Origin: an uncultured bacterium | GTDB taxonomy: Bacteria; Cyanobacteriota; Vampirovibrionia; Gastranaerophilales; Gastranaerophilaceae | Direction of reading: 5' to 3' | Assembly: GCA_949284035.1 (NCBI GenBank) | Contig: CASDUQ010000045.1 | Span: 71,170 to 135,169 of the forward strand | DNA length: 64,000 bases | Shown here: one piece after another, positions 1-64,000 of the stretch | Position numbering within the stretch: position 1 is the stretch's first letter | How the letters are laid out: every line of letters begins with the position of its first letter | The notes under the pieces: model-generated | The model's input: the letters and a program-made list of their open reading frames with translations, nothing else | Told to the model about the DNA's origin: nothing | Database searches by the model: none | Made by a program: the position numbers and the translations under genes

Positions 1-1
1 G

Positions 2-982
2 CAATATGAAAAATTTGTCGGAATTGACCCTCTTGAAATCTGGATTAGAGAGGCGCATAAACGCGATATAAAAGTTCATATCTGGTTTGAAACATTCTAT
101 GTAGGACCACAGGCCCCAAAAGATAACCCCAAAAGTATACTTGGCATGAACCCTTCTTGGGGCAATAAAACAAGAAAAGATGCCGATTCCGTTGACCCAT
201 CCAAGTCAACATCAGAGCATAACGGATATTTTCTTGACCCTGCAAATCCTTATGTACAGGATTTTATCGTAAAACTGGTTGACGAAATCATTACAAGATA
301 TAAACCCGACGGGATTAATCTGGACTATATCAGATATCCAAACTGCGTTTCATTGAATGAAGATTCAAACTGGGGATATACTGATTATGCAAGAAATGAT
401 TTTAAAATGATTTATGGTGTTGATCCGGTTAGTATTCTAAAATCAGATCCTCTATGGCTTGAATGGAATAATTACAGACGCGAGCAGATTACAAATATGG
501 TGAAAAAAATCGGAGAAATAGGCAGACGTAAACACACTTACATCAGTGCAGTAATTTTTCCTGACAGAAAAGCGGCGCTTGATCATAAACAACAGGATTG
601 GAAAACCTGGTCAACCAGAGGATACATAAATGCCTTTACTCCACTGTTTTTGACCTGTGATTCTAAAACGGCAAATAAAATGATGTCGGACGTAATAAAT
701 GCATCGTCGGGAAATACTGATTTTTATGCAGGTCTATTCGTTACATTTATGGGCGGAACAGATGAAGATTTGATAAGGCTAATCCATGAAGCACGAAAAG
801 TTAATGCAAAGGGGGTTATTCTGTTTGATTACGCACACTTGAATAATAAATATATTAATACATTATCAAGAAGCGTATTTGCATCACAATCACCGCTTAA
901 ACAAAACTTTAAAATAGGTCAGCCGCAGCCACAATTACAGCCGCAAGATACAAAGGGCTGGTGGATTTTCAAAAAAGATTAA
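2..982 (+). CDS. GH10-like / DUF187 (YddW-type) glycoside hydrolase, 5'-truncated by window edge
   Basis: Frame is open from base 2 (..IDPLEIWIREAHKRDIKVHIWFE..), then motifs YFLDPANP and PDGINLDYIRYP. Confidence 0.8.
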   Translation, partial: QYEKFVGIDPLEIWIREAHKRDIKVHIWFETFYVGPQAPKDNPKSILGMNPSWGNKTRKDADSVDPSKSTSEHNGYFLDPANPYVQDFIVKLVDEIITRYKPDGINLDYIRYPNCVSLNEDSNWGYTDYARNDFKMIYGVDPVSILKSDPLWLEWNNYRREQITNMVKKIGEIGRRKHTYISAVIFPDRKAALDHKQQDWKTWSTRGYINAFTPLFLTCDSKTANKMMSDVINASSGNTDFYAGLFVTFMGGTDEDLIRLIHEARKVNAKGVILFDYAHLNNKYINTLSRSVFASQSPLKQNFKIGQPQPQLQPQDTKGWWIFKKD

Positions 983-984
983 AT

Positions 985-1013
985 AAAAGCTCCTTAATAA
1001 AAAGGAGCTTTTT
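985..1013 (+). terminator. Intrinsic terminator
   Basis: AAAAGCTCCTT-AATAAA-AAGGAGCTTTTT directly after the stop codon. Confidence 0.85.
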
Positions 1014-1022
1014 ACATTTTGT

Positions 1023-1053
1023 TACGTTATGATTGTATCATTTAACGTATAAT
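1023..1053 (+). promoter_or_regulatory. comEC -10 box with overlapping imperfect palindrome; probable leaderless start
   Basis: TACGTTA-TGAT-TGT-ATCA-TT-TAACGTA; TATAAT at 1048-1053 lies 7 nt before the ATG; no SD sequence. Confidence 0.5.
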
Positions 1054-1060
1054 TATCTTA

Positions 1061-3439
1061 ATGGACAGAACAACAATAAACAACATTTTACAGAATAAAA
1101 ATGTCGTAATGTTTCTTACCGCATTGATTTTTATGACCGGAATTCTGGCCTATTTCAACGATAATGCAATTTTGTGCGCAGGAATTATAACTTTTATTGC
1201 CATTGTTGTTATTTTGAAAAATTATTTACCAATAAAATACATTCTCTTCTGGATAATTGTATTTTATCTCGGCTTTTTTAATGCATATTCAAGAACTAAT
1301 ATAACAGATGGGGTTGTCCAGTTTGCAGGACAGGATGCTGTTATCAGCGGACAAATAATATCAATTCCAAACAGCAGTAACCCGCAAAAAGTCAAGTTTT
1401 TCTTTAGAGTAGACAAAGTTAACGGTAAACCTGTATCCGGCAAAACTCTTATAACTTATACCGGAGATGAAATTTCAGAGCTGCAAATAGGAGATAAATA
1501 TGAGTTTTCCGGCAGGCTGAGGAGCCCTTTTAAAGCCAGCAATCCATCCCAGTTTGATTACGGAAAATATTTACGAAACTTTGATACATTCACTGTTTTC
1601 TACACAGATAATGCAAAAGTTGTCGATAATAATTTAACACCTAAATGGAAATTCCTGCAAAATTTGAATAAACTAAGAGATAGAATTATTAATGTTCATG
1701 CTCAATATCTAAAATCTCCAAATCTTGAAATTTTGGGCGGAGTAGTATTCGGCGATGATGCTGTCGCACCTCCGGATTATATAAAAACATCGTTTGTAAA
1801 CTCAGGATTGCTTCACATTTTAGCGGCCTCAGGGATGAATGTTGCCTTTATATATGCTTTTTGGGTATTTTTTATGAGGCGTATGAGAGTACCATTTAAA
1901 TTTATGGTAATTTCGGGTATGGGAATTGTCATAATTTATACATTTATGACAGGACTTGGTGCTTCAGTCATAAGAGCCGCTCTCATGCTTATTTTAGTAC
2001 TCATTGGAAAACTAATAGACAGAGATGCACATACAGTTTCACTTCTTGCATTCGTTGCAATGCTTATGTTGATTTACAATCCGGCTTTTATAAATAACGT
2101 TGGATTTCAACTTTCATTTATTGTAACTTTTGGACTTTTAACAACCGCAAACGTTATTTTTGAAAAATACAAGAATTCTAAAATACCTCAATGGCTTACA
2201 AGCGCCTTGTTAATTCCCGTAATTGCCCAAATATGGGTTGCTCCGATACAGATGTTCTATTTTAACACTTTCAGCACGTATTCGATACTTGCAAATATTT
2301 TAAGCATGCCGTTTTTAAGTGTGATAAGTTTCGGCGGTTTTATAAGTTCAATTATAGCAATGGCGGCACCTTTTAGCGATAAATTCTGTATGATTATAGA
2401 TTTAATTTTAAATTATGTTCTGCATGCAATTGTTTTTATATCAAATTTATTTGCAAATCTTCCCGGTTCCCTTCTTACAACAACACATCCGAATATTTTC
2501 CAAATATTTGTTTATTATGGTATAGTACTATTTTTCACGTTATCAATAAAAAACGGTCTGAACAAAAAAATTGTATATGCATGTACTGCACTCAGCTTAA
2601 TATTGATGCTGTCATTAATAAATATTCCATCAAAAAATCTTGAAGTAATAACATTTGATGTTCAAAATGCGGACTGTTTTCTAATAAAAACTCCTCAAAA
2701 TAAATATTTTATAATAGACACAGGCAGAGCCGGCTATAAAGGAAGCAATGCCCAGGCCAATTCAATTATTATAAAATATCTTAAAGATAGGGGGATTAAA
2801 AATATTGAAGGCATGATAATAACACACTTTGACAACGATCACTCGGGCGGGGCAGTTGATATTATGAAAAGCCTGAATGTTAAGCAAGTTTATATTAATT
2901 CCTTTGATGACAAATCAATTACATCCGAAAATATATATAAAACTTTAAAAGAATTAAATATTCCGGCAAAAATTCCGCTCAACAACAAATCTATATATAA
3001 TGAAGAAAACTTTAATCTGCAAACATATATTTCAAACTCCGACAAAGATAACGAAAAATCAATAATAACATTACTAACTTATAAGAATTTTGACATGCTT
3101 TTTACCGGTGATGCGGGAACAGAAGCTTTTGAAAAATTGAAGAAAAATATTCCGCACAATGTTGAAATTTTGAAAGTAGGTCATCATGGCGGACCTCATG
3201 TTGTAAATTCTGACATGTTAAATCACTTAAATACAAAAGTCTCAGTAATTTCAACAGGTCCAAACTCTTTCGGGCATCCGAATAAAGGAACCCTTGATAT
3301 TTTGCGAAATACGGATATTTACAGAACTGACCGCCAAAACTCAATAAAAATAACATCTGACGGACAAAACTATACACTTTTTACATACAATAAAGATAAA
3401 AAGAAATACAAAAAATCAAAAGAATTTACTGCAAACTAA
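1061..3439 (+). CDS. comEC: ComEC/Rec2 DNA-uptake channel (OB domain, competence domain, metallo-beta-lactamase domain)
   Basis: GLLHILAASGMNV, TGLGASVIRA, ITHFDNDHSGG, LKVGHHGG, NSFGHP. Confidence 0.95.
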   Translation: MDRTTINNILQNKNVVMFLTALIFMTGILAYFNDNAILCAGIITFIAIVVILKNYLPIKYILFWIIVFYLGFFNAYSRTNITDGVVQFAGQDAVISGQIISIPNSSNPQKVKFFFRVDKVNGKPVSGKTLITYTGDEISELQIGDKYEFSGRLRSPFKASNPSQFDYGKYLRNFDTFTVFYTDNAKVVDNNLTPKWKFLQNLNKLRDRIINVHAQYLKSPNLEILGGVVFGDDAVAPPDYIKTSFVNSGLLHILAASGMNVAFIYAFWVFFMRRMRVPFKFMVISGMGIVIIYTFMTGLGASVIRAALMLILVLIGKLIDRDAHTVSLLAFVAMLMLIYNPAFINNVGFQLSFIVTFGLLTTANVIFEKYKNSKIPQWLTSALLIPVIAQIWVAPIQMFYFNTFSTYSILANILSMPFLSVISFGGFISSIIAMAAPFSDKFCMIIDLILNYVLHAIVFISNLFANLPGSLLTTTHPNIFQIFVYYGIVLFFTLSIKNGLNKKIVYACTALSLILMLSLINIPSKNLEVITFDVQNADCFLIKTPQNKYFIIDTGRAGYKGSNAQANSIIIKYLKDRGIKNIEGMIITHFDNDHSGGAVDIMKSLNVKQVYINSFDDKSITSENIYKTLKELNIPAKIPLNNKSIYNEENFNLQTYISNSDKDNEKSIITLLTYKNFDMLFTGDAGTEAFEKLKKNIPHNVEILKVGHHGGPHVVNSDMLNHLNTKVSVISTGPNSFGHPNKGTLDILRNTDIYRTDRQNSIKITSDGQNYTLFTYNKDKKKYKKSKEFTAN

Positions 3440-4194
3440 ACACATGAAGCCTTATCGGCAAGAGCAGTTTCAATTTCATCAATAATAAGATTAGCAGCTC
3501 CAATTCTGTCATCAGCAGATGTAATAGGTCTTCCGACAACCATATAATCAACTCCTGACAAAATATTATCACGCGGGGTATCAACCCTTACCTGATCATT
3601 AACAGAAGCCCAGGTAGGACGGGTTGCGGGACATAAAATTATAAAATCATCACCTATTTCTTTTCTAATTCTTCTTGCCTCTTCAGCACTTGCCACAACA
3701 CCGTCAAGCCCGGATTCCTTTGCAACTTTTGCGAGCTGCAAAACAAAATCTTCAATATTTCTATCAACACACAATTCTGTAGTCAAAGTCTTCTGCCCAA
3801 AACTTGAAAGAAGTGTAACCCCGAGAATTGTCGGAGGTTCAACTCCCATAGACTTTGCAGCCGCACGGGAAGCTTTCACAACAGCAGAAGTCATCTTAGA
3901 CCCGCCTTGAATATGAACATTGAAAAAATTTACATTATTTTTAACAAGACTGATACAAGCCTTTTGAACAGTATGCGGAATATCATGGAATTTACAATCA
4001 TAATAACACTTTGCACCATGTTCTTCCAACAGCCTGAATGCTTCAAATCCGTAATTAACAATTAAAGGCAGACCAACCTTAAAATAACCTACATAATCTT
4101 TCAACTCTCTGACAAGATCTTCTGCCTCTTTTAAATTGTCAACATCCAATGCTAAAATAATTCTATCTTTAGCTGTTTTAGGTTTATCAATCAT
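3436..4194 (-). CDS. pyrF: Orotidine-5'-phosphate decarboxylase
   Basis: IILALDV, YFKVG, DCKFHDIPHT, DYMVVGRPIT. Confidence 0.95.
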   Translation of the reverse strand: MIDKPKTAKDRIILALDVDNLKEAEDLVRELKDYVGYFKVGLPLIVNYGFEAFRLLEEHGAKCYYDCKFHDIPHTVQKACISLVKNNVNFFNVHIQGGSKMTSAVVKASRAAAKSMGVEPPTILGVTLLSSFGQKTLTTELCVDRNIEDFVLQLAKVAKESGLDGVVASAEEARRIRKEIGDDFIILCPATRPTWASVNDQVRVDTPRDNILSGVDYMVVGRPITSADDRIGAANLIIDEIETALADKASCV

Positions 4195-4203
4195 ATTAAC
4201 ATG

Positions 4204-4232
4204 AATATATCACTACGAAAAAATAAAATCAA
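4204..4232 (-). promoter_or_regulatory. sigma70 promoter of pyrF, near-leaderless
   Basis: Minus strand TTGATT-17-TATATT-9-ATG; no SD. Confidence 0.5.
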
Positions 4233-4678
4233 CCCATAACAGAATTAGGCTTGCCGCCCAATTTTTTAAGATATCTTTGACATTGCAAAATTTTATCATA
4301 CCCAAGCATAATACCAAGCATAAAATCCTTTTCAGGAGAAAGCTTGTTCAAATGTTTATCAAAAGTTGCAATAACTTTTATACAATCTTCATTACCGAAA
4401 AAAACATTAATTGAATTTTCTCCGGCAGGATTGATTATATAAGGAATTTTTTCTTTTTCAAGGCGCGAAACAATATAATCTTTATTTGATACTTTTTCCG
4501 TAGTCAAAATAAGGCTTCTCAATCCCTTTTTATATTCATATATATGATGCAGAAACACCTTTAACTCACTATGTTGTTTTTGAGTTATCTGCGGCAATTT
4601 AGCCGCAAAAGGAAGACTTATATTACACTGTTGATAATTAGCTTTAGAATTATTGTATGCTATTGGATAAACCTTCAT
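4229..4678 (-). CDS. DUF2023-like protein with N-terminal low-complexity extension
   Basis: VFLHHIYEYKKGLRSL..T, INVFFG, PEKDFMLGIMLGYD..QCQRY. Confidence 0.75.
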   Translation of the reverse strand: MKVYPIAYNNSKANYQQCNISLPFAAKLPQITQKQHSELKVFLHHIYEYKKGLRSLILTTEKVSNKDYIVSRLEKEKIPYIINPAGENSINVFFGNEDCIKVIATFDKHLNKLSPEKDFMLGIMLGYDKILQCQRYLKKLGGKPNSVMG

Positions 4679-4684
4679 AAAACA

Positions 4685-4713
4685 AAGTTAGACTAAACTA
4701 ACTTATTTGTCAA
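4685..4713 (-). promoter_or_regulatory. sigma70 promoter, leaderless
   Basis: Minus strand TTGACA-17-TAACTT-6-ATG(4678). Confidence 0.65.
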
Positions 4714-4942
4714 CATCATTTTTTTCAAAACCTGCAAGTTCATCCAATGAGATGTTAAACACCTGTGCAAGCTTAATAAAATTTTCAAGACCTAAATTAA
4801 TCTTACCATTCTCAATGCGTGCAATATGTTCCCTGCTGCAATCAATGATTTCTGCAAGACGTTCCTGCGAAAGCCCTAATCTTTTACGATTTTTTCTTAT
4901 CCTGTTACGAATTTTTAAATTATAATTTTTAAACTCTTGCAT
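4703..4942 (-). CDS. XRE-family HTH regulator
   Basis: RKRLGLSQERLAEIIDCSREHIARIENG; TATAAT lies 7 nt upstream of the ATG. Confidence 0.9.
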   Translation of the reverse strand: MQEFKNYNLKIRNRIRKNRKRLGLSQERLAEIIDCSREHIARIENGKINLGLENFIKLAQVFNISLDELAGFEKNDVDK

Positions 4943-5042
4943 AATTGAGATTATACGTTTATAATAAGAATGTTACTGGGATTAATTAATCACTTTTTAT
5001 CGTCAAAATAGCTATTATTAAAGAAATATTAGTATATATTTA

Positions 5043-5807
5043 TTGGAGAGATTTATGAATAACACTTCTATTTTTTATTCCAAACAAGGATTTACATTAG
5101 CAGAAGTATTAATAACTCTTGGAATTATCGGAATAGTTGCAGCAATGACAATGCCTTCGCTTATAGCAGAACACCGAGAGAAGAAAACAGTTGCTCAATT
5201 AAAAAAAACATATTCAACACTTCAACAGGCCTATTTAATTGCAATAAGCAAACATGGGGAACCTGAAAACTGGGAGGTTGGAAACACTCATACAAGTACA
5301 AATGAGGACGGAACAACTCAAGTGGATTATTCAGAAGCAGAACTTTTGTTAGAATATCTTTCTGAAAGCATGAATACAATCAACATTAATCAAGAAGCAG
5401 AATACACAAGATATCAACTGAACGGAACTAAGGGGAAAAATGTCAATTTAAAAAATATTCCAAATATTGTGCTATCAGACGGAACAATAATAGCGTTAGG
5501 TTACATAACCGTAACAAAAAATACCGGAGATATTTATGTTATTCTCAATGGCTGCGTACAAAATGGCAGATGCACATTAGGGAAAGACATATATTATTTT
5601 AATATTTCTTTTTCACCGGCAAAAATTATACCTATAGGTGCAGATGGGAGCCAGTATCCTAAAGAAGAATTTAAAAACTACTGTAACAAAACAGTAGACG
5701 ATGGTGATTCAGGCAAGGGCTGCGCAGCATGGGTACTTTATAACGAAAACATGGACTATCTGCATTGCAATGATTTAGACTGGAATACAAAAACGCGATG
5801 CCGTTAA
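5043..5807 (+). CDS. Type IV pilin / pseudopilin-like protein (likely start ATG 5055)
   Basis: KQG|FTLAEVLITLGIIGIVAAMTMP N-methylation motif; SD GGAG precedes 5055; Cys-containing C-terminus CAAWVLYNENMDY. Confidence 0.9.
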   Translation: MERFMNNTSIFYSKQGFTLAEVLITLGIIGIVAAMTMPSLIAEHREKKTVAQLKKTYSTLQQAYLIAISKHGEPENWEVGNTHTSTNEDGTTQVDYSEAELLLEYLSESMNTININQEAEYTRYQLNGTKGKNVNLKNIPNIVLSDGTIIALGYITVTKNTGDIYVILNGCVQNGRCTLGKDIYYFNISFSPAKIIPIGADGSQYPKEEFKNYCNKTVDDGDSGKGCAAWVLYNENMDYLHCNDLDWNTKTRCR

Positions 5808-5808
5808 A

Positions 5809-6891
5809 TCATTCTTCTTCATCCGCAGTATCTGCCGGAAGTTCAGGCAAATCCTTAGAATATTTACACCCCAGTTTTTCAAGCTTTTCAATCTGGGTAA
5901 TTATATTTCCCCTCCCGGTCAGCTTTTTCAAAGAATTTGCAAGATTATCCTGTATTTTAAGCAGTTCTTTTAACAGATCAGCAAATTTATCATGAACACT
6001 TGTACATAAGTCCGCCATTTCCATAATATTCTTATTCTGTCTGTCCACAACATGAAAAGCATTAATTATCTTTAAAGCAGCAAGAAGAGTTGACGGAGAA
6101 ACAGGCATAACCTTATTTTTCCATGCAAAATCCCAGAGAGCACACTCATCGCAGAACATCATAGAATAACAGCTTTCTATCGGAATAAACATCAATACAT
6201 AATCCGGAGATGCATCTTCAACAGAATAATCCCTTTTTGCCAGCCCAGTTATATGAGCCTTTGTAGAATCAACAAACTGCTTTAAATGAATTTGTTTTTC
6301 AACCTCATCCTGAGCATTTACAAAACCATCCCAGGCAGCAAAAGACGTTTTACTGTCAATGTAAACGCATCTGCCTCCGGGCAGAAATACTGTTGCATCT
6401 GGTCTTCCCTCTGCCGTTCCCATCTGAATTCTATACTCTTCATCTTTTCTTAAACCGGAAGCCTCAAGAACTCTTTCCAAAACTATCTCACCCCATCTGC
6501 CAGACGCCCTGTTATCAGATCTCATAACATTGACAAGAGAATTAGTGTCATGAGAAATTTTATTCCCAGCCTCAAGAAAACTCTTTATATTCATATCAAA
6601 CTTTGTAAAATTTTCGGTTTCAGCCTTAAAATTTGCTTCGGTTCTTTTCTCAAAGTCTTCAATTTTTTCTTTAAAACGTTTAAAAAATTCATCGAGCTTT
6701 TCCCTGTTTTGGCTCGACAATTCTGTAGAATTTTCCTTAAAAATCTTGTTAGCAGTATTTTCAAAATAGAGTTTCATCTGCTCCAGCATCAAATCCTGCG
6801 ATGCCTTATTATTTTTATTTATTACTTTAAACGGTATAAAGACGCATAAACCGCCGGCTAAAAAACCAACTAAAAATACTAATATATCCAT
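5809..6891 (-). CDS. rmuC: DNA recombination protein RmuC
   Basis: N-terminal TM helix, coiled coil, GRWGEIVLERVLEASGL, RPDATVFLPG..IDSK, PDYVLMFIP, PSTLLA. Confidence 0.9.
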   Translation of the reverse strand: MDILVFLVGFLAGGLCVFIPFKVINKNNKASQDLMLEQMKLYFENTANKIFKENSTELSSQNREKLDEFFKRFKEKIEDFEKRTEANFKAETENFTKFDMNIKSFLEAGNKISHDTNSLVNVMRSDNRASGRWGEIVLERVLEASGLRKDEEYRIQMGTAEGRPDATVFLPGGRCVYIDSKTSFAAWDGFVNAQDEVEKQIHLKQFVDSTKAHITGLAKRDYSVEDASPDYVLMFIPIESCYSMMFCDECALWDFAWKNKVMPVSPSTLLAALKIINAFHVVDRQNKNIMEMADLCTSVHDKFADLLKELLKIQDNLANSLKKLTGRGNIITQIEKLEKLGCKYSKDLPELPADTADEEE

Positions 6892-6914
6892 ATCCTTAAC
6901 CTCTTACTAATCTA

Positions 6915-6923
6915 ATTATACCA
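6915..6923 (-). promoter_or_regulatory. Extended -10 promoter for rmuC
   Basis: Minus strand TGGTATAAT, followed by SD AAGGA and ATG. Confidence 0.6.
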
Positions 6924-7153
6924 CAATAAGATTACTTCAAAAACATTAGATGAATTTAAAATCAACCATGCGGTCAAAATCCCGAAAGCATGGTGTAGAG
7001 CATGGTTGAGGAAATATATCAATCTAAAGATGTAAGACAAATTCTCAAACTTGCATGCCGTGAATATCAATCAGGGCATGGATGAAAATTACCCTCTAAA
7101 AGTTGTAGTATTTATAGTGTAGAAGGAACTTTACAAAAAACAGGGAGATAAAA

Positions 7154-7852
7154 ATGAGAGAGTTTAAAAGAAAATCAAGAATTTTATTGATTGATGACAA
7201 CGCAGACCATTTAAGAGGAGTAAAAGAATTAATCACATTAGAAAGCAGCTATGATGTTGTAGCCACAACAACAAGTGCCAATATAGGAATTAATCTTGCA
7301 AAAAAATATCGCCCTGACATTATATTAATGGATATTAATATGCCGGAAAAAGACGGTTTACAGGCTATTCAGGAAATTGAAAAACTTGACATGGATATAA
7401 GAGTAATCTGTTTAAGCGGCTATGATGATGCAGACTTAATTTTCCGGGCAATGAAACTTGGAGCTAAGGGGTATGTTCTTAAAACTATGGCATCAGCACA
7501 GCTTATTTATGCAATAGATGAAGTTGCTGCAGGCAAAATTTATCTTCCGACCGCTCTCACATCAAGATTTTTCGAATATTTTCAACGTTCATTCAAAGAA
7601 GAAGCAAATACTTCTGCAGAAGAAAACCTCCTTACATATTTAACAGCCAGAGAAGAAGAAGTTTTGGACCTTCTCACACAGGGTAATAACTACAAGGGTA
7701 TTGCAGGGAAATTGTTTATATCAGAAACTACAGTAAAGACACACGTAAATAACATTTTCCAAAAATTACAGGTAAATGACAGAACACAAGCCGTTTTATA
7801 TGCTTTAAATAACGGCTTTGCAAACAAAAGACGTGCAAAATTGGCTGTTTAA
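7154..7852 (+). CDS. NarL/FixJ-family response regulator (REC + LuxR HTH)
   Basis: PDIILMDINMP, GAKGYVLK, LTAREEEVL..NYKGIAGKLFISETTVKTHV. Confidence 0.95.
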   Translation: MREFKRKSRILLIDDNADHLRGVKELITLESSYDVVATTTSANIGINLAKKYRPDIILMDINMPEKDGLQAIQEIEKLDMDIRVICLSGYDDADLIFRAMKLGAKGYVLKTMASAQLIYAIDEVAAGKIYLPTALTSRFFEYFQRSFKEEANTSAEENLLTYLTAREEEVLDLLTQGNNYKGIAGKLFISETTVKTHVNNIFQKLQVNDRTQAVLYALNNGFANKRRAKLAV

Positions 7853-7875
7853 ATTATATGATACTAATAAGGTAT

Positions 7876-7911
7876 TTAAAGGTTCAGCCCCATTGAAAGC
7901 TGAACCTTTAA
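7876..7911 (+). terminator. 13-bp perfect hairpin between regulator and kinase
   Basis: TTAAAGGTTCAGC-10nt-GCTGAACCTTTAA. Confidence 0.7.
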
Positions 7912-7927
7912 TGTTAAAGAGGATAAA

Positions 7928-8593
7928 ATGAATAATACGGATTTAGTTTATGAGCAATCAAGATGTGTAGCGCATGAAATAAGAAATCATCTCTCTATCT
8001 GCGAAATTTATACACAGATAATTAAAAAAAATCTTGAACAGGAAGGTGTTGAAAATCAATCAGTAAATAATGCATTAAACTGCATAAGCAAATCATTAAA
8101 AATAATGAATAATTCATTAATCGATTTAAAATCATTAAATAACATTTCCTGTAAAGAATGCAGTATAAAAACTATACTTGAAGAAGGCATAACCTTATCC
8201 AAAGTTTATATTCATGAAAAAGATATAAAAATTACAAGCATTATCAACACGGACGCAGATGTATACATTGATGAAAATAAATTTTTAGCTTGTATTGTAA
8301 ATATTATAAAAAATGCAATAGAAGCAATTGACAATAAAGGCGAAATAAAAGTAACTCTAGACAAAGATTCACAAAATGTATATATAAAAATTTCCAACAA
8401 CGGCGAACCAATCTCAAAGGAAAAACAACAGTCAATATTTGAAGAAGGGTATACAACGAAACCAACCGGAAGCGGTCTTGGGCTTCATATATGTTCTGAC
8501 AATCTTAAAGCCCAAAATGCAATTCTAAGATTAAACAAATCTACACCTGAAATAACCGAGTTTGAAATTATTTTACCAATTTACAAAAATTAA
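7928..8593 (+). CDS. Histidine kinase with no sensor domain (HisKA + HATPase)
   Basis: AHEIRN at residues 15-20, NIIKNAIEA, NNGEPI, IFEEGYTTKPTGSGLGL. Confidence 0.9.
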   Translation: MNNTDLVYEQSRCVAHEIRNHLSICEIYTQIIKKNLEQEGVENQSVNNALNCISKSLKIMNNSLIDLKSLNNISCKECSIKTILEEGITLSKVYIHEKDIKITSIINTDADVYIDENKFLACIVNIIKNAIEAIDNKGEIKVTLDKDSQNVYIKISNNGEPISKEKQQSIFEEGYTTKPTGSGLGLHICSDNLKAQNAILRLNKSTPEITEFEIILPIYKN

Positions 8594-8659
8594 CATATAA
8601 AGCAAAAATTTTTTATCTCTGTTGTTATAATATATAGGGGGAAATAACAACAGGGAACT

Positions 8660-11600
8660 ATGGACTTTTTTAACTCACTATCTCAAATAGCAAAAAACAA
8701 AAATAATTTTAATAAATGGGAAGAAAATCAACGACAGGAACAGGCGCAGCGCGAAGAACTTTATAAAAGGCGCCAATATACTCCTGAAGAACTAGCTAAT
8801 GCAAAAGCTCTAGGCAAAGATATTATGGATGTTGTTGACATAATGGACAACCACTCAGAAAGTGTTGCCGAAAACGTTGAAACAGCACTTCAGCCTATTG
8901 TTGCCGGAATTCCATTGTTGACAGCATTCGGAAGTGCATTTGCTTATGCAAAATTTATTGCAAACCCTATGTATAAAAAAATCTGGGAATCTAGAGAGAA
9001 ACTTGGAAAAAATGAAGAAGCACAAAAACTTTGTGAAAAAATAACAGAATTTAATAAACAAAACGGTAAATCTAATCCATATTTCGGGACTTGGGAACTT
9101 ACACACGAAGACAGCATTAAAAAGATAAAAGATCAGAGCCTTAAAACCGAAGCAATGAAGTATTACACTAAATTCAGGCAAGATACGGCTCAACTGAGAC
9201 ATAAAAACACTTTAGGCATATACGGTGCTGTTGCGGCATTTTTACTGTCATTTGTAGCCGCAAACATTTACGCGGCAAAACTTCAGGTAGACAGCTCCAA
9301 AATTGCCAGATATCAAGCAAGAAAAGCCCTTGAAGATCCAAAGGCCTTTGTCAACTATACGCCGGAGCAAATTGAAAAAGCGAAACAAGAAATTGCAGAA
9401 CATCCGGAACTAAAAAAACAGAAAAAGAAAGAAAAACTAAAAACCGGTATGATGCCAAGTATTATTAATCTGTTTAAAGATAGAAAGGCTTATAAAAATG
9501 CAATAAAAAATGATACTGACGAATCCAAAAAAGTAATGCGGGATTTATCCCCTGAAGAACTTATTCAAGCCAAAAAAGATAAAGAAGTTCTTCAAAGAAC
9601 AGTACGTTTGATAAATAACGAAGCAGAAAAATACTCTGAAAATATGGAAGTTGCATCACAGGTCTTCATAAACGGAACGCCTCTACTAGGTGCCGGTGTC
9701 GGCCTTATTATCAGTACAATTATGAACAAAACAGGCGTACTTGATAAAATTATAGGCAATAACATTGCTAAAAACGGCTCAGAAAAAACTAAAGAATTAT
9801 ATAAAGAATTTAGACAATTGAAAGAAAAAGACCCCGGATATCATTTAAGATGGAAAAAATTCTACAATTCATTTATGGACGATGTAAATAATATTTCTAA
9901 CCAGATGAATAAAAATGAACTCCGCCCCGGTAAAAGAGCACCTAAAAACATAATAAAAACAACAAAAAGAATGATAATAGGTTTAACAGCACACAAATGG
10001 GGCAGAAAGGGTATAATCGGCGGAATAGGTTCTCTGGTTACGGGTTTTGCAGGGCTTTTAATAGGTCTTAAACTTCAAAAATCCGCAGCAAGAGCCGGCA
10101 GATATACCGCAAAACGAGAACTGGAAAAAGACCCGAGAAACTTTATCGGCTATACAGAAGAAGATTATGAAGAAGTTAAGGATATAAAAAATACAAAAAA
10201 ATCCGAATCCAAGTTTAAAGAATATGCTTTGTTCATTCCAAATGTAATAAAGCAGTATTATGCTTATGAAAAATATAAAAATACGGAATTAAAAGAAAAT
10301 CAACTTTTGCAGGAGCAATTGGAAAAACAGGATATAACAGAAGAACAATTGCGTGATGCAAAAAATTTACAGAGAAAATTGTTTAACACATTTGAAAAAG
10401 TGGATGATAATTCTCAAACATACTCTGAATCTATGGAAGCCGCAGTTGAAATTGCACAGCCGATTGTAGCCTACGGCGGGATGTTAGCAATGATTGCACC
10501 ATTCATATATATTGGGACACAGGTTAAAAAAGGAAAGATATCAGGAGCAAAAATCCTTGATAAAGTTGTAGGATTTTTCAGCAAGTCAAGCGAAAAATTA
10601 CAAAGCAAACGTTTCAAAAAATACTTAAGTAATGTCGAAAAGAATATTCCGTATAAAGTTCGTGGAACAAATGTAAAACATAAACCGGCAGCAATACTTA
10701 TGAATGGCATTGATCTGCAAAATGATTCAATATTAAATATTGCATCTAAAGCGTTTAAAAATCTCCAAAATTCAACAACAGAATTGAGAAAATTACCTGA
10801 ACACGAACAATGGAATCAAATGTACAATTTCAGAGAAACACTGAAATCATATTTGATATTAAAAGACAAAAATACTGCAGAGAAAATTGATAAAGTATTA
10901 GAACAGATAAATACAACACCGGCTGGCATACGCGCAGATATGCTGGATATTCTATTAAATCCGCAAAATATTAAAAATATGCCTAAAGAAAATTATGACA
11001 AAGCATATTTCAGACTGCGCAGCATTATAGAAAATTCTATAGGCAGAGAAAAAATTGATAACTTCTACTCAGGAGTTCAAAATATGTTAAAAGAGTTACC
11101 TTTAGATAACTTAGAAACAAACATTACCCAATTATATAAAGATATGCCACAATTAGAAAAAGTAATATCGAAATCTAAGGTAGATTCATCCCTCAAAACA
11201 ATAAAAGAAATTGTTAATGAAAAAAGTCAAAATATGTTTTCATATAGTCTTGACGATATTATAGACAATATATTCAGCCAGAAAAATGTGGTAGAAGCCA
11301 TAAATACAATGAAAAAATTGTCAAATACTATAAAAACTGTTCCTGAAATTGCAAATAAAAATCCTGAATTAAACGGAATAATTAATTTACTTAAATCAAA
11401 AACTATTCCAATTGATAGAAGTATTCTTACGGAATTAGAAAAATTAAATGTTACAGTTAAACCCGTAAATGGGGAAATCACTCTTGAAGAAGCTGTAAAT
11501 TTATACTCCAAGGTAAAAGACAAAATTAAAGCATTAAAAATAAAAGATTTTTACAATAATATGCCTGAACAATTCCGTAACCCGAAAAATTCTATAGCAT

Positions 11601-12106
11601 CATTCAAATCTCATATTGAAAAACTCTCCGATGAACAATTTGCACAGCAAATGGAAAATATCGGTTTCAGCAGTATGGATAAAGCAACTATGCTGAAAAT
11701 TCTGCCCAAAGTAGAAAAAATTCTTGATAATATCCCAAAAGAAGAAATGCAGAAAATATGGACAACAATAATAAAAGAGTTTAATGAACATCCTGATGAA
11801 TTTATTAAACTTGTAAAATCAGGCAAAGTAGGCAGTTTGTTTATGACCCCGGGTTTGAAAAAAGCAATAGCCGCAATAGGAATTTCATGGACGGTATTTA
11901 CACTTGCCATAACTTATGCCATTGAATCATGGCTTGCGGATATGCAGTTAAAAGCAGGACGTTTGGGTGTTATGAAGGCAATCGAATCTCTTGATGATCC
12001 AAGATATTATGCAAATGTTGAACCTGTTGAAACTCCAAAACAGCCGCAAGACTCTCCGGCATTTACTGCAGATTCAAACCTTCTTGCAAGAATAAAGAAA
12101 AATTAG
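8660..12106 (+). CDS. 1148-aa hypothetical membrane protein with three internal repeat modules
   Basis: Long ORF with SD; recurring motifs (see findings); several hydrophobic helices. Confidence 0.85.
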   Translation: MDFFNSLSQIAKNKNNFNKWEENQRQEQAQREELYKRRQYTPEELANAKALGKDIMDVVDIMDNHSESVAENVETALQPIVAGIPLLTAFGSAFAYAKFIANPMYKKIWESREKLGKNEEAQKLCEKITEFNKQNGKSNPYFGTWELTHEDSIKKIKDQSLKTEAMKYYTKFRQDTAQLRHKNTLGIYGAVAAFLLSFVAANIYAAKLQVDSSKIARYQARKALEDPKAFVNYTPEQIEKAKQEIAEHPELKKQKKKEKLKTGMMPSIINLFKDRKAYKNAIKNDTDESKKVMRDLSPEELIQAKKDKEVLQRTVRLINNEAEKYSENMEVASQVFINGTPLLGAGVGLIISTIMNKTGVLDKIIGNNIAKNGSEKTKELYKEFRQLKEKDPGYHLRWKKFYNSFMDDVNNISNQMNKNELRPGKRAPKNIIKTTKRMIIGLTAHKWGRKGIIGGIGSLVTGFAGLLIGLKLQKSAARAGRYTAKRELEKDPRNFIGYTEEDYEEVKDIKNTKKSESKFKEYALFIPNVIKQYYAYEKYKNTELKENQLLQEQLEKQDITEEQLRDAKNLQRKLFNTFEKVDDNSQTYSESMEAAVEIAQPIVAYGGMLAMIAPFIYIGTQVKKGKISGAKILDKVVGFFSKSSEKLQSKRFKKYLSNVEKNIPYKVRGTNVKHKPAAILMNGIDLQNDSILNIASKAFKNLQNSTTELRKLPEHEQWNQMYNFRETLKSYLILKDKNTAEKIDKVLEQINTTPAGIRADMLDILLNPQNIKNMPKENYDKAYFRLRSIIENSIGREKIDNFYSGVQNMLKELPLDNLETNITQLYKDMPQLEKVISKSKVDSSLKTIKEIVNEKSQNMFSYSLDDIIDNIFSQKNVVEAINTMKKLSNTIKTVPEIANKNPELNGIINLLKSKTIPIDRSILTELEKLNVTVKPVNGEITLEEAVNLYSKVKDKIKALKIKDFYNNMPEQFRNPKNSIASFKSHIEKLSDEQFAQQMENIGFSSMDKATMLKILPKVEKILDNIPKEEMQKIWTTIIKEFNEHPDEFIKLVKSGKVGSLFMTPGLKKAIAAIGISWTVFTLAITYAIESWLADMQLKAGRLGVMKAIESLDDPRYYANVEPVETPKQPQDSPAFTADSNLLARIKKN

Positions 12107-12184
12107 ACTTGAAACGTGTCTTATAAATTGCTACACAAAATCGTAAAGCAACTTATGCACTATGCCTCATTTGGTGGAACGCTT

Positions 12185-12904
12185 CTATTCGTTGAACTCT
12201 TGAATAGATATTGATTCAATACCCTCCATATTACGGTATGTTTTATATAAATCCTGAATGGGATGACGACCGACAAAGTCAAGGATTACAACTATTTTAG
12301 TCATATTATCATCCTGCTTATTCAACTTTCTTGAAATTTCCACAAGATACTTGCTGTTTTCAATAATATAATCATAAATTTTATTTGAATTTTCATTAAG
12401 GCAAGAAATACTCATTTTCAAACGTCTTGTATTTTTTGCACTCGATATAAGAAAATGTTTTTCAAAAAGCCTAACGGAAACAAGTACAATTATAGAGAAA
12501 ATTGTTGATAAAATTGCCAAAGTATACATTCCTGCACCGCATGCCATACCAATAGCCGCAGATACCCACAAAGTTGCAGCCGTTGTAAGCCCAAAAACAG
12601 TTGCACCATGCCTGAATACGGTACCTGCACCGATAAAACCGATACCGGTAACTACCTGTGCCGCAACACGAGCCGTATCTCTGGTTCCGAGTTCATCTCC
12701 GGTTACCGAAACTTCAGGAAAACCATAAATAGATATTATAGTAAAAATGCAAGCACCAAGACAAACAAGAATATTTGTCCTCAATCCTGCATACTTATTT
12801 GTCATTTCACGTTCAAGCCCAATTGCAAAGCCTAAAAGCAAAGCTGACAACACCCTTATAATTATTGTTAAATCAAAAGCTATTCCAGTGTTAGATAAAT
12901 CCAT
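12185..12904 (-). CDS. MgtC/SapB family protein with C-terminal ACT-like domain
   Basis: IGLERE, AGLRTNILVCLGA, RVAAQVVTGIGFIGAG, GLTTAATLW. Confidence 0.9.
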   Translation of the reverse strand: MDLSNTGIAFDLTIIIRVLSALLLGFAIGLEREMTNKYAGLRTNILVCLGACIFTIISIYGFPEVSVTGDELGTRDTARVAAQVVTGIGFIGAGTVFRHGATVFGLTTAATLWVSAAIGMACGAGMYTLAILSTIFSIIVLVSVRLFEKHFLISSAKNTRRLKMSISCLNENSNKIYDYIIENSKYLVEISRKLNKQDDNMTKIVVILDFVGRHPIQDLYKTYRNMEGIESISIQEFNE

Positions 12905-12927
12905 TTATTCTCTCCATTTACAAAAGC

Positions 12928-13995
12928 TTATCTTATCTTGCTTTTCGGGTCAAGCACATCTCTTATTGTATCACCTATAAGGTTAAATGCCAATACTGCA
13001 ATAAAAATTAAAAATCCGGGTGTCAAAAGCCATGGGCGGTAAATTATATTTGTATATTCCTGAGCCTCTTTAAGCATGTTACCCCAGCTTGCATCAGGCT
13101 GCTGAATACCAAGCCCCAAAAAACTTAAACCAGATTCCGATAAAATATAAGACGGAACAGAAAGAGTCATTGCAACAATGACAAAGCTTGTTGTCTGGGG
13201 GAGAATATGTTTTATGATAATTCTTAAACGTGATGCACCTATTGATTTTGCAGCCTGAACATATTCCTGATTTTTTATTGATAAAACCATACCTCTTACA
13301 ACTCTTGCAAACCCAGCCCAGCCGATAAGCGCAAGGATTATTACAATAAGCATAAACCTTTGTACGCTTGTCATGCCTGAAGGAAGAATTGAAGCCAAAA
13401 TAATCAAAAGATAAAAACTCGGAATAGACATAATGGCTTCTGCAAACCTCATCATAATCATATCAGTTTTACCGCCGAAATATCCGGCAATACCGCCGTA
13501 TAAAAGTCCAATAGGGAAAAGAACGAACAATGCCAAAAATCCTATTGTCATAGAAATTCTTCCTCCGAAAAGGATTCTTGAAAATACGTCCCGCCCGTTA
13601 ATATCCGTACCGAGCAAAAACAATCTTCCATCCTTATCAGTTGTTACAAGATGACGTTTCATCGGGATTAAACCCAAAAATTTATAAGGCTGCCCCTGAG
13701 CAAAAAATTTAATGTAATGTTTTTGGCTTCTGTCAAGTGTATAAATAATTTTCAAATCATGAGAGTCAAACTCACGTTTATAATTATAGGTATAAGGTTT
13801 TGATAACTTTCCGTTTTCATCTATGGTAAAAATTTTAGAAGGCGGAACATACGCCATTGACCTGTCTGAAAAATCCTTGGTATAAGGAGCAATAAAGTCA
13901 GCAAAAAGCAGAGCAAAATAAATTATCCCGAGTATAATAACGGCAATTCTTGCAAATTTGTCTTTCCATAACTGTTTAATCAAATCTCTAATCAT
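12928..13995 (-). CDS. Peptide ABC transporter permease (OppC/DppC type)
   Basis: LGTDINGRDVFSR, YVQAAKSIGAS, ESGLSFLGLG..SWG. Confidence 0.95.
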   Translation of the reverse strand: MIRDLIKQLWKDKFARIAVIILGIIYFALLFADFIAPYTKDFSDRSMAYVPPSKIFTIDENGKLSKPYTYNYKREFDSHDLKIIYTLDRSQKHYIKFFAQGQPYKFLGLIPMKRHLVTTDKDGRLFLLGTDINGRDVFSRILFGGRISMTIGFLALFVLFPIGLLYGGIAGYFGGKTDMIMMRFAEAIMSIPSFYLLIILASILPSGMTSVQRFMLIVIILALIGWAGFARVVRGMVLSIKNQEYVQAAKSIGASRLRIIIKHILPQTTSFVIVAMTLSVPSYILSESGLSFLGLGIQQPDASWGNMLKEAQEYTNIIYRPWLLTPGFLIFIAVLAFNLIGDTIRDVLDPKSKIR

Positions 13996-14969
13996 GCCTG
14001 ACTCCCTTCTCTAATTCTCGGATCAGTAATTATAAGAAGAATATCAGCAATTAAATTCCCGAGAATAAGCATAACAGCCCCCATCATTAATGAAGCCATA
14101 ACAAGGTTTATATCAGATTTCAAAACCGCTTCTAAGATTAAACGCCCCAGTCCGGGGTATTGAAAAACGTATTCTGTCAAAGCTGCACCGCTTAAAAGAC
14201 CCGCAAACTCAAAACCCAAAAGCGTTATAAGAGGATTTACGGCATTTCTCAATGCATGTTTAAATATAACTTTAAATTCACTAAGTCCTTTTGCTCTGGC
14301 AAATTTAACATAGTCGCTGTCAAGAACATCCAGAAGATTTCCCCTCATCTGTCTTTGCAAACCCGCCAGAGACAGGGTAAATAATACTGTTACAGGAAGC
14401 ACTAAATGGTGCGTAATATCCCAAACTTTTTGCCCGAAATTCATTTCTAAAAAGTTAGAGCTTGTAAGTCCGCCGACAGGAAACCATCCCGTTTTAACAG
14501 CAAAGATTAAGAGTAAAACAGCAAAGAAAAACGAGGGTATTGCCATTCCGATACTCGTAAGAACAGTTAAAATCCTGTCAAAAGACGTTTTCCAGTAAAC
14601 AGCAGCAAGAATTCCCAGAGGAACTCCGACAGCCCATGATAAAAATATTACAATTACCGTTAACAGCAAAGTATTTGGAATACGTTCTTTTAACTTTGTA
14701 CTTACCTGCTCGCCGTTTGAGGTTACCCCCAAGTCGCCTTTTACAAAAGATTTTGCCCATTTACCATACTGAACAATTATAGGTTTATCCAGCCCCAGAC
14801 GTTCTGTCTCCTTTTGCAGAGTTTCTTTTGAAACAGATGGGTTAAGTCTCAATTCCGCAAGAGGATCAACAGGCGACAAGCGGATTATAAAAAAGCTTAT
14901 CAGTGAAACAATTATAAGCAATGGTATTGTTTGAAGTATTCTTTTAAATATATAGATTAGTATTTGCAT
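13992..14969 (-). CDS. Peptide ABC transporter permease (OppB/DppB type)
   Basis: LGLDKPIIVQY, DYVKFARAKGL, KHALRNA, VFQYPGLG. Confidence 0.95.
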   Translation of the reverse strand: MQILIYIFKRILQTIPLLIIVSLISFFIIRLSPVDPLAELRLNPSVSKETLQKETERLGLDKPIIVQYGKWAKSFVKGDLGVTSNGEQVSTKLKERIPNTLLLTVIVIFLSWAVGVPLGILAAVYWKTSFDRILTVLTSIGMAIPSFFFAVLLLIFAVKTGWFPVGGLTSSNFLEMNFGQKVWDITHHLVLPVTVLFTLSLAGLQRQMRGNLLDVLDSDYVKFARAKGLSEFKVIFKHALRNAVNPLITLLGFEFAGLLSGAALTEYVFQYPGLGRLILEAVLKSDINLVMASLMMGAVMLILGNLIADILLIITDPRIREGSQA

Positions 14970-14985
14970 TGTCTTTCCTTATTTG

Positions 14986-15068
14986 GAAGATAAGAGGGTA
15001 AGAAGATATGAAGATAGGCCGGTTTCTAAAAATTGCTTATCTTCTTATCCTCCTGGCTTCTTATCTTC
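14986..15068. repeat. 83-bp palindrome with octamer-built arms, copy 1
   Basis: 34-bp arms (G + 4 x ARGATARG-like + C) around a 15-nt loop; right arm overlaps the 3' end of the SBP gene. Confidence 0.85.
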
Positions 15069-16898
15069 ATTAATATATATTTCCTCAATGTTATGCGTAA
15101 CTCCGCCTAAGCTTGTCGGATAAATATTTTTAAATTTATTTCTTAAAGCGACAATTCTTATAGGAGAATAAATATATATCAAAGGCTTTTCATCATACAC
15201 AATAGCCTGATATTCATCATAATATTTTTTTCTGTCCTTAAACTTTGTTGCAAGTGCACCTTGAGTATAAAGGTAATCCAGACGGGTTTCAAACGGATAT
15301 CGCTTGCTGTTTAAATCCTTTTCTAACCTCTGATTAAATATATGCAAAGTCCCGTCAGAAAGCCAGACATTTTTACCGCCGTTCGGCTCCAGTGGAGAAC
15401 CGGTAAATCCCATTATCACCATATCCCAATCTAACGTTGCCATAAGTTTATTTACAAGAGAGTTAAATTCAATAGGTTTAAAATTAACTTTCATCCCTAA
15501 ATCTTCCAGGTCCTGTTTTACCATTACTCCTATTGCTTCACGTTCAGTATTTCCCGCATTTGTGTAAAGATCAAATTCAACATGATTTCCGAATTTGTCT
15601 ATCAAATGTCCGGCTTTGTCCCAGTTAAAACCTGATTTTTTTAATAACTCTTTTGATTTTTCAAGATTTCTGTCATAACCTTTTAATTCTTTATTCAAAA
15701 AGATTGAGTTTAGCGTTTCAGGAGTAAAAAGAGGTTCTGCAAGTCCGTTTGCAATATTAAATACCATATTTTTTCTATCTATTGCATAATCTACTGCCTG
15801 CCTGAAATTTTTATCCTGAAACCAAACCTGTTTTTTAGGATCAACATAATATTTACCTTTATCGTCTTTGCGGTTATTCATATTCATAGAAATATACATG
15901 GTTCCCGTATCAGGCCCTATATTGTAAACAGTGAAATTGCCATGTTTTTCCATTTCTTTAAAACGTGCAACATTTGCTCCCTGCAGACTAATCTCATCAA
16001 GTTCCCCGCCTTCAAACTTTAAAACCTGGTTGTTTATATCACCTACTATCAAGTAAACTATTTTATCAAGGTACGGAAGTTTTTTCCCGTCCTTATTTAT
16101 AACGTAATAATCAGGATTTTTTTCAAACACAACCCTTTGCGCCGGAACATATTCTTTCAGTTTGAAAGCTCCTGAGGTTACAAAATCTTTTGGCGGAGTA
16201 TTTGTGGAGAGAAAGCCCTCAAAATACGCCTTACCGCGTTTGACAGCAGGTTCAAAAATATGTTTCGGAGCAATCGGAGATGAAAGCATTCTTAAAAACG
16301 GTGCAAAAGGTTCAGGGGTTACAAATTTCACCGTATAATCATCAATTTTTTGAACAGTCGGCAATTTTCCGTCAATTACTATAGAATCTCTGATTGAAGT
16401 ATTGCCGAATCCATCAAAAATTATATTCTGCCATGTAAATACAACATCATCAGCCGTTATAGGCTTGCCGTCAGACCACTTTAAACCATGCCTTAAATTA
16501 ACAATATATTCTTTTCCGTTTACGGTAAAAGATTTTGCAAGTTTCGGGATAGTATTACCCGTAACCGGATCAGTAGTAACTAATCCGTCATACATAATTT
16601 CTGACATCTGAGAAGAGATGTTATCTTTCGAATTAAACGGATTAAAAGTTTTAGGCCCTTCTCCTATTGTTGATGAAACAAAAGTCCCGCCGAATTTTCC
16701 AACAGGCGCCTGTGATTTAAGGTAATCTATACCATCTATCGTAACATTTTTTTCTAACGGATATTGGGCATCTTTAATTTCTGCTTTATCTCGCAAAACA
16801 GGCTTATTAAAATCAGGCTGCACGTCGGCTCTTATACAAGCTTTCCCGACTCCTAAAATTATTAGTAAAACTAAGATAACATAAATAACCCGTTTCAT
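15045..16898 (-). CDS. Peptide ABC transporter substrate-binding protein (SBP family 5)
   Basis: PKTFNP, YDGLV..DP, LRHGLKWSDGKPITADDVVFT, NFRQAVDYAIDR. Confidence 0.95.
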   Translation of the reverse strand: MKRVIYVILVLLIILGVGKACIRADVQPDFNKPVLRDKAEIKDAQYPLEKNVTIDGIDYLKSQAPVGKFGGTFVSSTIGEGPKTFNPFNSKDNISSQMSEIMYDGLVTTDPVTGNTIPKLAKSFTVNGKEYIVNLRHGLKWSDGKPITADDVVFTWQNIIFDGFGNTSIRDSIVIDGKLPTVQKIDDYTVKFVTPEPFAPFLRMLSSPIAPKHIFEPAVKRGKAYFEGFLSTNTPPKDFVTSGAFKLKEYVPAQRVVFEKNPDYYVINKDGKKLPYLDKIVYLIVGDINNQVLKFEGGELDEISLQGANVARFKEMEKHGNFTVYNIGPDTGTMYISMNMNNRKDDKGKYYVDPKKQVWFQDKNFRQAVDYAIDRKNMVFNIANGLAEPLFTPETLNSIFLNKELKGYDRNLEKSKELLKKSGFNWDKAGHLIDKFGNHVEFDLYTNAGNTEREAIGVMVKQDLEDLGMKVNFKPIEFNSLVNKLMATLDWDMVIMGFTGSPLEPNGGKNVWLSDGTLHIFNQRLEKDLNSKRYPFETRLDYLYTQGALATKFKDRKKYYDEYQAIVYDEKPLIYIYSPIRIVALRNKFKNIYPTSLGGVTHNIEEIYINEDKKPGG

Positions 16899-16949
16899 AG
16901 TTTCAGGATAACATAAATATAAATTTTGTTTATAGCCTGAGTGTTGATT

Positions 16950-17830
16950 TTATTCCCACAGTTCACATTTTTTATCTTTTATATAATCCATGTTTCTTCC
17001 GTAAATAACATGTGCGGTACAGTAATCACCTCTATTCACCATATTATTATCGGAACTCATTCCTTCTAATTTAACCCCGGCAGGAATAATTTTATCCGCA
17101 TAAACGTAAAATGAAAATAAATCTACACCCATCTGATTAGGGCCTGCAAAGCCGTTTACATCAACCCTAAGTATTCCACAACTGGCCCAAGTATTAGTAC
17201 AGTCGGATTTGAATGTAATTGAAGAAAGCAACAATCCGTCATTTAATACCGCATTTGAATACCACTGCATTGTATTAAAATTTAGTCCAAAAGCATACGA
17301 ACCTAAAGAACTGTAACTAACATCAGGGAAACAACCGCTTTGTTTTTTCCCGCAGCTTTTTACCACATTCATATAAGGTAAAAGATAATACAGGATATCT
17401 TCTTCATCATTAGTTGAAGATTGATAATTTACAAGATTCCAACCAGAAATATCCCCATTGTCATTTTTTGCCATTATATACGCATTACTTATAACTGTAT
17501 AAAATTTATTCAATTTGGAAATTATAACCTGTTTTTTGTGATTTGCAATTAACGAAGGCATAGTCATTGCGGCAACCACGCCGATTATGCCAAGAGTTAT
17601 CAAAACCTCAGCCAGGGTAAAGGCAACACTTTCGGATGATAAGAGGATAGGAGGCTTAGAAGATAAGCCATTTACAATAAATTGCTTATCCTCATATCTT
17701 CTTACCTTCTTATCTTCTAATGTATTGGGATCCTGAAACGAGTTCAGGATGACTGAAAAACTAGCCTTCTTGCCCTCTGTTAGCTGGGAACGCCCCCCCC
17801 CCGACGTTTCAGGTTAATTAACTTTTTCAT
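16950..17830 (-). CDS. Type IV pilin-like gene, frameshifted (phase OFF) at a G10 tract
   Basis: SD GGAG + ATG 17830; G10 gives a stop after 16 aa; G11 or G8 opens an uninterrupted frame into VA|FTLAEVLITLGIIG and the ORF called at 16950-17603. Confidence 0.85.
17635..17717. repeat. 83-bp palindrome with octamer-built arms, copy 2 (inside pilin leader)
   Basis: Same 34/15/34 geometry as copy 1; loop also ends AAATT. Confidence 0.85.
17729..17753 (-). repeat. REP-like GTCAT palindrome (inside pilin leader)
   Basis: GTCATCCTGAACTCGTTTCAGGATC on the minus strand; related copies at 18329 and 30309. Confidence 0.8.
17793..17802 (-). repeat. G10 homopolymer (slippage tract)
   Basis: Ten C on the plus strand, starting in codon 10 of the pilin gene. 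Confidence 0.95.
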
Positions 17831-18036
17831 AACTCGCTCCTTTTTTAATATACAAACTCTATAAATCAATTATAGAATATTTTTATCAAATTTTCAAGTG
17901 GCAGATAAAACCGCATTGACTAAACTTTGGAATATTTATCCCAAAAATTAATTTTTCCTTAAGAAAATTAAATTTTTTATGAATTCGTTATATAAATATA
18001 ATGTAGACTTGAATTAGGAGAAAAGGAGAGAATATT

Positions 18037-18321
18037 ATGTTAAAACCATTAGGAGACAGAATTGTAATTAAAGTTATTGAAGATACTGAACAAACCTCAG
18101 GCGGTATTTTTATTCCTGACAGTGCTAAAGAAAAACCGCAAAAGGGTGAAGTTGTTGCAGTAGGTGCAGGTAAAATTAACGACAAAGGCGAAAGAGAACC
18201 TATGGACGTTAAAACCGGAGATACAATTCTTTATGCAAAATATGCAGGAACAGATATTAAAATTGATGGCGTAGAGTACAAAATTCTATCTGTAAAAGAC
18301 GCATTAGCAATTATTGAATAA
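18037..18321 (+). CDS. groES: Co-chaperonin GroES
   Basis: [34 protein letters not shown]. Confidence 0.98.
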
Positions 18322-18328
18322 ATAAACA

Positions 18329-18390
18329 GTCATCCTGAATTTATTTCAGGATTTCATGTTTATCAGATGCTGAAACAAGTTTAGCATGAC
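18329..18390. repeat. REP-like doublet (two inverted GTCAT palindromes) between groES and groEL
   Basis: GTCATCCTGAATTTATTTCAGGAT-14nt-ATGCTGAAACAAGTTTAGCATGAC. Confidence 0.8.
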
Positions 18391-18411
18391 AAATATAGTA
18401 AGGAGAAATAG

Positions 18412-20052
<1,641 letters not shown>

Positions 20053-20074
20053 TAAAATCACATCTATAAAATAG

Positions 20075-20108
20075 AAAAAAACAGGGATTATGCAATCCCT
20101 GTTTTTTT
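20075..20108. terminator. Bidirectional intrinsic terminator (groEL / cysK)
   Basis: AAAAAAACAGGGATT-ATGC-AATCCCTGTTTTTTT. Confidence 0.9.
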
Positions 20109-20135
20109 GCGTTAATAAAAATATACAGAATTATA

Positions 20136-21062
20136 TCAGCTGAATAACACACTTGATAAATAACGTTCACCTGTATCCGGTAATATTACAACTATAAGTT
20201 TTCCTTCATTATCTCTCATTTTAGCAAATTCTAAAGCAGCATACATTGCCGCTCCTGAAGAAATCCCGCACAGAATACCTTCATCAGTTGCGAGTTTTCT
20301 TGCAGTATCAACAGCGTCTATATCACCGACAGGATAAATAACATCTATAACACTCCTGTCAAAATTTCGCGGTACAAAATTTGCGCCTAGTCCCTGAATA
20401 GCATGAGAACCTGCCGGTTTACCCGCAAGAACCTGTGAACGAAACGGCTCTACAGCTACAATTCTAATTTCAGGATTTTTCTTTTTTAAATTACGTCCTA
20501 TTCCGGTAATTGTTCCACCAGTACCAACACCTGCAATAACAATATCAACTTTTCCATCAGCATCACGCCATATTTCTTCAGCCGTTGTTTTTTCATGTAT
20601 TTCAGGGTTTGCAGGATTATTAAATTGCATAGGAATAAAAGAATCAGGGAATTGTTCCCGCAGTTCCATTGCCTTATCTATGGAACCTTTCATCCCCTTA
20701 TCAGCATCTGTTAAAACAATTTCCGCACCATAAGCCTTTAATAATTTTTGTCTTTCAAGACTCATATTTTCAGGCATTGTCAAAATCATTTTGTACCCTT
20801 TGATAGCACAAACCATTGCAAGGCCAATACCGGTATTACCGCTAGTAGGTTCTATAACAACAGCACCAGGAGTTAACAGACCTTGACGCTCTGCTTCTTC
20901 TATCATATTTAAGGCCGGACGATCTTTTATAGAACCGGCAGGATTAAAGCTTTCAACCTTTGCAACAACATCTGCATACCCGTTTGAATTTAATTTATTA
21001 ATCTTTACAAGAGGTGTATTTCCTATTAATCCTAAAATATTCTCTGCTATTTTCATTTTCAA
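20136..21062 (-). CDS. cysK: Cysteine synthase A (likely start 21056)
   Basis: NPAGSIKDR, EPTSGNTGIGLA, GVGTGGT, GISSGAA. Confidence 0.95.
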   Translation of the reverse strand: MKMKIAENILGLIGNTPLVKINKLNSNGYADVVAKVESFNPAGSIKDRPALNMIEEAERQGLLTPGAVVIEPTSGNTGIGLAMVCAIKGYKMILTMPENMSLERQKLLKAYGAEIVLTDADKGMKGSIDKAMELREQFPDSFIPMQFNNPANPEIHEKTTAEEIWRDADGKVDIVIAGVGTGGTITGIGRNLKKKNPEIRIVAVEPFRSQVLAGKPAGSHAIQGLGANFVPRNFDRSVIDVIYPVGDIDAVDTARKLATDEGILCGISSGAAMYAALEFAKMRDNEGKLIVVILPDTGERYLSSVLFS

Positions 21063-21083
21063 AACTCCATAAATTAATATTAT

Positions 21084-21112
21084 AAAAGGGCTGATTAAAA
21101 ATCAACCCTTTT
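21084..21112 (-). terminator. Intrinsic terminator after Spy/CpxP gene
   Basis: AAAAGGGCTGATT-AAA-AATCAACCCTTTT. Confidence 0.7.
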
Positions 21113-21142
21113 ATTTTATATAGTTTATGGAGATAAATTAAA

Positions 21143-21760
21143 TTATTCAGCATTAGCATCAGTTGCAGGAGCTACAGGACAAGGACCTTCCGGTCTCGGG
21201 CCTTCAGGTCCGAATCCGGGACGAGGGCCAGGGTGTCCGCCATTTTTATGATTTTTTTCGAAATTTTGACGGCCTTCTTCTTTCATTTTTTTCAACTCTT
21301 TTAATTGTTTTTTAGTTAAAATTGCTTCAAAATCTTTCATATTCTGCATACGGAGTTCATGAGCCTCACGTTTCAAAGCTTTAATCTCTTTGTGTAGCTC
21401 AGCTAATTTTTCCTGCTGCATTTCTACTGCCATTCTTGAACGTTTTACAGCTTCAACTTCCTGACGTTTTTCATGTAATTTATCCATAATAGGCTTCATT
21501 TTCTCAAAACTTTGTTTACGCAATTCTTCTGCTTTTGTCTTTTGTTCATCAGTTAGTTTTAGCCTTTTTTCGAAAGCTTCCTGACGTTTTTTGAACTCAG
21601 GATTCTTAGGAGGTTTTTTGCATTCAGGTGATGCAGGCGCTGCAACAGCCGGAGTTTTAGAGCTATCAGTTGTTGTTTGAGCAGTAGTTTCTGCAGCAAA
21701 ACACATAGCAGAACTTGCAAATACCAATACACTAGCCATAATTAAACTTTTTTTCAACAT
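21143..21760 (-). CDS. Spy/CpxP-family periplasmic protein
   Basis: Signal peptide, LKLTDEQK and ILTKKQ (LTxxQ) motifs. Confidence 0.85.
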   Translation of the reverse strand: MLKKSLIMASVLVFASSAMCFAAETTAQTTTDSSKTPAVAAPASPECKKPPKNPEFKKRQEAFEKRLKLTDEQKTKAEELRKQSFEKMKPIMDKLHEKRQEVEAVKRSRMAVEMQQEKLAELHKEIKALKREAHELRMQNMKDFEAILTKKQLKELKKMKEEGRQNFEKNHKNGGHPGPRPGFGPEGPRPEGPCPVAPATDANAE

Positions 21761-21781
21761 AAATTTCTAATCCTTTCTTTT

Positions 21782-22279
21782 TTACAATAAATCTTTAAGC
21801 ATAACTGCCAATTCTTTTTTTGCGTTGTACAACCTTGATTTTACTGTCCCTATCGGACATTTAAGCTTATATGCGGCATCTTCGTATGAATAACCGTATA
21901 TTTCACATAACATTATTACTTCTTTAAATTTCGGCTTCAAAGAATTTATTGCCTGTGTAATTCTTTTCTGCCTGTCATTAACTATAAGTCTGAGTTCTGG
22001 TGTAGATTTTTTATCTTTTATTGTGTTTATTATTTCCTCATCATTCGTTAAACAATCCTGGTTACGTTTCTGCTTTGATTTCAAATAATCCTTAGAAACA
22101 TTTTTTGCAATGGTGTTTATCCAGCTTTTAAATGTACCTTGTTCAGTGTATTTATCGGCATTTTTCCATACCTTTACATACACTTCCTGTTCAAGATCTT
22201 CATTTGTTTCATTTGTAATAAGTCTTATGATACTTCTTACATTATTTTGATTGCTCTTTATAAGCTCTTTGAAATTCAT
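21782..22279 (-). CDS. ECF sigma-70 factor
   Basis: DLEQEVYVKVW, FKSWINTIAKN, SYEDAA..PIGTVKSRL. Confidence 0.95.
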   Translation of the reverse strand: MNFKELIKSNQNNVRSIIRLITNETNEDLEQEVYVKVWKNADKYTEQGTFKSWINTIAKNVSKDYLKSKQKRNQDCLTNDEEIINTIKDKKSTPELRLIVNDRQKRITQAINSLKPKFKEVIMLCEIYGYSYEDAAYKLKCPIGTVKSRLYNAKKELAVMLKDLL

Positions 22280-22285
22280 TACTTA

Positions 22286-22630
22286 CTATTCCACCATTAA
22301 CAAACCGTATGAATCAACCGGAAAACCGTAGTCTTCCGCACTTAAAGTAGTACCGTATTTTATAGTATCCGAAATATCTGTATTAAAATTTACGATACCC
22401 AAAGCTGTTCCGCTAAGCAAAATTGCAAATATCGCACAAGCCATTTTCAACTTTGCCACCTTAGAACGTTGTACTTTGTAATAAGGTTTTACTTCTTTTA
22501 ACAAATCAGAAACTTTATCCATCAATTCCTGTTCTTTCTGACAATCCTCACAGGTTTCCAGATGCCGTTTCAGAGTTTCATCGTTACCGAAGGTAAATAA
22601 TGCTTCATATTTAGTACATTTATCAGTCAT
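22286..22630 (-). CDS. Zinc-binding (ZAS, HxxxCxxC) membrane anti-sigma factor
   Basis: HLETCEDC plus a single TM helix. Confidence 0.8.
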   Translation of the reverse strand: MTDKCTKYEALFTFGNDETLKRHLETCEDCQKEQELMDKVSDLLKEVKPYYKVQRSKVAKLKMACAIFAILLSGTALGIVNFNTDISDTIKYGTTLSAEDYGFPVDSYGLLMVE

Positions 22631-22759
22631 TTTTTTAACCTCTATACTTATATAACGATAACGAAATAAAAAAGTTCATTTGCTTAAAAAATTTCTTCGT
22701 AATATTATAACATATATTAACAAAACTAGCAAAAAAAAATTTTACCCGTTTTATAAAAT

Positions 22760-23323
22760 TTGGGAATAGCAATGGCAGTAGCGGATTTAATAAAAAAGAC
22801 CTGTAAATCACTAGGCGAAAATAATAAACCAACTTATGTCGTAATGGCAATTGCGGCAGTTAAAGGTATTTGCCGTCCGGCATTTACAATGATGGACAAA
22901 ACTGAAAATCCCGAAACAAAAAAATATACAGCTCTAAGAGAAGGCTTAACAGAAGTCATTGCAATACCGGCCTACTGGGGATGTGGAGAACTTGCCGGTA
23001 AACTGGCAAAAAAAGCATTTAACAGCGACAAAGCTCTTGCAAACAGAGCTGAAAAAAATCTAATGTTCATAGGTGTTTGTACGGCAGCGTTATTTGTAAT
23101 TCCGGCTCTGTGCTCTGTTGCAATAAAACCGATTATGCACAAAATAGGGTTAAAAGCACCAGAAGGGCATAAAAATGAAGAGCCTAAGAATTTACAAATG
23201 CCGGCAGAATCTAATCAAACTGCGATGTTAAAAACGCCCGCATCTTTCAATAAAATTATTTATCCAAAGATGAGTACATTTACAAGCAGACCACAGATTG
23301 GTCTAAGGGTGGGCGGATTATGA
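22760..23323 (+). CDS. Hypothetical membrane protein (paralog of next gene; start may be 22772)
   Basis: KGICRPAF..DK..ETKKYTALRE motif; two TM helices. Confidence 0.75.
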   Translation: MGIAMAVADLIKKTCKSLGENNKPTYVVMAIAAVKGICRPAFTMMDKTENPETKKYTALREGLTEVIAIPAYWGCGELAGKLAKKAFNSDKALANRAEKNLMFIGVCTAALFVIPALCSVAIKPIMHKIGLKAPEGHKNEEPKNLQMPAESNQTAMLKTPASFNKIIYPKMSTFTSRPQIGLRVGGL

Positions 23324-23958
23324 TAGGAGCAGTAAAAAGTTTTATAACAAGCTCACAGCTTGCAAATATTGCACAAAATACAACACAGTCAGTTGCTGCC
23401 GAAACGACTTTAAAATCTATCGGCCGTCCAGGCTTCATTCTAATAGATAAAGATATTGATTCAGACACTAAGCAGTATGCAGCAGCAAAAGAATTTTTAT
23501 ATCAGGCAACCTGTCTTGCAGTATATATGGCATTAATTGTTCCTGTTTTCAAAAAAGGCGGATTTCAAGTTGCAAAAAAATATATATTCAAAAATACTGA
23601 AGGCTTTGAACATTTTAAAGATGTAAAAGAATATATGTATTATAGAAAACTTGCAGACAATCCTTCTGTAAATAACAGAATGAAAACTCTTGAAAAAGAG
23701 CGGCTTACCGATAAAACAAAAATTAGAGACAAATATAATACAACATTACAACAAGAACTTGAGAAAAAAGACCCCGACAAATTTGCATACGTAAAAGGTG
23801 CTGTTGAATTAAGTAATATAATCGGTTCTGTTCTGGGCTTAGCAATTCTGGCACCGCAGGTAAGCCATGCATTTATTCATCCCGCATTAAAATTACTGGG
23901 CTTGGAAAAGAAAAAAGATAAAACCGAACAAACTGATAAAATTGACACCAAAGCTTAA
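23320..23958 (+). CDS. Hypothetical membrane protein (paralog of previous gene)
   Basis: KSIGRPGF..DK..DTKQYAAAKE motif; ATGA overlap with the upstream stop. Confidence 0.8.
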   Translation: MIGAVKSFITSSQLANIAQNTTQSVAAETTLKSIGRPGFILIDKDIDSDTKQYAAAKEFLYQATCLAVYMALIVPVFKKGGFQVAKKYIFKNTEGFEHFKDVKEYMYYRKLADNPSVNNRMKTLEKERLTDKTKIRDKYNTTLQQELEKKDPDKFAYVKGAVELSNIIGSVLGLAILAPQVSHAFIHPALKLLGLEKKKDKTEQTDKIDTKA

Positions 23959-24647
23959 TAATTCATTTCCCAATTGTCATTTAAAATTTTATCAAAACAA
24001 CCTAAGCCATTACTTTCACAGTTTTTTGCATACTCTTCTCTTAATGCAGACTTGTCAATACTATTTACATCTTGTCCTGTAAACTCGTATAGAACTATTG
24101 CGAAAATTACAGTAAATCCATCAACTAAATTTTGTGTAGTAGAAATACCCACAACATAAAAATCTCTACCCGCAATATTAGGAGGAGCGGCCCCATTTAC
24201 ATCAATATATGTCTGAATCAGATTTCCATTGATAGCCAAACATATTGAATATCCTCCAGCTGCTGTAAAACAATAACCATTACTGGAATTCGGATTAAAA
24301 ACATCAGTATTCATCGCCGTCCCGCTTATTGTTGAATAAGAAGAGCCAAAACATGGAGTAGCTTTGTCATCACAAACCTGAACAGTTTTAAACTGGCTTG
24401 AAACAAAATTTGCAATACCGGTAGCATCAGTAACTCGTGCTTCTTTTAAACTTACGGCATTTTTAGAGGCAGTATAACTCTCTATTGCCTGACTCAACTC
24501 ATTATATACTTTATGAAGCTGGGTAACATAAACTTTTCTCTGATGATTTTGCATCAGTGTCGGAATTGTCATTGCTGATACAACACCTATTATCCCTAAA
24601 GTTACTAATACTTCAGCTAAAGTAAAACCATTATATCCAAATTTCAT
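23955..24647 (-). CDS. Type IV pilin / pseudopilin-like protein
   Basis: NG|FTLAEVLVTLGIIGVVSAMTIP, DVNGAAPPNIAGRDF; SD GAGGTG. Confidence 0.9.
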   Translation of the reverse strand: MKFGYNGFTLAEVLVTLGIIGVVSAMTIPTLMQNHQRKVYVTQLHKVYNELSQAIESYTASKNAVSLKEARVTDATGIANFVSSQFKTVQVCDDKATPCFGSSYSTISGTAMNTDVFNPNSSNGYCFTAAGGYSICLAINGNLIQTYIDVNGAAPPNIAGRDFYVVGISTTQNLVDGFTVIFAIVLYEFTGQDVNSIDKSALREEYAKNCESNGLGCFDKILNDNWEMNY

Positions 24648-24698
24648 AAATCTTTCACCTCATAAATATAAACTCTATATTTTATTTTAACATATATA

Positions 24699-26006
24699 TT
24701 AAAAAGTTTCAACTCCGTTGATATAGTCAATTGAACGTTTAACAATCATTTCAGCTTTTAACTTTTTATTTTTACGCTCTTTTTTGGGCAATTCTATAGG
24801 CTCTACAATCCCCCAATTTGAATTTATCGGTTGAAACTTGGTGTGATTTTCATCCGAAATATACTGTGTAAGTGCACCAAGCATTGTCTGCTTCGGTAAA
24901 ATCAGAAGTTCCTCATTATTAATTAGCCGCGCCATATTAATACCTGCAAGCATACCCGTTGCAATAGATTCGGTATATCCTTCCGTCCCGGTTAACTGTC
25001 CGGCAAAAAATAAATCATGACGTTTACGGGTCTGCAAAGATGCATTTAATATCTTGGGAGAATTTATAAAAGTATTCCTGTGCATTACACCGTATCTCAC
25101 AATATTAACATTCTCCAATCCGGGAATTGAGTGCAGAAGTTCTTTTTGCGCTCCCCATTTTAAATTAGTTTGAAAACCCACAAGATTAAAAAGCGTTTTT
25201 GCCGAATTATCCTGGCGCAGCTGAACAACAGCATAATTTTCAATACCGGTTCTTTTATCAACAAGCCCGACAGGTTTCATTGGACCAAATCTCAAAGTAT
25301 CAACACCGCGTGAAGCCAAAACTTCAATAGGAAGACAACTTTCAAAAAATTTTGCGTTTTTTTCAAATTCTTTTAGTTCAATTTTCGGGGCATTAACTAA
25401 TATATTATAAAAGTTTTCGTACTCCTGCTTATTCATAGGACAATTAATGTATGATGCCTCACCCTTATCATACCTGCTTGCCCAAAATGCTTTGTCAAAG
25501 TCAATACTATCTTTTTCTACTATAGGAGCTATTGCGTCAAAAAAATGCAAATGCTCACTTTGAGTAAACTCCTTAATCGAATCAGCAAGTTTTTCAGACG
25601 TTAAAGGCCCAGATGCCATAATAGTATATGAGTCAGGTATTTTTATAACTTCTTCTCTTAAAATATTTATATTGTCATTATTTTCTATTCGTTCGGTAAC
25701 AGTCTGAGAAAAAAGTTCTCTGTCTACTGCCAACGCATTCCCTGCCGGTACAGAATGTTCACGGGCAATCTTTATAAGTTCCCCACCAAGAAGCTCCATT
25801 TCCTTTTTCAACAATCCCGAAGCATTAGAACAATCTGATGCGCCTAAACTGTTTGAGCACACAAATTCAGCAAATTTATCAGTTTTATGTGCACCCGTTG
25901 TTTTCTGTGGACGCATTTCATATAAATCGACTTTTATACCGCGTTTTGCTAGTTGTAATGCGGCCTCACATCCTGCAAGACCGGCTCCTATAACATTAAC
26001 TTTCAT
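24699..26006 (-). CDS. trmFO: tRNA (U54) methyltransferase TrmFO
   Basis: VIGAGLAGCEAA, YEMRP, EFVCSNS, HFFDAIAPI, FGPMKPVGL, YGVMHRNTF. Confidence 0.95.
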   Translation of the reverse strand: MKVNVIGAGLAGCEAALQLAKRGIKVDLYEMRPQKTTGAHKTDKFAEFVCSNSLGASDCSNASGLLKKEMELLGGELIKIAREHSVPAGNALAVDRELFSQTVTERIENNDNINILREEVIKIPDSYTIMASGPLTSEKLADSIKEFTQSEHLHFFDAIAPIVEKDSIDFDKAFWASRYDKGEASYINCPMNKQEYENFYNILVNAPKIELKEFEKNAKFFESCLPIEVLASRGVDTLRFGPMKPVGLVDKRTGIENYAVVQLRQDNSAKTLFNLVGFQTNLKWGAQKELLHSIPGLENVNIVRYGVMHRNTFINSPKILNASLQTRKRHDLFFAGQLTGTEGYTESIATGMLAGINMARLINNEELLILPKQTMLGALTQYISDENHTKFQPINSNWGIVEPIELPKKERKNKKLKAEMIVKRSIDYINGVETF

Positions 26007-26012
26007 AAAAAT

Positions 26013-26041
26013 AGTTTATATCAGATGAAAAATAGTGTCAA
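26013..26041 (-). promoter_or_regulatory. sigma70 promoter of trmFO, leaderless
   Basis: Minus strand TTGACA-17-TAAACT-6-ATG(26006). Confidence 0.75.
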
Positions 26042-26126
26042 TTTATAGCCAATCGGCTGATTTTTTATCTATCATTAGAGTTTATTACAAATTTGTAAAA
26101 TAATTATTATATTTGTAGTAAAAAAC

Positions 26127-26155
26127 TTGCATATATAATAAATATTAAGTATAAT
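26127..26155 (+). promoter_or_regulatory. sigma70 promoter for the 667-aa gene
   Basis: TTGCAT-17-TATAAT; perfect palindrome TTACAAATTTGTAA upstream at 26085-26098. Confidence 0.6.
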
Positions 26156-26283
26156 AATTACACTTAATACATTTATGACCTTTTCTTAATTTTTCTTAAA
26201 ATTGCAACAGAAAAAAGCAATAAGTGTAAATCAGAAGTTTTATTTAATATATGTGTGTAGTTATGAAAATTTAAAGTAGGGAC

Positions 26284-28287
26284 ATGTCAGTAAAAGCAAT
26301 AAATTCAGCAAATAGTGTTAATAAGCAACACAAGAGTCTTAATGACCGCAAAAACTCTAATAATCAACAAACATTTACAGGTTCATTTAATCCTGTTGTT
26401 ATGTTGATGGATGGCATTGATAAAGGTGGTTTTGCAGCATCATTTATTACGCAAGACGGTATTGGCATGGTCGCCCCAAGAATTTATGAAGGACTTAACC
26501 GTAACAGAAAAAAAGATGAAAACGGTAAAAGAACAGGCCCTTTAAACTGGGAATTTGCAAGACGTGAAGGTATCAGAGAAATATTAAGCGGCCCCAGTGC
26601 TTTCTTAATTCCTATGGGTATTCTTACGGTTTTGAAAAAGACATCAGGAACTGCAAATAATGTACATGTTAGCCATATTGAAATGTTAGGACAAAATTTT
26701 GCTGATTACGCAGCAAAAAATCCTGACCAGCTTAAAAATACTAAAGAATTCAAAAAAGGCTACTATAAAAGGGTATTTGAAAATGCATTCACAAATTCCA
26801 CAGATGAATCATTTAAAGATCAAATATCTCAAACTGCGCAAAAATTTGCGGATAAACTTATAGATTCAGAGGAAAAACGCGCAAGTAAAGACGGAAAAAT
26901 CAAAAAAGCAGGGAAACAATTACAAGGCGAAATCTTTGAAGAATACATGAAAATTAGAAAACAGTATTCGGAACCTTCTGTTAATGAACTGGAAGCAGCA
27001 CTCAAGGTAGAAGGCAAGGAAAAGCCTTTATACACTGATATTAAACGTTTAACTCAAAGCTTAACTGATTATACCGGTGATGCACTTGAAAAAGTAAACA
27101 AACATCTCGAAAAACATGCTAACGGCAATATTGATGATTACGTAAAAAAATTCAACATTCACAGAGCCGGCACAAGGGTTCTGGCAAATCTCGGTATGTG
27201 GTCGGCAGTTGTAGGTTTCTATACACTTATTCCAAAATTATACAATCTTGGGCTAAAACATGACCCGGGCTTGACCGGTCTTGTTGATGAAAATAATCAA
27301 CCTTCCCAACCCGATAATGATAAAGATAAAAAAGATAATACGGCTAAGAAGGCTGAAAATGACAAACAAATAGCATTTACCGGTGGTTTTGTATCAGGAA
27401 TAGGCAAAGCAGCTGCGAAAGAAAACAGAATTGGCAGACTGTTAAAAGATTTTGAATTTAACGGTGCTTCAATGTCTGTCCCTGCTATGCTTACTTTATT
27501 ATTTGGCTTCTGCTTGCCGGCAAGATATAAGAATGCCAAAAGCGATAAAGAACGTAAAGAAATTCTTGTAAGAGATATTGCAAGCTTTACTGCTATATTA
27601 TTTGGTGCAAAAGCTCTGTCTCGTGTATTTTCAGATGTGTTTGCAAAAATGTCCGGTCTTACATTAAATGTTAAACCCGAAAATCATAGCAAAAGTTTAT
27701 ATCACAAATTAAAGAATTATTTCACTGCAGGCTCGGGCGTAAACGTTCTTTCAAGCGAACAAATAGTTTCTAAATACAGCCACATTGATGAATACAAGGA
27801 TGGTATCAACGGCTTCTTCAAATTCTTACAAGAAAACGGCGGAGATGTCAAAAAAGTATTAAATATTGATAAAACAGTAAAAGAACAATCAGAAACTATA
27901 ATGAAAAACTTTAATGGCAAATCTATTAAAGATGCTACTTTAGAAGAAATTCATGAAGCATTCAAAAAGGCAAAAGGTTCTGAAGCTCTTGAAAAGATAT
28001 ATGGAGTATTCAATTCTAAAGAAAATAAATTCATCAACAGAGCTAAGACATTCAACAGCGCATTTGGATTTGCGTCAACAATTATCCTTGTACCTGCATT
28101 TATGATATGGCTTGCCAAGTACTGTGAAAACATGACTAAAAAGGCCATTGAAAAAGAAAAGGCTGCTGCAAATAATAATCAAAACCAACAGCTACAAAAT
28201 CAAACAGTACAGGCTTCTACAGTTCAGACATCGTCTTATATACCTAACAGCAAGCCCACAATGGCAGGTTTTTTAAATAATAATTAA
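26284..28287 (+). CDS. 667-aa hypothetical membrane protein, two-module architecture
   Basis: Long ORF; low-complexity linkers ending in xFTG at aa 30-33 and 364-367; TM pairs in each half. Confidence 0.85.
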   Translation: MSVKAINSANSVNKQHKSLNDRKNSNNQQTFTGSFNPVVMLMDGIDKGGFAASFITQDGIGMVAPRIYEGLNRNRKKDENGKRTGPLNWEFARREGIREILSGPSAFLIPMGILTVLKKTSGTANNVHVSHIEMLGQNFADYAAKNPDQLKNTKEFKKGYYKRVFENAFTNSTDESFKDQISQTAQKFADKLIDSEEKRASKDGKIKKAGKQLQGEIFEEYMKIRKQYSEPSVNELEAALKVEGKEKPLYTDIKRLTQSLTDYTGDALEKVNKHLEKHANGNIDDYVKKFNIHRAGTRVLANLGMWSAVVGFYTLIPKLYNLGLKHDPGLTGLVDENNQPSQPDNDKDKKDNTAKKAENDKQIAFTGGFVSGIGKAAAKENRIGRLLKDFEFNGASMSVPAMLTLLFGFCLPARYKNAKSDKERKEILVRDIASFTAILFGAKALSRVFSDVFAKMSGLTLNVKPENHSKSLYHKLKNYFTAGSGVNVLSSEQIVSKYSHIDEYKDGINGFFKFLQENGGDVKKVLNIDKTVKEQSETIMKNFNGKSIKDATLEEIHEAFKKAKGSEALEKIYGVFNSKENKFINRAKTFNSAFGFASTIILVPAFMIWLAKYCENMTKKAIEKEKAAANNNQNQQLQNQTVQASTVQTSSYIPNSKPTMAGFLNNN

Positions 28288-28310
28288 TGGGATTCTATAA
28301 TAATGCAAAA

Positions 28311-28348
28311 GAAAAACAGCCTGCAAATACTATGCAGACTGTTTTTTC
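28311..28348. terminator. Bidirectional terminator
   Basis: GAAAAACAGCCTGCA-AATACTA-TGCAGACTGTTTTTTC between convergent genes. Confidence 0.85.
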
Positions 28349-28362
28349 TAATAGAAAATTTA

Positions 28363-28566
28363 TTAATCTTCAATTAAAGCATTTATATCAGCAACCATTG
28401 CATCAGGATCAAAACCATGAACCTTAGCTCCAGCCTCTAAATTTTCAAAATGAGCTGCAGCACAACCAATACAGCCCAAACCATATTTTTGAAATACTGC
28501 AACACTTTCAGGACACTGCTGTACAATATCCATAATATTCATATCCTTTGTAATTTTTCCAGCCAT
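28363..28566 (-). CDS. DUF1858 protein (hybrid-cluster-associated redox domain)
   Basis: ITKDMNI.DIV..PE..VF.KYGLGCIGC, ENLEAGAKVHG; SD AAGGAGG. Confidence 0.9.
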   Translation of the reverse strand: MAGKITKDMNIMDIVQQCPESVAVFQKYGLGCIGCAAAHFENLEAGAKVHGFDPDAMVADINALIED

Positions 28567-28640
28567 AATATATCCTCCTTATTTGACTTTACACATAATA
28601 TCATTAAATATATTATATAATAAAAAAAGAAGGATGTGTA

Positions 28641-28799
28641 ATGGAATTTCTGAAAAAATTATTTAAAGATGATGACAAAGTTATAGGATTGTGCAGTTTT
28701 AAGAAAAAAACTCAAAAAGTCTATACTTTTACCCCGCAATTCAGTACAACTACACTGATTTACAGTACAAATACAAAAAATAACTTTCTATTATCCTAA
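28641..28799 (+). CDS. Putative 52-aa small protein (below ORF-track cutoff)
   Basis: SD AAGGA + ATG; MEFLKKLFKDDDKVIGLCSFKKK...NNFLLS*. Confidence 0.4.
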   Translation: MEFLKKLFKDDDKVIGLCSFKKKTQKVYTFTPQFSTTTLIYSTNTKNNFLLS

Positions 28800-28988
28800 A
28801 CAGTATAATTTAGTTCCTCTTGTTGGATCACCTAAGGCATTCTCACAAACAATGCCATTAGGTCTGTTAGGATTTGCATCTCCAAAATTAAATGCATTTT
28901 TTACAAAATTATTTCCGGTATGATTTACACCGTATGAATTTTGTGTTCCCCTTATTGGATTAATAGCGAAAAGTTTTTGAATTGACAT
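28791..28988 (-). CDS. Small Asn/Gly-rich protein
   Basis: 65 aa, GGGGT SD, C-terminus GTKLYCLG. Confidence 0.65.
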   Translation of the reverse strand: MSIQKLFAINPIRGTQNSYGVNHTGNNFVKNAFNFGDANPNRPNGIVCENALGDPTRGTKLYCLG

Positions 28989-29074
28989 AATTTTTTACCC
29001 CAAAATTTCCCTTATATATATAAAGTAAATTTGAGAATAAAAATTGCCCAAATTTCATAAAATATTAAGAAATA

Positions 29075-29281
29075 TTAAGCTAATAAGTCTAAATGTCTTG
29101 CCTGAGTCTCACTTCCAATAACTCTCGGATGATTTAAATTATAACTTTCGTTGGTTTGTTGCGCGAATAATCCGGAATCAAAACGATTAGCCACAGATTT
29201 GTTTTGACGGCCATTTTCAAAAAGATTAACCGCATTAACTCTAAAAATATTATTCGGTTGTATTGCTTCAATTCCGTTCAT
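29075..29281 (-). CDS. Small Asn-rich protein
   Basis: 68 aa, AAGGT SD, C-terminus ARHLDLLA. Confidence 0.65.
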   Translation of the reverse strand: MNGIEAIQPNNIFRVNAVNLFENGRQNKSVANRFDSGLFAQQTNESYNLNHPRVIGSETQARHLDLLA

Positions 29282-29362
29282 AGTTATACCTTACATATAA
29301 TAAAACCTGAAAATTCAAATATTTTCAAATTATTGAAAAATCTTTACAAACTTAACAATATT

Positions 29363-29908
29363 TTATTGATCGCTTTCGTGATGTTCATTATCCTTCATCA
29401 ATTTGGCAAAATCAGAAGGTTTAATACTCTGGACAAATTTTTTAAATTCCTGAGCTTCTTCCTCGTCCTTAGCCGAATCAGTAGAAACAGAGCCGTTAGA
29501 AATAACATTTGCCGTAACAAAAATCGGTGCATCAACCCTGATTGCCACAGCTATAGCATCAGATGGCCTTGAATCAATCTCAAGAACTTTACCTTCATCA
29601 TTAGAAAGGTATAAAGTCGCATAATAAGTATCTTTTTCTACATCATTTATCTCAATTTTATCAAGATGATACCCGGTTTTCTCAATTATGTTAATAATTA
29701 AATCATGAGTCATCGGACGTGCAACATTGAGATTTTCAATTTTTCTAATAATAGCACTTGCCTCTGCTGAGCCTATCCATATAGGCAGTGCTTTTCTGTT
29801 TTCTTTATCATGTAGAACAACAATAGGCGAACCTGTTCTTGTATCAAGGGCAATCCCCATAACTTTCATTTCAATCATCGTAAAAAGCCTTTCTATGTAA
29901 TTTACCAA
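29363..29908 (-). CDS. Bifunctional nuclease family protein (DUF151), likely start 29878
   Basis: LPIWIGSAEA, RPMTHDL, IDSRPSDAIAVA. Confidence 0.95.
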   Translation of the reverse strand: MVNYIERLFTMIEMKVMGIALDTRTGSPIVVLHDKENRKALPIWIGSAEASAIIRKIENLNVARPMTHDLIINIIEKTGYHLDKIEINDVEKDTYYATLYLSNDEGKVLEIDSRPSDAIAVAIRVDAPIFVTANVISNGSVSTDSAKDEEEAQEFKKFVQSIKPSDFAKLMKDNEHHESDQ

Positions 29909-30026
29909 TATTTTAGCTTAATTAAAAATAACGGTCAAGAATATATTTACGAAAAAAAATATTTATGTTATTATACGAATATGCACATGTTTTTGTTTGT
30001 GCATAATGACAACTAAATGTAAAAAT

Positions 30027-30116
30027 GGAGTAGTGGCCGAGTGGCTGAAGGCGGCACCCTGCTAAGGTGTTATGTGGGTATAACCTGCATCCAGGGTTCA
30101 AATCCCTGCTGCTCCG
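30027..30116 (+). tRNA. tRNA-Ser(GCT)
   Basis: Acceptor stem GGAGTAG/CTGCTCC, anticodon loop CTGCTAA, long variable arm, GGTTCAAATCC T-loop; CCA not encoded. Confidence 0.95.
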
Positions 30117-30159
30117 TTTTTTTTAGTTTAAACATTGTGAAAATAAGTAAATATAGAAT

Positions 30160-30190
30160 AAAAAACACGTCCGCAACGGGCGTGTTTTTT
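30160..30190 (+). terminator. tRNA terminator
   Basis: AAAAAACACGTCC-GCAAC-GGGCGTGTTTTTT. Confidence 0.85.
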
Positions 30191-30274
30191 CTATATAGAA
30201 TGTCTATAAAAATGCAGACCTTATTTTTATTCAAATATACAGCAATAATGATCTTTTACAAATTTAATATAATT

Positions 30275-30462
30275 GGGAATTAATCGCAGCTTACACTAGA
30301 ATATGTGTGTCATGCTGAACTAGTTTCAGCATCTCTCAATAGTTAGGCTCTGAACTTGTTTCAGGGTCTATCAACACAGAGATTCGAAACACGGAGGTCA
30401 ATCCGACGTTCGGAATGAGACTGTATTTGTAATACATTTAGTGTAAACTGCGATTAATTCCC
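30275..30462. mobile_element. 188-bp MITE with 24-bp TIRs and 8-bp TSD, containing nested REP-like palindromes
   Basis: TIR GGGAATTAATCGCAG(C/T)TTACACTA at 30275-30298 and 30439-30462 (1 mismatch); ATATAATT at 30267-30274 and 30463-30470. Confidence 0.9.
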
Positions 30463-30498
30463 ATATAATTTTATATAATTATTTTAAAAGAGGACAAA

Positions 30499-31002
30499 AT
30501 GACAGAAATTAAAGTTATAAAAGGTGATATTACAAAACTTGAGGTTGATGCAATAGTTAATGCTGCCAATAAAACATTACTCGGAGGGGGAGGTGTTGAC
30601 GGTGCAATTCATCGTGCAGCAGGGAGAGAATTGTTAAAAGAATGCAAAACACTTAATGGCTGCGAAACAGGGGAAGCAAAAATTACAAAAGGCTACAATC
30701 TCCCCGCCAAATATATTATTCATACGGTTGGTCCGGTATGGTATGGCGGGAACAACAATGAGAAAGAGAAACTTAGATCTTGTTATTACAATTCATTACT
30801 ACTTGCCCAACATTACAGCCTAAAAACAATTGCCTTCCCTGCAATATCTTGCGGAGTCTATGGTTTTCCAATTGAACTTGCTGTTCAAATAGCTTTTAAC
30901 ACCGTCAATGATTTTATTAAAACATATAAAGTATTTGATAAAATCATTTTTATTGATATTAATGATAAAGTAATATCTGAATATCAAAAAATAATTAAAT
31001 AA
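30499..31002 (+). CDS. Macro-domain O-acetyl-ADP-ribose deacetylase (YmdB-like)
   Basis: [40 protein letters not shown]. Confidence 0.95.
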
Positions 31003-31187
31003 AGTCTCTGATAACCTATAAAACTTTTTCTTACCTAAAATTTTTTAGTAAAATTTTAGACCTAATTTTATGTATTTTAATATTTTCAGCAATATTTAGT
31101 CCTGACTGCTTATTGTGATTTCGTAACAATTGATTAAAAATTTTTTAAACAAATATATGGTTATGGAATTAAGAAGGGAGAAATAGT

Positions 31188-31730
31188 ATGAATATTGTTG
31201 AACCAATAAGAAAAAAGAAAGATTTGAAAAAAATTGAAAACATTCTGAAAAAACAAGGGCTTCGAGACTTATTACTTTTTACAATAGGCACCAATTGTGG
31301 ATTAAGAATTTCCGATATCTTAAACCTTAATGTCGGAGATGTAAAAAATAAAGACTATATAAACATTAAAGAGAAAAAAACTGGGAAATACAAAAGATTT
31401 CCAATAAATTCAAAATTAAAACCAATGTTTGCCAAATTCACAAAAGGACGAAATTTGGATGAACCACTGTTTTTATCCGTTTTTAAAAACAGAATGGAAA
31501 GAACTCAATGTTACAGAATAGTAAACGATGCTTGCAAAAAAGCCGGAATTGACTATAAAATAGGAACCCATACATTAAGAAAAACTTTCGGTTATCATCA
31601 TTATCAGAAATTTAAAGATGTTGTTATCTTACAAAAAATATTTAATCATTACTCTCCTCAAGTAACTCTACGATATATCGGAATTGATCAAGACATGATT
31701 GATGATAGCTATAACAATTTTATCCTCTAA
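31188..31730 (+). CDS. Minimal tyrosine recombinase, catalytic set intact
   Basis: R40 (GLRISD), K64, H128xxR131, H154, Y163; catalytic domain only, 180 aa. Confidence 0.95.
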   Translation: MNIVEPIRKKKDLKKIENILKKQGLRDLLLFTIGTNCGLRISDILNLNVGDVKNKDYINIKEKKTGKYKRFPINSKLKPMFAKFTKGRNLDEPLFLSVFKNRMERTQCYRIVNDACKKAGIDYKIGTHTLRKTFGYHHYQKFKDVVILQKIFNHYSPQVTLRYIGIDQDMIDDSYNNFIL

Positions 31731-31754
31731 TTTATATATAAGAGATAACTCAAC

Positions 31755-31798
31755 AAAAAAACAATTCAACATATTTATGCTTGTGTTGAATTGTTTTT
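31755..31798 (+). terminator. Strong hairpin / terminator between the two recombinase genes
   Basis: AAAAACAATTCAACATA-8nt-TGTGTTGAATTGTTTTT. Confidence 0.8.
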
Positions 31799-32014
31799 AT
31801 TAAATCTTTAAATTAAATCTATCACAAAAAAATTCTTATGCAAATTATAGAAAATAAATCTCGAATCTCCTTAATATATTTTAAAATAAACCTGCCCAAA
31901 ATATTGATTTATAAGTATCTTTCCTATTTCTCAACAAACGCATAATTGAGTAGAGATTAATATTGTTTTTATCCAGTGAGGCAAGAATAGTTAAAGAAGG
32001 TATAGATTTAGATA

Positions 32015-32542
32015 ATGACGCTAAGTTCTCCGATAAAAAATATATGCACTATAGAACAAATTAAAGAATTGTATAAAAAGAAAAACATGTTGAGAGATTT
32101 GTTAATGTTTGAACTCGGTATTAATACGGGGATGACATTAAAAAACTTGTTAAAATTAAAAGTTAAAGATGTAAAAAACAAATATTATTTAACTGATGGA
32201 ACAAAAACATTCCCATTAAATGAAAATATAAGAGAATTAATCTCTGAAATAACAAATAATAAAAAATCTTCCGAGTATTTGTTTAAAAGTAAATTTGGCA
32301 GATGCATGGACAGGGGAACTGTCTTTTATGCCTTTAAAGAAATCTGTAAAGAATTAGCATTACCAGATAGTATTTCCGTTGCATCCTGGCGAAAAACATT
32401 TGCATATCATCATTATCAAAAATACAGAGATTTGTCTTATTTACAGTGGTTATTTAATCAAACCAGAGTAACTGTAACTCTTCAATTTATTGAAGAAAAG
32501 GAAAATATGAATTTGAGATATCGGGAAGGGGTAATTCTGTAA
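32015..32542 (+). CDS. Catalytically dead tyrosine-recombinase paralog
   Basis: Aligns with 31188-31730 but has R>T41, a shortened Lys hairpin, H>A123, H>Q149 and Y>F158; TAATG overlap with the next gene. Confidence 0.85.
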   Translation: MTLSSPIKNICTIEQIKELYKKKNMLRDLLMFELGINTGMTLKNLLKLKVKDVKNKYYLTDGTKTFPLNENIRELISEITNNKKSSEYLFKSKFGRCMDRGTVFYAFKEICKELALPDSISVASWRKTFAYHHYQKYRDLSYLQWLFNQTRVTVTLQFIEEKENMNLRYREGVIL

Positions 32543-34053
32543 TGAGTATAAAAAAAATAATTATTCAAGCAGGCGGAAAAGGAACCAGATTAGAGGGGTT
32601 AACAAGAAACAAGCCTAAATGTCTGGTACCTGTAAACAATCTGCCGATTATTTTTTATGCATTTCAAAAATTTCAAGATGCAGAATTTACAATTATCGCA
32701 GACTACAAAACAGATGTTTTAAAAAAGTACTTACAAGCCTTCGGCTCTAAGTACAATTACAAAATAGTAAAAGCCGTTAAAAAAGGGACCGCTTCGGGCA
32801 TAAAAGAAGCCATCTCCGCATACTCCGATGATGAACCGTTTATGATAATGTGGTGCGACTTGATTTTATCTGATAATTTTGAAATTCCGGCAGCTAAAGG
32901 AAACTATATTGGAATTTCAAAAGATTTTGAGTGCCGTTGGTCCTATGTTAATAATCAATTTATAAAAGAACCTTCAAAAGAAAATGGTGTTGCTGGACTA
33001 TTTATTTTTGAAAATAAAAAATTACTGGAAAATGTTGCAGAAGAAGGGGCCCTTGTTGGCTGGCTGCAAAATCAAGGTATAAAATTTGACAGATTGGATT
33101 TATATGGTTCAAAAGAAATCGGCACACTTCTTTCTTATGCTGATAATAGCGCTGATGCGCCTCGATGCAGACCATTTAATTCAATGGAATTTAGTGGTGA
33201 TGTCATTATTAAGCGCGGCATTAATGAACAGGGGAAAAAGATTGCGGTTGATGAAATCGCCTGGTATAAGCATGTTAAAGAACTCGGCTACAATAATATC
33301 CCTGAAATATATGAATATGAACCTTTAACAATGAAACGTGTTAAAGGAAAGAATATTTTTGAGTATGATTGCTTAACCAAAACACAAAAACGTGGAATTT
33401 TGAGAAAACTCATTGAAGCTTTAAAAGAACTACACAATCTTGAACCGGCGCAGCCTGTAAATATCGTTGATGTAGAAGATAATTTTCTAAACAAAACTTT
33501 TGACCGGCTTGCAAAGGTAGAACACCTTGTTCCGTTTGCAGATAAAGAATTTATCAAAATTAACGGGAATTATTACAAAAATGTATTTTTCAACAAAGAA
33601 GAATTAACAGAGGCGGTAAAAACTGTTTACCCGAAAGAATTCAGACTTATTCATGGTGATTGTACATTTTCAAACCTAATGTTTGACACATACAATATGA
33701 AAGCAATTTTAATTGACCCAAGAGGGTATTTCGGCAAAACTAAATTCTACGGCGATGTGGATTATGATTGGGCAAAATTGTATTACTCATTGAAAGGCGA
33801 ATACGACCAGTTTAACCGTAAAAAATTCACTCTTGATATCAGAGAAAAAGATGTTGAAATGGCTATAAAGCCAAATAATTGGGCGGATATGGAAGAGTTT
33901 TTCTTTGACTGCCTGCCGGGGGTTAGCAAATACAAAATAAAACTTTTACATGCAATTATCTGGTTGAGTTTAACAACTTATGCGTGGGAAGATTACGACA
34001 GCATTTGTGGTGCTTTTTATAACGGAATAATAAAACTTAATGAGGTGTTGTAG
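32542..34053 (+). CDS. Nucleotidyltransferase-kinase (APH/choline-kinase fold) fusion
   Basis: IIQAGGKGTRL..KPKCL; LIHGDCTFSN, LIDPRG, GDVDYDWAKL. Confidence 0.85.
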   Translation: MSIKKIIIQAGGKGTRLEGLTRNKPKCLVPVNNLPIIFYAFQKFQDAEFTIIADYKTDVLKKYLQAFGSKYNYKIVKAVKKGTASGIKEAISAYSDDEPFMIMWCDLILSDNFEIPAAKGNYIGISKDFECRWSYVNNQFIKEPSKENGVAGLFIFENKKLLENVAEEGALVGWLQNQGIKFDRLDLYGSKEIGTLLSYADNSADAPRCRPFNSMEFSGDVIIKRGINEQGKKIAVDEIAWYKHVKELGYNNIPEIYEYEPLTMKRVKGKNIFEYDCLTKTQKRGILRKLIEALKELHNLEPAQPVNIVDVEDNFLNKTFDRLAKVEHLVPFADKEFIKINGNYYKNVFFNKEELTEAVKTVYPKEFRLIHGDCTFSNLMFDTYNMKAILIDPRGYFGKTKFYGDVDYDWAKLYYSLKGEYDQFNRKKFTLDIREKDVEMAIKPNNWADMEEFFFDCLPGVSKYKIKLLHAIIWLSLTTYAWEDYDSICGAFYNGIIKLNEVL

Positions 34054-34422
34054 GTGCTTGAATTTTCTTCATTAAATAAAACATGGATTCTGGATGTAGA
34101 TGGAACTCTTGTAAAACATAACGGTTACAAAATTGACGGTTATGACACCCTGCTTGATGGGGTTAAAGACTTCTTTGAACAGTTACCACTTAATGATAAA
34201 GTTATTCTTCTTACAGCAAGAAAAGAAGAATTTTTACCTGCTTTAAAAGACTTTTTAAAAAAAAATAATATCCGCTATGACTATTTGTTAACCGATATGC
34301 CTATGGGTGAAAGGATTTTGGTAAATGACAGAAAACCAAGCGGTTTGGATATGGCCTTTGCAATAAATAAGGATAGAGATAAAAACTTAAACATTGCATA
34401 CAAGATAAATAAGGAGTTATAA
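34054..34422 (+). CDS. Small capless HAD phosphatase
   Basis: ILDVDGTL, LLTAR, LVNDRKP. Confidence 0.8.
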   Translation: MLEFSSLNKTWILDVDGTLVKHNGYKIDGYDTLLDGVKDFFEQLPLNDKVILLTARKEEFLPALKDFLKKNNIRYDYLLTDMPMGERILVNDRKPSGLDMAFAINKDRDKNLNIAYKINKEL

Positions 34423-35412
34423 ATGACAACTTTATTAGAAAATCCAATTTCAATTCAAGAAAATTTAGATAGAAATTGTGCAATTCGTACAATTAACAGT
34501 GAAATAGATACAATAATTAAACTACGCGACAGTCTTGATAATTCATTGACTAAGGCACTTGATATTATGCAGGAAGCAAAAGGCAGAATAATTTTGACCG
34601 GAATGGGGAAATCAGGTCATATCGGCAAAAAAATTGCAGCATCTCTCGCTTCGACCGGGACACCATCATTTTTTGTACATCCTGCCGAAGCGAGTCATGG
34701 CGATTTGGGAATGATAACTGAAGATGATGTTGTCATTGCAATATCCAATAGCGGAGAATCCAGAGAACTTGTCGATATACTTAATTATTGCAAACGATTC
34801 GGTATAAAACTTATTGCTATTACAAAAAATCCCGAAAGTTCTCTGGGAAAAGCCGGTGATATAGTATTAACACTCCCCAACAACGGGGAAGCATGTCCTT
34901 TGGGACTTGCACCCACTAATTCTACAACAGCAACCCTTGTATTGGGAGATATTTTAACAGCAGGGTTAATTCAAAGAAAAGGGTTTACAAAAGCTGACTT
35001 TAATGAAAGACATCCCGGCGGAAAGTTAGGCTCTATATTAAAACGTGTATCTGATTTAATGCATACAGGCTCTGAAATGCCTATATTGGAAGAAAATTCC
35101 AATATGCAGCAGGTATTACTTGAGATGACTTCTAAACGTTTAGGCTGTGTTGGTTTTATAGACAATAACGGGAATTTAACGGGAATGCTGACTGATGGAG
35201 ATTTAAGACGCTGTTTGACTCCAGAAATATTAAACAAAAAGGCAGTTGAACTAATGACAAAAAATCCTAAAACAATTTCAAAGGATGTTATGGCATCAGA
35301 GGCCATAAAAATAATGCATGAAAAGAAAATTACAAATATTTTTATAGTTGAAAACAACATCCCAATCGGAGTAATACATATTCATGATCTTTTAAATAAT
35401 GGAGTCGTTTAG
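34423..35412 (+). CDS. kdsD: KpsF/GutQ/KdsD arabinose-5-phosphate isomerase (SIS + 2 CBS)
   Basis: TGMGKSGHIG, HPAEASHGDLG, LAPTNST, HPGGKLG, TDGDLRR. Confidence 0.9.
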   Translation: MTTLLENPISIQENLDRNCAIRTINSEIDTIIKLRDSLDNSLTKALDIMQEAKGRIILTGMGKSGHIGKKIAASLASTGTPSFFVHPAEASHGDLGMITEDDVVIAISNSGESRELVDILNYCKRFGIKLIAITKNPESSLGKAGDIVLTLPNNGEACPLGLAPTNSTTATLVLGDILTAGLIQRKGFTKADFNERHPGGKLGSILKRVSDLMHTGSEMPILEENSNMQQVLLEMTSKRLGCVGFIDNNGNLTGMLTDGDLRRCLTPEILNKKAVELMTKNPKTISKDVMASEAIKIMHEKKITNIFIVENNIPIGVIHIHDLLNNGVV

Positions 35413-36620
35413 TGAAAATATTTGAGTATAGAAAATCTGAAAATAAAAGTGTTGCCAAATTATTCGGATTTCCGATAATGGAGCAGACTTCTGATTATAT
35501 GACTACTGAAAGACATCAGAGTTTTTTTAAAGGTTTTGTTTCTACAATAAAAATTAATGATAAATACTCTGATTGCTCAAATAAAATAATAAAAATTCTG
35601 GGCAAAACTATAATAAGGCGAGAAGAAAAAAATAACTTTAGGACTTACTATATTTGGAACAAAGAATTCTGTAGATTTTCTTTACTTGATGAGTTTAAAA
35701 AACGTTACTTTAAGTATTTTGACAACCAGCATGATGATATTTATATATTACGTGCAAATAGCGGAGAAACATATCTTATTTTAACTTATATATTAGATAA
35801 ATTGATAGAAAAAAATAATAGTAAAAAGCCCTTATTAGTTGCCACCCTAAAATATCATGTTGATATGATTAAAATGATTTGTCCGGAAATTCCATACGTT
35901 TATATAGGGAAATTTAGATTAAAACTAAAGGACAGTAATTTTAAAATTGATAATCTTCACTTTTTTCTATTATTCAACCACAACCATTTTTTACAGGTAG
36001 AAAATCAAATCAGAAAAGGTGAATTAGGACAAATACACTATTTTTATTCAATTCTAAAATCTCTTGGTATATCAACTCAAGAGATAAATATGAGACATGT
36101 AAAGGTAAATATAGATGATGAAAACAAAATGCTTGATAAGGTCAAAAAAATCGGTCTAAATCTTAAAAAATTTGTTTTTTTAGCACCTGAGGCGCAATCT
36201 TGCAAATTATATGATGAAGATTTCTGGAGCGAATTAATAAATCAATTACAAACAATAGGATATGATGTGTTTGTAAATCTGGTTGATAATGAAATTAAGC
36301 TTAAAGAAACAATAAATTATAAGACTTGTTATCTGACATTTGCAGAAGCTTTTGCACTTGCAAAATGTTCAAAAAAAATTGTATCTTTAAGGAGCGGTTT
36401 TACAGAATTTCTACTTCAAACAAATGTGCCTATTGATGTCATATATACAAGATTTAGAAAGCGTCATTTTTTCGACGATTTGGATACATACCATGTAATA
36501 GCCGGATTTGGCTTAATGCAGCTACCATTTGTAGATAAATCTAAAATTCATGAATTCAATATGTATGAAATATCACCGAAACAATGTCTAAATGAAATTG
36601 TAAATGGATTAAATCAATGA
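35412..36620 (+). CDS. GT9-like putative glycosyltransferase, paralog 1
   Basis: NSGETY, FLAPEAQS, LRSGFTE; N-terminal K(I/L)(F/L)G repeats. Confidence 0.6.
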   Translation: MKIFEYRKSENKSVAKLFGFPIMEQTSDYMTTERHQSFFKGFVSTIKINDKYSDCSNKIIKILGKTIIRREEKNNFRTYYIWNKEFCRFSLLDEFKKRYFKYFDNQHDDIYILRANSGETYLILTYILDKLIEKNNSKKPLLVATLKYHVDMIKMICPEIPYVYIGKFRLKLKDSNFKIDNLHFFLLFNHNHFLQVENQIRKGELGQIHYFYSILKSLGISTQEINMRHVKVNIDDENKMLDKVKKIGLNLKKFVFLAPEAQSCKLYDEDFWSELINQLQTIGYDVFVNLVDNEIKLKETINYKTCYLTFAEAFALAKCSKKIVSLRSGFTEFLLQTNVPIDVIYTRFRKRHFFDDLDTYHVIAGFGLMQLPFVDKSKIHEFNMYEISPKQCLNEIVNGLNQ

Positions 36621-36630
36621 GGTTTCCAAA

Positions 36631-37758
36631 ATGTTATTTCAAATAAAAGAAACAGCCGATTATAAAAAAATATATATATTTTTTGGTCTTATTAGCTTTA
36701 AGATACTATATCATAATCCATCTATTGCTATAAGGATATTTGGAATTAATATACTAACTCTATATTTATTTAATGGAAAATTATTAATACAGTTAAATAT
36801 AAAAATTCCAATACCTTTTATTGATGATGAATTATTTAAAGCAAAATTTTTATATAATTGTGTAAAAGAAAATTACACAAAAGATTTTGATTGTATTTAT
36901 TCATTATGTGGATCTCCTTCAGGGGAAACATATATTATTTTAAATCTTTTAAATATTATTTTAAGAAAAAATTGTTCAAAACAACCTATATTGGTTGTTG
37001 ACAAAATGTTTAAGTATCAACTATGCAAACTATTTCAACCTGAAATCCCTGTAATTTTATGCAAAAATTTATCTTTTTTATATTTTAATAAGAAAAATTT
37101 TCATAAAATAAAAGGATGTAAAGTTTATAATTATTTTCCAACTCAGCATTATATAAAACAGGATATTTTGATAAATACTAAAGATGAACATTATTTTTCA
37201 TATATAGTCTCTAAGTTAGATTTAAATAGAAATTTATCTTTTAATAAACCCAAAATTTCTGATACAGCAAAACAAAATATTTCGTTATTTATAAAAGAAA
37301 ATAATTTAAAAAATTTTGTTATTATAGCTCCGGAAGCTAATACTTGTTCTGAAGGATGCATTAATTGGACTAAAATTTGCAATAAATTGCAAACTCTGGG
37401 ATATAAAGTTGTATTAAACATAACAGATATGAAGAATTATATTCCACATACGATACCGGTTCTATTAACATATGAAGAAATGTTTATACTCACCCAACAG
37501 GCCAGTGCATTCATAGGCTTACGAAGTGGATTGGTTGAAATTTTATCACAGTGTTCTGAAAACACTCCATTTTTCATATTCTATACAGATTTTCCTAAAA
37601 GGGGGGTATTACAAGCCATGAGCGCAGAAAAAGCATTGTCTGGTTTTACACTAAAAAAGCTTCCAAATGTTAATAAAAATAATATTACTGAACTCGTAGC
37701 AGAAGAAAATAGTATTGAAGAACTATTTAAAAAATTAATCAGAGCAAAAAATAATTGA
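36631..37758 (+). CDS. GT9-like putative glycosyltransferase, paralog 2
   Basis: PSGETY, IIAPEANT, LRSGLVE. Confidence 0.6.
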   Translation: MLFQIKETADYKKIYIFFGLISFKILYHNPSIAIRIFGINILTLYLFNGKLLIQLNIKIPIPFIDDELFKAKFLYNCVKENYTKDFDCIYSLCGSPSGETYIILNLLNIILRKNCSKQPILVVDKMFKYQLCKLFQPEIPVILCKNLSFLYFNKKNFHKIKGCKVYNYFPTQHYIKQDILINTKDEHYFSYIVSKLDLNRNLSFNKPKISDTAKQNISLFIKENNLKNFVIIAPEANTCSEGCINWTKICNKLQTLGYKVVLNITDMKNYIPHTIPVLLTYEEMFILTQQASAFIGLRSGLVEILSQCSENTPFFIFYTDFPKRGVLQAMSAEKALSGFTLKKLPNVNKNNITELVAEENSIEELFKKLIRAKNN

Positions 37759-37764
37759 GGCGTA

Positions 37765-38943
37765 ATGAGCGTGTTAAGAAACATATTTTCAAATAAAATT
37801 TATTGCAACAATAACATTTATAAAAAAATCTTTTTCAATGGTTTATTTTCTATTGAATTTAAAATGTTAGACTATTGTGTATTTTACAAAATATTTAATT
37901 TATCTTTTATGGAAAGAAGATTTAAACGAGGCGTTTCTTTATTTAAGTTGTTTAATACCATAAAATTTAAAACTTCTGAAAAAAGCACATTAGAATTCTT
38001 AAAGCCAATCCTAATTGAATATGTAAAAAATCAAACCTTACAAAAAAATTTCTCATTAATACATTTCATAACAAGATTAGGTGAAACATACTTGCAAATG
38101 TACCATTTAGAAGAATATCTAAATAATAATAAAATTAAAAATCCAATTTTTATCTCCCAATTTAGCAACCTTAAATATATATGTAATATGTTTTATCCTA
38201 AAATAAAATTCATAACTATTCCACAAGTTTTCTTTGAAATGTGTTTTTCTACTGAACTAAAAAATTATAAACATGCAGGCTGTTATTATTTTTTACCTAT
38301 TAATAGAACTCATTTGATTAATGTTGAAAAACAATTAAACAATAATAACCAGATACTTTTTTATGAAGAACTAAAAAAATCATTAAAAATTAAAAAATCT
38401 AATTTGATAAATTACCCAATACTCAGTGTGAATGTTAAAACAAAAAGTGATAATATCATTAAACAATTGAGATTAAAAAAGCGTTTTGCATATATTATTC
38501 CAGATGCTCAATCAAACTCTTCTATGTCGTTAAACTTTTGGAATAAACTTTGTAAGACTTTAAACGTTGACTATAATTATGATATTTTTCTAAATACATT
38601 ACCTCAAGGTTTTCAAAATAAGTATAAACACCATCATATATCAATTGAACAAGCAAAATATATTGCATCAAAAGCTGATATTATTATTGGCATAAGATGT
38701 GGCTTGTTGGATATAGTTACGAATAATTCTTCAGATATTTTTGCAATTTATCTCCCTTTTAATAATAGAGCACCTGAATTTCCTTATTTATCCGCAGAAA
38801 AAGTAATGGGGGCCTTTTCACTAAAGCAACTACCCAATATTTGTAATAAGCATCTTTATGAATATAATGCAGAAATTTATTCTGAAAGATACATTTTAAA
38901 TGAAATTTTAAGTCTCATTTCAAAAAAAGAGGTTGAACATTAA
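37765..38943 (+). CDS. GT9-like putative glycosyltransferase, paralog 3
   Basis: RLGETY, IIPDAQS, IRCGLLD. Confidence 0.6.
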   Translation: MSVLRNIFSNKIYCNNNIYKKIFFNGLFSIEFKMLDYCVFYKIFNLSFMERRFKRGVSLFKLFNTIKFKTSEKSTLEFLKPILIEYVKNQTLQKNFSLIHFITRLGETYLQMYHLEEYLNNNKIKNPIFISQFSNLKYICNMFYPKIKFITIPQVFFEMCFSTELKNYKHAGCYYFLPINRTHLINVEKQLNNNNQILFYEELKKSLKIKKSNLINYPILSVNVKTKSDNIIKQLRLKKRFAYIIPDAQSNSSMSLNFWNKLCKTLNVDYNYDIFLNTLPQGFQNKYKHHHISIEQAKYIASKADIIIGIRCGLLDIVTNNSSDIFAIYLPFNNRAPEFPYLSAEKVMGAFSLKQLPNICNKHLYEYNAEIYSERYILNEILSLISKKEVEH

Positions 38944-40034
38944 TGAATATAGTAAAATTTGAAAACTTAAGACAAGAATCTAAAATAACATTTTTGAATG
39001 GCTTATTAAGTTTATATAAATTTAAATCTATTCTTTGGGAATTAAAATTTTTAAAATTGCCTATTCTAGCTTTTTATAAATATCATTATAGCAATAAAAA
39101 ATATAAATCTATTCTTTTATTTTCAAAACCTAAAATAAAAAAACGTATAGAAGATGAGTGCCTATTTCATATAGTAAATCAATCTCCACAAGAGTATGAC
39201 AATATTGTTTTTATCCGTTCTGGATTAGGGGAAACATATTTATTGAACATATATCTTAAACAGATTTTAGAATCTCTTAATATTGAACTCGAAAATACTT
39301 GTTTTATCGGTCTAAGGGATACTTTTAAAGAAATTTTTCACCAATACAATCCAAATGTAATTTATAAAAAAATTGATTTAAATTGGGATTATCTTTGTCT
39401 TTCATGCGATAAACAAAAATACCAATATAATGGGAAAAATATTTATTTTTATATTGAAAAAAATTATATATACAATCTAATGAATAATTACAAAAACAGT
39501 ACAAATAACACGCACTTTGTTTCTAATATATGTAACTTTTTCAATATTAATAAAAATTCTGCTCAAATAGCAAAATATGTCCCATCAATTTCTGAAAGAG
39601 ATAAAGCAATAACATATTTATATAAAAATAATATAAATATTAATAATTTTATTTTTATTTCTAAAAATGCTATATCAATCGAAAATTTTTCTGATGCTTT
39701 TTGGAATGATTTAGAACACTATTTGAAATTAAAAGGGTATGATATAGTTTACAATCAAAATGAATTCTCTATTACGGAAGCAAAGGTTATTGCAAGTTAT
39801 TCTAAAGCAATTATTGCATTACGTTCTGGTTTTCTAGAAACATTGTCAGAATTAGATAAAAAATTTTATATTCTGAATACAGCACTAACAATGAACAATA
39901 TTAATGCTGAGAGAATAAAAAAACTATACTCTTTAAAGTTTTATCCAAACGTAAAACAAGAAAATATTTTTGAATATGACAATGAAACTATGGATGAAAA
40001 TGAAATTTTATTAGATATATTGAAAGGTGTTTAA
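38943..40034 (+). CDS. GT9-like putative glycosyltransferase, paralog 4
   Basis: GLGETY, LRSGFLE. Confidence 0.6.
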   Translation: MNIVKFENLRQESKITFLNGLLSLYKFKSILWELKFLKLPILAFYKYHYSNKKYKSILLFSKPKIKKRIEDECLFHIVNQSPQEYDNIVFIRSGLGETYLLNIYLKQILESLNIELENTCFIGLRDTFKEIFHQYNPNVIYKKIDLNWDYLCLSCDKQKYQYNGKNIYFYIEKNYIYNLMNNYKNSTNNTHFVSNICNFFNINKNSAQIAKYVPSISERDKAITYLYKNNININNFIFISKNAISIENFSDAFWNDLEHYLKLKGYDIVYNQNEFSITEAKVIASYSKAIIALRSGFLETLSELDKKFYILNTALTMNNINAERIKKLYSLKFYPNVKQENIFEYDNETMDENEILLDILKGV

Positions 40035-41088
40035 TATGAAATTATTTGAAAAAATAAGCGACCAAGCTGCCCCCCCCCCGAACGAACAAGTTAAAATTTT
40101 CGGAATAAATTTTTATGAAAAATATTATAAAAATGGGAAAGAAGTAAGAAAATTTTTATATAACATTTTTAAAATAATAACATCACCCACTAGCAAATCT
40201 TTTTATATTGTAGGGATAAAAATTTTTTATAAAAAATATACAAATAAACAAGAACTTAACTTACTTTATGAAATTATAGGAAACATAAATTTTACTAGAG
40301 AAGAATTAAAAAAATATCTACATAATATAATTCAAGAAACTATAATTGATGAAACACGTATGGCGAATGCAGTAGCTTATTTGCATTCTAAAGTATTTCC
40401 ACAGTTTAAGAATTGTAATATAGGTAAGGATCTTGTGATTGTAGGAACAGGTCCGACTTTAAATAATTATAAATTCAATAAAAAGTTAATACATGTTGGC
40501 TTAAATCGGGCATTTCTGGCCGATAATATCAAGAAGCTTGATTATACATTTCTTATTCATTACAACAAAACATCTTCTACATATATAGAAGAATTGTCAA
40601 AGTATGATTGTATTAAGTTTTTTGGACAATATCATTTTAAAGATATATTGGATTGGAATATTCCTAATATATATGCAAATGCGAAGAATATATATAGATA
40701 TTTTATTGATAGAACATTATTACACCCAAATATTGAAGTTGAAGGTTTGTATGATCCTGGTTCAATAGCTTTTTCAGCTTTACATTTTTCTTTATATACA
40801 CATCCAAAAAGAATATTTTTGGTTGGTTGTGATTGCACTCAAAATGGTTATTATGATAACTCTGTTGAACAGGTCAAATGGTTGGGACTGGCTAATACTT
40901 TAAAAAGTTATCCTATATTAAAAAACTTCGCACAAATTTACTATCCAGATATAGAAATAATTTCAGTAAATCCAATTGGATTAAGAGGGATATTCAGAGA
41001 TGTATATACAAAAAGTTATGTTACTGATAATCCAGAATTATTTATAGGACTTGAAGATAAAATTGAGTATTTTGAAGACATAGTATAA
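40027..41088 (+). CDS. Maf/DUF115-like transferase with in-frame C10 tract (likely start ATG 40036)
   Basis: KDLVIVGTGPTL, VGLNRA, SIAFSALHFS..IFLVGCD; GCT GCC CCC CCC CCG. Confidence 0.7.
   Translation: MFNMKLFEKISDQAAPPPNEQVKIFGINFYEKYYKNGKEVRKFLYNIFKIITSPTSKSFYIVGIKIFYKKYTNKQELNLLYEIIGNINFTREELKKYLHNIIQETIIDETRMANAVAYLHSKVFPQFKNCNIGKDLVIVGTGPTLNNYKFNKKLIHVGLNRAFLADNIKKLDYTFLIHYNKTSSTYIEELSKYDCIKFFGQYHFKDILDWNIPNIYANAKNIYRYFIDRTLLHPNIEVEGLYDPGSIAFSALHFSLYTHPKRIFLVGCDCTQNGYYDNSVEQVKWLGLANTLKSYPILKNFAQIYYPDIEIISVNPIGLRGIFRDVYTKSYVTDNPELFIGLEDKIEYFEDIV
40070..40079 (+). repeat. C10 homopolymer (slippage tract)
   Basis: Ten consecutive C in a very AT-rich gene. Confidence 0.95.
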
Positions 41089-41103
41089 AAAGAAAGGTAA
41101 ATT

Positions 41104-41868
41104 ATGAGTAAAAAACACAAAATAATAGCTATAATACCAGCGAGGTATGCATCAAGTCGTTTCCCAGGTAAACCACTTGCTGATATTTGTGGGAAACCTA
41201 TGATTTGGTGGGTTTATGAACAAGTGAAAAAAGTAAAAGATTTTGATGGTATAGTAGTTGCGACTGATAGTGATATTATCATTGAAGAATGCAACAAATA
41301 TAATATAAAAACAATTAAGACTTCAACTAAACATCCTACACATATCAATAGATTAAAAGAAGTATCTGATAACATCTCATCAGATTTGTATGTTTGTATT
41401 TGTGGAGATGAACCTTTAATTGATCCAGAGACTATTAAGTCTGTTATTCCCACGAAAGAAGAAATTAACTCATCTTTTTATGTTGGAGCTTTAATGAGAG
41501 AATTTAGTGAACCAACAGAGGTAATTGACCCAGCAAATATTAAAATAACAACAAATGATAATAATTATTGTGTATCTCTATCAAGAAGCCCAATACCTTT
41601 CCCTTATAAAACAATTCAGTTTAAATATAAAAAAATTGTTGGCGTTGAATGTTACTCAAAAGCGACTTTAGACTTTTTTGCAACTACAGATGCAGGATGT
41701 ATTGAAAAAATCGAGGATATAACTCTTTTAAGATTTTTAGAAAATAGAATACCTATAAAATTTACTCTAGTTGAAACAAATGCTTTATCCGTCGACACAC
41801 AAAGAGACTTAGAAAAAGTTCGACAAATTATAGAACATAGAGAAAGAGGTAATTATGAGACAAATTAG
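41104..41868 (+). CDS. kdsB: KdsB-family ulosonate cytidylyltransferase
   Basis: IIPARYASSRFPGKPLADI.GKPMI, VATD, GDEP, VDTQRDL. Confidence 0.8.
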   Translation: MSKKHKIIAIIPARYASSRFPGKPLADICGKPMIWWVYEQVKKVKDFDGIVVATDSDIIIEECNKYNIKTIKTSTKHPTHINRLKEVSDNISSDLYVCICGDEPLIDPETIKSVIPTKEEINSSFYVGALMREFSEPTEVIDPANIKITTNDNNYCVSLSRSPIPFPYKTIQFKYKKIVGVECYSKATLDFFATTDAGCIEKIEDITLLRFLENRIPIKFTLVETNALSVDTQRDLEKVRQIIEHRERGNYETN

Positions 41869-43465
41869 CTTATTGGATTGTACATTACGAGATGGCGGCT
41901 TTTTAAACGACTGGAATTTTAGTAAAAATACAATACTTAGTATTTTTAGACGTCTTGTTAAAGCTAATATTGATATAATAGAAATAGGTTTTATTAATGA
42001 AAACTATTGCTTTGATGAAAATAGAACAATTAACCCGGATACAAAATCTTTTGATAAAATTTTTGGAAATGAGAAAAAAGGAAATTCATTGATTGTCGCA
42101 ATGATTGATTTAGGAACCTGTTCAATTGATAAAATTTCAGATAAGAAAGAGTCGTTTATAGACGGTATTCGCGTTATTTTTAAGAAAAAAGACATGCATT
42201 CTGCAATTAATTTTTGCAAACAATTACAAGATAAAGGATATAAAATTTCCGTGCAGCCTGTCTCAATTACGACTTATAGTGATAGGGATATGTTAGATTT
42301 GATTGATTTAGTAAATGAATTAAATCCCTATGCAATGTCATTAGTTGATACATATGGATTATTATACAAAGACAGATTGTTAAAATATTTCAGTTTACTT
42401 GATAATAATCTTAATTCTAATATTAGTATTGGTTACCACGCACATGATAATTTTAAATTGTCATTTGCCAATGCTAGCGAATTGCTTAGAATTCAGACAA
42501 GAAGAAAACTTATTATAGATTGTTCGTTATACGGAATGGGAAAATCTGCCGGAAACCTTAATACTGAACTTATTTCTGATTATTTAAATAAACAATACGG
42601 AAAAAACTATGATATATTAGAAATAATTAATGCTATTGAACTTGAAATATTAAGATTTTTAAAAGATTGCAAATGGGGGTATCAATTGCCGCTTTATGTT
42701 TCTGCAATTAATGAATGTCATCCAAATTATGTAAAATATTTAGGAACTAAAAATACAATATCTATGAAAGAAATTAGTGAAATAATAACTGAAATAGATA
42801 AGGATAAACGTTTATCTTTTAACAAGGAACATATAGAACAACTTTATTTAAAATATCAAAGTAAAAATCTAGATGATTCGAAAGAATATGAAAAACTTTC
42901 TAAAATATTCAAAGATAAAACTATATTACTTATAGGCCCCGGCAATTCAGTTAAAAAGGAACAGATAAAGATAAAAGAATATATTAATAAAAATAATGTT
43001 ATTACTTTTGGAGTAAATCATATTAATACTATTTTTGATATAAATTATTTATTTATAAGTAATGTAAAACGTTATGACCAATTTATTGATTTTTATTCTA
43101 AAAATCAAAATGGAGAGATTATAATCACCAACAATATCAAGTCTGGACAGGATAAATCTGATTACATTTTAAATTATTCCAGTTTAATTAATCCTAACAG
43201 TATTATCGGAGAAAATTCTTTATATTTGTTACTAAAAATATTAATTAAACTTAAAGTTAAAAAGGTTGTTCTTGCAGGCTTTGATGGTTTTTCAAAATTT
43301 GCACCGAATTATTATGACAATAATTTTCAGTTTTTTAATAAAATTGAAAATACAGATGAAATTTCAAAAGCAATTATTGAACAATTGTCTGATTTCCAAA
43401 AATATATAAAAATCGAATTTTTAACGAAATCCAAATATCAAAATAAGGAATTAATTAATGTATAA
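41855..43465 (+). CDS. HMGL-like (DRE-TIM) aldolase fused to a Maf/DUF115-like domain
   Basis: LDCTLRDGG, LVDTYG, YHAHDN, YGMGKSAGN; C-terminal ILLIGPGNSV..FGVN, LAGFDGF. Confidence 0.8.
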   Translation: MRQISLLDCTLRDGGFLNDWNFSKNTILSIFRRLVKANIDIIEIGFINENYCFDENRTINPDTKSFDKIFGNEKKGNSLIVAMIDLGTCSIDKISDKKESFIDGIRVIFKKKDMHSAINFCKQLQDKGYKISVQPVSITTYSDRDMLDLIDLVNELNPYAMSLVDTYGLLYKDRLLKYFSLLDNNLNSNISIGYHAHDNFKLSFANASELLRIQTRRKLIIDCSLYGMGKSAGNLNTELISDYLNKQYGKNYDILEIINAIELEILRFLKDCKWGYQLPLYVSAINECHPNYVKYLGTKNTISMKEISEIITEIDKDKRLSFNKEHIEQLYLKYQSKNLDDSKEYEKLSKIFKDKTILLIGPGNSVKKEQIKIKEYINKNNVITFGVNHINTIFDINYLFISNVKRYDQFIDFYSKNQNGEIIITNNIKSGQDKSDYILNYSSLINPNSIIGENSLYLLLKILIKLKVKKVVLAGFDGFSKFAPNYYDNNFQFFNKIENTDEISKAIIEQLSDFQKYIKIEFLTKSKYQNKELINV

Positions 43466-44117
43466 AGTAGTTATTTTTGACATAGATGGCACATTACTAG
43501 ATGCAACGGAAGGTATTTTATCATCAGTAAATAAGACAATAAATTATTTGAAGCTTAAAAAACTTTCAAAAAAGGAAATGCTTGATTTTGTTGGTCCTCC
43601 TATTCAAAATTCATATAAAGCAATTTATGAAAATAATGATATTAAAGCACAAGAATTTGCAAATATTTTTAGAAAAGAATACGCTGGAGGTGATGTATAT
43701 AAGGCAAATGCTTATGATGGAATAGAAGAATTACTGTCACTTCTTAAAAATAATGGGTATAAATTAGGTGTAGCAACATATAAACGTCAAGATTATGCAA
43801 ACGGATTAATAATTCATTTCGGTTTTGATAAATATATTGATTTAATTTGTGGTTCAGATAATGAAAATAAGCTTAAGAAATCTGATATTTTAAGAATTTG
43901 TATAAATGGACTAACAACCAATAAAAGCGAAGTTATTTTTATTGGAGATAGTTATCATGATGCAGAGGCCGCAAACAATTTAGGTATAGATTTTATTGGT
44001 GTAACGTACGGATTTGGTTTTAAAACAAAATATGAAATCCAAAAATATAACCCCGTACTTTGTGCAGATAACATAGAAGAAATTATTAAGTATTTTAAAT
44101 TTGTAAACGCTCTATAA
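43458..44117 (+). CDS. HAD-family phosphatase
   Basis: FDIDGTLLD, VATYK, IGDSYHD. Confidence 0.9.
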   Translation: MYKVVIFDIDGTLLDATEGILSSVNKTINYLKLKKLSKKEMLDFVGPPIQNSYKAIYENNDIKAQEFANIFRKEYAGGDVYKANAYDGIEELLSLLKNNGYKLGVATYKRQDYANGLIIHFGFDKYIDLICGSDNENKLKKSDILRICINGLTTNKSEVIFIGDSYHDAEAANNLGIDFIGVTYGFGFKTKYEIQKYNPVLCADNIEEIIKYFKFVNAL

Positions 44118-44330
44118 AAAATAAACCATGACTGTATATAAAATTGATTTAAAAGTATTTACGTTAAATCTACTTTTTATTATTACAACTTTATTTAGTA
44201 CTAATAAAATATATCATCCTCTTTAATACAATTTTACACCAAATTTCATATTTTAATAATTTAGGGAGTTGAATTTTTATCAAATGTGTATAAAAATTAT
44301 TATTATTTAGAATTTAATAAGGAGTAATTA

Positions 44331-45296
44331 ATGGAGAAAAAATGTTTAAATTGTCTTAATTTTAGAAAGGCCGTTATGATTGGATGCGGTTTTGTCGGAG
44401 CGGCTTCTGTATTCAGCCTAATGCAAAGCGGTTTATTTTCCGAAATTGCTATGCTTGATGCAGATAACGGTAGAGCTGAAGGAGAAGCACTTGATATTAG
44501 TCATGGAATTCCGTTTGCTAAACCAATGAAAATATACGCCGGAAATTATGATGATATAGAAGATGCATCTATTATAATTATAACTGCAGGTGCAAATCAA
44601 AAACCAGGAGAAACACGTCTTGATTTGGTGCACAAAAATGTTGAAATATTTAAATCAATTATGCCCGAAATTAAACAAAGAGATTTCAAAGGAATTTTAC
44701 TCATTGTTTCTAACCCCGTTGATATTTTAACAACTGTTGCAGTAAAGCTAAGCGGACTGCCTGAAAATAGAGTAATAGGTTCAGGAACCGTACTTGATAC
44801 TGCAAGATTAAAATATGCAATTGGAGAACATTTGAATGTCGACAGCAGAAGTGTCCATGCTTTTATAATAGGCGAACATGGAGATAGTGAAATTGCTGCA
44901 TACAGCAGCGCTAATATTTCCGGTATTCCTCTTAATAAATTCTGTGAAATGCGCGGACATTTTAATCATGAAGAAGCCACAGACGAAATAGCCGAAAAAG
45001 TAAAAAACAGTGCTTATGAAATAATTTCAAGAAAAAAAGCCACATATTTCGGGATTGCGATGTCTGTTAAAAGAATATGCGAAGCAATTGTTAGAGATGA
45101 AAAATCAATTCTTCCAATATCTTCTATGATGAATGGCGAATATGGAATTTCCGGAATTTCATTGAGTATGCCGGCAATTGTCGGCCGAAACGGAGTTGAA
45201 ACCAAAGTTCCGATACAACTTAACGAAGATGAAATTACAAGATTAAAAGAATCCGCACAAAATCTGCAAAGCGTCTTGGCAAATACAAACGTTTAG
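44331..45296 (+). CDS. ldh: L-lactate dehydrogenase
   Basis: IGCGFVG, TAGANQKPGETRLDL, VSNPVD, SGTVLDTAR, GEHGDS. Confidence 0.95.
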   Translation: MEKKCLNCLNFRKAVMIGCGFVGAASVFSLMQSGLFSEIAMLDADNGRAEGEALDISHGIPFAKPMKIYAGNYDDIEDASIIIITAGANQKPGETRLDLVHKNVEIFKSIMPEIKQRDFKGILLIVSNPVDILTTVAVKLSGLPENRVIGSGTVLDTARLKYAIGEHLNVDSRSVHAFIIGEHGDSEIAAYSSANISGIPLNKFCEMRGHFNHEEATDEIAEKVKNSAYEIISRKKATYFGIAMSVKRICEAIVRDEKSILPISSMMNGEYGISGISLSMPAIVGRNGVETKVPIQLNEDEITRLKESAQNLQSVLANTNV

Positions 45297-45298
45297 AG

Positions 45299-46399
45299 TT
45301 ATTTAGAATTTTTACGGAATAATAATTTAAATAATATTGGTATCAATGCAATTCCAGAAATAGGAATACCAATAAAGAACTGCTCAATTTTTTCTTTTAA
45401 CGCAACCTCATTATCGAATAATTTGTATAAATGTTTATAAAATCTTAGAATTCGTAGTGCCGTATCTTTATTTGAAAACAAAATATTTTCGCTTTTGGGA
45501 ACATAAGAATTATCACAATATTCTTTATAATCCAATTCAAAATTATAAAAATTATACAGGTATATATACTGTTCACCGGTAAACGGTTCATACTTACTGC
45601 TGGTGATTTTCAAATTCCTTATACCCGACTGTTTGTATTCCAGAAATATAAAATTGTTTGCAAGACATATTCTTGATTTTTCATTAATCTCTTCAGAGAT
45701 ATCAGAACAATCTTCCATTTTTATATCATCAAAATACTTTGAAAAACATGAATAACCTAAATATTGTTCCGGAGCAAAACGCCAGCTGAATTTTAAATAA
45801 ACAGATTTTTTATCTTTATTCTCAGGGTACTCAAAATAATTCGAAAAATATGGTTCTTCTACCAGTTCTGATGCAAGCAAATATTTTTTTACGTCATTAC
45901 TAAAACCGAAAAACCACCAATCAGAAATATGAAAAGCAATTTCTTGAGGTCTGCTATGTTTAACCTCAAAAATTTTTGAAAATAATGTAGATGCCAATAT
46001 ACGATGTTCAAATAATTTATATTTATCACATCTTTTTGGGAAACAATCAAACATTTTCAAAAAATCTGTATTATCGATTACAGAATCTGTACGTAACTTA
46101 AGTATATATTTACGTGAAGCCTTTTCAACTCCAGATTTTGTTGATACAAGCATTCTATTTAAATTACTATATAATTTTTTATTTTTAAAATTTTTCTGGA
46201 GAATTCCGCCAGGATCTTTATTCAAAATAAGAATATCATAGTTCAAACCTGAAACATCGGAGTTTTCCCATGTTGATAAAATAATCTCTGCTTCGGGCAA
46301 ATTTTTTCTTATACTATTGAGACATTGCATTGTCCTAATTCTATGCACAGGGCCTTGAACAACGACACTTATCTCTTTTGATTCTATTTTTTTCTGCAT
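45299..46399 (-). CDS. WavE-family LPS/capsule synthesis protein
   Basis: ISVVVQGP, IILSTW, DPG..N..R, KLRTD, FHISDWW.FG, APEQY. Confidence 0.8.
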   Translation of the reverse strand: MQKKIESKEISVVVQGPVHRIRTMQCLNSIRKNLPEAEIILSTWENSDVSGLNYDILILNKDPGGILQKNFKNKKLYSNLNRMLVSTKSGVEKASRKYILKLRTDSVIDNTDFLKMFDCFPKRCDKYKLFEHRILASTLFSKIFEVKHSRPQEIAFHISDWWFFGFSNDVKKYLLASELVEEPYFSNYFEYPENKDKKSVYLKFSWRFAPEQYLGYSCFSKYFDDIKMEDCSDISEEINEKSRICLANNFIFLEYKQSGIRNLKITSSKYEPFTGEQYIYLYNFYNFELDYKEYCDNSYVPKSENILFSNKDTALRILRFYKHLYKLFDNEVALKEKIEQFFIGIPISGIALIPILFKLLFRKNSK

Positions 46400-47457
46400 A
46401 TAACCTCCCCGGGCAATGAAAATAAAAACTTACAAAAATAGAGAAAAGTTGAAACCAATTCAACCAACTTTTTCTCCGGATTGCTTAATATCAATAAAAC
46501 AAAATGTTTTCTTAACTGTTCAAAATATTTAATTTTATATAAATTTTCCAAAAATTCTACATCTTTTATCTCATAAGAATTATCACAGTATTTTTTATAA
46601 TCCTTTTTTTGTTCGGCAAGAGAATAATACATAAACTGATTTCTTGCCTGCATTATTGTTCCGGAATACTGTTTCTTTAAAGTAAAAATTCCCCATTCCG
46701 TTGATGAAAAGACTCTAAAATTATTTATTATAAAATCTTCAGATATTGTAATATTTTCGGGATTTACATCCAAATAGTTTCCAAACTTCAAATTGTTAAA
46801 AACTTTTAGCGCATTAGAATATGTAAAGTATTGCTCCGGAGACATTCTCCACAATCTTGCGGGGAAAATATCAGTTCCAGCTTTATTATGAGACTCAAAA
46901 TATCTTGAAAATTCAGGTTCTTTAACTTCCGGAATATTAAACAGCTCCTCCAAGTCCCGACGTAAACCTAAATAACACCAATCAGAAATATGAAATAACA
47001 TACTTTGTTTTATACCTTTACAGGTGTTGAACTTTAAAGAAAAAATATCGTAGGCAAAAATTCTGTCTTTAAAAAGTGAAGAAGATTTATTCCTATGTTT
47101 AAAGCTATCAGATAATTTTAAAATATTATCATTTTTAAGAACAAGATCATTCCTCATTCTTAAAACATACTTTCTTTCGGCCTTTTTTATACCATTACGG
47201 CTTGAAATAAGTATTCTGTTTAAACTGTTTGTTTTTTGTTTTTCTGTCTCAAATACAACAGCACCAGGATCATCATTTAAGACAAGAATATCATATAAAC
47301 CATCGTAAGGAGAAACATCAGAATTTTTCCAGGTCGACAAAATAATCTGAGCTTCGGGTAAATACTTTCTAATACTCTTCAAGCAGGGAATAGTCTCACA
47401 AGGGGTAACAGCCCCCTGAATAACTACAGATAAGTCTTTGCTTGAAATTTGTTTCAA
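46384..47457 (-). CDS. WavE-family LPS/capsule synthesis protein
   Basis: LSVVIQG, IILSTW, DDPG, RMRND, FHISDW, SPEQY. Confidence 0.8.
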   Translation of the reverse strand: MKQISSKDLSVVIQGAVTPCETIPCLKSIRKYLPEAQIILSTWKNSDVSPYDGLYDILVLNDDPGAVVFETEKQKTNSLNRILISSRNGIKKAERKYVLRMRNDLVLKNDNILKLSDSFKHRNKSSSLFKDRIFAYDIFSLKFNTCKGIKQSMLFHISDWCYLGLRRDLEELFNIPEVKEPEFSRYFESHNKAGTDIFPARLWRMSPEQYFTYSNALKVFNNLKFGNYLDVNPENITISEDFIINNFRVFSSTEWGIFTLKKQYSGTIMQARNQFMYYSLAEQKKDYKKYCDNSYEIKDVEFLENLYKIKYFEQLRKHFVLLILSNPEKKLVELVSTFLYFCKFLFSLPGEVICRKK

Positions 47458-47581
47458 AATATTCCTCCAGCCTTATAATTTTATACCTTATATTTTATAA
47501 GCGAAAATAAATATTCTTTTACAATTATATATAAAAAGAACAATATAACAAATAGCAAAAAGTATAAAAATTAAATTTAAC

Positions 47582-47962
47582 TTATCTGTCCTTAGCCTGC
47601 CTTAAGACATCCTCTTTATTCATCTTGTCCCAGCTTTCAAATTTTATTACCCTGTCATCTATTGTTATATCTGCATTTGGTTTGCCAAAAAATATTTCAT
47701 CATACTGAATTCCATTATCATCAAGCCAATCAAGAGTAATTTTACCGATATTCTTCATCACCTTACCAACATTATGTCCCTGAGTCTGCATATTTCTTGC
47801 GGTATTTATGATAATAGTATGGCCGTCCGCTTTCAAGCTGTCTATAAATTCTTTAGCCCCGGGCATAGGCTTTACATCTGCATAACTTTCTCCGGATTTC
47901 TTAATTGTACATATCGTCCCATCCAAATCAATACATATTCTGAGCTTCTTTTCCGTTATCAT
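47582..47962 (-). CDS. EcbF/BcbF-like capsule HAD phosphatase
   Basis: CIDLDGTIC, INTARNM, FFGKP..IDDR. Confidence 0.85.
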   Translation of the reverse strand: MITEKKLRICIDLDGTICTIKKSGESYADVKPMPGAKEFIDSLKADGHTIIINTARNMQTQGHNVGKVMKNIGKITLDWLDDNGIQYDEIFFGKPNADITIDDRVIKFESWDKMNKEDVLRQAKDR

Positions 47963-49622
47963 ATCTTACATCCTCATCTTCGCTATCCAAAGTTTCATTC
48001 AGCAATTCTACCGCTCTTATATAAAACATTTTTTGTCTAATAAAATTATCCTTATGGAGAGGTATCATTGATAAGAACAACAAACCTTCTATAAATTTGA
48101 TTTCATTTATATTAAAACCGTTATCAACAGCCAATTTATCAAAAATTTTTTCTAAAACAGAATAGTCAGCACTTGTTAGAATTTTATATTTAAATTGATC
48201 AGAGCATTCCTCCAAACGGAACATTCCCTGAACAATAAAGTCATACAGACCTGCAACACTATGCCTTAACTTAGCAATATCATATCTTGGATCCCCATAA
48301 ATAGTAGGTTCGGCATTTAACCTGCCTCTTGGATCAATCAATTTAAAAATATAATTATTTGAATCAAACAATATATTGGAAAAACAATAGTCTCCATGAA
48401 CAACCGTAAAGTACTCACAACTGCTTAATTTTTCACAAACTGCTTTAATTTTAGATTTAAGAAGAGATATACCCTTATATTTCTTCCCGTTTATATACTC
48501 AAAGTCCTTACCCAGAAGTGTTTGCCAGTATGAATTCTGCAATCTTAAATCACTTAATCGTTCTGCAGTTTTTTCATAATAAAGCCATTTTAAAGCCCCG
48601 GTATCAGATTTTACCTTATAATTTTCAAAAATTTTATGCAAAGAAAACAATTTTTCTATTATACAACGCCAATCTTCAATATTGACCTCACCTGACAAAT
48701 AAAGTTCCTGTAATGATTGATACCCGTATAATTCCTGAGTTAGCTTCGCAAATCCATCATTTTTTTCATATTTTATAAGACGAGGAGTACAAATTTTCAA
48801 CTTATCAGGAATATTTTCATACCATAAAGCTTCATCCTCAAGTTTTTGTATTTTTGTACTTGTTTTAATCAAGAGACCCACTTCGGTATCTACAGAAATA
48901 GAATTAAAACATCTTGCATTAAACAACATATTTTTAGCTTTTATTAAACCTGAAGTATGCCCCAAATCATACCAATCGTCTATCAATCTGGTTTTTAATT
49001 TGTAACGTTCCTGATAAGCTTTAAGAGCAGTAGAAATCTCTTTTTTCAGCATTAATCTTGATTTTATGCAGCAATTTAAAAGATACTTAGTATCAGAAAA
49101 CGCATAATAACCTACAAGAGCTTCTTTATTAATTAAATCAAGATTTTTCTGTTTATCATAAAAATCTATAACATAATTATTAATATCTTTTTCAGCCAAG
49201 CACCAATTGTCTGAAGTTGTAATATCCTTTGAAGTAAAAAGAATATCTGTTTCAGAATCTATACTGTTCGGAATTAATGTGTCCCCAAGAATTACTCTTG
49301 TAGGTAAGCTTAAATCTGCTCTTTTTAGAGAATACTTTAATGAACTTAAAATATTTTTTCTGCTGCTGACCAAGACAAGTTCAATATCAAAACTTTCCTG
49401 AAGGATGTTTTTAATATAGCCGATAAGCTTATAATTATTACTGCATACGGCAATTATAAATTTATCCATCCCATATTTTTTTAAATTATTCAACTGCCAC
49501 CAGATTACGGGTTTTCCGCGCAACGGAAGCAGGGCAAGAGATGAGTAAAAGCCTACAGGCATATTTTCGTTTTTAGTTTCTCCTCCAAAAAGCAAAATAT
49601 TATTAAATTTTTGCACATTCAC
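47928..49622 (-). CDS. Nucleotidyltransferase-like + kinase fusion (BcbE/EcbE-like)
   Basis: LLPLRGKPVI, WYDLGH, VHGDYCFSN, LIDPRG, GDPRYDIAKL. Confidence 0.75.
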   Translation of the reverse strand: MNVQKFNNILLFGGETKNENMPVGFYSSLALLPLRGKPVIWWQLNNLKKYGMDKFIIAVCSNNYKLIGYIKNILQESFDIELVLVSSRKNILSSLKYSLKRADLSLPTRVILGDTLIPNSIDSETDILFTSKDITTSDNWCLAEKDINNYVIDFYDKQKNLDLINKEALVGYYAFSDTKYLLNCCIKSRLMLKKEISTALKAYQERYKLKTRLIDDWYDLGHTSGLIKAKNMLFNARCFNSISVDTEVGLLIKTSTKIQKLEDEALWYENIPDKLKICTPRLIKYEKNDGFAKLTQELYGYQSLQELYLSGEVNIEDWRCIIEKLFSLHKIFENYKVKSDTGALKWLYYEKTAERLSDLRLQNSYWQTLLGKDFEYINGKKYKGISLLKSKIKAVCEKLSSCEYFTVVHGDYCFSNILFDSNNYIFKLIDPRGRLNAEPTIYGDPRYDIAKLRHSVAGLYDFIVQGMFRLEECSDQFKYKILTSADYSVLEKIFDKLAVDNGFNINEIKFIEGLLFLSMIPLHKDNFIRQKMFYIRAVELLNETLDSEDEDVRYDNGKEAQNMY

Positions 49623-50388
49623 CCCCTATATATTTTTTTAACTGTTCAGGGGTACCTACACAATCAAAATGTAATATATCAAAAATTCCAATTTTATCTG
49701 TCATTTTTCTGAGATGATTGTATACAGTCGACATATAAAACTCACCTTTTTGCAAATCATTACAAATAACAAGATCAATTACGGCATTTTTAAACAGTTC
49801 TACATTATTAAAATAGTACATACCGCAAATTGCATGATTGGAAATAACTTCTTTTTCCCTTGTTTCAAGTAAAAATCCGTTTGAATCAATATTTGCATAA
49901 GAAAAACAAGGATTATCCGAATATATAGTCAACAAAGCCGCTGCAAGTTTTCTTGACCTTACATCTAAAATAAAGTTAGAGACATCGTTACAAGCAAAAA
50001 TATTATCAGAATCCGCAAATATAATATCATATTCAGGCCTAATTTTCTGATGAGCAGCCAGAGCAGTAATTGCAGCCCCCATTGTAAGTTTCGGTACAGT
50101 TACAAAATCTAAGGTATACTTATTTTTCAATTCTTCAAGCTGAAGCTTTTGTTCTATAAGAAATTTTTCCTGAAGAACTAAAATTATCTTTGCATTAATA
50201 GTTTTGAAGCTATCAAGAACATGTTCAATCATCATTTTTCCGTTAAATTCAATAAACGGCTTAGGCACATCATACCCCTCGACTGCAAACCTGCTCCCGG
50301 CACCTGCCATAGGAATAACTATATTTATAGGTTCTTTTAACAGTTGATTATCATACAAATTATGATTATTAAATTTCGAAATAGACAT
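49603..50388 (-). CDS. Sugar nucleotidyltransferase-like protein (BcbG/EcbG-like)
   Basis: IPMAGAGSRF..YDVPKPFI, EKEVISNHAICG.YYF, GEFY, GTPEQL. Confidence 0.8.
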   Translation of the reverse strand: MSISKFNNHNLYDNQLLKEPINIVIPMAGAGSRFAVEGYDVPKPFIEFNGKMMIEHVLDSFKTINAKIILVLQEKFLIEQKLQLEELKNKYTLDFVTVPKLTMGAAITALAAHQKIRPEYDIIFADSDNIFACNDVSNFILDVRSRKLAAALLTIYSDNPCFSYANIDSNGFLLETREKEVISNHAICGMYYFNNVELFKNAVIDLVICNDLQKGEFYMSTVYNHLRKMTDKIGIFDILHFDCVGTPEQLKKYIGGECAKI

Positions 50389-50501
50389 AAAATAACCCTT
50401 AAATATTACAGATGATCTAGATAATATACTGATTTACCATTATTCTACCACAAATATTAATTAGAATATCCAATCAAAATATAATATAGCCATGGGTATA
50501 A

Positions 50502-51842
50502 TTATTTAGTTATTGATGGAAACTTTTTATCATCAATTTTATTTAAAATACTATTGTAATATTCAATATCAAGAAGATAAATAGAATAAGGGACTAATCT
50601 TTTATCTTGAAATCTTGAAACTCTTTTACAAAATTTTTCAGGGACATAAGAATACTGTTTAATAATATTCAATTTGTTATTAATTTCATTATATAAATAT
50701 CCGGGAACAAATTGTCTCAAACTACCGTTCTCATTCTGAATTAATAAAATATCAGATTTATTAAATTCGTTAGGGAATTTTAATTTAGTCTGCTGATATT
50801 CCTTCAAACAAAATCTGCATCCGAGTATTGTCAAGACTTTAGTTTTATTTTCAAATAATTTTTCATTTTTAATTGAAAAAACGGTATGAACAGGATCTAA
50901 ATATTTAATAATAAACTTTGTATAAAAATTAGGTAAATCCCTCCAATATTTAAAGTATTTAACCAAATATTTCAAATTTATAAAAAAATTGTGTGAACGT
51001 CTGAAGGTAATATTTTTTATATATTCAGATAACAGAGTTTTACGATACCAATTAAACACATTGTGAGAGTAGCCCAATTTATCTGCGAAACTGTACACCC
51101 ACAAATTATTGAAATAAATTCTCGGGCCATCATCATTATTCAGCCAGCTCTGTACTCCGACACGATTTATAACAATCGGATGCTTATCAGCAAACAAATA
51201 ACAATTCGGCCATTTTTTCGCGATATAGAGAAGAATATAAATATGAATCCAATCTTTTTTATAAAAATTTTCCAAATCAGGAATCCGGTTAAAATACTCT
51301 TTCCTGAAAACAAGATTTGTATTAGGCCAGGCTCTATCTTCAACATCTATTATAAAGTTGTCGGAATAATTGTTATATATTTTATCCTTTACCGTAAATT
51401 TCTCATTTAAAGATTTTCTGGATACAATCAATCCATAATAATCATTTCTCAAATAGTAATTAGATAGAACAAGAACTGATAAGTCCTCGTTATGAATTAA
51501 AACATCATATAATCGTTTTAATCCGCTGGGGGCGTAATAATCATCATCACCAAACAAATGAATAAATTTTCCCTTGGCAATTTCACAGCACTTCATAACG
51601 TTACCGTCATACCCAAGATTGGCTTCATTACGGTTATAACGGATAATTTCAGGGTACTGTTCTTTATATTTTGCCATTATATCAGGTATACTATCTGTGG
51701 AACAGTTGTCTGACACAACAATTTCCACACCCGATAAATTATATTCTTTTATCTGTTTCAAAATAATATCAATATTATTTTGAATATATTTTTCTCCGTT
51801 GTATGTCGGAATACAAATTGATAATAAACAATTATTAGCCAT
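50502..51842 (-). CDS. Glycosyltransferase family 2
   Basis: SICIPTYNG, VSDNCSTD, NLGYDGN, GDDD. Confidence 0.9.
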   Translation of the reverse strand: MANNCLLSICIPTYNGEKYIQNNIDIILKQIKEYNLSGVEIVVSDNCSTDSIPDIMAKYKEQYPEIIRYNRNEANLGYDGNVMKCCEIAKGKFIHLFGDDDYYAPSGLKRLYDVLIHNEDLSVLVLSNYYLRNDYYGLIVSRKSLNEKFTVKDKIYNNYSDNFIIDVEDRAWPNTNLVFRKEYFNRIPDLENFYKKDWIHIYILLYIAKKWPNCYLFADKHPIVINRVGVQSWLNNDDGPRIYFNNLWVYSFADKLGYSHNVFNWYRKTLLSEYIKNITFRRSHNFFINLKYLVKYFKYWRDLPNFYTKFIIKYLDPVHTVFSIKNEKLFENKTKVLTILGCRFCLKEYQQTKLKFPNEFNKSDILLIQNENGSLRQFVPGYLYNEINNKLNIIKQYSYVPEKFCKRVSRFQDKRLVPYSIYLLDIEYYNSILNKIDDKKFPSITK

Positions 51843-51876
51843 ATATCATAACTCTTATTATTTTATTTGACATCTA

Positions 51877-54042
51877 TTAGATATCCTCTAAAGTTTTCAT
51901 AAGATCAACTTCTGTTAATTTTACAGGATTATTAGATAATCTATTTAAATTTACAGACTTTACAACAAAATCCTTATCAATATCTATAAAATTTGTTCTC
52001 TTTAAATTTATATCATCAAATAACTCTACAAAATATTCTTCTGCATTCTTTATACCTAGTAATTCATAAATTTCCTTTACTCTGCTTACGACAAAATCAA
52101 AACCTCGTTTATCGTTACAATTTTGAGTATTAACATATAAATTAAATTGCATCAATTTTGCAATAAATAAAGATACAGCATAACCATGAGGGAAACCATA
52201 TTCTTTTGTCAAAACATATGACATTGCATGTGCTGCAGTAGTTCTAGATATATTTATAGCTTTCCCTGCCAAATTTGAAGCCAGTGCCATATTATTAGCA
52301 GCATTTATATCTTCAGTATTAACAAATTTTGCAAGATTATCTTTACATAACAAAATTGCTTGTTTCGCATATTCTCTACTAACCGGAGTTGATCTTACAG
52401 CCCAATAACTTTCTATAGCATGGCAAAATGCATCCATTGCTGTACAAGCCTTAATATACCGTGGAGAACCATTCAAAAAATTACTATCTACAATTGCATA
52501 TTCAGGTAAAATAGATTTATCATCCAATGAATGTTTTACCCCATCTATATAAATTACTGCAAATTGTGTTGCTTCAGAACCTGTTCCGGCTGTAGTAGGT
52601 ATTGCAATAAGTTTTTGCTTAGACTTTGCATAAACTCTATAAGCCTTTGCAAAATCTATCACACTTCCTCCACCAACTGCCAATATTATATCAAAATTCT
52701 TATCAATAGTGTTTATAGCTCTTTTAATATCAGCCTCTTTAGGATTTGTTTCAAAATCATTATAATAAACTATATTTATATCTGTTAACTCTTTTTCAAT
52801 GATTTGTTTAAATTTTTGATAAGATTTTTTCCCAGTAAAAACAAGAGCACTCTTTATATCTTCAATTTTCAAAATGCTAGATAACTTTTCAATAGCTCCA
52901 CGATAAACAAATTCAATCTGTTCAAGATTTTCCATAAAAATCTTTTTATTTTCTTGCGGTTTTTCCTTTGGTCTACCGAGGTTATCCCTAGCACCACATT
53001 TAACTTTTATTTCCAGAAAAGACATACATTTATTAGAAATAAATTCTGGCAACACTCTGAGAAGCTCGGATTCAGTTGAAACTGTATAAGATTTTTGATA
53101 TCCACAATCTAAAGCAATCTTTGCTAGACTGGATTTATAGACTGCAGTTGGCTGTGAACCAACAGAATCATGAGCTTCATTATTAAATACAATATGTTTA
53201 AAATTTACTAATTCTTTTGTTGCATTTACGGTTAAAGCTCCTTGGTGCATTAAACAAGCCCCATCACCATCAAAACAATATATATTCCTATCTAACTTTT
53301 CTAGAGCTATTCCCAGAGCAATAGAACTTGAATGTCCCATTGAACCAACGGTTAAAAAATCTTGCCTATGAGATTGTCCTAATCGCTCTCTTATTTCATA
53401 AAGTTCTCTGGAAATATGCCCAGTAGTAGAAACTACAATATCATTCAATGACAAACATTTTATTATAGTTTCGATTGCATATTCCCTACTCATTGTATAT
53501 GAACTTATTTTTTTATTCTTTAAAAGATATTTTTCAAACGTTCCTTTTTTAATAATAAATGCATATGAACAATTTGTTTCACGCATATAAACAAAAGCCT
53601 CATTAATCTTTTTTTTAGCTTCTGAAATATCTTCAGGCAAAACACTGTATTTAATTCCCATCGCATCTAGCAACTTATCAGTAACCTTACCCTGTTTTAT
53701 ATGCTGTGGTTCATCTTTTTTCCCAGGCTCTCCTCTCCATCCAATCAACATGAATACAGGGATATTATAGACTTCTTCATCAACTAAAGAAAGAAGTGGA
53801 TTTATACAATTTCCAATTCCAGAATTTTGCATATAAACACAACCAATATTCCCAGTTGCAAGGTAATGTCCAGCCGCAAGAGCAATTGCATTCCCTTCAT
53901 TTGCTGTAATTGTATGATGCTTTTCGTCTACATTATCAGTAACATATGCACAAAAATCTTTTAACAAACTGTCTGGAACCCCACAATAGCATTCCACATC
54001 ATTTTGTTTTAAAATATTAAATAAGTCTGCAACATTTATCAT
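51877..54042 (-). CDS. aepY: Phosphonopyruvate decarboxylase fused to Fe-containing alcohol dehydrogenase (phosphonoacetaldehyde reductase)
   Basis: GVPDSLLK, ANEG, MQNSGIGN, EPQH, VGSMGH, DGDGA; then AVGGGSVID, IPTTAGTGSE, DAFCHAIESYW, TTAAHA. Confidence 0.9.
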   Translation of the reverse strand: MINVADLFNILKQNDVECYCGVPDSLLKDFCAYVTDNVDEKHHTITANEGNAIALAAGHYLATGNIGCVYMQNSGIGNCINPLLSLVDEEVYNIPVFMLIGWRGEPGKKDEPQHIKQGKVTDKLLDAMGIKYSVLPEDISEAKKKINEAFVYMRETNCSYAFIIKKGTFEKYLLKNKKISSYTMSREYAIETIIKCLSLNDIVVSTTGHISRELYEIRERLGQSHRQDFLTVGSMGHSSSIALGIALEKLDRNIYCFDGDGACLMHQGALTVNATKELVNFKHIVFNNEAHDSVGSQPTAVYKSSLAKIALDCGYQKSYTVSTESELLRVLPEFISNKCMSFLEIKVKCGARDNLGRPKEKPQENKKIFMENLEQIEFVYRGAIEKLSSILKIEDIKSALVFTGKKSYQKFKQIIEKELTDINIVYYNDFETNPKEADIKRAINTIDKNFDIILAVGGGSVIDFAKAYRVYAKSKQKLIAIPTTAGTGSEATQFAVIYIDGVKHSLDDKSILPEYAIVDSNFLNGSPRYIKACTAMDAFCHAIESYWAVRSTPVSREYAKQAILLCKDNLAKFVNTEDINAANNMALASNLAGKAINISRTTAAHAMSYVLTKEYGFPHGYAVSLFIAKLMQFNLYVNTQNCNDKRGFDFVVSRVKEIYELLGIKNAEEYFVELFDDINLKRTNFIDIDKDFVVKSVNLNRLSNNPVKLTEVDLMKTLEDI

Positions 54043-55361
54043 TATTTAGCCCCCGGAATTAATGTAATAACTTCTTTGATAGGCATACAATACTCTTCTG
54101 ATGCCTCTTTACATCTATGATTATTAAGAATAGACTTTGCAGTATTAACCATTGCAGGATATGCTGCTCTTAACAAATGATTTGCATAAATTACAATATT
54201 TATACCATTATCTATTAATTCCTGCTCTGTTACCTGATTATATGAGGAAGGCACTACTACAAGAATTTTCCTATTTGGTAATTTATTGTATAACCTTGCA
54301 AATTCTTTAATTTCAGCAAAATCCTTTTTACGAGAATGAATCATTATTCCATCTGCACCAGCGTCCAAATATATTTTTGCTCTATTTATTGCATCATCCA
54401 TTCCCTGCTCTAAAATCAAACTCTCAATGCGTGCAATAATCATAAAATCTTCTGTAACTTGAGCTTGTTTTCCTGTACGTATCTTTTGTGCAAAATCTTC
54501 TGGAGTATCTTGCTGTTGAAATACCTCTGTACCAAATAAAGAATTTTTCTTTAAACCGACTTTATCTTCTATAATAATAGCTGAAACGCCAAGCCTTTCC
54601 AAAGTTTTTACAGTAAAAATAAAATGTTCTTGAGGTCCACCGTTATCACCATCATAAATTATTGGTTTTGTAGTAACTTCAAGAATATCGTTTAAAGTAT
54701 CCATTCTTGATGTTGTATCCAAATATCCTATATCAGGCTTTCCTTTAGCAGCAGATTGAGTTAATGATGAGATCCAAATTCCATCAAACTCTACATTATG
54801 TCCATTTTCTTCTATACTTGTATTTTCAACTATCAAACCAGATAGTCCATTATGAGCTTCACAGATAGTTACTATCTCTTTCGAATCAAGTAATCTTCTT
54901 AATCTATGACATCTAATCTCTGGAGTGGTCCCAACTTCTTTTAACACTTGGTTCAACTTTGTAGAAGAAATTCCTTCAGTATAAGGAATATCAATAACTT
55001 TTCCTCCCCATTTTTGCATTACTTCAATTATTCTCTGTCTTGTTTCTGCCTGAATACCGGATTTCCAATCATCACCGTGAAGTACATAATCCGGTTTTAT
55101 CTTTTCAAGATTCGGAACATAATCCAGTGTTTCTTGAGGAACAACTCGAGTAATACCTTTAACATTTTCAATAATAGTTTTTCTTTGTTCAAATGTCATA
55201 TAAGGTAAACGTTTGTAACTTGCAATAGCTTTATCCGTAAGTAGACCAACTATAAGTTCTCCGCCACCTTCTTTTTCCAAAAGTTTTCTTGCCTCATTTA
55301 TAATATTTAAATGTCCAGGATGTAATAAATCCGCACTCATTCCAATATAAATTTTTACCAT
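54042..55361 (-). CDS. aepX: Phosphoenolpyruvate mutase with N-terminal cytidylyltransferase domain
   Basis: HPGH and HGDDW; [18 protein letters not shown] (EDKxxxxxNS), IARIES. Confidence 0.95.
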
Positions 55362-55373
55362 GTTAATAACTCC

Positions 55374-56528
55374 TTATTCTACGATATCTGCTAACAACTC
55401 TTTAGATATTTCTTTATACTCCTCAAAATGTTTAGATTTAACTGTAAGTGGAATCGTTTTGAAATCTCCATAAATCTTTTCTAAACATTTATCAATATTG
55501 TGGGGCGCCCAGAATTTCATTCCCTCAAAATCAATTTGCTTCAATGGAAATATATCAGATTTAAGAAAATATTTACGATATTTATATGCAAAAAAAGTAA
55601 AATTATCTATACCATAATAAATTCTATCAGTTCTTTTATTTATTATAGGATCATTTTTAATTAAATGATCTATAAGCTCTGAAAGTTCTCCAAATGATTT
55701 ATTCCCACGTTTTTTAGAAATTTCATTTATATAATTTTGATAATCTTTTTTCTTAAATTTATTAGGGTAGTTATCCATTGAAAAGATATCAATCACCTTA
55801 AAATCTCTTATCGTACCCTTTATTAGTTTAAAACATATTGGCATTTTAAAACAAAATGTTTTATTTTTATACTTATCAAAATTTTTAATAAGTTCATTCA
55901 TATAATTTGACCAATTCCAATTCGTGCTATCAACAACTGGATATTTTGTAGTAAAATACTCCACTGCCTTTTCATAGTCATCTCTCATTAATACGAAATC
56001 AACATCTTCATCCCAAGGGATAAACCCATTATGATATTTAGCACCCAGAAGTGATCCATAAAATATTATGGCTTTAATTCCTGTTTCTTGTTCTAATTCA
56101 GATAACATTGTATCGCAATATTTTGCACTTTCCAACTGATAGATTCTTAACTTACCAGTTGCTGATTTAATTTTTGTTCTATCAACTTTCTTTATAAATC
56201 TATAATAATTATAGGAATCTTGTACGTAAGTTTTATAACTAACCCCATACTGTTCACTATGCATTTTTATAGTATTATATAAAGTATCATCTTTTATAGA
56301 ACTAGCAGCTAAATAATCAAGCATCTGCATCATTTCTCTATAAACTGTACTTTTAATAGATATTAAAGATTGTTCGTAAATATTTTTATCACTTATAAAA
56401 TCTTCACTTTCTAAATTATGGATAAACTTAAAATTCATATAATTAATTTTAAACTTAAACTTAACACCTAAAATTCTCACAATTTTATGGTTATTATCTT
56501 CATTTATTGAAAAGAGTTTCTCTAACAT
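55374..56528 (-). CDS. LicD-family phosphotransferase
   Basis: YGSLLGA.YHNGFIPWDEDVDF, IDIF, YGDF. Confidence 0.9.
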   Translation of the reverse strand: MLEKLFSINEDNNHKIVRILGVKFKFKINYMNFKFIHNLESEDFISDKNIYEQSLISIKSTVYREMMQMLDYLAASSIKDDTLYNTIKMHSEQYGVSYKTYVQDSYNYYRFIKKVDRTKIKSATGKLRIYQLESAKYCDTMLSELEQETGIKAIIFYGSLLGAKYHNGFIPWDEDVDFVLMRDDYEKAVEYFTTKYPVVDSTNWNWSNYMNELIKNFDKYKNKTFCFKMPICFKLIKGTIRDFKVIDIFSMDNYPNKFKKKDYQNYINEISKKRGNKSFGELSELIDHLIKNDPIINKRTDRIYYGIDNFTFFAYKYRKYFLKSDIFPLKQIDFEGMKFWAPHNIDKCLEKIYGDFKTIPLTVKSKHFEEYKEISKELLADIVE

Positions 56529-56574
56529 TTTTCTTCCTAGCTTTTATTCCAAATCTATTCTATTATTCACAACA

Positions 56575-57552
56575 TTAAAATCTTGCTTGAGGGTAACCCC
56601 TTGCAACTTTCTTTTTATAATGTTTTGCCCTTATAGCAATTATCTTATTTAGTATATTTATACAAAATATATTTCTATATATTAGACTTTCAAATTTTCC
56701 AAAAACATTTCTTCTGACAAGCTCATCTAAAAATTCATACCAAGTTAAATATTTTGATAGAACTGACCAATTGTATAAAAAATATGAAAAATTCCATAAG
56801 AGAGGTTTATATAAAAATCTATGTTTCGTATATATTTTACTTAAGTCTTGTATTATATTCCAAATTTCATTAGGGAATGGTCCAGTTGAGAGCGTATTTG
56901 AATCAGAATTGTTATGTTGTCGCCAACGCATACAAATTCCTTGTATAAAAATAATATCCCCCAAATTATTTAATTCAAACATAAACATATTATCATGAAG
57001 TTTTCCATATCTTTTAGGATTATAAGCGATTTTTTTATATGCAGCTGTATTATAAATAGCATCGGCAAAAACTGTGCGATGAATTAATAATTGTAAAAAC
57101 ACACCATTATTTTTTGAATAATAATGATAATTCTTATACAAAGCATTCCAATTATTATTATCAACATTCCATATTATACTTTTATGCCCTGTACACATAA
57201 CAGCTTGAGGATGAATTTTAAACAAAGTCATTGCAGTATCAATATATTCAGGATGAATTGCATCATCGTCATGAAAAATAGCAGTATACTCATTAGTAGC
57301 CAATTCTTGCGATCTTATAAAATTTCCTGCATTTCCAAGATTTTTTTCATGAGTAATCACCTCAATATCTCTATCCGGATGTTGTTTTTTTATATCTTCT
57401 ATAACATCAAGAGTGTTATCTGTACTACAATTATTCAAAATTTTAATTTTAAAACCTGTAGCAGTCTGAGAACATAAACTCTCTAACATTATTCTTAAAT
57501 ATTTTGCACGATTATATGTCAAAACGAATACATCTAAATTGTTACACTCCAC
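56575..57552 (-). CDS. Glycosyltransferase family 2
   Basis: LTYNRA, NNCSTDNT, NLG..GN, FHDDD. Confidence 0.9.
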   Translation of the reverse strand: MECNNLDVFVLTYNRAKYLRIMLESLCSQTATGFKIKILNNCSTDNTLDVIEDIKKQHPDRDIEVITHEKNLGNAGNFIRSQELATNEYTAIFHDDDAIHPEYIDTAMTLFKIHPQAVMCTGHKSIIWNVDNNNWNALYKNYHYYSKNNGVFLQLLIHRTVFADAIYNTAAYKKIAYNPKRYGKLHDNMFMFELNNLGDIIFIQGICMRWRQHNNSDSNTLSTGPFPNEIWNIIQDLSKIYTKHRFLYKPLLWNFSYFLYNWSVLSKYLTWYEFLDELVRRNVFGKFESLIYRNIFCINILNKIIAIRAKHYKKKVARGYPQARF

Positions 57553-58399
57553 TACTTATCTCCTCTTTTATACTTTCATAAAAATGAAACATTCCGTCTT
57601 TGTAAGATGTAAATTTAAAATCATTTACAAGATTCAATAATTTTGTATTATCTCCTGTATATTCCTTATTCATTCCGGGATTTTTTACTATGATTTCAGA
57701 TTTATAATCAGAAAAATCATTAACTATTTTTGCTAAATCTAAAATTTCTATACTTTCCGTAGGGGTTACGTTTATAAACTTCTCCTTTGTGGGATGATTT
57801 ATAAAATATTCAACAACCTTACAGAAATCATCAATAAACAGAAAATCAAATTTCACATTTTGATTTAAAACTATAGGCTCTTTGGCTATATTTGCATTCA
57901 CTATACAGGATGTAACACGCGATTTATCTTCACCTGAACCATAAATCCCGAATAATCTTAGATTTAAGATATTATCTCTTTCCTCTATCATTTTTGAAAT
58001 TAGATATTTTGAATATCCGTAAGGATCTTTCGGAATACTTTTTCCAAAATCACTTTCCTTAATCTTGCAAAGCGGACGACTCTTGTCATATTCTGCACCT
58101 GATCCGATTGTAATCATTGGACGCTCATTTGATGTTAACTCCGCCAAATTTTCAAACATTTCAATATTAGGCTTTGCTACATCCTCAAGCGTAGCATCCG
58201 GAGTAATTCTAACACCGCAAGAGGCTGAATGAATAATATATTCTATATTATTTACTTCGACATATTTTTTTACAGCATCTTTATTAAGCAAGTTTAACTG
58301 AAAACTTCTTGGCATAAAGAGATTAAATTTTCCTGATAAAGATTTTTTAATATGCGAGCCGATAAATCCACCCGAGCCTGTTAATAATATATTTTTCAC
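57542..58399 (-). CDS. NAD-dependent epimerase/reductase (extended SDR)
   Basis: TGSGGFIG, GSGAEY, YGYSK, LRLFGIYG. Confidence 0.9.
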   Translation of the reverse strand: MKNILLTGSGGFIGSHIKKSLSGKFNLFMPRSFQLNLLNKDAVKKYVEVNNIEYIIHSASCGVRITPDATLEDVAKPNIEMFENLAELTSNERPMITIGSGAEYDKSRPLCKIKESDFGKSIPKDPYGYSKYLISKMIEERDNILNLRLFGIYGSGEDKSRVTSCIVNANIAKEPIVLNQNVKFDFLFIDDFCKVVEYFINHPTKEKFINVTPTESIEILDLAKIVNDFSDYKSEIIVKNPGMNKEYTGDNTKLLNLVNDFKFTSYKDGMFHFYESIKEEISSGV

Positions 58400-59283
58400 T
58401 ATTCCTCTCCAAAATATAATCCGAATTGCTTTTTGATAAACTTTTGGCTGCCAATATAATGTGAGAAAGTGTCAGGAATACCTATTCTTTTGAATTTAAC
58501 ACCTTTCCCGCTTTCTGCAATCACCTCAGCAACGGCACTGCCCAACCCGCCGACAATACTGTGTTCTTCCATAGTATGAATTTCAACACCGTCATTGACC
58601 AGCTTTTCAATTATGTTTTTATCAATCGGTTTAACAGTATGCATACTTATGAAATAAGGATTGCGCCCTTCTGCCTCAAGTTGTTTACAATAACCTGCCG
58701 CGTCAGGAAGCATATTGCTTGTTGCAATTACTGCAATATCTTTTCCCTCTTTTATTACAGAAGCCTTTCCGATTTCGATTTTGTTATTATCAAAAATACC
58801 TCTGTTATGACGTCCAATTCTTATATACATCGGTTTATTGCTATTAACGGATTGACGCACAATCTGCTCAGCCTCATTGTTATCACCAGGACAACAAACT
58901 GTCATATTAGGCAGGCTTCGCATCAAAGATATATCTTCAATAGCATGGTGAGTTGCTCCCGCAGCTCCGTATGTAAACCCAGCACCTATACCGACAAGCT
59001 TCACGTTATTATTCATATAAGCAACATCCAGACGCACCTGCTCAAAGGCTCTTTCAACTAAAAATGGAATTATTGTATACACATAAGGTTTTTTACCTGC
59101 AAGAGCCAATCCGGCAGCAAGAGAAACAGCATTTTGCTCTGCTATACCACAATTTATTGAACGTTCCGGAAACTTCTCAAAAAACGGTTCAAGAACAGAA
59201 AAACCCATATCAGGAGTAATTAATACAATATCCTCATCTTTTTCAGCCAGCTCAATTAGGGTATTTATAAACGTTTTTCTCAT
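58399..59283 (-). CDS. Transketolase-like protein, C-terminal (pyrimidine-binding) subunit
   Basis: GIAEQN, GATHHA.ED, HTVKPID, EEHS..GGLG. Confidence 0.9.
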   Translation of the reverse strand: MRKTFINTLIELAEKDEDIVLITPDMGFSVLEPFFEKFPERSINCGIAEQNAVSLAAGLALAGKKPYVYTIIPFLVERAFEQVRLDVAYMNNNVKLVGIGAGFTYGAAGATHHAIEDISLMRSLPNMTVCCPGDNNEAEQIVRQSVNSNKPMYIRIGRHNRGIFDNNKIEIGKASVIKEGKDIAVIATSNMLPDAAGYCKQLEAEGRNPYFISMHTVKPIDKNIIEKLVNDGVEIHTMEEHSIVGGLGSAVAEVIAESGKGVKFKRIGIPDTFSHYIGSQKFIKKQFGLYFGEE

Positions 59284-60080
59284 TAATATTTCTCCTCAAT
59301 TTCAGCTAAAGCAATTTTCAACTGTTCATCATTAGGTGATTTATAGTGCCACTCAAGCCTATTTTCCATGAATGATACTCCTTTCCCCTTAGTTGTATCT
59401 GCAATAATTGCAACCGGTTTATCGCTTTTATGAGTTAAAGCTTGTTTCAATTCATCAAGATTGTTTCCGTCAATAACCAGAGTGTCAAATCCGAATGCCC
59501 TTACTCTTTCTGCAATGTTTGACTGATCTATAACATCATTGGTAGCTCCAAAACCTTGAAATTTATTATAATCAACAATAAATACAAAATTATTGAGCTT
59601 ATGAGTAGAAGCAAACATTAAAGCTTCCCAAACAGAACCTTCGTTACATTCGCCATCCCCGCAGATTACAAAAACTCTGCCGGAATTTTTGTCCATTTTT
59701 TTTGCGAGAGCAAAACCAGCACCCAAAGATGGGCCATGCCCTAAAGAGCCTGAAGAAACTTCAAAAAACGGAGATTTTTCCTTGTCTATATGACAAGGAA
59801 GAGAACCGCCGTCTATTGAATAATTTTCAATATAATCAAAAGATAACAACCCCTTATGATACAAAACCGAGTAAAGAGCTGCACTTGCATGTCCCTTGCT
59901 CAATATAATAATATCCCTGTCAGGAGAAGTTATATTGTCTTTGTTTATATTTGCAACATCAAAGTATAAAGTATATAATATATCGACAACACTCATGGCA
60001 GCACCGATATGTGATACTTTTGCTTTATGCACCATTTTTACTATTGTTTTTCTTATCTCTTTCAATATTGAATTTTTCAT
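59283..60080 (-). CDS. Transketolase-like protein, N-terminal (TPP-binding) subunit
   Basis: SKGHA, GSLGHG, GDGECNEGSVWE, KGKG. Confidence 0.9.
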   Translation of the reverse strand: MKNSILKEIRKTIVKMVHKAKVSHIGAAMSVVDILYTLYFDVANINKDNITSPDRDIIILSKGHASAALYSVLYHKGLLSFDYIENYSIDGGSLPCHIDKEKSPFFEVSSGSLGHGPSLGAGFALAKKMDKNSGRVFVICGDGECNEGSVWEALMFASTHKLNNFVFIVDYNKFQGFGATNDVIDQSNIAERVRAFGFDTLVIDGNNLDELKQALTHKSDKPVAIIADTTKGKGVSFMENRLEWHYKSPNDEQLKIALAEIEEKY

Positions 60081-60102
60081 TATTTCACACCCATTAAGTC
60101 TC

Positions 60103-61491
60103 TTAACAAGTTCCTTTTCCCGAAACTACACAAACATCAGAAACTTTACTATTGATAAATTCCTTTATAGTCCCCGCAATTCTGTCAATTTCTTCATCAC
60201 CAAGTGCAGGGAAAGTACCTACCCAGAAAGTATTATTCATAATAAAATCTGTGTTGGGTAATAATTTATAATGCTCTTCAGTTAATTCTTTAGAGTTTAT
60301 TAATTCGGAATTTCCTATTCTTAAATCAACATCATTGTCAACAATCATAGGTTGTCTCAAAATATTACCTGCGAACAATTGTCTTGTTCCCACATTATGG
60401 TTTTCCAAATATTCAACCATTTCTTGTTTCGTAAACGGCGCATCTTCTTTTACAGAAATTAGATATCCAAACCAAGACGGTTTTACTCCTTCCTTAATTT
60501 TGGGAAGAATTAAATAATTCTGCATATCAGACAATTTTTCAGTCAAACGGTCTGCATTATGCGTTCTAATACCTATAAATTTATCCAATTTATCAATTTG
60601 AGAGCATCCTAAAGCTGCCTGCCAATCAGTAATTTTTAAGTTAAATCCTATATGAGAATAAGTATATTTGTGGTCATAGCCGAATGGTAGATTGCCCAAC
60701 TGCTGAGAAAATCTTTTTCCGCAAACACCATCACGTCCCGGCGGACAGCAACAATCTCTGCCCCAATCTCTAAATGACATAATTATTTTGTATAATAACG
60801 GATCATTAGTTATTACGGCACCGCCCTCTCCCATTGTTAAATGGTGAGCAGGGTAAAAACTAAATGTTCCAATATGTCCTATTGTGCCGATTTTTTTGCC
60901 TTTATATTCCCCACCCAGAGCATCACAGCTGTCTTCTATAACCCATAAGTTGTATTTTTCGGCAAGTGCCATTATTTTATCTAAATCATAACTGTTACCC
61001 AGCGTATGAGCCAAGAATATTGCTTTTGTTCTAGGTGTAATGGCCTCTTCAATTTTATCAGCATCAATATTATATGTTCCGATTTCACAATCCACAAAAA
61101 CAGGCACCATTCCATGCTGGATAATCGGATTTATAGTTGTCGGAAATCCTGCTGCTACTGAAATAACTTCATCACCTTTTTTCAAAGCTCTTTCACCCAA
61201 TTTGTGAGATGTCAAAGCTGAAAAAGCCAATAAATTAGCACTGGAACCTGAATTAGTTGAAAGTGCATATTTAACACCAAGATATTTGGCAAACTTTGTT
61301 TCAAACTCTTTATTAAATCGGCCTGCAGTAAGCCACATATCCAGAGAAGCATCAATCATATTTAACAATTCTTCTTCACCAAGAAGTTTTCCGCTCGGCG
61401 GAATATAATCAAAAACGCGTTTTTCCCCGTAAACTTCTTTATAATATTCTTTTGCTGCTTCTTTTACCTTATTACGTAATTCTTGTTCCAT
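60103..61491 (-). CDS. rfbH: CDP-4-keto-6-deoxyglucose 3-dehydratase (DdhC/RfbH)
   Basis: NSGSSANL, FPTTINP, EDSCDALG, SFYPAHH.TMGEGG, WGRDC, YDHKY. Confidence 0.9.
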   Translation of the reverse strand: MEQELRNKVKEAAKEYYKEVYGEKRVFDYIPPSGKLLGEEELLNMIDASLDMWLTAGRFNKEFETKFAKYLGVKYALSTNSGSSANLLAFSALTSHKLGERALKKGDEVISVAAGFPTTINPIIQHGMVPVFVDCEIGTYNIDADKIEEAITPRTKAIFLAHTLGNSYDLDKIMALAEKYNLWVIEDSCDALGGEYKGKKIGTIGHIGTFSFYPAHHLTMGEGGAVITNDPLLYKIIMSFRDWGRDCCCPPGRDGVCGKRFSQQLGNLPFGYDHKYTYSHIGFNLKITDWQAALGCSQIDKLDKFIGIRTHNADRLTEKLSDMQNYLILPKIKEGVKPSWFGYLISVKEDAPFTKQEMVEYLENHNVGTRQLFAGNILRQPMIVDNDVDLRIGNSELINSKELTEEHYKLLPNTDFIMNNTFWVGTFPALGDEEIDRIAGTIKEFINSKVSDVCVVSGKGTC

Positions 61492-62552
61492 TTTATACTC
61501 TCCTCATACTCTTGTATTTGCTTCAAAGTGAATTCGTACATATCTCTATCCCGTGTATAGAAATGTTTATACCACTCAACTGTTTTGCCTATTGCTACAT
61601 CAGCGGTATAAGTCGGTGTCCAGCCTAAGACTTTTTCAGCTTTTTCAATATTCAGCATAAGAAGATTTGCTTCATGCAAATTATCTTTTTTATGGACAAC
61701 AACTTCACCCTTACCGTAATTATCTACAACCATTTGCGCAACTTCTGCGACTTTGAGAACACTGTCCTCATTAGGTCCGAAATTAAAACCTTCAGCATAT
61801 TTTTTACCATCCTCTAAAAGTTTCTGTCCCAAGAGCAAATATCCGGATAACGGTTCTAAAACATGCTGCCAAGGTCTTACAGCAACCGGATTTCTAATTT
61901 CTATTTTTTCTCCTGCATTAATATATCTTACACAATCAGGGATTAATCTGTCTAAAGCCCAATCTCCGCCGCCAATTACGTTACCTGCTCTTGCCGTAGC
62001 CATTGCATAAGCACTTTCACTCTGTAAAAATGAACGTCTGAAAGATGATGACATAATCTCAACACATCCCTTGGACGATGAATACATATCATACCCGCCC
62101 ATAGGTTCATCTTCTTTATACCCTCTGTTTATCTCTTTATTTTCATAACATTTGTCAGTGGTAACATTTACAAATGCTTTTACAGAAGGAGTTTTTTGTG
62201 CAGCTATCAATAAATTTAAAGTACCTATAACGTTTGTTTGATATGTCAATAAAGGTTCAGAATAAGATAATCTTACCAGGGGCTGAGCAGCCAAATGAAA
62301 AATTATATCGGGCTGAAATTCCAATATTGTTTTTTCAAGTTTACCGGTATCCAAAATATTTCCGATAACAGATTTATATATTCTGTTTCCAATATTCAAC
62401 TCTTTGAACATTGACGGGTTAGTATTAGGCTCTAAAGAATATCCACAGACTTCCGCTCCTAATGACGTCAGCCACAAAGCAAGCCAACTTCCTTTAAAGC
62501 CTGTATGTCCGGTTAAGAAGACTTTTTTACCTTTATAAATATTATTATACAT
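61464..62552 (-). CDS. rfbG: CDP-glucose 4,6-dehydratase
   Basis: TGHTGFKGSW, HLAAQPLV, TTDKCY, YSSSK, RPWQHVLEPLSGY. Confidence 0.95.
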   Translation of the reverse strand: MYNNIYKGKKVFLTGHTGFKGSWLALWLTSLGAEVCGYSLEPNTNPSMFKELNIGNRIYKSVIGNILDTGKLEKTILEFQPDIIFHLAAQPLVRLSYSEPLLTYQTNVIGTLNLLIAAQKTPSVKAFVNVTTDKCYENKEINRGYKEDEPMGGYDMYSSSKGCVEIMSSSFRRSFLQSESAYAMATARAGNVIGGGDWALDRLIPDCVRYINAGEKIEIRNPVAVRPWQHVLEPLSGYLLLGQKLLEDGKKYAEGFNFGPNEDSVLKVAEVAQMVVDNYGKGEVVVHKKDNLHEANLLMLNIEKAEKVLGWTPTYTADVAIGKTVEWYKHFYTRDRDMYEFTLKQIQEYEESIKWNKNYVIR

Positions 62553-63354
62553 TTACTACCTCTTTACTATTTAGCCATTTTGCCCAAGGAGCGTTTTCCT
62601 GCTCCCACATAGCAGTCAAATCAATCTTATCCTTAAGTGTATCCATCGGTTTCCAGAAACCGTCATGTTTATAAGCACACAATTGACCATCTTCGGCAAG
62701 TTTTTCCAAAGGTTCGCGTTCAAAAATAACTTTATTATGAGAGCCGTCAATATAATCAAATATTTCAGGTTCACAAACAAAGAAGCCTCCGTTAACCCAA
62801 GCCCCATCGCCCTTCGGTTTTTCTTTAAATGACATAACATCATTTGAAGATGAAAGATTTAAGGCACCAAATTTTCCTGAAGGCTGAACAGCCGTCATAG
62901 TAAGATACTTGCCTTTTGCTTCATGGTATTTAATAAGTTCTCGGATATTTACATCCGAAACACCATCACCGTAAGTCAACATAAACCTTTCATTTCCGAT
63001 ATATTTCTGGGCTTTTTTGATACGACTGCCAGTCATGGTATCCAAGCCTGTATATAGCATTGTAACCTTCCATGGTTCAGTTTGAATTCTATGGATATCA
63101 ACAGTATTGTTTAACATGTCCACTGTTATATCAGAATATTGCTGATAATAATGAACAAAATAGTCCTTAATAACATGAGATTTATAACCCGTTAATATAA
63201 TAAAATCATTAAACCCGTAATAAGAGTAAGATTTCATAATATGCCATAATATAGGCTTACCGCCAATGGCAACCATTGGCTTTGGTATCAATTTTGTTTC
63301 TTCCGATAATCTTGTTCCCAAACCTCCTGCAAGTATTACAACCTTCATTAACAT
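62545..63354 (-). CDS. rfbF: Glucose-1-phosphate cytidylyltransferase (likely start 63348)
   Basis: LAGGLGTRLSEET..PKPM, LTYGDG, NGGFF, FWKPMDTL.D. Confidence 0.95.
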   Translation of the reverse strand: MLMKVVILAGGLGTRLSEETKLIPKPMVAIGGKPILWHIMKSYSYYGFNDFIILTGYKSHVIKDYFVHYYQQYSDITVDMLNNTVDIHRIQTEPWKVTMLYTGLDTMTGSRIKKAQKYIGNERFMLTYGDGVSDVNIRELIKYHEAKGKYLTMTAVQPSGKFGALNLSSSNDVMSFKEKPKGDGAWVNGGFFVCEPEIFDYIDGSHNKVIFEREPLEKLAEDGQLCAYKHDGFWKPMDTLKDKIDLTAMWEQENAPWAKWLNSKEVVNV

Positions 63355-63998
63355 ACTCCTTTTATATTTTTATTAATTCGAAACAGCTTAGTTTTTATAA
63401 AGTAGAAAAGTCTTAAATCAAAGTTTATAGTTAGTAAATTTTTCTCTTTATCAAAACACTCTTTTTTACTTACGAATACAACCCTGTACAACGAATAAAA
63501 AAGAATAACGTTTAATATAAACCTTAATTTTTCCCATGGACTTAGCACTGCAAAAACACATAAATAATTATATAAATTTTTTTCTGAGTCTTTAGGTTTC
63601 CAGAAGAATAGTTTTGCAGAATTTAATTCCGTCAAAAAACGATTATGAGAAATAATATAATTTCGGATTTTCTTATTCTTTATTAAATATAAAGAATTGG
63701 CATACCCGCTAATCCAATTCATTCCTTTTTGCAGAGGATGTATAGACTCATCCAGCCCTCTTGTGTAAGTATAACAGCCATCTTCATCTCTGTTATCTCC
63801 AACCAGCACAACTGCATTATCAACGACAGATATTTGTTTCTTTTCATTTACCAACTTTGCTGCTAAGGCAAGATGCGGAAACATATTAGCTATGTTAAAT
63901 TCCATATTTGCCATAACAGTATCGTTAATATTTGCTGTTTTATAAATTACACCCGGTAAAAAAGTCATCTGATCAAATAATTGTGCTATATCATATTT
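63348..63998 (-). CDS. Partial hypothetical glycan-locus protein (runs off the window edge)
   Basis: Frame stays open upstream of ATG 63968 to the window edge (KYDIAQLFDQM..); overlaps the rfbF start. Confidence 0.6.
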   Translation of the reverse strand, partial: KYDIAQLFDQMTFLPGVIYKTANINDTVMANMEFNIANMFPHLALAAKLVNEKKQISVVDNAVVLVGDNRDEDGCYTYTRGLDESIHPLQKGMNWISGYANSLYLIKNKKIRNYIISHNRFLTELNSAKLFFWKPKDSEKNLYNYLCVFAVLSPWEKLRFILNVILFYSLYRVVFVSKKECFDKEKNLLTINFDLRLFYFIKTKLFRINKNIKGVC

Positions 63999-64000
63999 AG

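Follow-up and report, generated by a model that had tools for sequence, protein, structure and literature searches.

The window analyzed here, a 64-kb stretch of DNA from a gut Melainabacterium (Gastranaerophilales), harbors a co-directional trio of genes on the minus strand, coding for a LicD protein and two fusion proteins. The ORF limits obtained from the ORF listing, and the domain composition assigned with Pfam and NCBIfam, were exactly those proposed for the three genes in the initial annotation of this DNA. The features of the locus are as follows:

57542..63354, minus strand: upstream sugar-nucleotide genes (Pfam, NCBIfam)
56575..57552, minus strand: GT2 glycosyltransferase directly upstream of LicD (Pfam Glycos_transf_2, 87.4 bits)
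55374-56528, minus strand: LicD gene, 384 aa (ORF listing, Pfam LicD)
54042-55361, minus strand: cytidylyltransferase (CyTase)-PEP mutase fusion, 439 aa (ORF listing, Pfam)
54927..55361, minus strand: CyTase domain, residues 1-145, Fom1-type (Pfam PF01467, PDB match 5X3D)
54045..54926, minus strand: PEP mutase domain, residues 146-439 (TIGR02320, motif, alignment)
51877-54042, minus strand: Ppd-Fe-ADH fusion, 721 aa (ORF listing, Pfam)
52924..54042, minus strand: phosphonopyruvate decarboxylase (Ppd) domain, residues 1-373 of the 721-aa fusion (TIGR03297, ThDP motif)
52894..52989, minus strand: fusion junction, residues 352-383 (alignment, AlphaFold2 model, contig coverage)
51880..52902, minus strand: group III (Fe/Zn) ADH domain, residues 381-721, PhpC-like (Pfam Fe-ADH, ADH_Fe_C)
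50502..51842, minus strand: GT2 glycosyltransferase, 446 aa (Pfam Glycos_transf_2, 82.9 bits)
45299..50388, minus strand: downstream array genes (Pfam, NCBIfam, PDB match)

The LicD and CyTase-mutase genes are spaced by 12 nt, while the stop codon of the latter shares letters with the start codon of the decarboxylase gene in a TAATG overlap. Motif inspection showed the catalytic motifs to be intact throughout all three proteins. The cassette, together with the GT2, RfbF/G/H and WavE genes, forms a single 18.7-kb co-directional array. The upstream GT2 gene adjoins the cassette in the same-species contigs L081, L083 and L084 as well, and the 446-aa GT2, located 34 nt downstream of the Ppd-ADH gene, is also present in L082. 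The upstream sugar-nucleotide genes, which overlap or lie at most 22 nt apart, code for an RfbF-like NTP transferase, a CDP-hexose 4,6-dehydratase-like protein, RfbH, a split transketolase-like pair and an epimerase/reductase. The downstream set comprises an NTP_transf_3-like protein (261 aa), a 564-aa protein with an NTP-transferase-like N-terminus, a 126-aa ORF and two WavE-family LPS-synthesis proteins. The 261-aa protein matched neither LicC nor PntC, its best PDB match being the sugar pyrophosphorylase 4EVW. The gene order LicD, CyTase-mutase, Ppd-ADH recurs with other flanks (CAG:729-type genomes, L002, L003 and L090). LicD was undetectable in L001, L005 and L007, though both fusion genes are present there, and its linkage to the two fusion genes is not universal. 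A search for RNA runs containing the locus listed none.

Pfam analysis of the 439-aa protein revealed CTP_transf_like at residues 9-136 and PEP_mutase at residues 154-412. The mutase domain scored 389.6 bits against the NCBIfam model TIGR02320 (cut-off 319.55) and carries the diagnostic EDKxxxxxNS motif at residues 265-274; residues D237/D239, R311 and H342 were invariant in alignment A1 and aligned with those of Mytilus PEP mutase 1M1B. Fusions of this CTP_transf_like type account for 23.6% of PEP mutases (Rice 2019). The CyTase domain contains HPGH (residues 14-17) and ISST motifs, and its best PDB match was 5X3D, the CyTase of Fom1 (E 1.6e-55; 83/134 identical residues, 62%). Fom1 cytidylylates 2-hydroxyethylphosphonate (HEP) (Rice 2019, PMC6697681; review PMC9088020), and the domain is proposed to convert HEP and CTP to CMP-HEP and PPi, with a predicted specificity for HEP. 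Identity to Fom1 alone cannot distinguish HEP-type from amino-type partners; at locus L142 a related CyTase (57% identical) is paired with aminotransferases.

In the 721-aa protein, the Pfam domains TPP_enzyme_N (7-117), TPP_enzyme_C (229-345), Fe-ADH (381-519) and ADH_Fe_C (532-666) were identified. Residues 16-371 matched the phosphonopyruvate decarboxylase model TIGR03297 with 478.5 bits in NCBIfam, above the equivalog cut-off of 312.5 bits, and the ThDP motif GDG-x25-NN (259-288) as well as E49 were invariant among 58 homologues. The ADH half contains GGGS at 457-460 and the metal ligands D537, H541, H605 and H619. In PhpC, the metal is bound by D191/H195/H260/H274 and HEP is contacted by K157/T256/Y264/R349, of which Y264 is strictly conserved (PMC13576164). 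K503 (D-34), T601 (H-4), Y609 (H+4) and R701 of the fusion are found at or near the offsets of the four PhpC contact residues, the offset of R701 being +82 as against +75 for R349. These ligands and contact residues were invariant in 58 fusions except for position 541, which was His in 25, as in PhpC, and Gln in 33, as in sulfoacetaldehyde reductase. The latter enzyme (6JKO) ranked second in the Foldseek search. Both 6JKO and PhpC, the HEP dehydrogenase (EC 1.1.1.309), share with this domain the group III ADH fold, the metal site and a Tyr four residues past the third ligand, but the ADH studied here is fused to Ppd. The phosphonate Fe-ADH equivalog TIGR03405 gave 161 bits, below its cut-off of 423.7, and the putative PhpC-type assignment rests on the fusion, the gene context and the residue offsets rather than on alignment to a characterized PhpC.

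The Pfam LicD domain of the 384-aa protein spans residues 148-354 (90.5 bits; cut-off 22.6) and is preceded by a 147-residue N-terminal extension; hydrophobic segment prediction on the protein found none. Its GSLLG...IPWDEDVD stretch aligned with the DxD region of the ribitol-phosphate transferase FKRP. LicD is proposed to move the HEP-phosphonyl group from CMP-HEP onto a sugar hydroxyl. Phosphonate transfer of the LicD type has been proposed only, no demonstration having been found in the literature searched.

Taken together, the three genes probably constitute a self-contained module leading from PEP to CMP-HEP and placing the HEP group on a cell-surface glycoconjugate. The C-terminal domain of the 439-aa protein would isomerize PEP to phosphonopyruvate (step 1), which the N-terminal half of the 721-aa protein would decarboxylate to phosphonoacetaldehyde and CO2 (step 2), pulling the unfavorable mutase equilibrium. 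The fused PhpC-like dehydrogenase would then reduce phosphonoacetaldehyde with NAD(P)H to HEP (step 3), and the Fom1-type CyTase domain of the 439-aa protein would form CMP-HEP from HEP and CTP (step 4). In step 5, LicD may pass the phosphonyl group on to a sugar hydroxyl in a polymer that the neighboring glycosyltransferase and CDP-sugar genes would produce. This polymer could be an O-antigen, a capsule or a glycolipid, and the outcome would be a phosphonate ester. The upstream sugar-nucleotide genes are the probable source of the accepting glycan. The chemistry of steps 1-4 is taken by analogy from the literature on the homologues Fom1, Fom2/Ppd and FomC/PhpC, while the HEP specificity of this CyTase, the LicD transfer, its acceptor and any channeling of the aldehyde by the fusion are inferred. 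At the level of sequence, the earlier claims hold well: formation of phosphonoacetaldehyde by PEP mutase and Ppd is consistent with the EDKxxxxxNS and ThDP motifs and the TIGR03297 score, reduction to HEP with the presence of all four metal ligands and a PhpC-type phosphonate-binding set, activation by the CyTase with its close match to the HEP-cytidylylating domain of Fom1, and the role of the adjoining LicD as transferase with its conserved DxD motif. Of the two fusions proposed to cover four steps, the Ppd-ADH protein is the only one to combine consecutive reactions; the CyTase-mutase protein combines steps 1 and 4.

It is also conceivable, but unlikely, that the module makes CMP-HEP and that LicD or another transferase delivers HEP to a lipid or glycolipid head group instead of a polysaccharide, giving a phosphonolipid or phosphono-glycoglycerolipid. 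The best NCBIfam match of LicD was the Mycoplasma Mf1 diacylglycerol cholinephosphotransferase, though with 50 bits it fell far under the 225-bit cut-off. A lipid-type context was seen around a distant Ppd-ADH fusion, L088 (CarS-like CTP-transferase, acyltransferases and fatty-acid desaturase), and in L099 and L111 the mutase is paired with an LPG_synthase_TM protein. The array in the window, however, consists of GT2, CDP-sugar and WavE LPS genes without a lipid-synthesis gene, and the relatives L005 and L007 are likewise flanked by glycosyltransferases.

The final head group could alternatively be AEP or another amino-phosphonate activated by the CyTase, with a transaminase encoded elsewhere competing for phosphonoacetaldehyde and the ADH acting in a side branch or in salvage. 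Among phosphonates, AEP is the most common (56% of neighborhoods), the HEP branch accounts for 8.5%, and fusions of PF01467 with the mutase are seen in some clusters of the AEP type (Li & Horsman 2022); in L142 the related CyTase-mutase lies beside Aminotran_5. A scan of every ORF of at least 300 aa against Pfam detected no AEP transaminase in the 64-kb window, as the initial annotation had stated, the sole aminotransferase being an RfbH-type CDP-sugar 3-dehydrase at 60103-61491 (NCBIfam 671.7 bits; cut-off 423). The genome was viewed over these 64 kb only, but a transaminase was likewise absent beside the cassette of other genomes. The ADH, moreover, is covalently fused to the decarboxylase, with an active site that is intact and conserved in at least 120 clusters. 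Among 80 unrelated metagenome loci fetched by the CyTase-mutase protein only, 62 were evaluable, and in 56 of these a Fe-ADH lies beside the CyTase-mutase, mostly in the order mutase, Ppd, ADH; the neighbor in 90% of evaluable related loci is an ADH and not a transaminase. An amino-phosphonate product is considered improbable on these grounds.

Among the closest known counterparts of the proposed HEP route is the early fosfomycin pathway of Streptomyces wedmorensis, in which Fom1 (CyTase-PEP mutase), Fom2 (Ppd) and FomC (Fe-ADH) lead from PEP via phosphonopyruvate, phosphonoacetaldehyde and HEP to CMP-HEP. Fom1 is the same CyTase-mutase fusion, whereas in the gut Melainabacterium Ppd and ADH form a single polypeptide. 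That fosfomycin producers carry out the same four reactions, and that a 357-aa radical-SAM gene and an ABC exporter follow the cassette in CAG:729-type loci, would fit a role of CMP-HEP as intermediate of a fosfomycin-like or other small-molecule phosphonate that is diffusible, rather than of a surface decoration. This is highly improbable, as the window array lacks the B12-radical-SAM methyltransferase (Fom3), epoxidase (Fom4), DUF402 hydrolase (FomD), HEPD/MPnS and a resistance kinase or other resistance genes, and the genes have a LicD transferase and glycosyltransferases as neighbors. CMP-HEP, a transient methylation handle in the fosfomycin pathway, is proposed here as the LicD donor; the cassette would couple the early steps of fosfomycin synthesis (Fom1/Fom2/FomC) to a LicD transferase.

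In Glycomyces phosphonoglycans, HEP is reportedly held in phosphonate-ester linkage to the polysaccharide. Polysaccharide esters of HEP are known in actinomycetes (Yu 2014) and marine DOM (Repeta 2016). The product predicted here would be of the same class as the Glycomyces sp. HEP phosphonoglycans (2014) and the HEP esters of marine high-molecular-weight DOM, but the phyla and glycans differ. The same logic underlies the Pnt pathways (PntC + LicD-like) of Treponema denticola, Atopobium and Olsenella, where a phosphonate is converted to a CMP conjugate for LicD-like/glycosyl-transfer machinery at the cell surface and the activating transferase is often fused to PEP mutase (Rice et al. 2019). 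In the Pnt systems AEP is formed by a transaminase and activated by a LicC-fold (PF12804) CyTase, whereas a dehydrogenase and the PF01467 fold are predicted to serve HEP here. Loci with the same gene set and the same predicted phosphonate-ester product, pepM-aepY-phpC with LicD-type transferases ('lipopolysaccharide choline phosphotransferase'), were recorded in earlier genome surveys (Lockwood et al. 2022; Li & Horsman 2022), although these two surveys report neither a Ppd-PhpC fusion nor Melainabacteria.

The reading frame across the Ppd-ADH junction is uninterrupted, and residues 352-383 were highly conserved with zero indels in 58 aligned fusions. In the AlphaFold2 model (pLDDT ∼80 at the junction, mean 89.8, pTM 0.82), the last Ppd helix (362-374) passes directly into the first ADH strand (376-379), and a flexible linker is absent between the modeled halves. 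The initial annotation had named a frameshift at the junction and an inactive ADH as possible flaws. The fusion is not an artefact because an identical 721-aa protein was called on nine contigs from several samples, contigs from three other sequencing runs span the junction (about 52890-52995) gap-free, and a domain-architecture survey, suggested earlier, found the same domain set in at least 120 90%-identity clusters (60-91% identity), a lower bound counted as the best clusters among the matches listed. In one relative (L092, a 1.6-kb contig), the Ppd and ADH parts do lie in two different frames that overlap slightly. Even so, the chance that the fusion reflects a sequencing or assembly error, or that the gene is decaying and its ADH half inactive, is negligible, given also the confident fold and the junction and catalytic residues that are invariant among fusions (H541 excepted).

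The cassette is real, well explained and of modest novelty. The gut Melainabacterium carries it intact, most likely to place CMP-activated HEP on a surface sugar polymer. Of the earlier view that a phosphonate-decorated surface glycan would be notable in this lineage, the novelty of the host stands, but the pathway type is already known and the module is common among relatives; only the Ppd-ADH fusion, for which no description was found in the literature searched, and the host lineage are new. Within a widespread module, the fusion is a variant restricted to certain lineages; Ppd and ADH were always separate, normally adjacent genes wherever the module occurred in the metagenome sample (56/62). 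Besides Gastranaerophilales, the fusion was found in some twelve further 50%-identity clusters, with a length of 690-735 aa in 118 of the 120 best clusters listed.

The three-gene cassette with two fusion proteins proposed in the initial annotation was borne out by the ORFs and by Pfam and NCBIfam searches, with all three genes on the minus strand:

55374-56528, minus strand, LicD-family protein of 384 aa (Pfam)
54042-55361, minus strand, protein of 439 aa with an N-terminal CTP_transf_like cytidylyltransferase (CyTase) domain and a C-terminal PEP mutase (Pfam/NCBIfam)
51877-54042, minus strand, protein of 721 aa with a phosphonopyruvate decarboxylase (Ppd; two ThDP domains) and a complete iron-type alcohol dehydrogenase (ADH) (Pfam/NCBIfam)

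The LicD gene ends 12 nt from the mutase gene, and the start codon of the decarboxylase overlaps the mutase stop codon (TAATG). The cassette sits midway along an 18.7-kb array (45299-63968) whose 17 genes all run in one direction. The array also codes for two GT2 glycosyltransferases (Pfam), a CDP-hexose set of the RfbF/RfbG/RfbH type accompanied by a split transketolase-like pair and an epimerase/reductase, two more nucleotidyltransferase-like proteins and two WavE-family LPS proteins. A promoter and terminator scan of 45000-64000 gave no enrichment over shuffles. The downstream 261-aa NTP_transf_3 protein was considered as a second phosphonate activase of the PntC/LicC type and rejected, its PDB matches being sugar-1-phosphate nucleotidyltransferases and not LicC. 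At 58399-63354, the genes for CDP-hexose 3-deoxygenation (RfbF-like, RfbG-like and RfbH) precede a Transketolase_N protein, a Transket_pyr plus Transketolase_C protein and the epimerase/reductase; an RfbI-type reductase was not seen in this interval. We take this arrangement of RfbF/G/H with the split pair to resemble the logic by which a deoxy-sugar receives a two-carbon branch (yersiniose or AviB1/B2). L026, a comparison locus, has a comparable trio, Fe-ADH with a split transketolase.

The PEP mutase and Ppd identities held, as both domains scored above their NCBIfam equivalog cut-offs with motifs intact. For PEP mutase (EC 5.4.2.9), TIGR02320 gave 389.6 bits against a cut-off of 319.55 (residues 154-437), and for the Ppd/AepY/Fom2 equivalog (EC 4.1.1.82), TIGR03297 gave 478.5 bits against 312.5. 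[quoted passage not shown] N-terminal to it in the same protein, residues 9-136 match PF01467, with the nucleotide-binding motifs HPGH (HxGH, 14-17) and ISST (131-134). A Fom1-type identity for the CyTase fused to the mutase was supported by its best PDB match, 5X3D, the CyTase domain of Fom1 from the fosfomycin pathway (E 1.6e-55; 83 of 134 residues identical), and the neighboring gene was confirmed as LicD (PF04991, 90.5 bits against a gathering score of 22.6). The Fom1 domain was shown to turn 2-hydroxyethylphosphonate (HEP) and CTP into CMP-HEP (PMC6697681; PMC9088020), and the CyTase-mutase fusion has the Fom1 architecture, a common one that accounts for 23.6% of PEP mutases (Rice 2019, PMC6697681).

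In the Ppd half of the 721-aa protein, the ThDP motif GDG-x25-NN (259-288; criterion GDG-x(24-27)-NN) and the cofactor-activating E49 are invariant in 58 fusion homologues. The ADH half matched Fe-ADHs in Foldseek with target-normalised TM-scores of ∼0.8. An inactive ADH domain, raised as a possible objection, is not indicated by the sequence, as the NAD(P) motif GGGS (457-460) and all four metal ligands of group III ADHs (D537, H541, H605, and H619) are present. PhpC-type HEP dehydrogenases, the phosphonoacetaldehyde reductase family, have a metal site of D191/H195/H260/H274 and contact HEP through K157, T256, Y264, and R349; Y264, four residues past the third ligand, is strictly conserved in PhpC and is Phe in sulfoacetaldehyde reductases (2026 study, PMC13576164). 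K503, T601, and Y609 of the fusion lie at exactly the PhpC offsets, as mapped by spacing and not by PhpC alignment, and are invariant in 58/58 fusions. R701, of the Lys/Arg clamp, is likewise invariant in the 58 fusions; its offset of +82 is seven residues further than in PhpC (+75). The TIGR03405 equivalog (Phn_Fe-ADH/PsrA) scored 161.2 bits against a cut-off of 423.7, although no other ADH model scored as high; identities as low as 27% have been reported among the very divergent PhpC enzymes. Lockwood 2022 used linkage with pepM and ppd as the criterion for PhpC, and the ADH has both links, through its fusion with Ppd and the translational coupling of this fusion to the mutase gene. The assignment of the ADH half as a putative PhpC/FomC-type phosphonoacetaldehyde reductase (EC 1.1.1.309) is strong but short of proof, with the residues mapped by spacing and the score below the TIGR03405 cut-off. 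At residue 541 (window 52420-52422), the second metal ligand, the 58 fusion homologues are split between His (25) and Gln (33), the window carrying His; this split mirrors the reported His195 of PhpC versus Gln196 of sulfoacetaldehyde reductase.

The alternative fate of phosphonoacetaldehyde is transamination to 2-aminoethylphosphonate (AEP). The absence of an AEP transaminase from the window, as proposed in the initial annotation, was upheld, as no class-V aminotransferase (Aminotran_5, PhnW/AEPT type) was found by Pfam among all window ORFs of at least 300 aa, the sole aminotransferase among them being the RfbH sugar 3-dehydrase. Nor does an AEP transaminase adjoin the cassette in seven comparison loci, L081-L084 (same-species contigs) and L085-L087 (human-gut CAG:729-type genomes). 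For a survey independent of the ADH, eight CyTase-mutase proteins were aligned, and that alignment alone was used to fetch 80 loci on metagenome contigs, which were classed by tblastn and Pfam. All 80 proved to be full-length CyTase-mutase fusions (60-84% identity) from marine, sediment, brine and gut sources. Ppd and ADH were both present, Ppd first, in 50 loci (49 by tblastn, L133 by Pfam), the ADH preceded Ppd in four, and an ADH occurred with Ppd not detected in two; six had no ADH although the flanking DNA was sufficient, and 18 were too short to judge. A dehydrogenase therefore sits beside the CyTase-mutase in 56 of 62 evaluable loci, from which the Fom1-type fusion appears to be tightly coupled in nature to a HEP-forming reductase. 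Among the six loci without ADH, only L142 has aminotransferases instead, and the other five show no transaminase. Identity to Fom1 was tried as a discriminator between HEP and AEP and dropped, since the aminotransferase-linked CyTase of L142 (57% identical to Fom1) is not set apart from the rest (55-76%). The survey supports HEP as the species that the CyTase would activate. At the level of sequence, the tests run support the mechanism read in the initial annotation.

A fosfomycin-type cluster can be dismissed for the array at 45299-63968, which lacks the Fom3 B12 radical-SAM methyltransferase, Fom4 epoxidase and FomD; Radical_SAM, B12-binding, cupin and DUF402 had no Pfam/NCBIfam match there.

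The Ppd-ADH fusion is genuine and not a frameshift artefact at the junction. The exact 721-aa sequence was called on nine contigs from several samples, and the junction is covered by contigs of three other public runs with no bases inserted or missing. The best 120 of the 90%-identity clusters listed (60-91% identity) all have the same five Pfam families, 118 of them measuring 690-735 aa. In the alignment of 58 fusions, junction residues 352-383 are among the better-conserved stretches and are free of indels. The AlphaFold2 model of the fusion (mean pLDDT 89.8, pTM 0.82, no segment below 50) shows the last Ppd helix (362-374) continuing without a break into the ADH fold at its first strand, and this rigid, conserved junction is compatible with a fixed Ppd/ADH geometry. 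Foldseek found no solved chain spanning both halves (query-normalised TM-scores at most 0.44). In a close relative on a 1.6-kb contig (L092, 8-1535), the Ppd part (74% identity) and the ADH part (54%) occupy different reading frames, and the Ppd frame reaches its stop a few bases past the point where the ADH match starts, representing either a genuine split or a sequencing frameshift.

Proteins named Candidatus Gastranaerophilales or Gastranaerophilaceae share 91-92% identity with the GroEL encoded in the window. The closest genomic relatives of the fusion are Gastranaerophilales MAGs, and the runs with the locus are chicken-gut and manure metagenomes; the host is a non-photosynthetic gut relative of cyanobacteria (Melainabacteria/Vampirovibrionia). 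The Ppd frame ran on into the ADH in none of the 80 surveyed loci, while the same script scored all Gastranaerophilales controls as fused. Full-length fusions in Firmicutes were considered and dropped, as tblastn coordinates show separate genes in the order mutase > ADH > Ppd in Hungatella hathewayi, Ruminococcus flavefaciens and Lachnospiraceae. When 1.84 billion cluster representatives were searched exhaustively with HMMER, ∼13 clusters proved to be full-length fusions (37-51% identity), amid thousands of single-domain matches. Three of these fusion clusters were looked up: the fusion of L088 has lipid-type surroundings (stand-alone mutase, CarS-like protein, acyltransferases, and desaturase), that of L089 adjoins a CyTase-mutase and a sulfotransferase-like gene, and that of L090 adjoins a CyTase-mutase and a weak LicD. 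On these three lines of evidence (no fusion in the 80 loci, separate genes in Firmicutes, and ∼13 divergent clusters), the Ppd-ADH fusion is recurrent but a minority form, dominant only in Gastranaerophilales. The stand-alone ADHs P0145 and P0190 (55-63% identical to the ADH half) were discarded as independent context, their contigs being shorter than 2 kb and one adjoining a Ppd fragment.

The order LicD > CyTase-mutase > Ppd-ADH recurs with quite different flanks in human-gut CAG:729-type genomes and other relatives, and the cassette therefore behaves as a portable module. The CAG:729-type protein was indexed in 110 blocks of the assembly collection. Downstream of the cassette in L085-L087 (12196-17283) come an Acyl_transf_3 acyltransferase, a 357-aa radical-SAM protein and a 947-aa ABC exporter, a downstream chemistry unlike that of the window; ahead of the cassette lie three ORFs that had no Pfam match. 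LicD is not obligatory to the module: some relatives have only glycosyltransferases nearby, or none, and the environmental locus L135 has a TagF-like transferase in place of LicD. This protein of the CDP-glycerol glycerophosphotransferase family (L135, 8836-10074), beside a CMP-HEP module, is an alternative candidate transferase, as are sulfotransferase-fold proteins in L005 (9377-10510) and L089 (5661-6710, faint match). In two Treponema MAG loci (L021 and L022), a CyTase-mutase 62% identical to that of the window precedes a stand-alone ADH and a GT2, and tblastn detected no Ppd within the locus; RfbF/RfbG-like genes lie ∼3.5-4.5 kb downstream, 62% and 47-49% identical to those of the window. 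This likeness suggests that the glycan gene set has been exchanged between gut phyla.

The equilibrium of PEP mutase strongly favors PEP, and decarboxylation renders the pathway irreversible. The Ppd-ADH fusion would put the enzyme consuming phosphonoacetaldehyde next to its producer and may thus channel the aldehyde, while the CyTase-mutase fusion joins the first and fourth steps and by itself cannot channel. CMP-HEP would then be the donor for LicD, in which the motif GSLLG...WDEDVD aligns with WDYDVD of FKRP (DxD metal site), and LicD would leave a phosphonate ester on a sugar of the polymer built by the surrounding genes. In the literature searched, phosphonyl transfer by LicD has been proposed only and never demonstrated. 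Taken together, the gene content indicates that the module probably makes CMP-HEP, from which HEP is passed to a surface glycoconjugate. Unlike AEP or phosphocholine, HEP retains a free hydroxyl after transfer, and therefore further units or a HEP bridge are conceivable. It is very improbable, however, that LicD or the TagF-like or sulfotransferase-like enzymes add units or a HEP bridge (sugar-O-P(O)(O-)-CH2CH2-O-X) to give a teichoic-acid-like chain with hydrolysis-resistant C-P bonds in its backbone, the two bifunctional proteins forming a four-activity complex that releases only CMP-HEP.

The favored reading, transfer of HEP from CMP-HEP to a surface glycan, has known counterparts. The early chemistry equals that of the fosfomycin pathway (Fom1, Fom2, and FomC), whereas the cassette is without the late genes. 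The logic is also that of the phosphonyl-tailoring pathways (Rice et al., 2019), except that HEP replaces AEP and the cytidylyltransferase has another fold. HEP esterified to polysaccharide, the product class predicted for the cassette, has been obtained from two actinomycetes and abounds in marine organic matter. Neighborhoods of pepM-aepY-phpC with LPS choline-phosphotransferase (LicD) genes were already noted (Lockwood 2022), and the HEP branch made up 8.5% of neighborhoods in a genome survey (Li and Horsman, 2022). The literature searched contained no mention of a Ppd-ADH fusion and no paper linking Gastranaerophilales to phosphonates. Hence, the cassette is a new architectural variant in a new host lineage of a known pathway type and not a new kind of system; the novelty is modest and comprises the single-polypeptide Ppd-PhpC enzyme and the prevalence of the cassette in Gastranaerophilales.

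The Gastranaerophilales are found widely as gut bacteria and, to our knowledge, very little is known of their envelope. If the prediction is true, many of them, including human-gut CAG:729-type strains, carry a phosphonate ester on a surface glycan; an ester of this kind withstands phosphatases and could influence how phages adsorb, how the immune system recognizes the cells and how phosphorus cycles in the gut. The fusion offers a predicted natural one-polypeptide catalyst from phosphonopyruvate to HEP and would allow a clean test of whether joining the two enzymes keeps the reactive aldehyde from being lost. Among the clusters listed, the public protein name of the fusions is 'phosphonopyruvate decarboxylase' only, a name that conceals both the reductase function and the branch point to HEP.

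Elsewhere in the window, the ORFs at 8660-12106 (1148 aa) and 26284-28287 (667 aa) matched no Pfam family at E ≤ 1e-5. A 25-nt inverted repeat (arms 30274-30298 and 30439-30463, 96% complementary) closes a 190-nt element just 3' of tRNA-Ser(GCT), which folds far better than shuffles (MFE -80.5 kcal/mol, z = -10.75); the element (30274-30463) matched no Rfam family. Its interior reached 5-15x the flank contig depth in four gut metagenomes, with many contig breaks; candidate identities for the element are a MITE-like mobile element and a structured RNA that is widely shared. The 30274/30463 repeat, lying near small recombinases, was also considered as an inverton controlling glycan loci; this was unsupported, as the contigs showed a multi-copy interior and no strand-switch joints were seen.

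Two Phage_integrase-family recombinases of FimB/FimE size (31188-31730, 180 aa; 32015-32542, 175 aa) lie between the tRNA-Ser and a plus-strand, low-GC (23-27%) glycan locus (32542-44117). Five consecutive plus-strand ORFs of 353-402 aa (35412-41088), lying in the lowest-GC part of the window, had no Pfam match (E ≤ 1e-5) and no hydrophobic segment predicted. After them come a gene like those for CMP-sugar synthetases (CTP_transf_3), an HMGL-like gene and one for a HAD hydrolase. The recombinase at 31188-31730 is 75.6% identical to a 180-aa integrase located ∼2.5 kb upstream of the cassette in L086 and L087, which hints at recombinase-associated variable surface-glycan islands.
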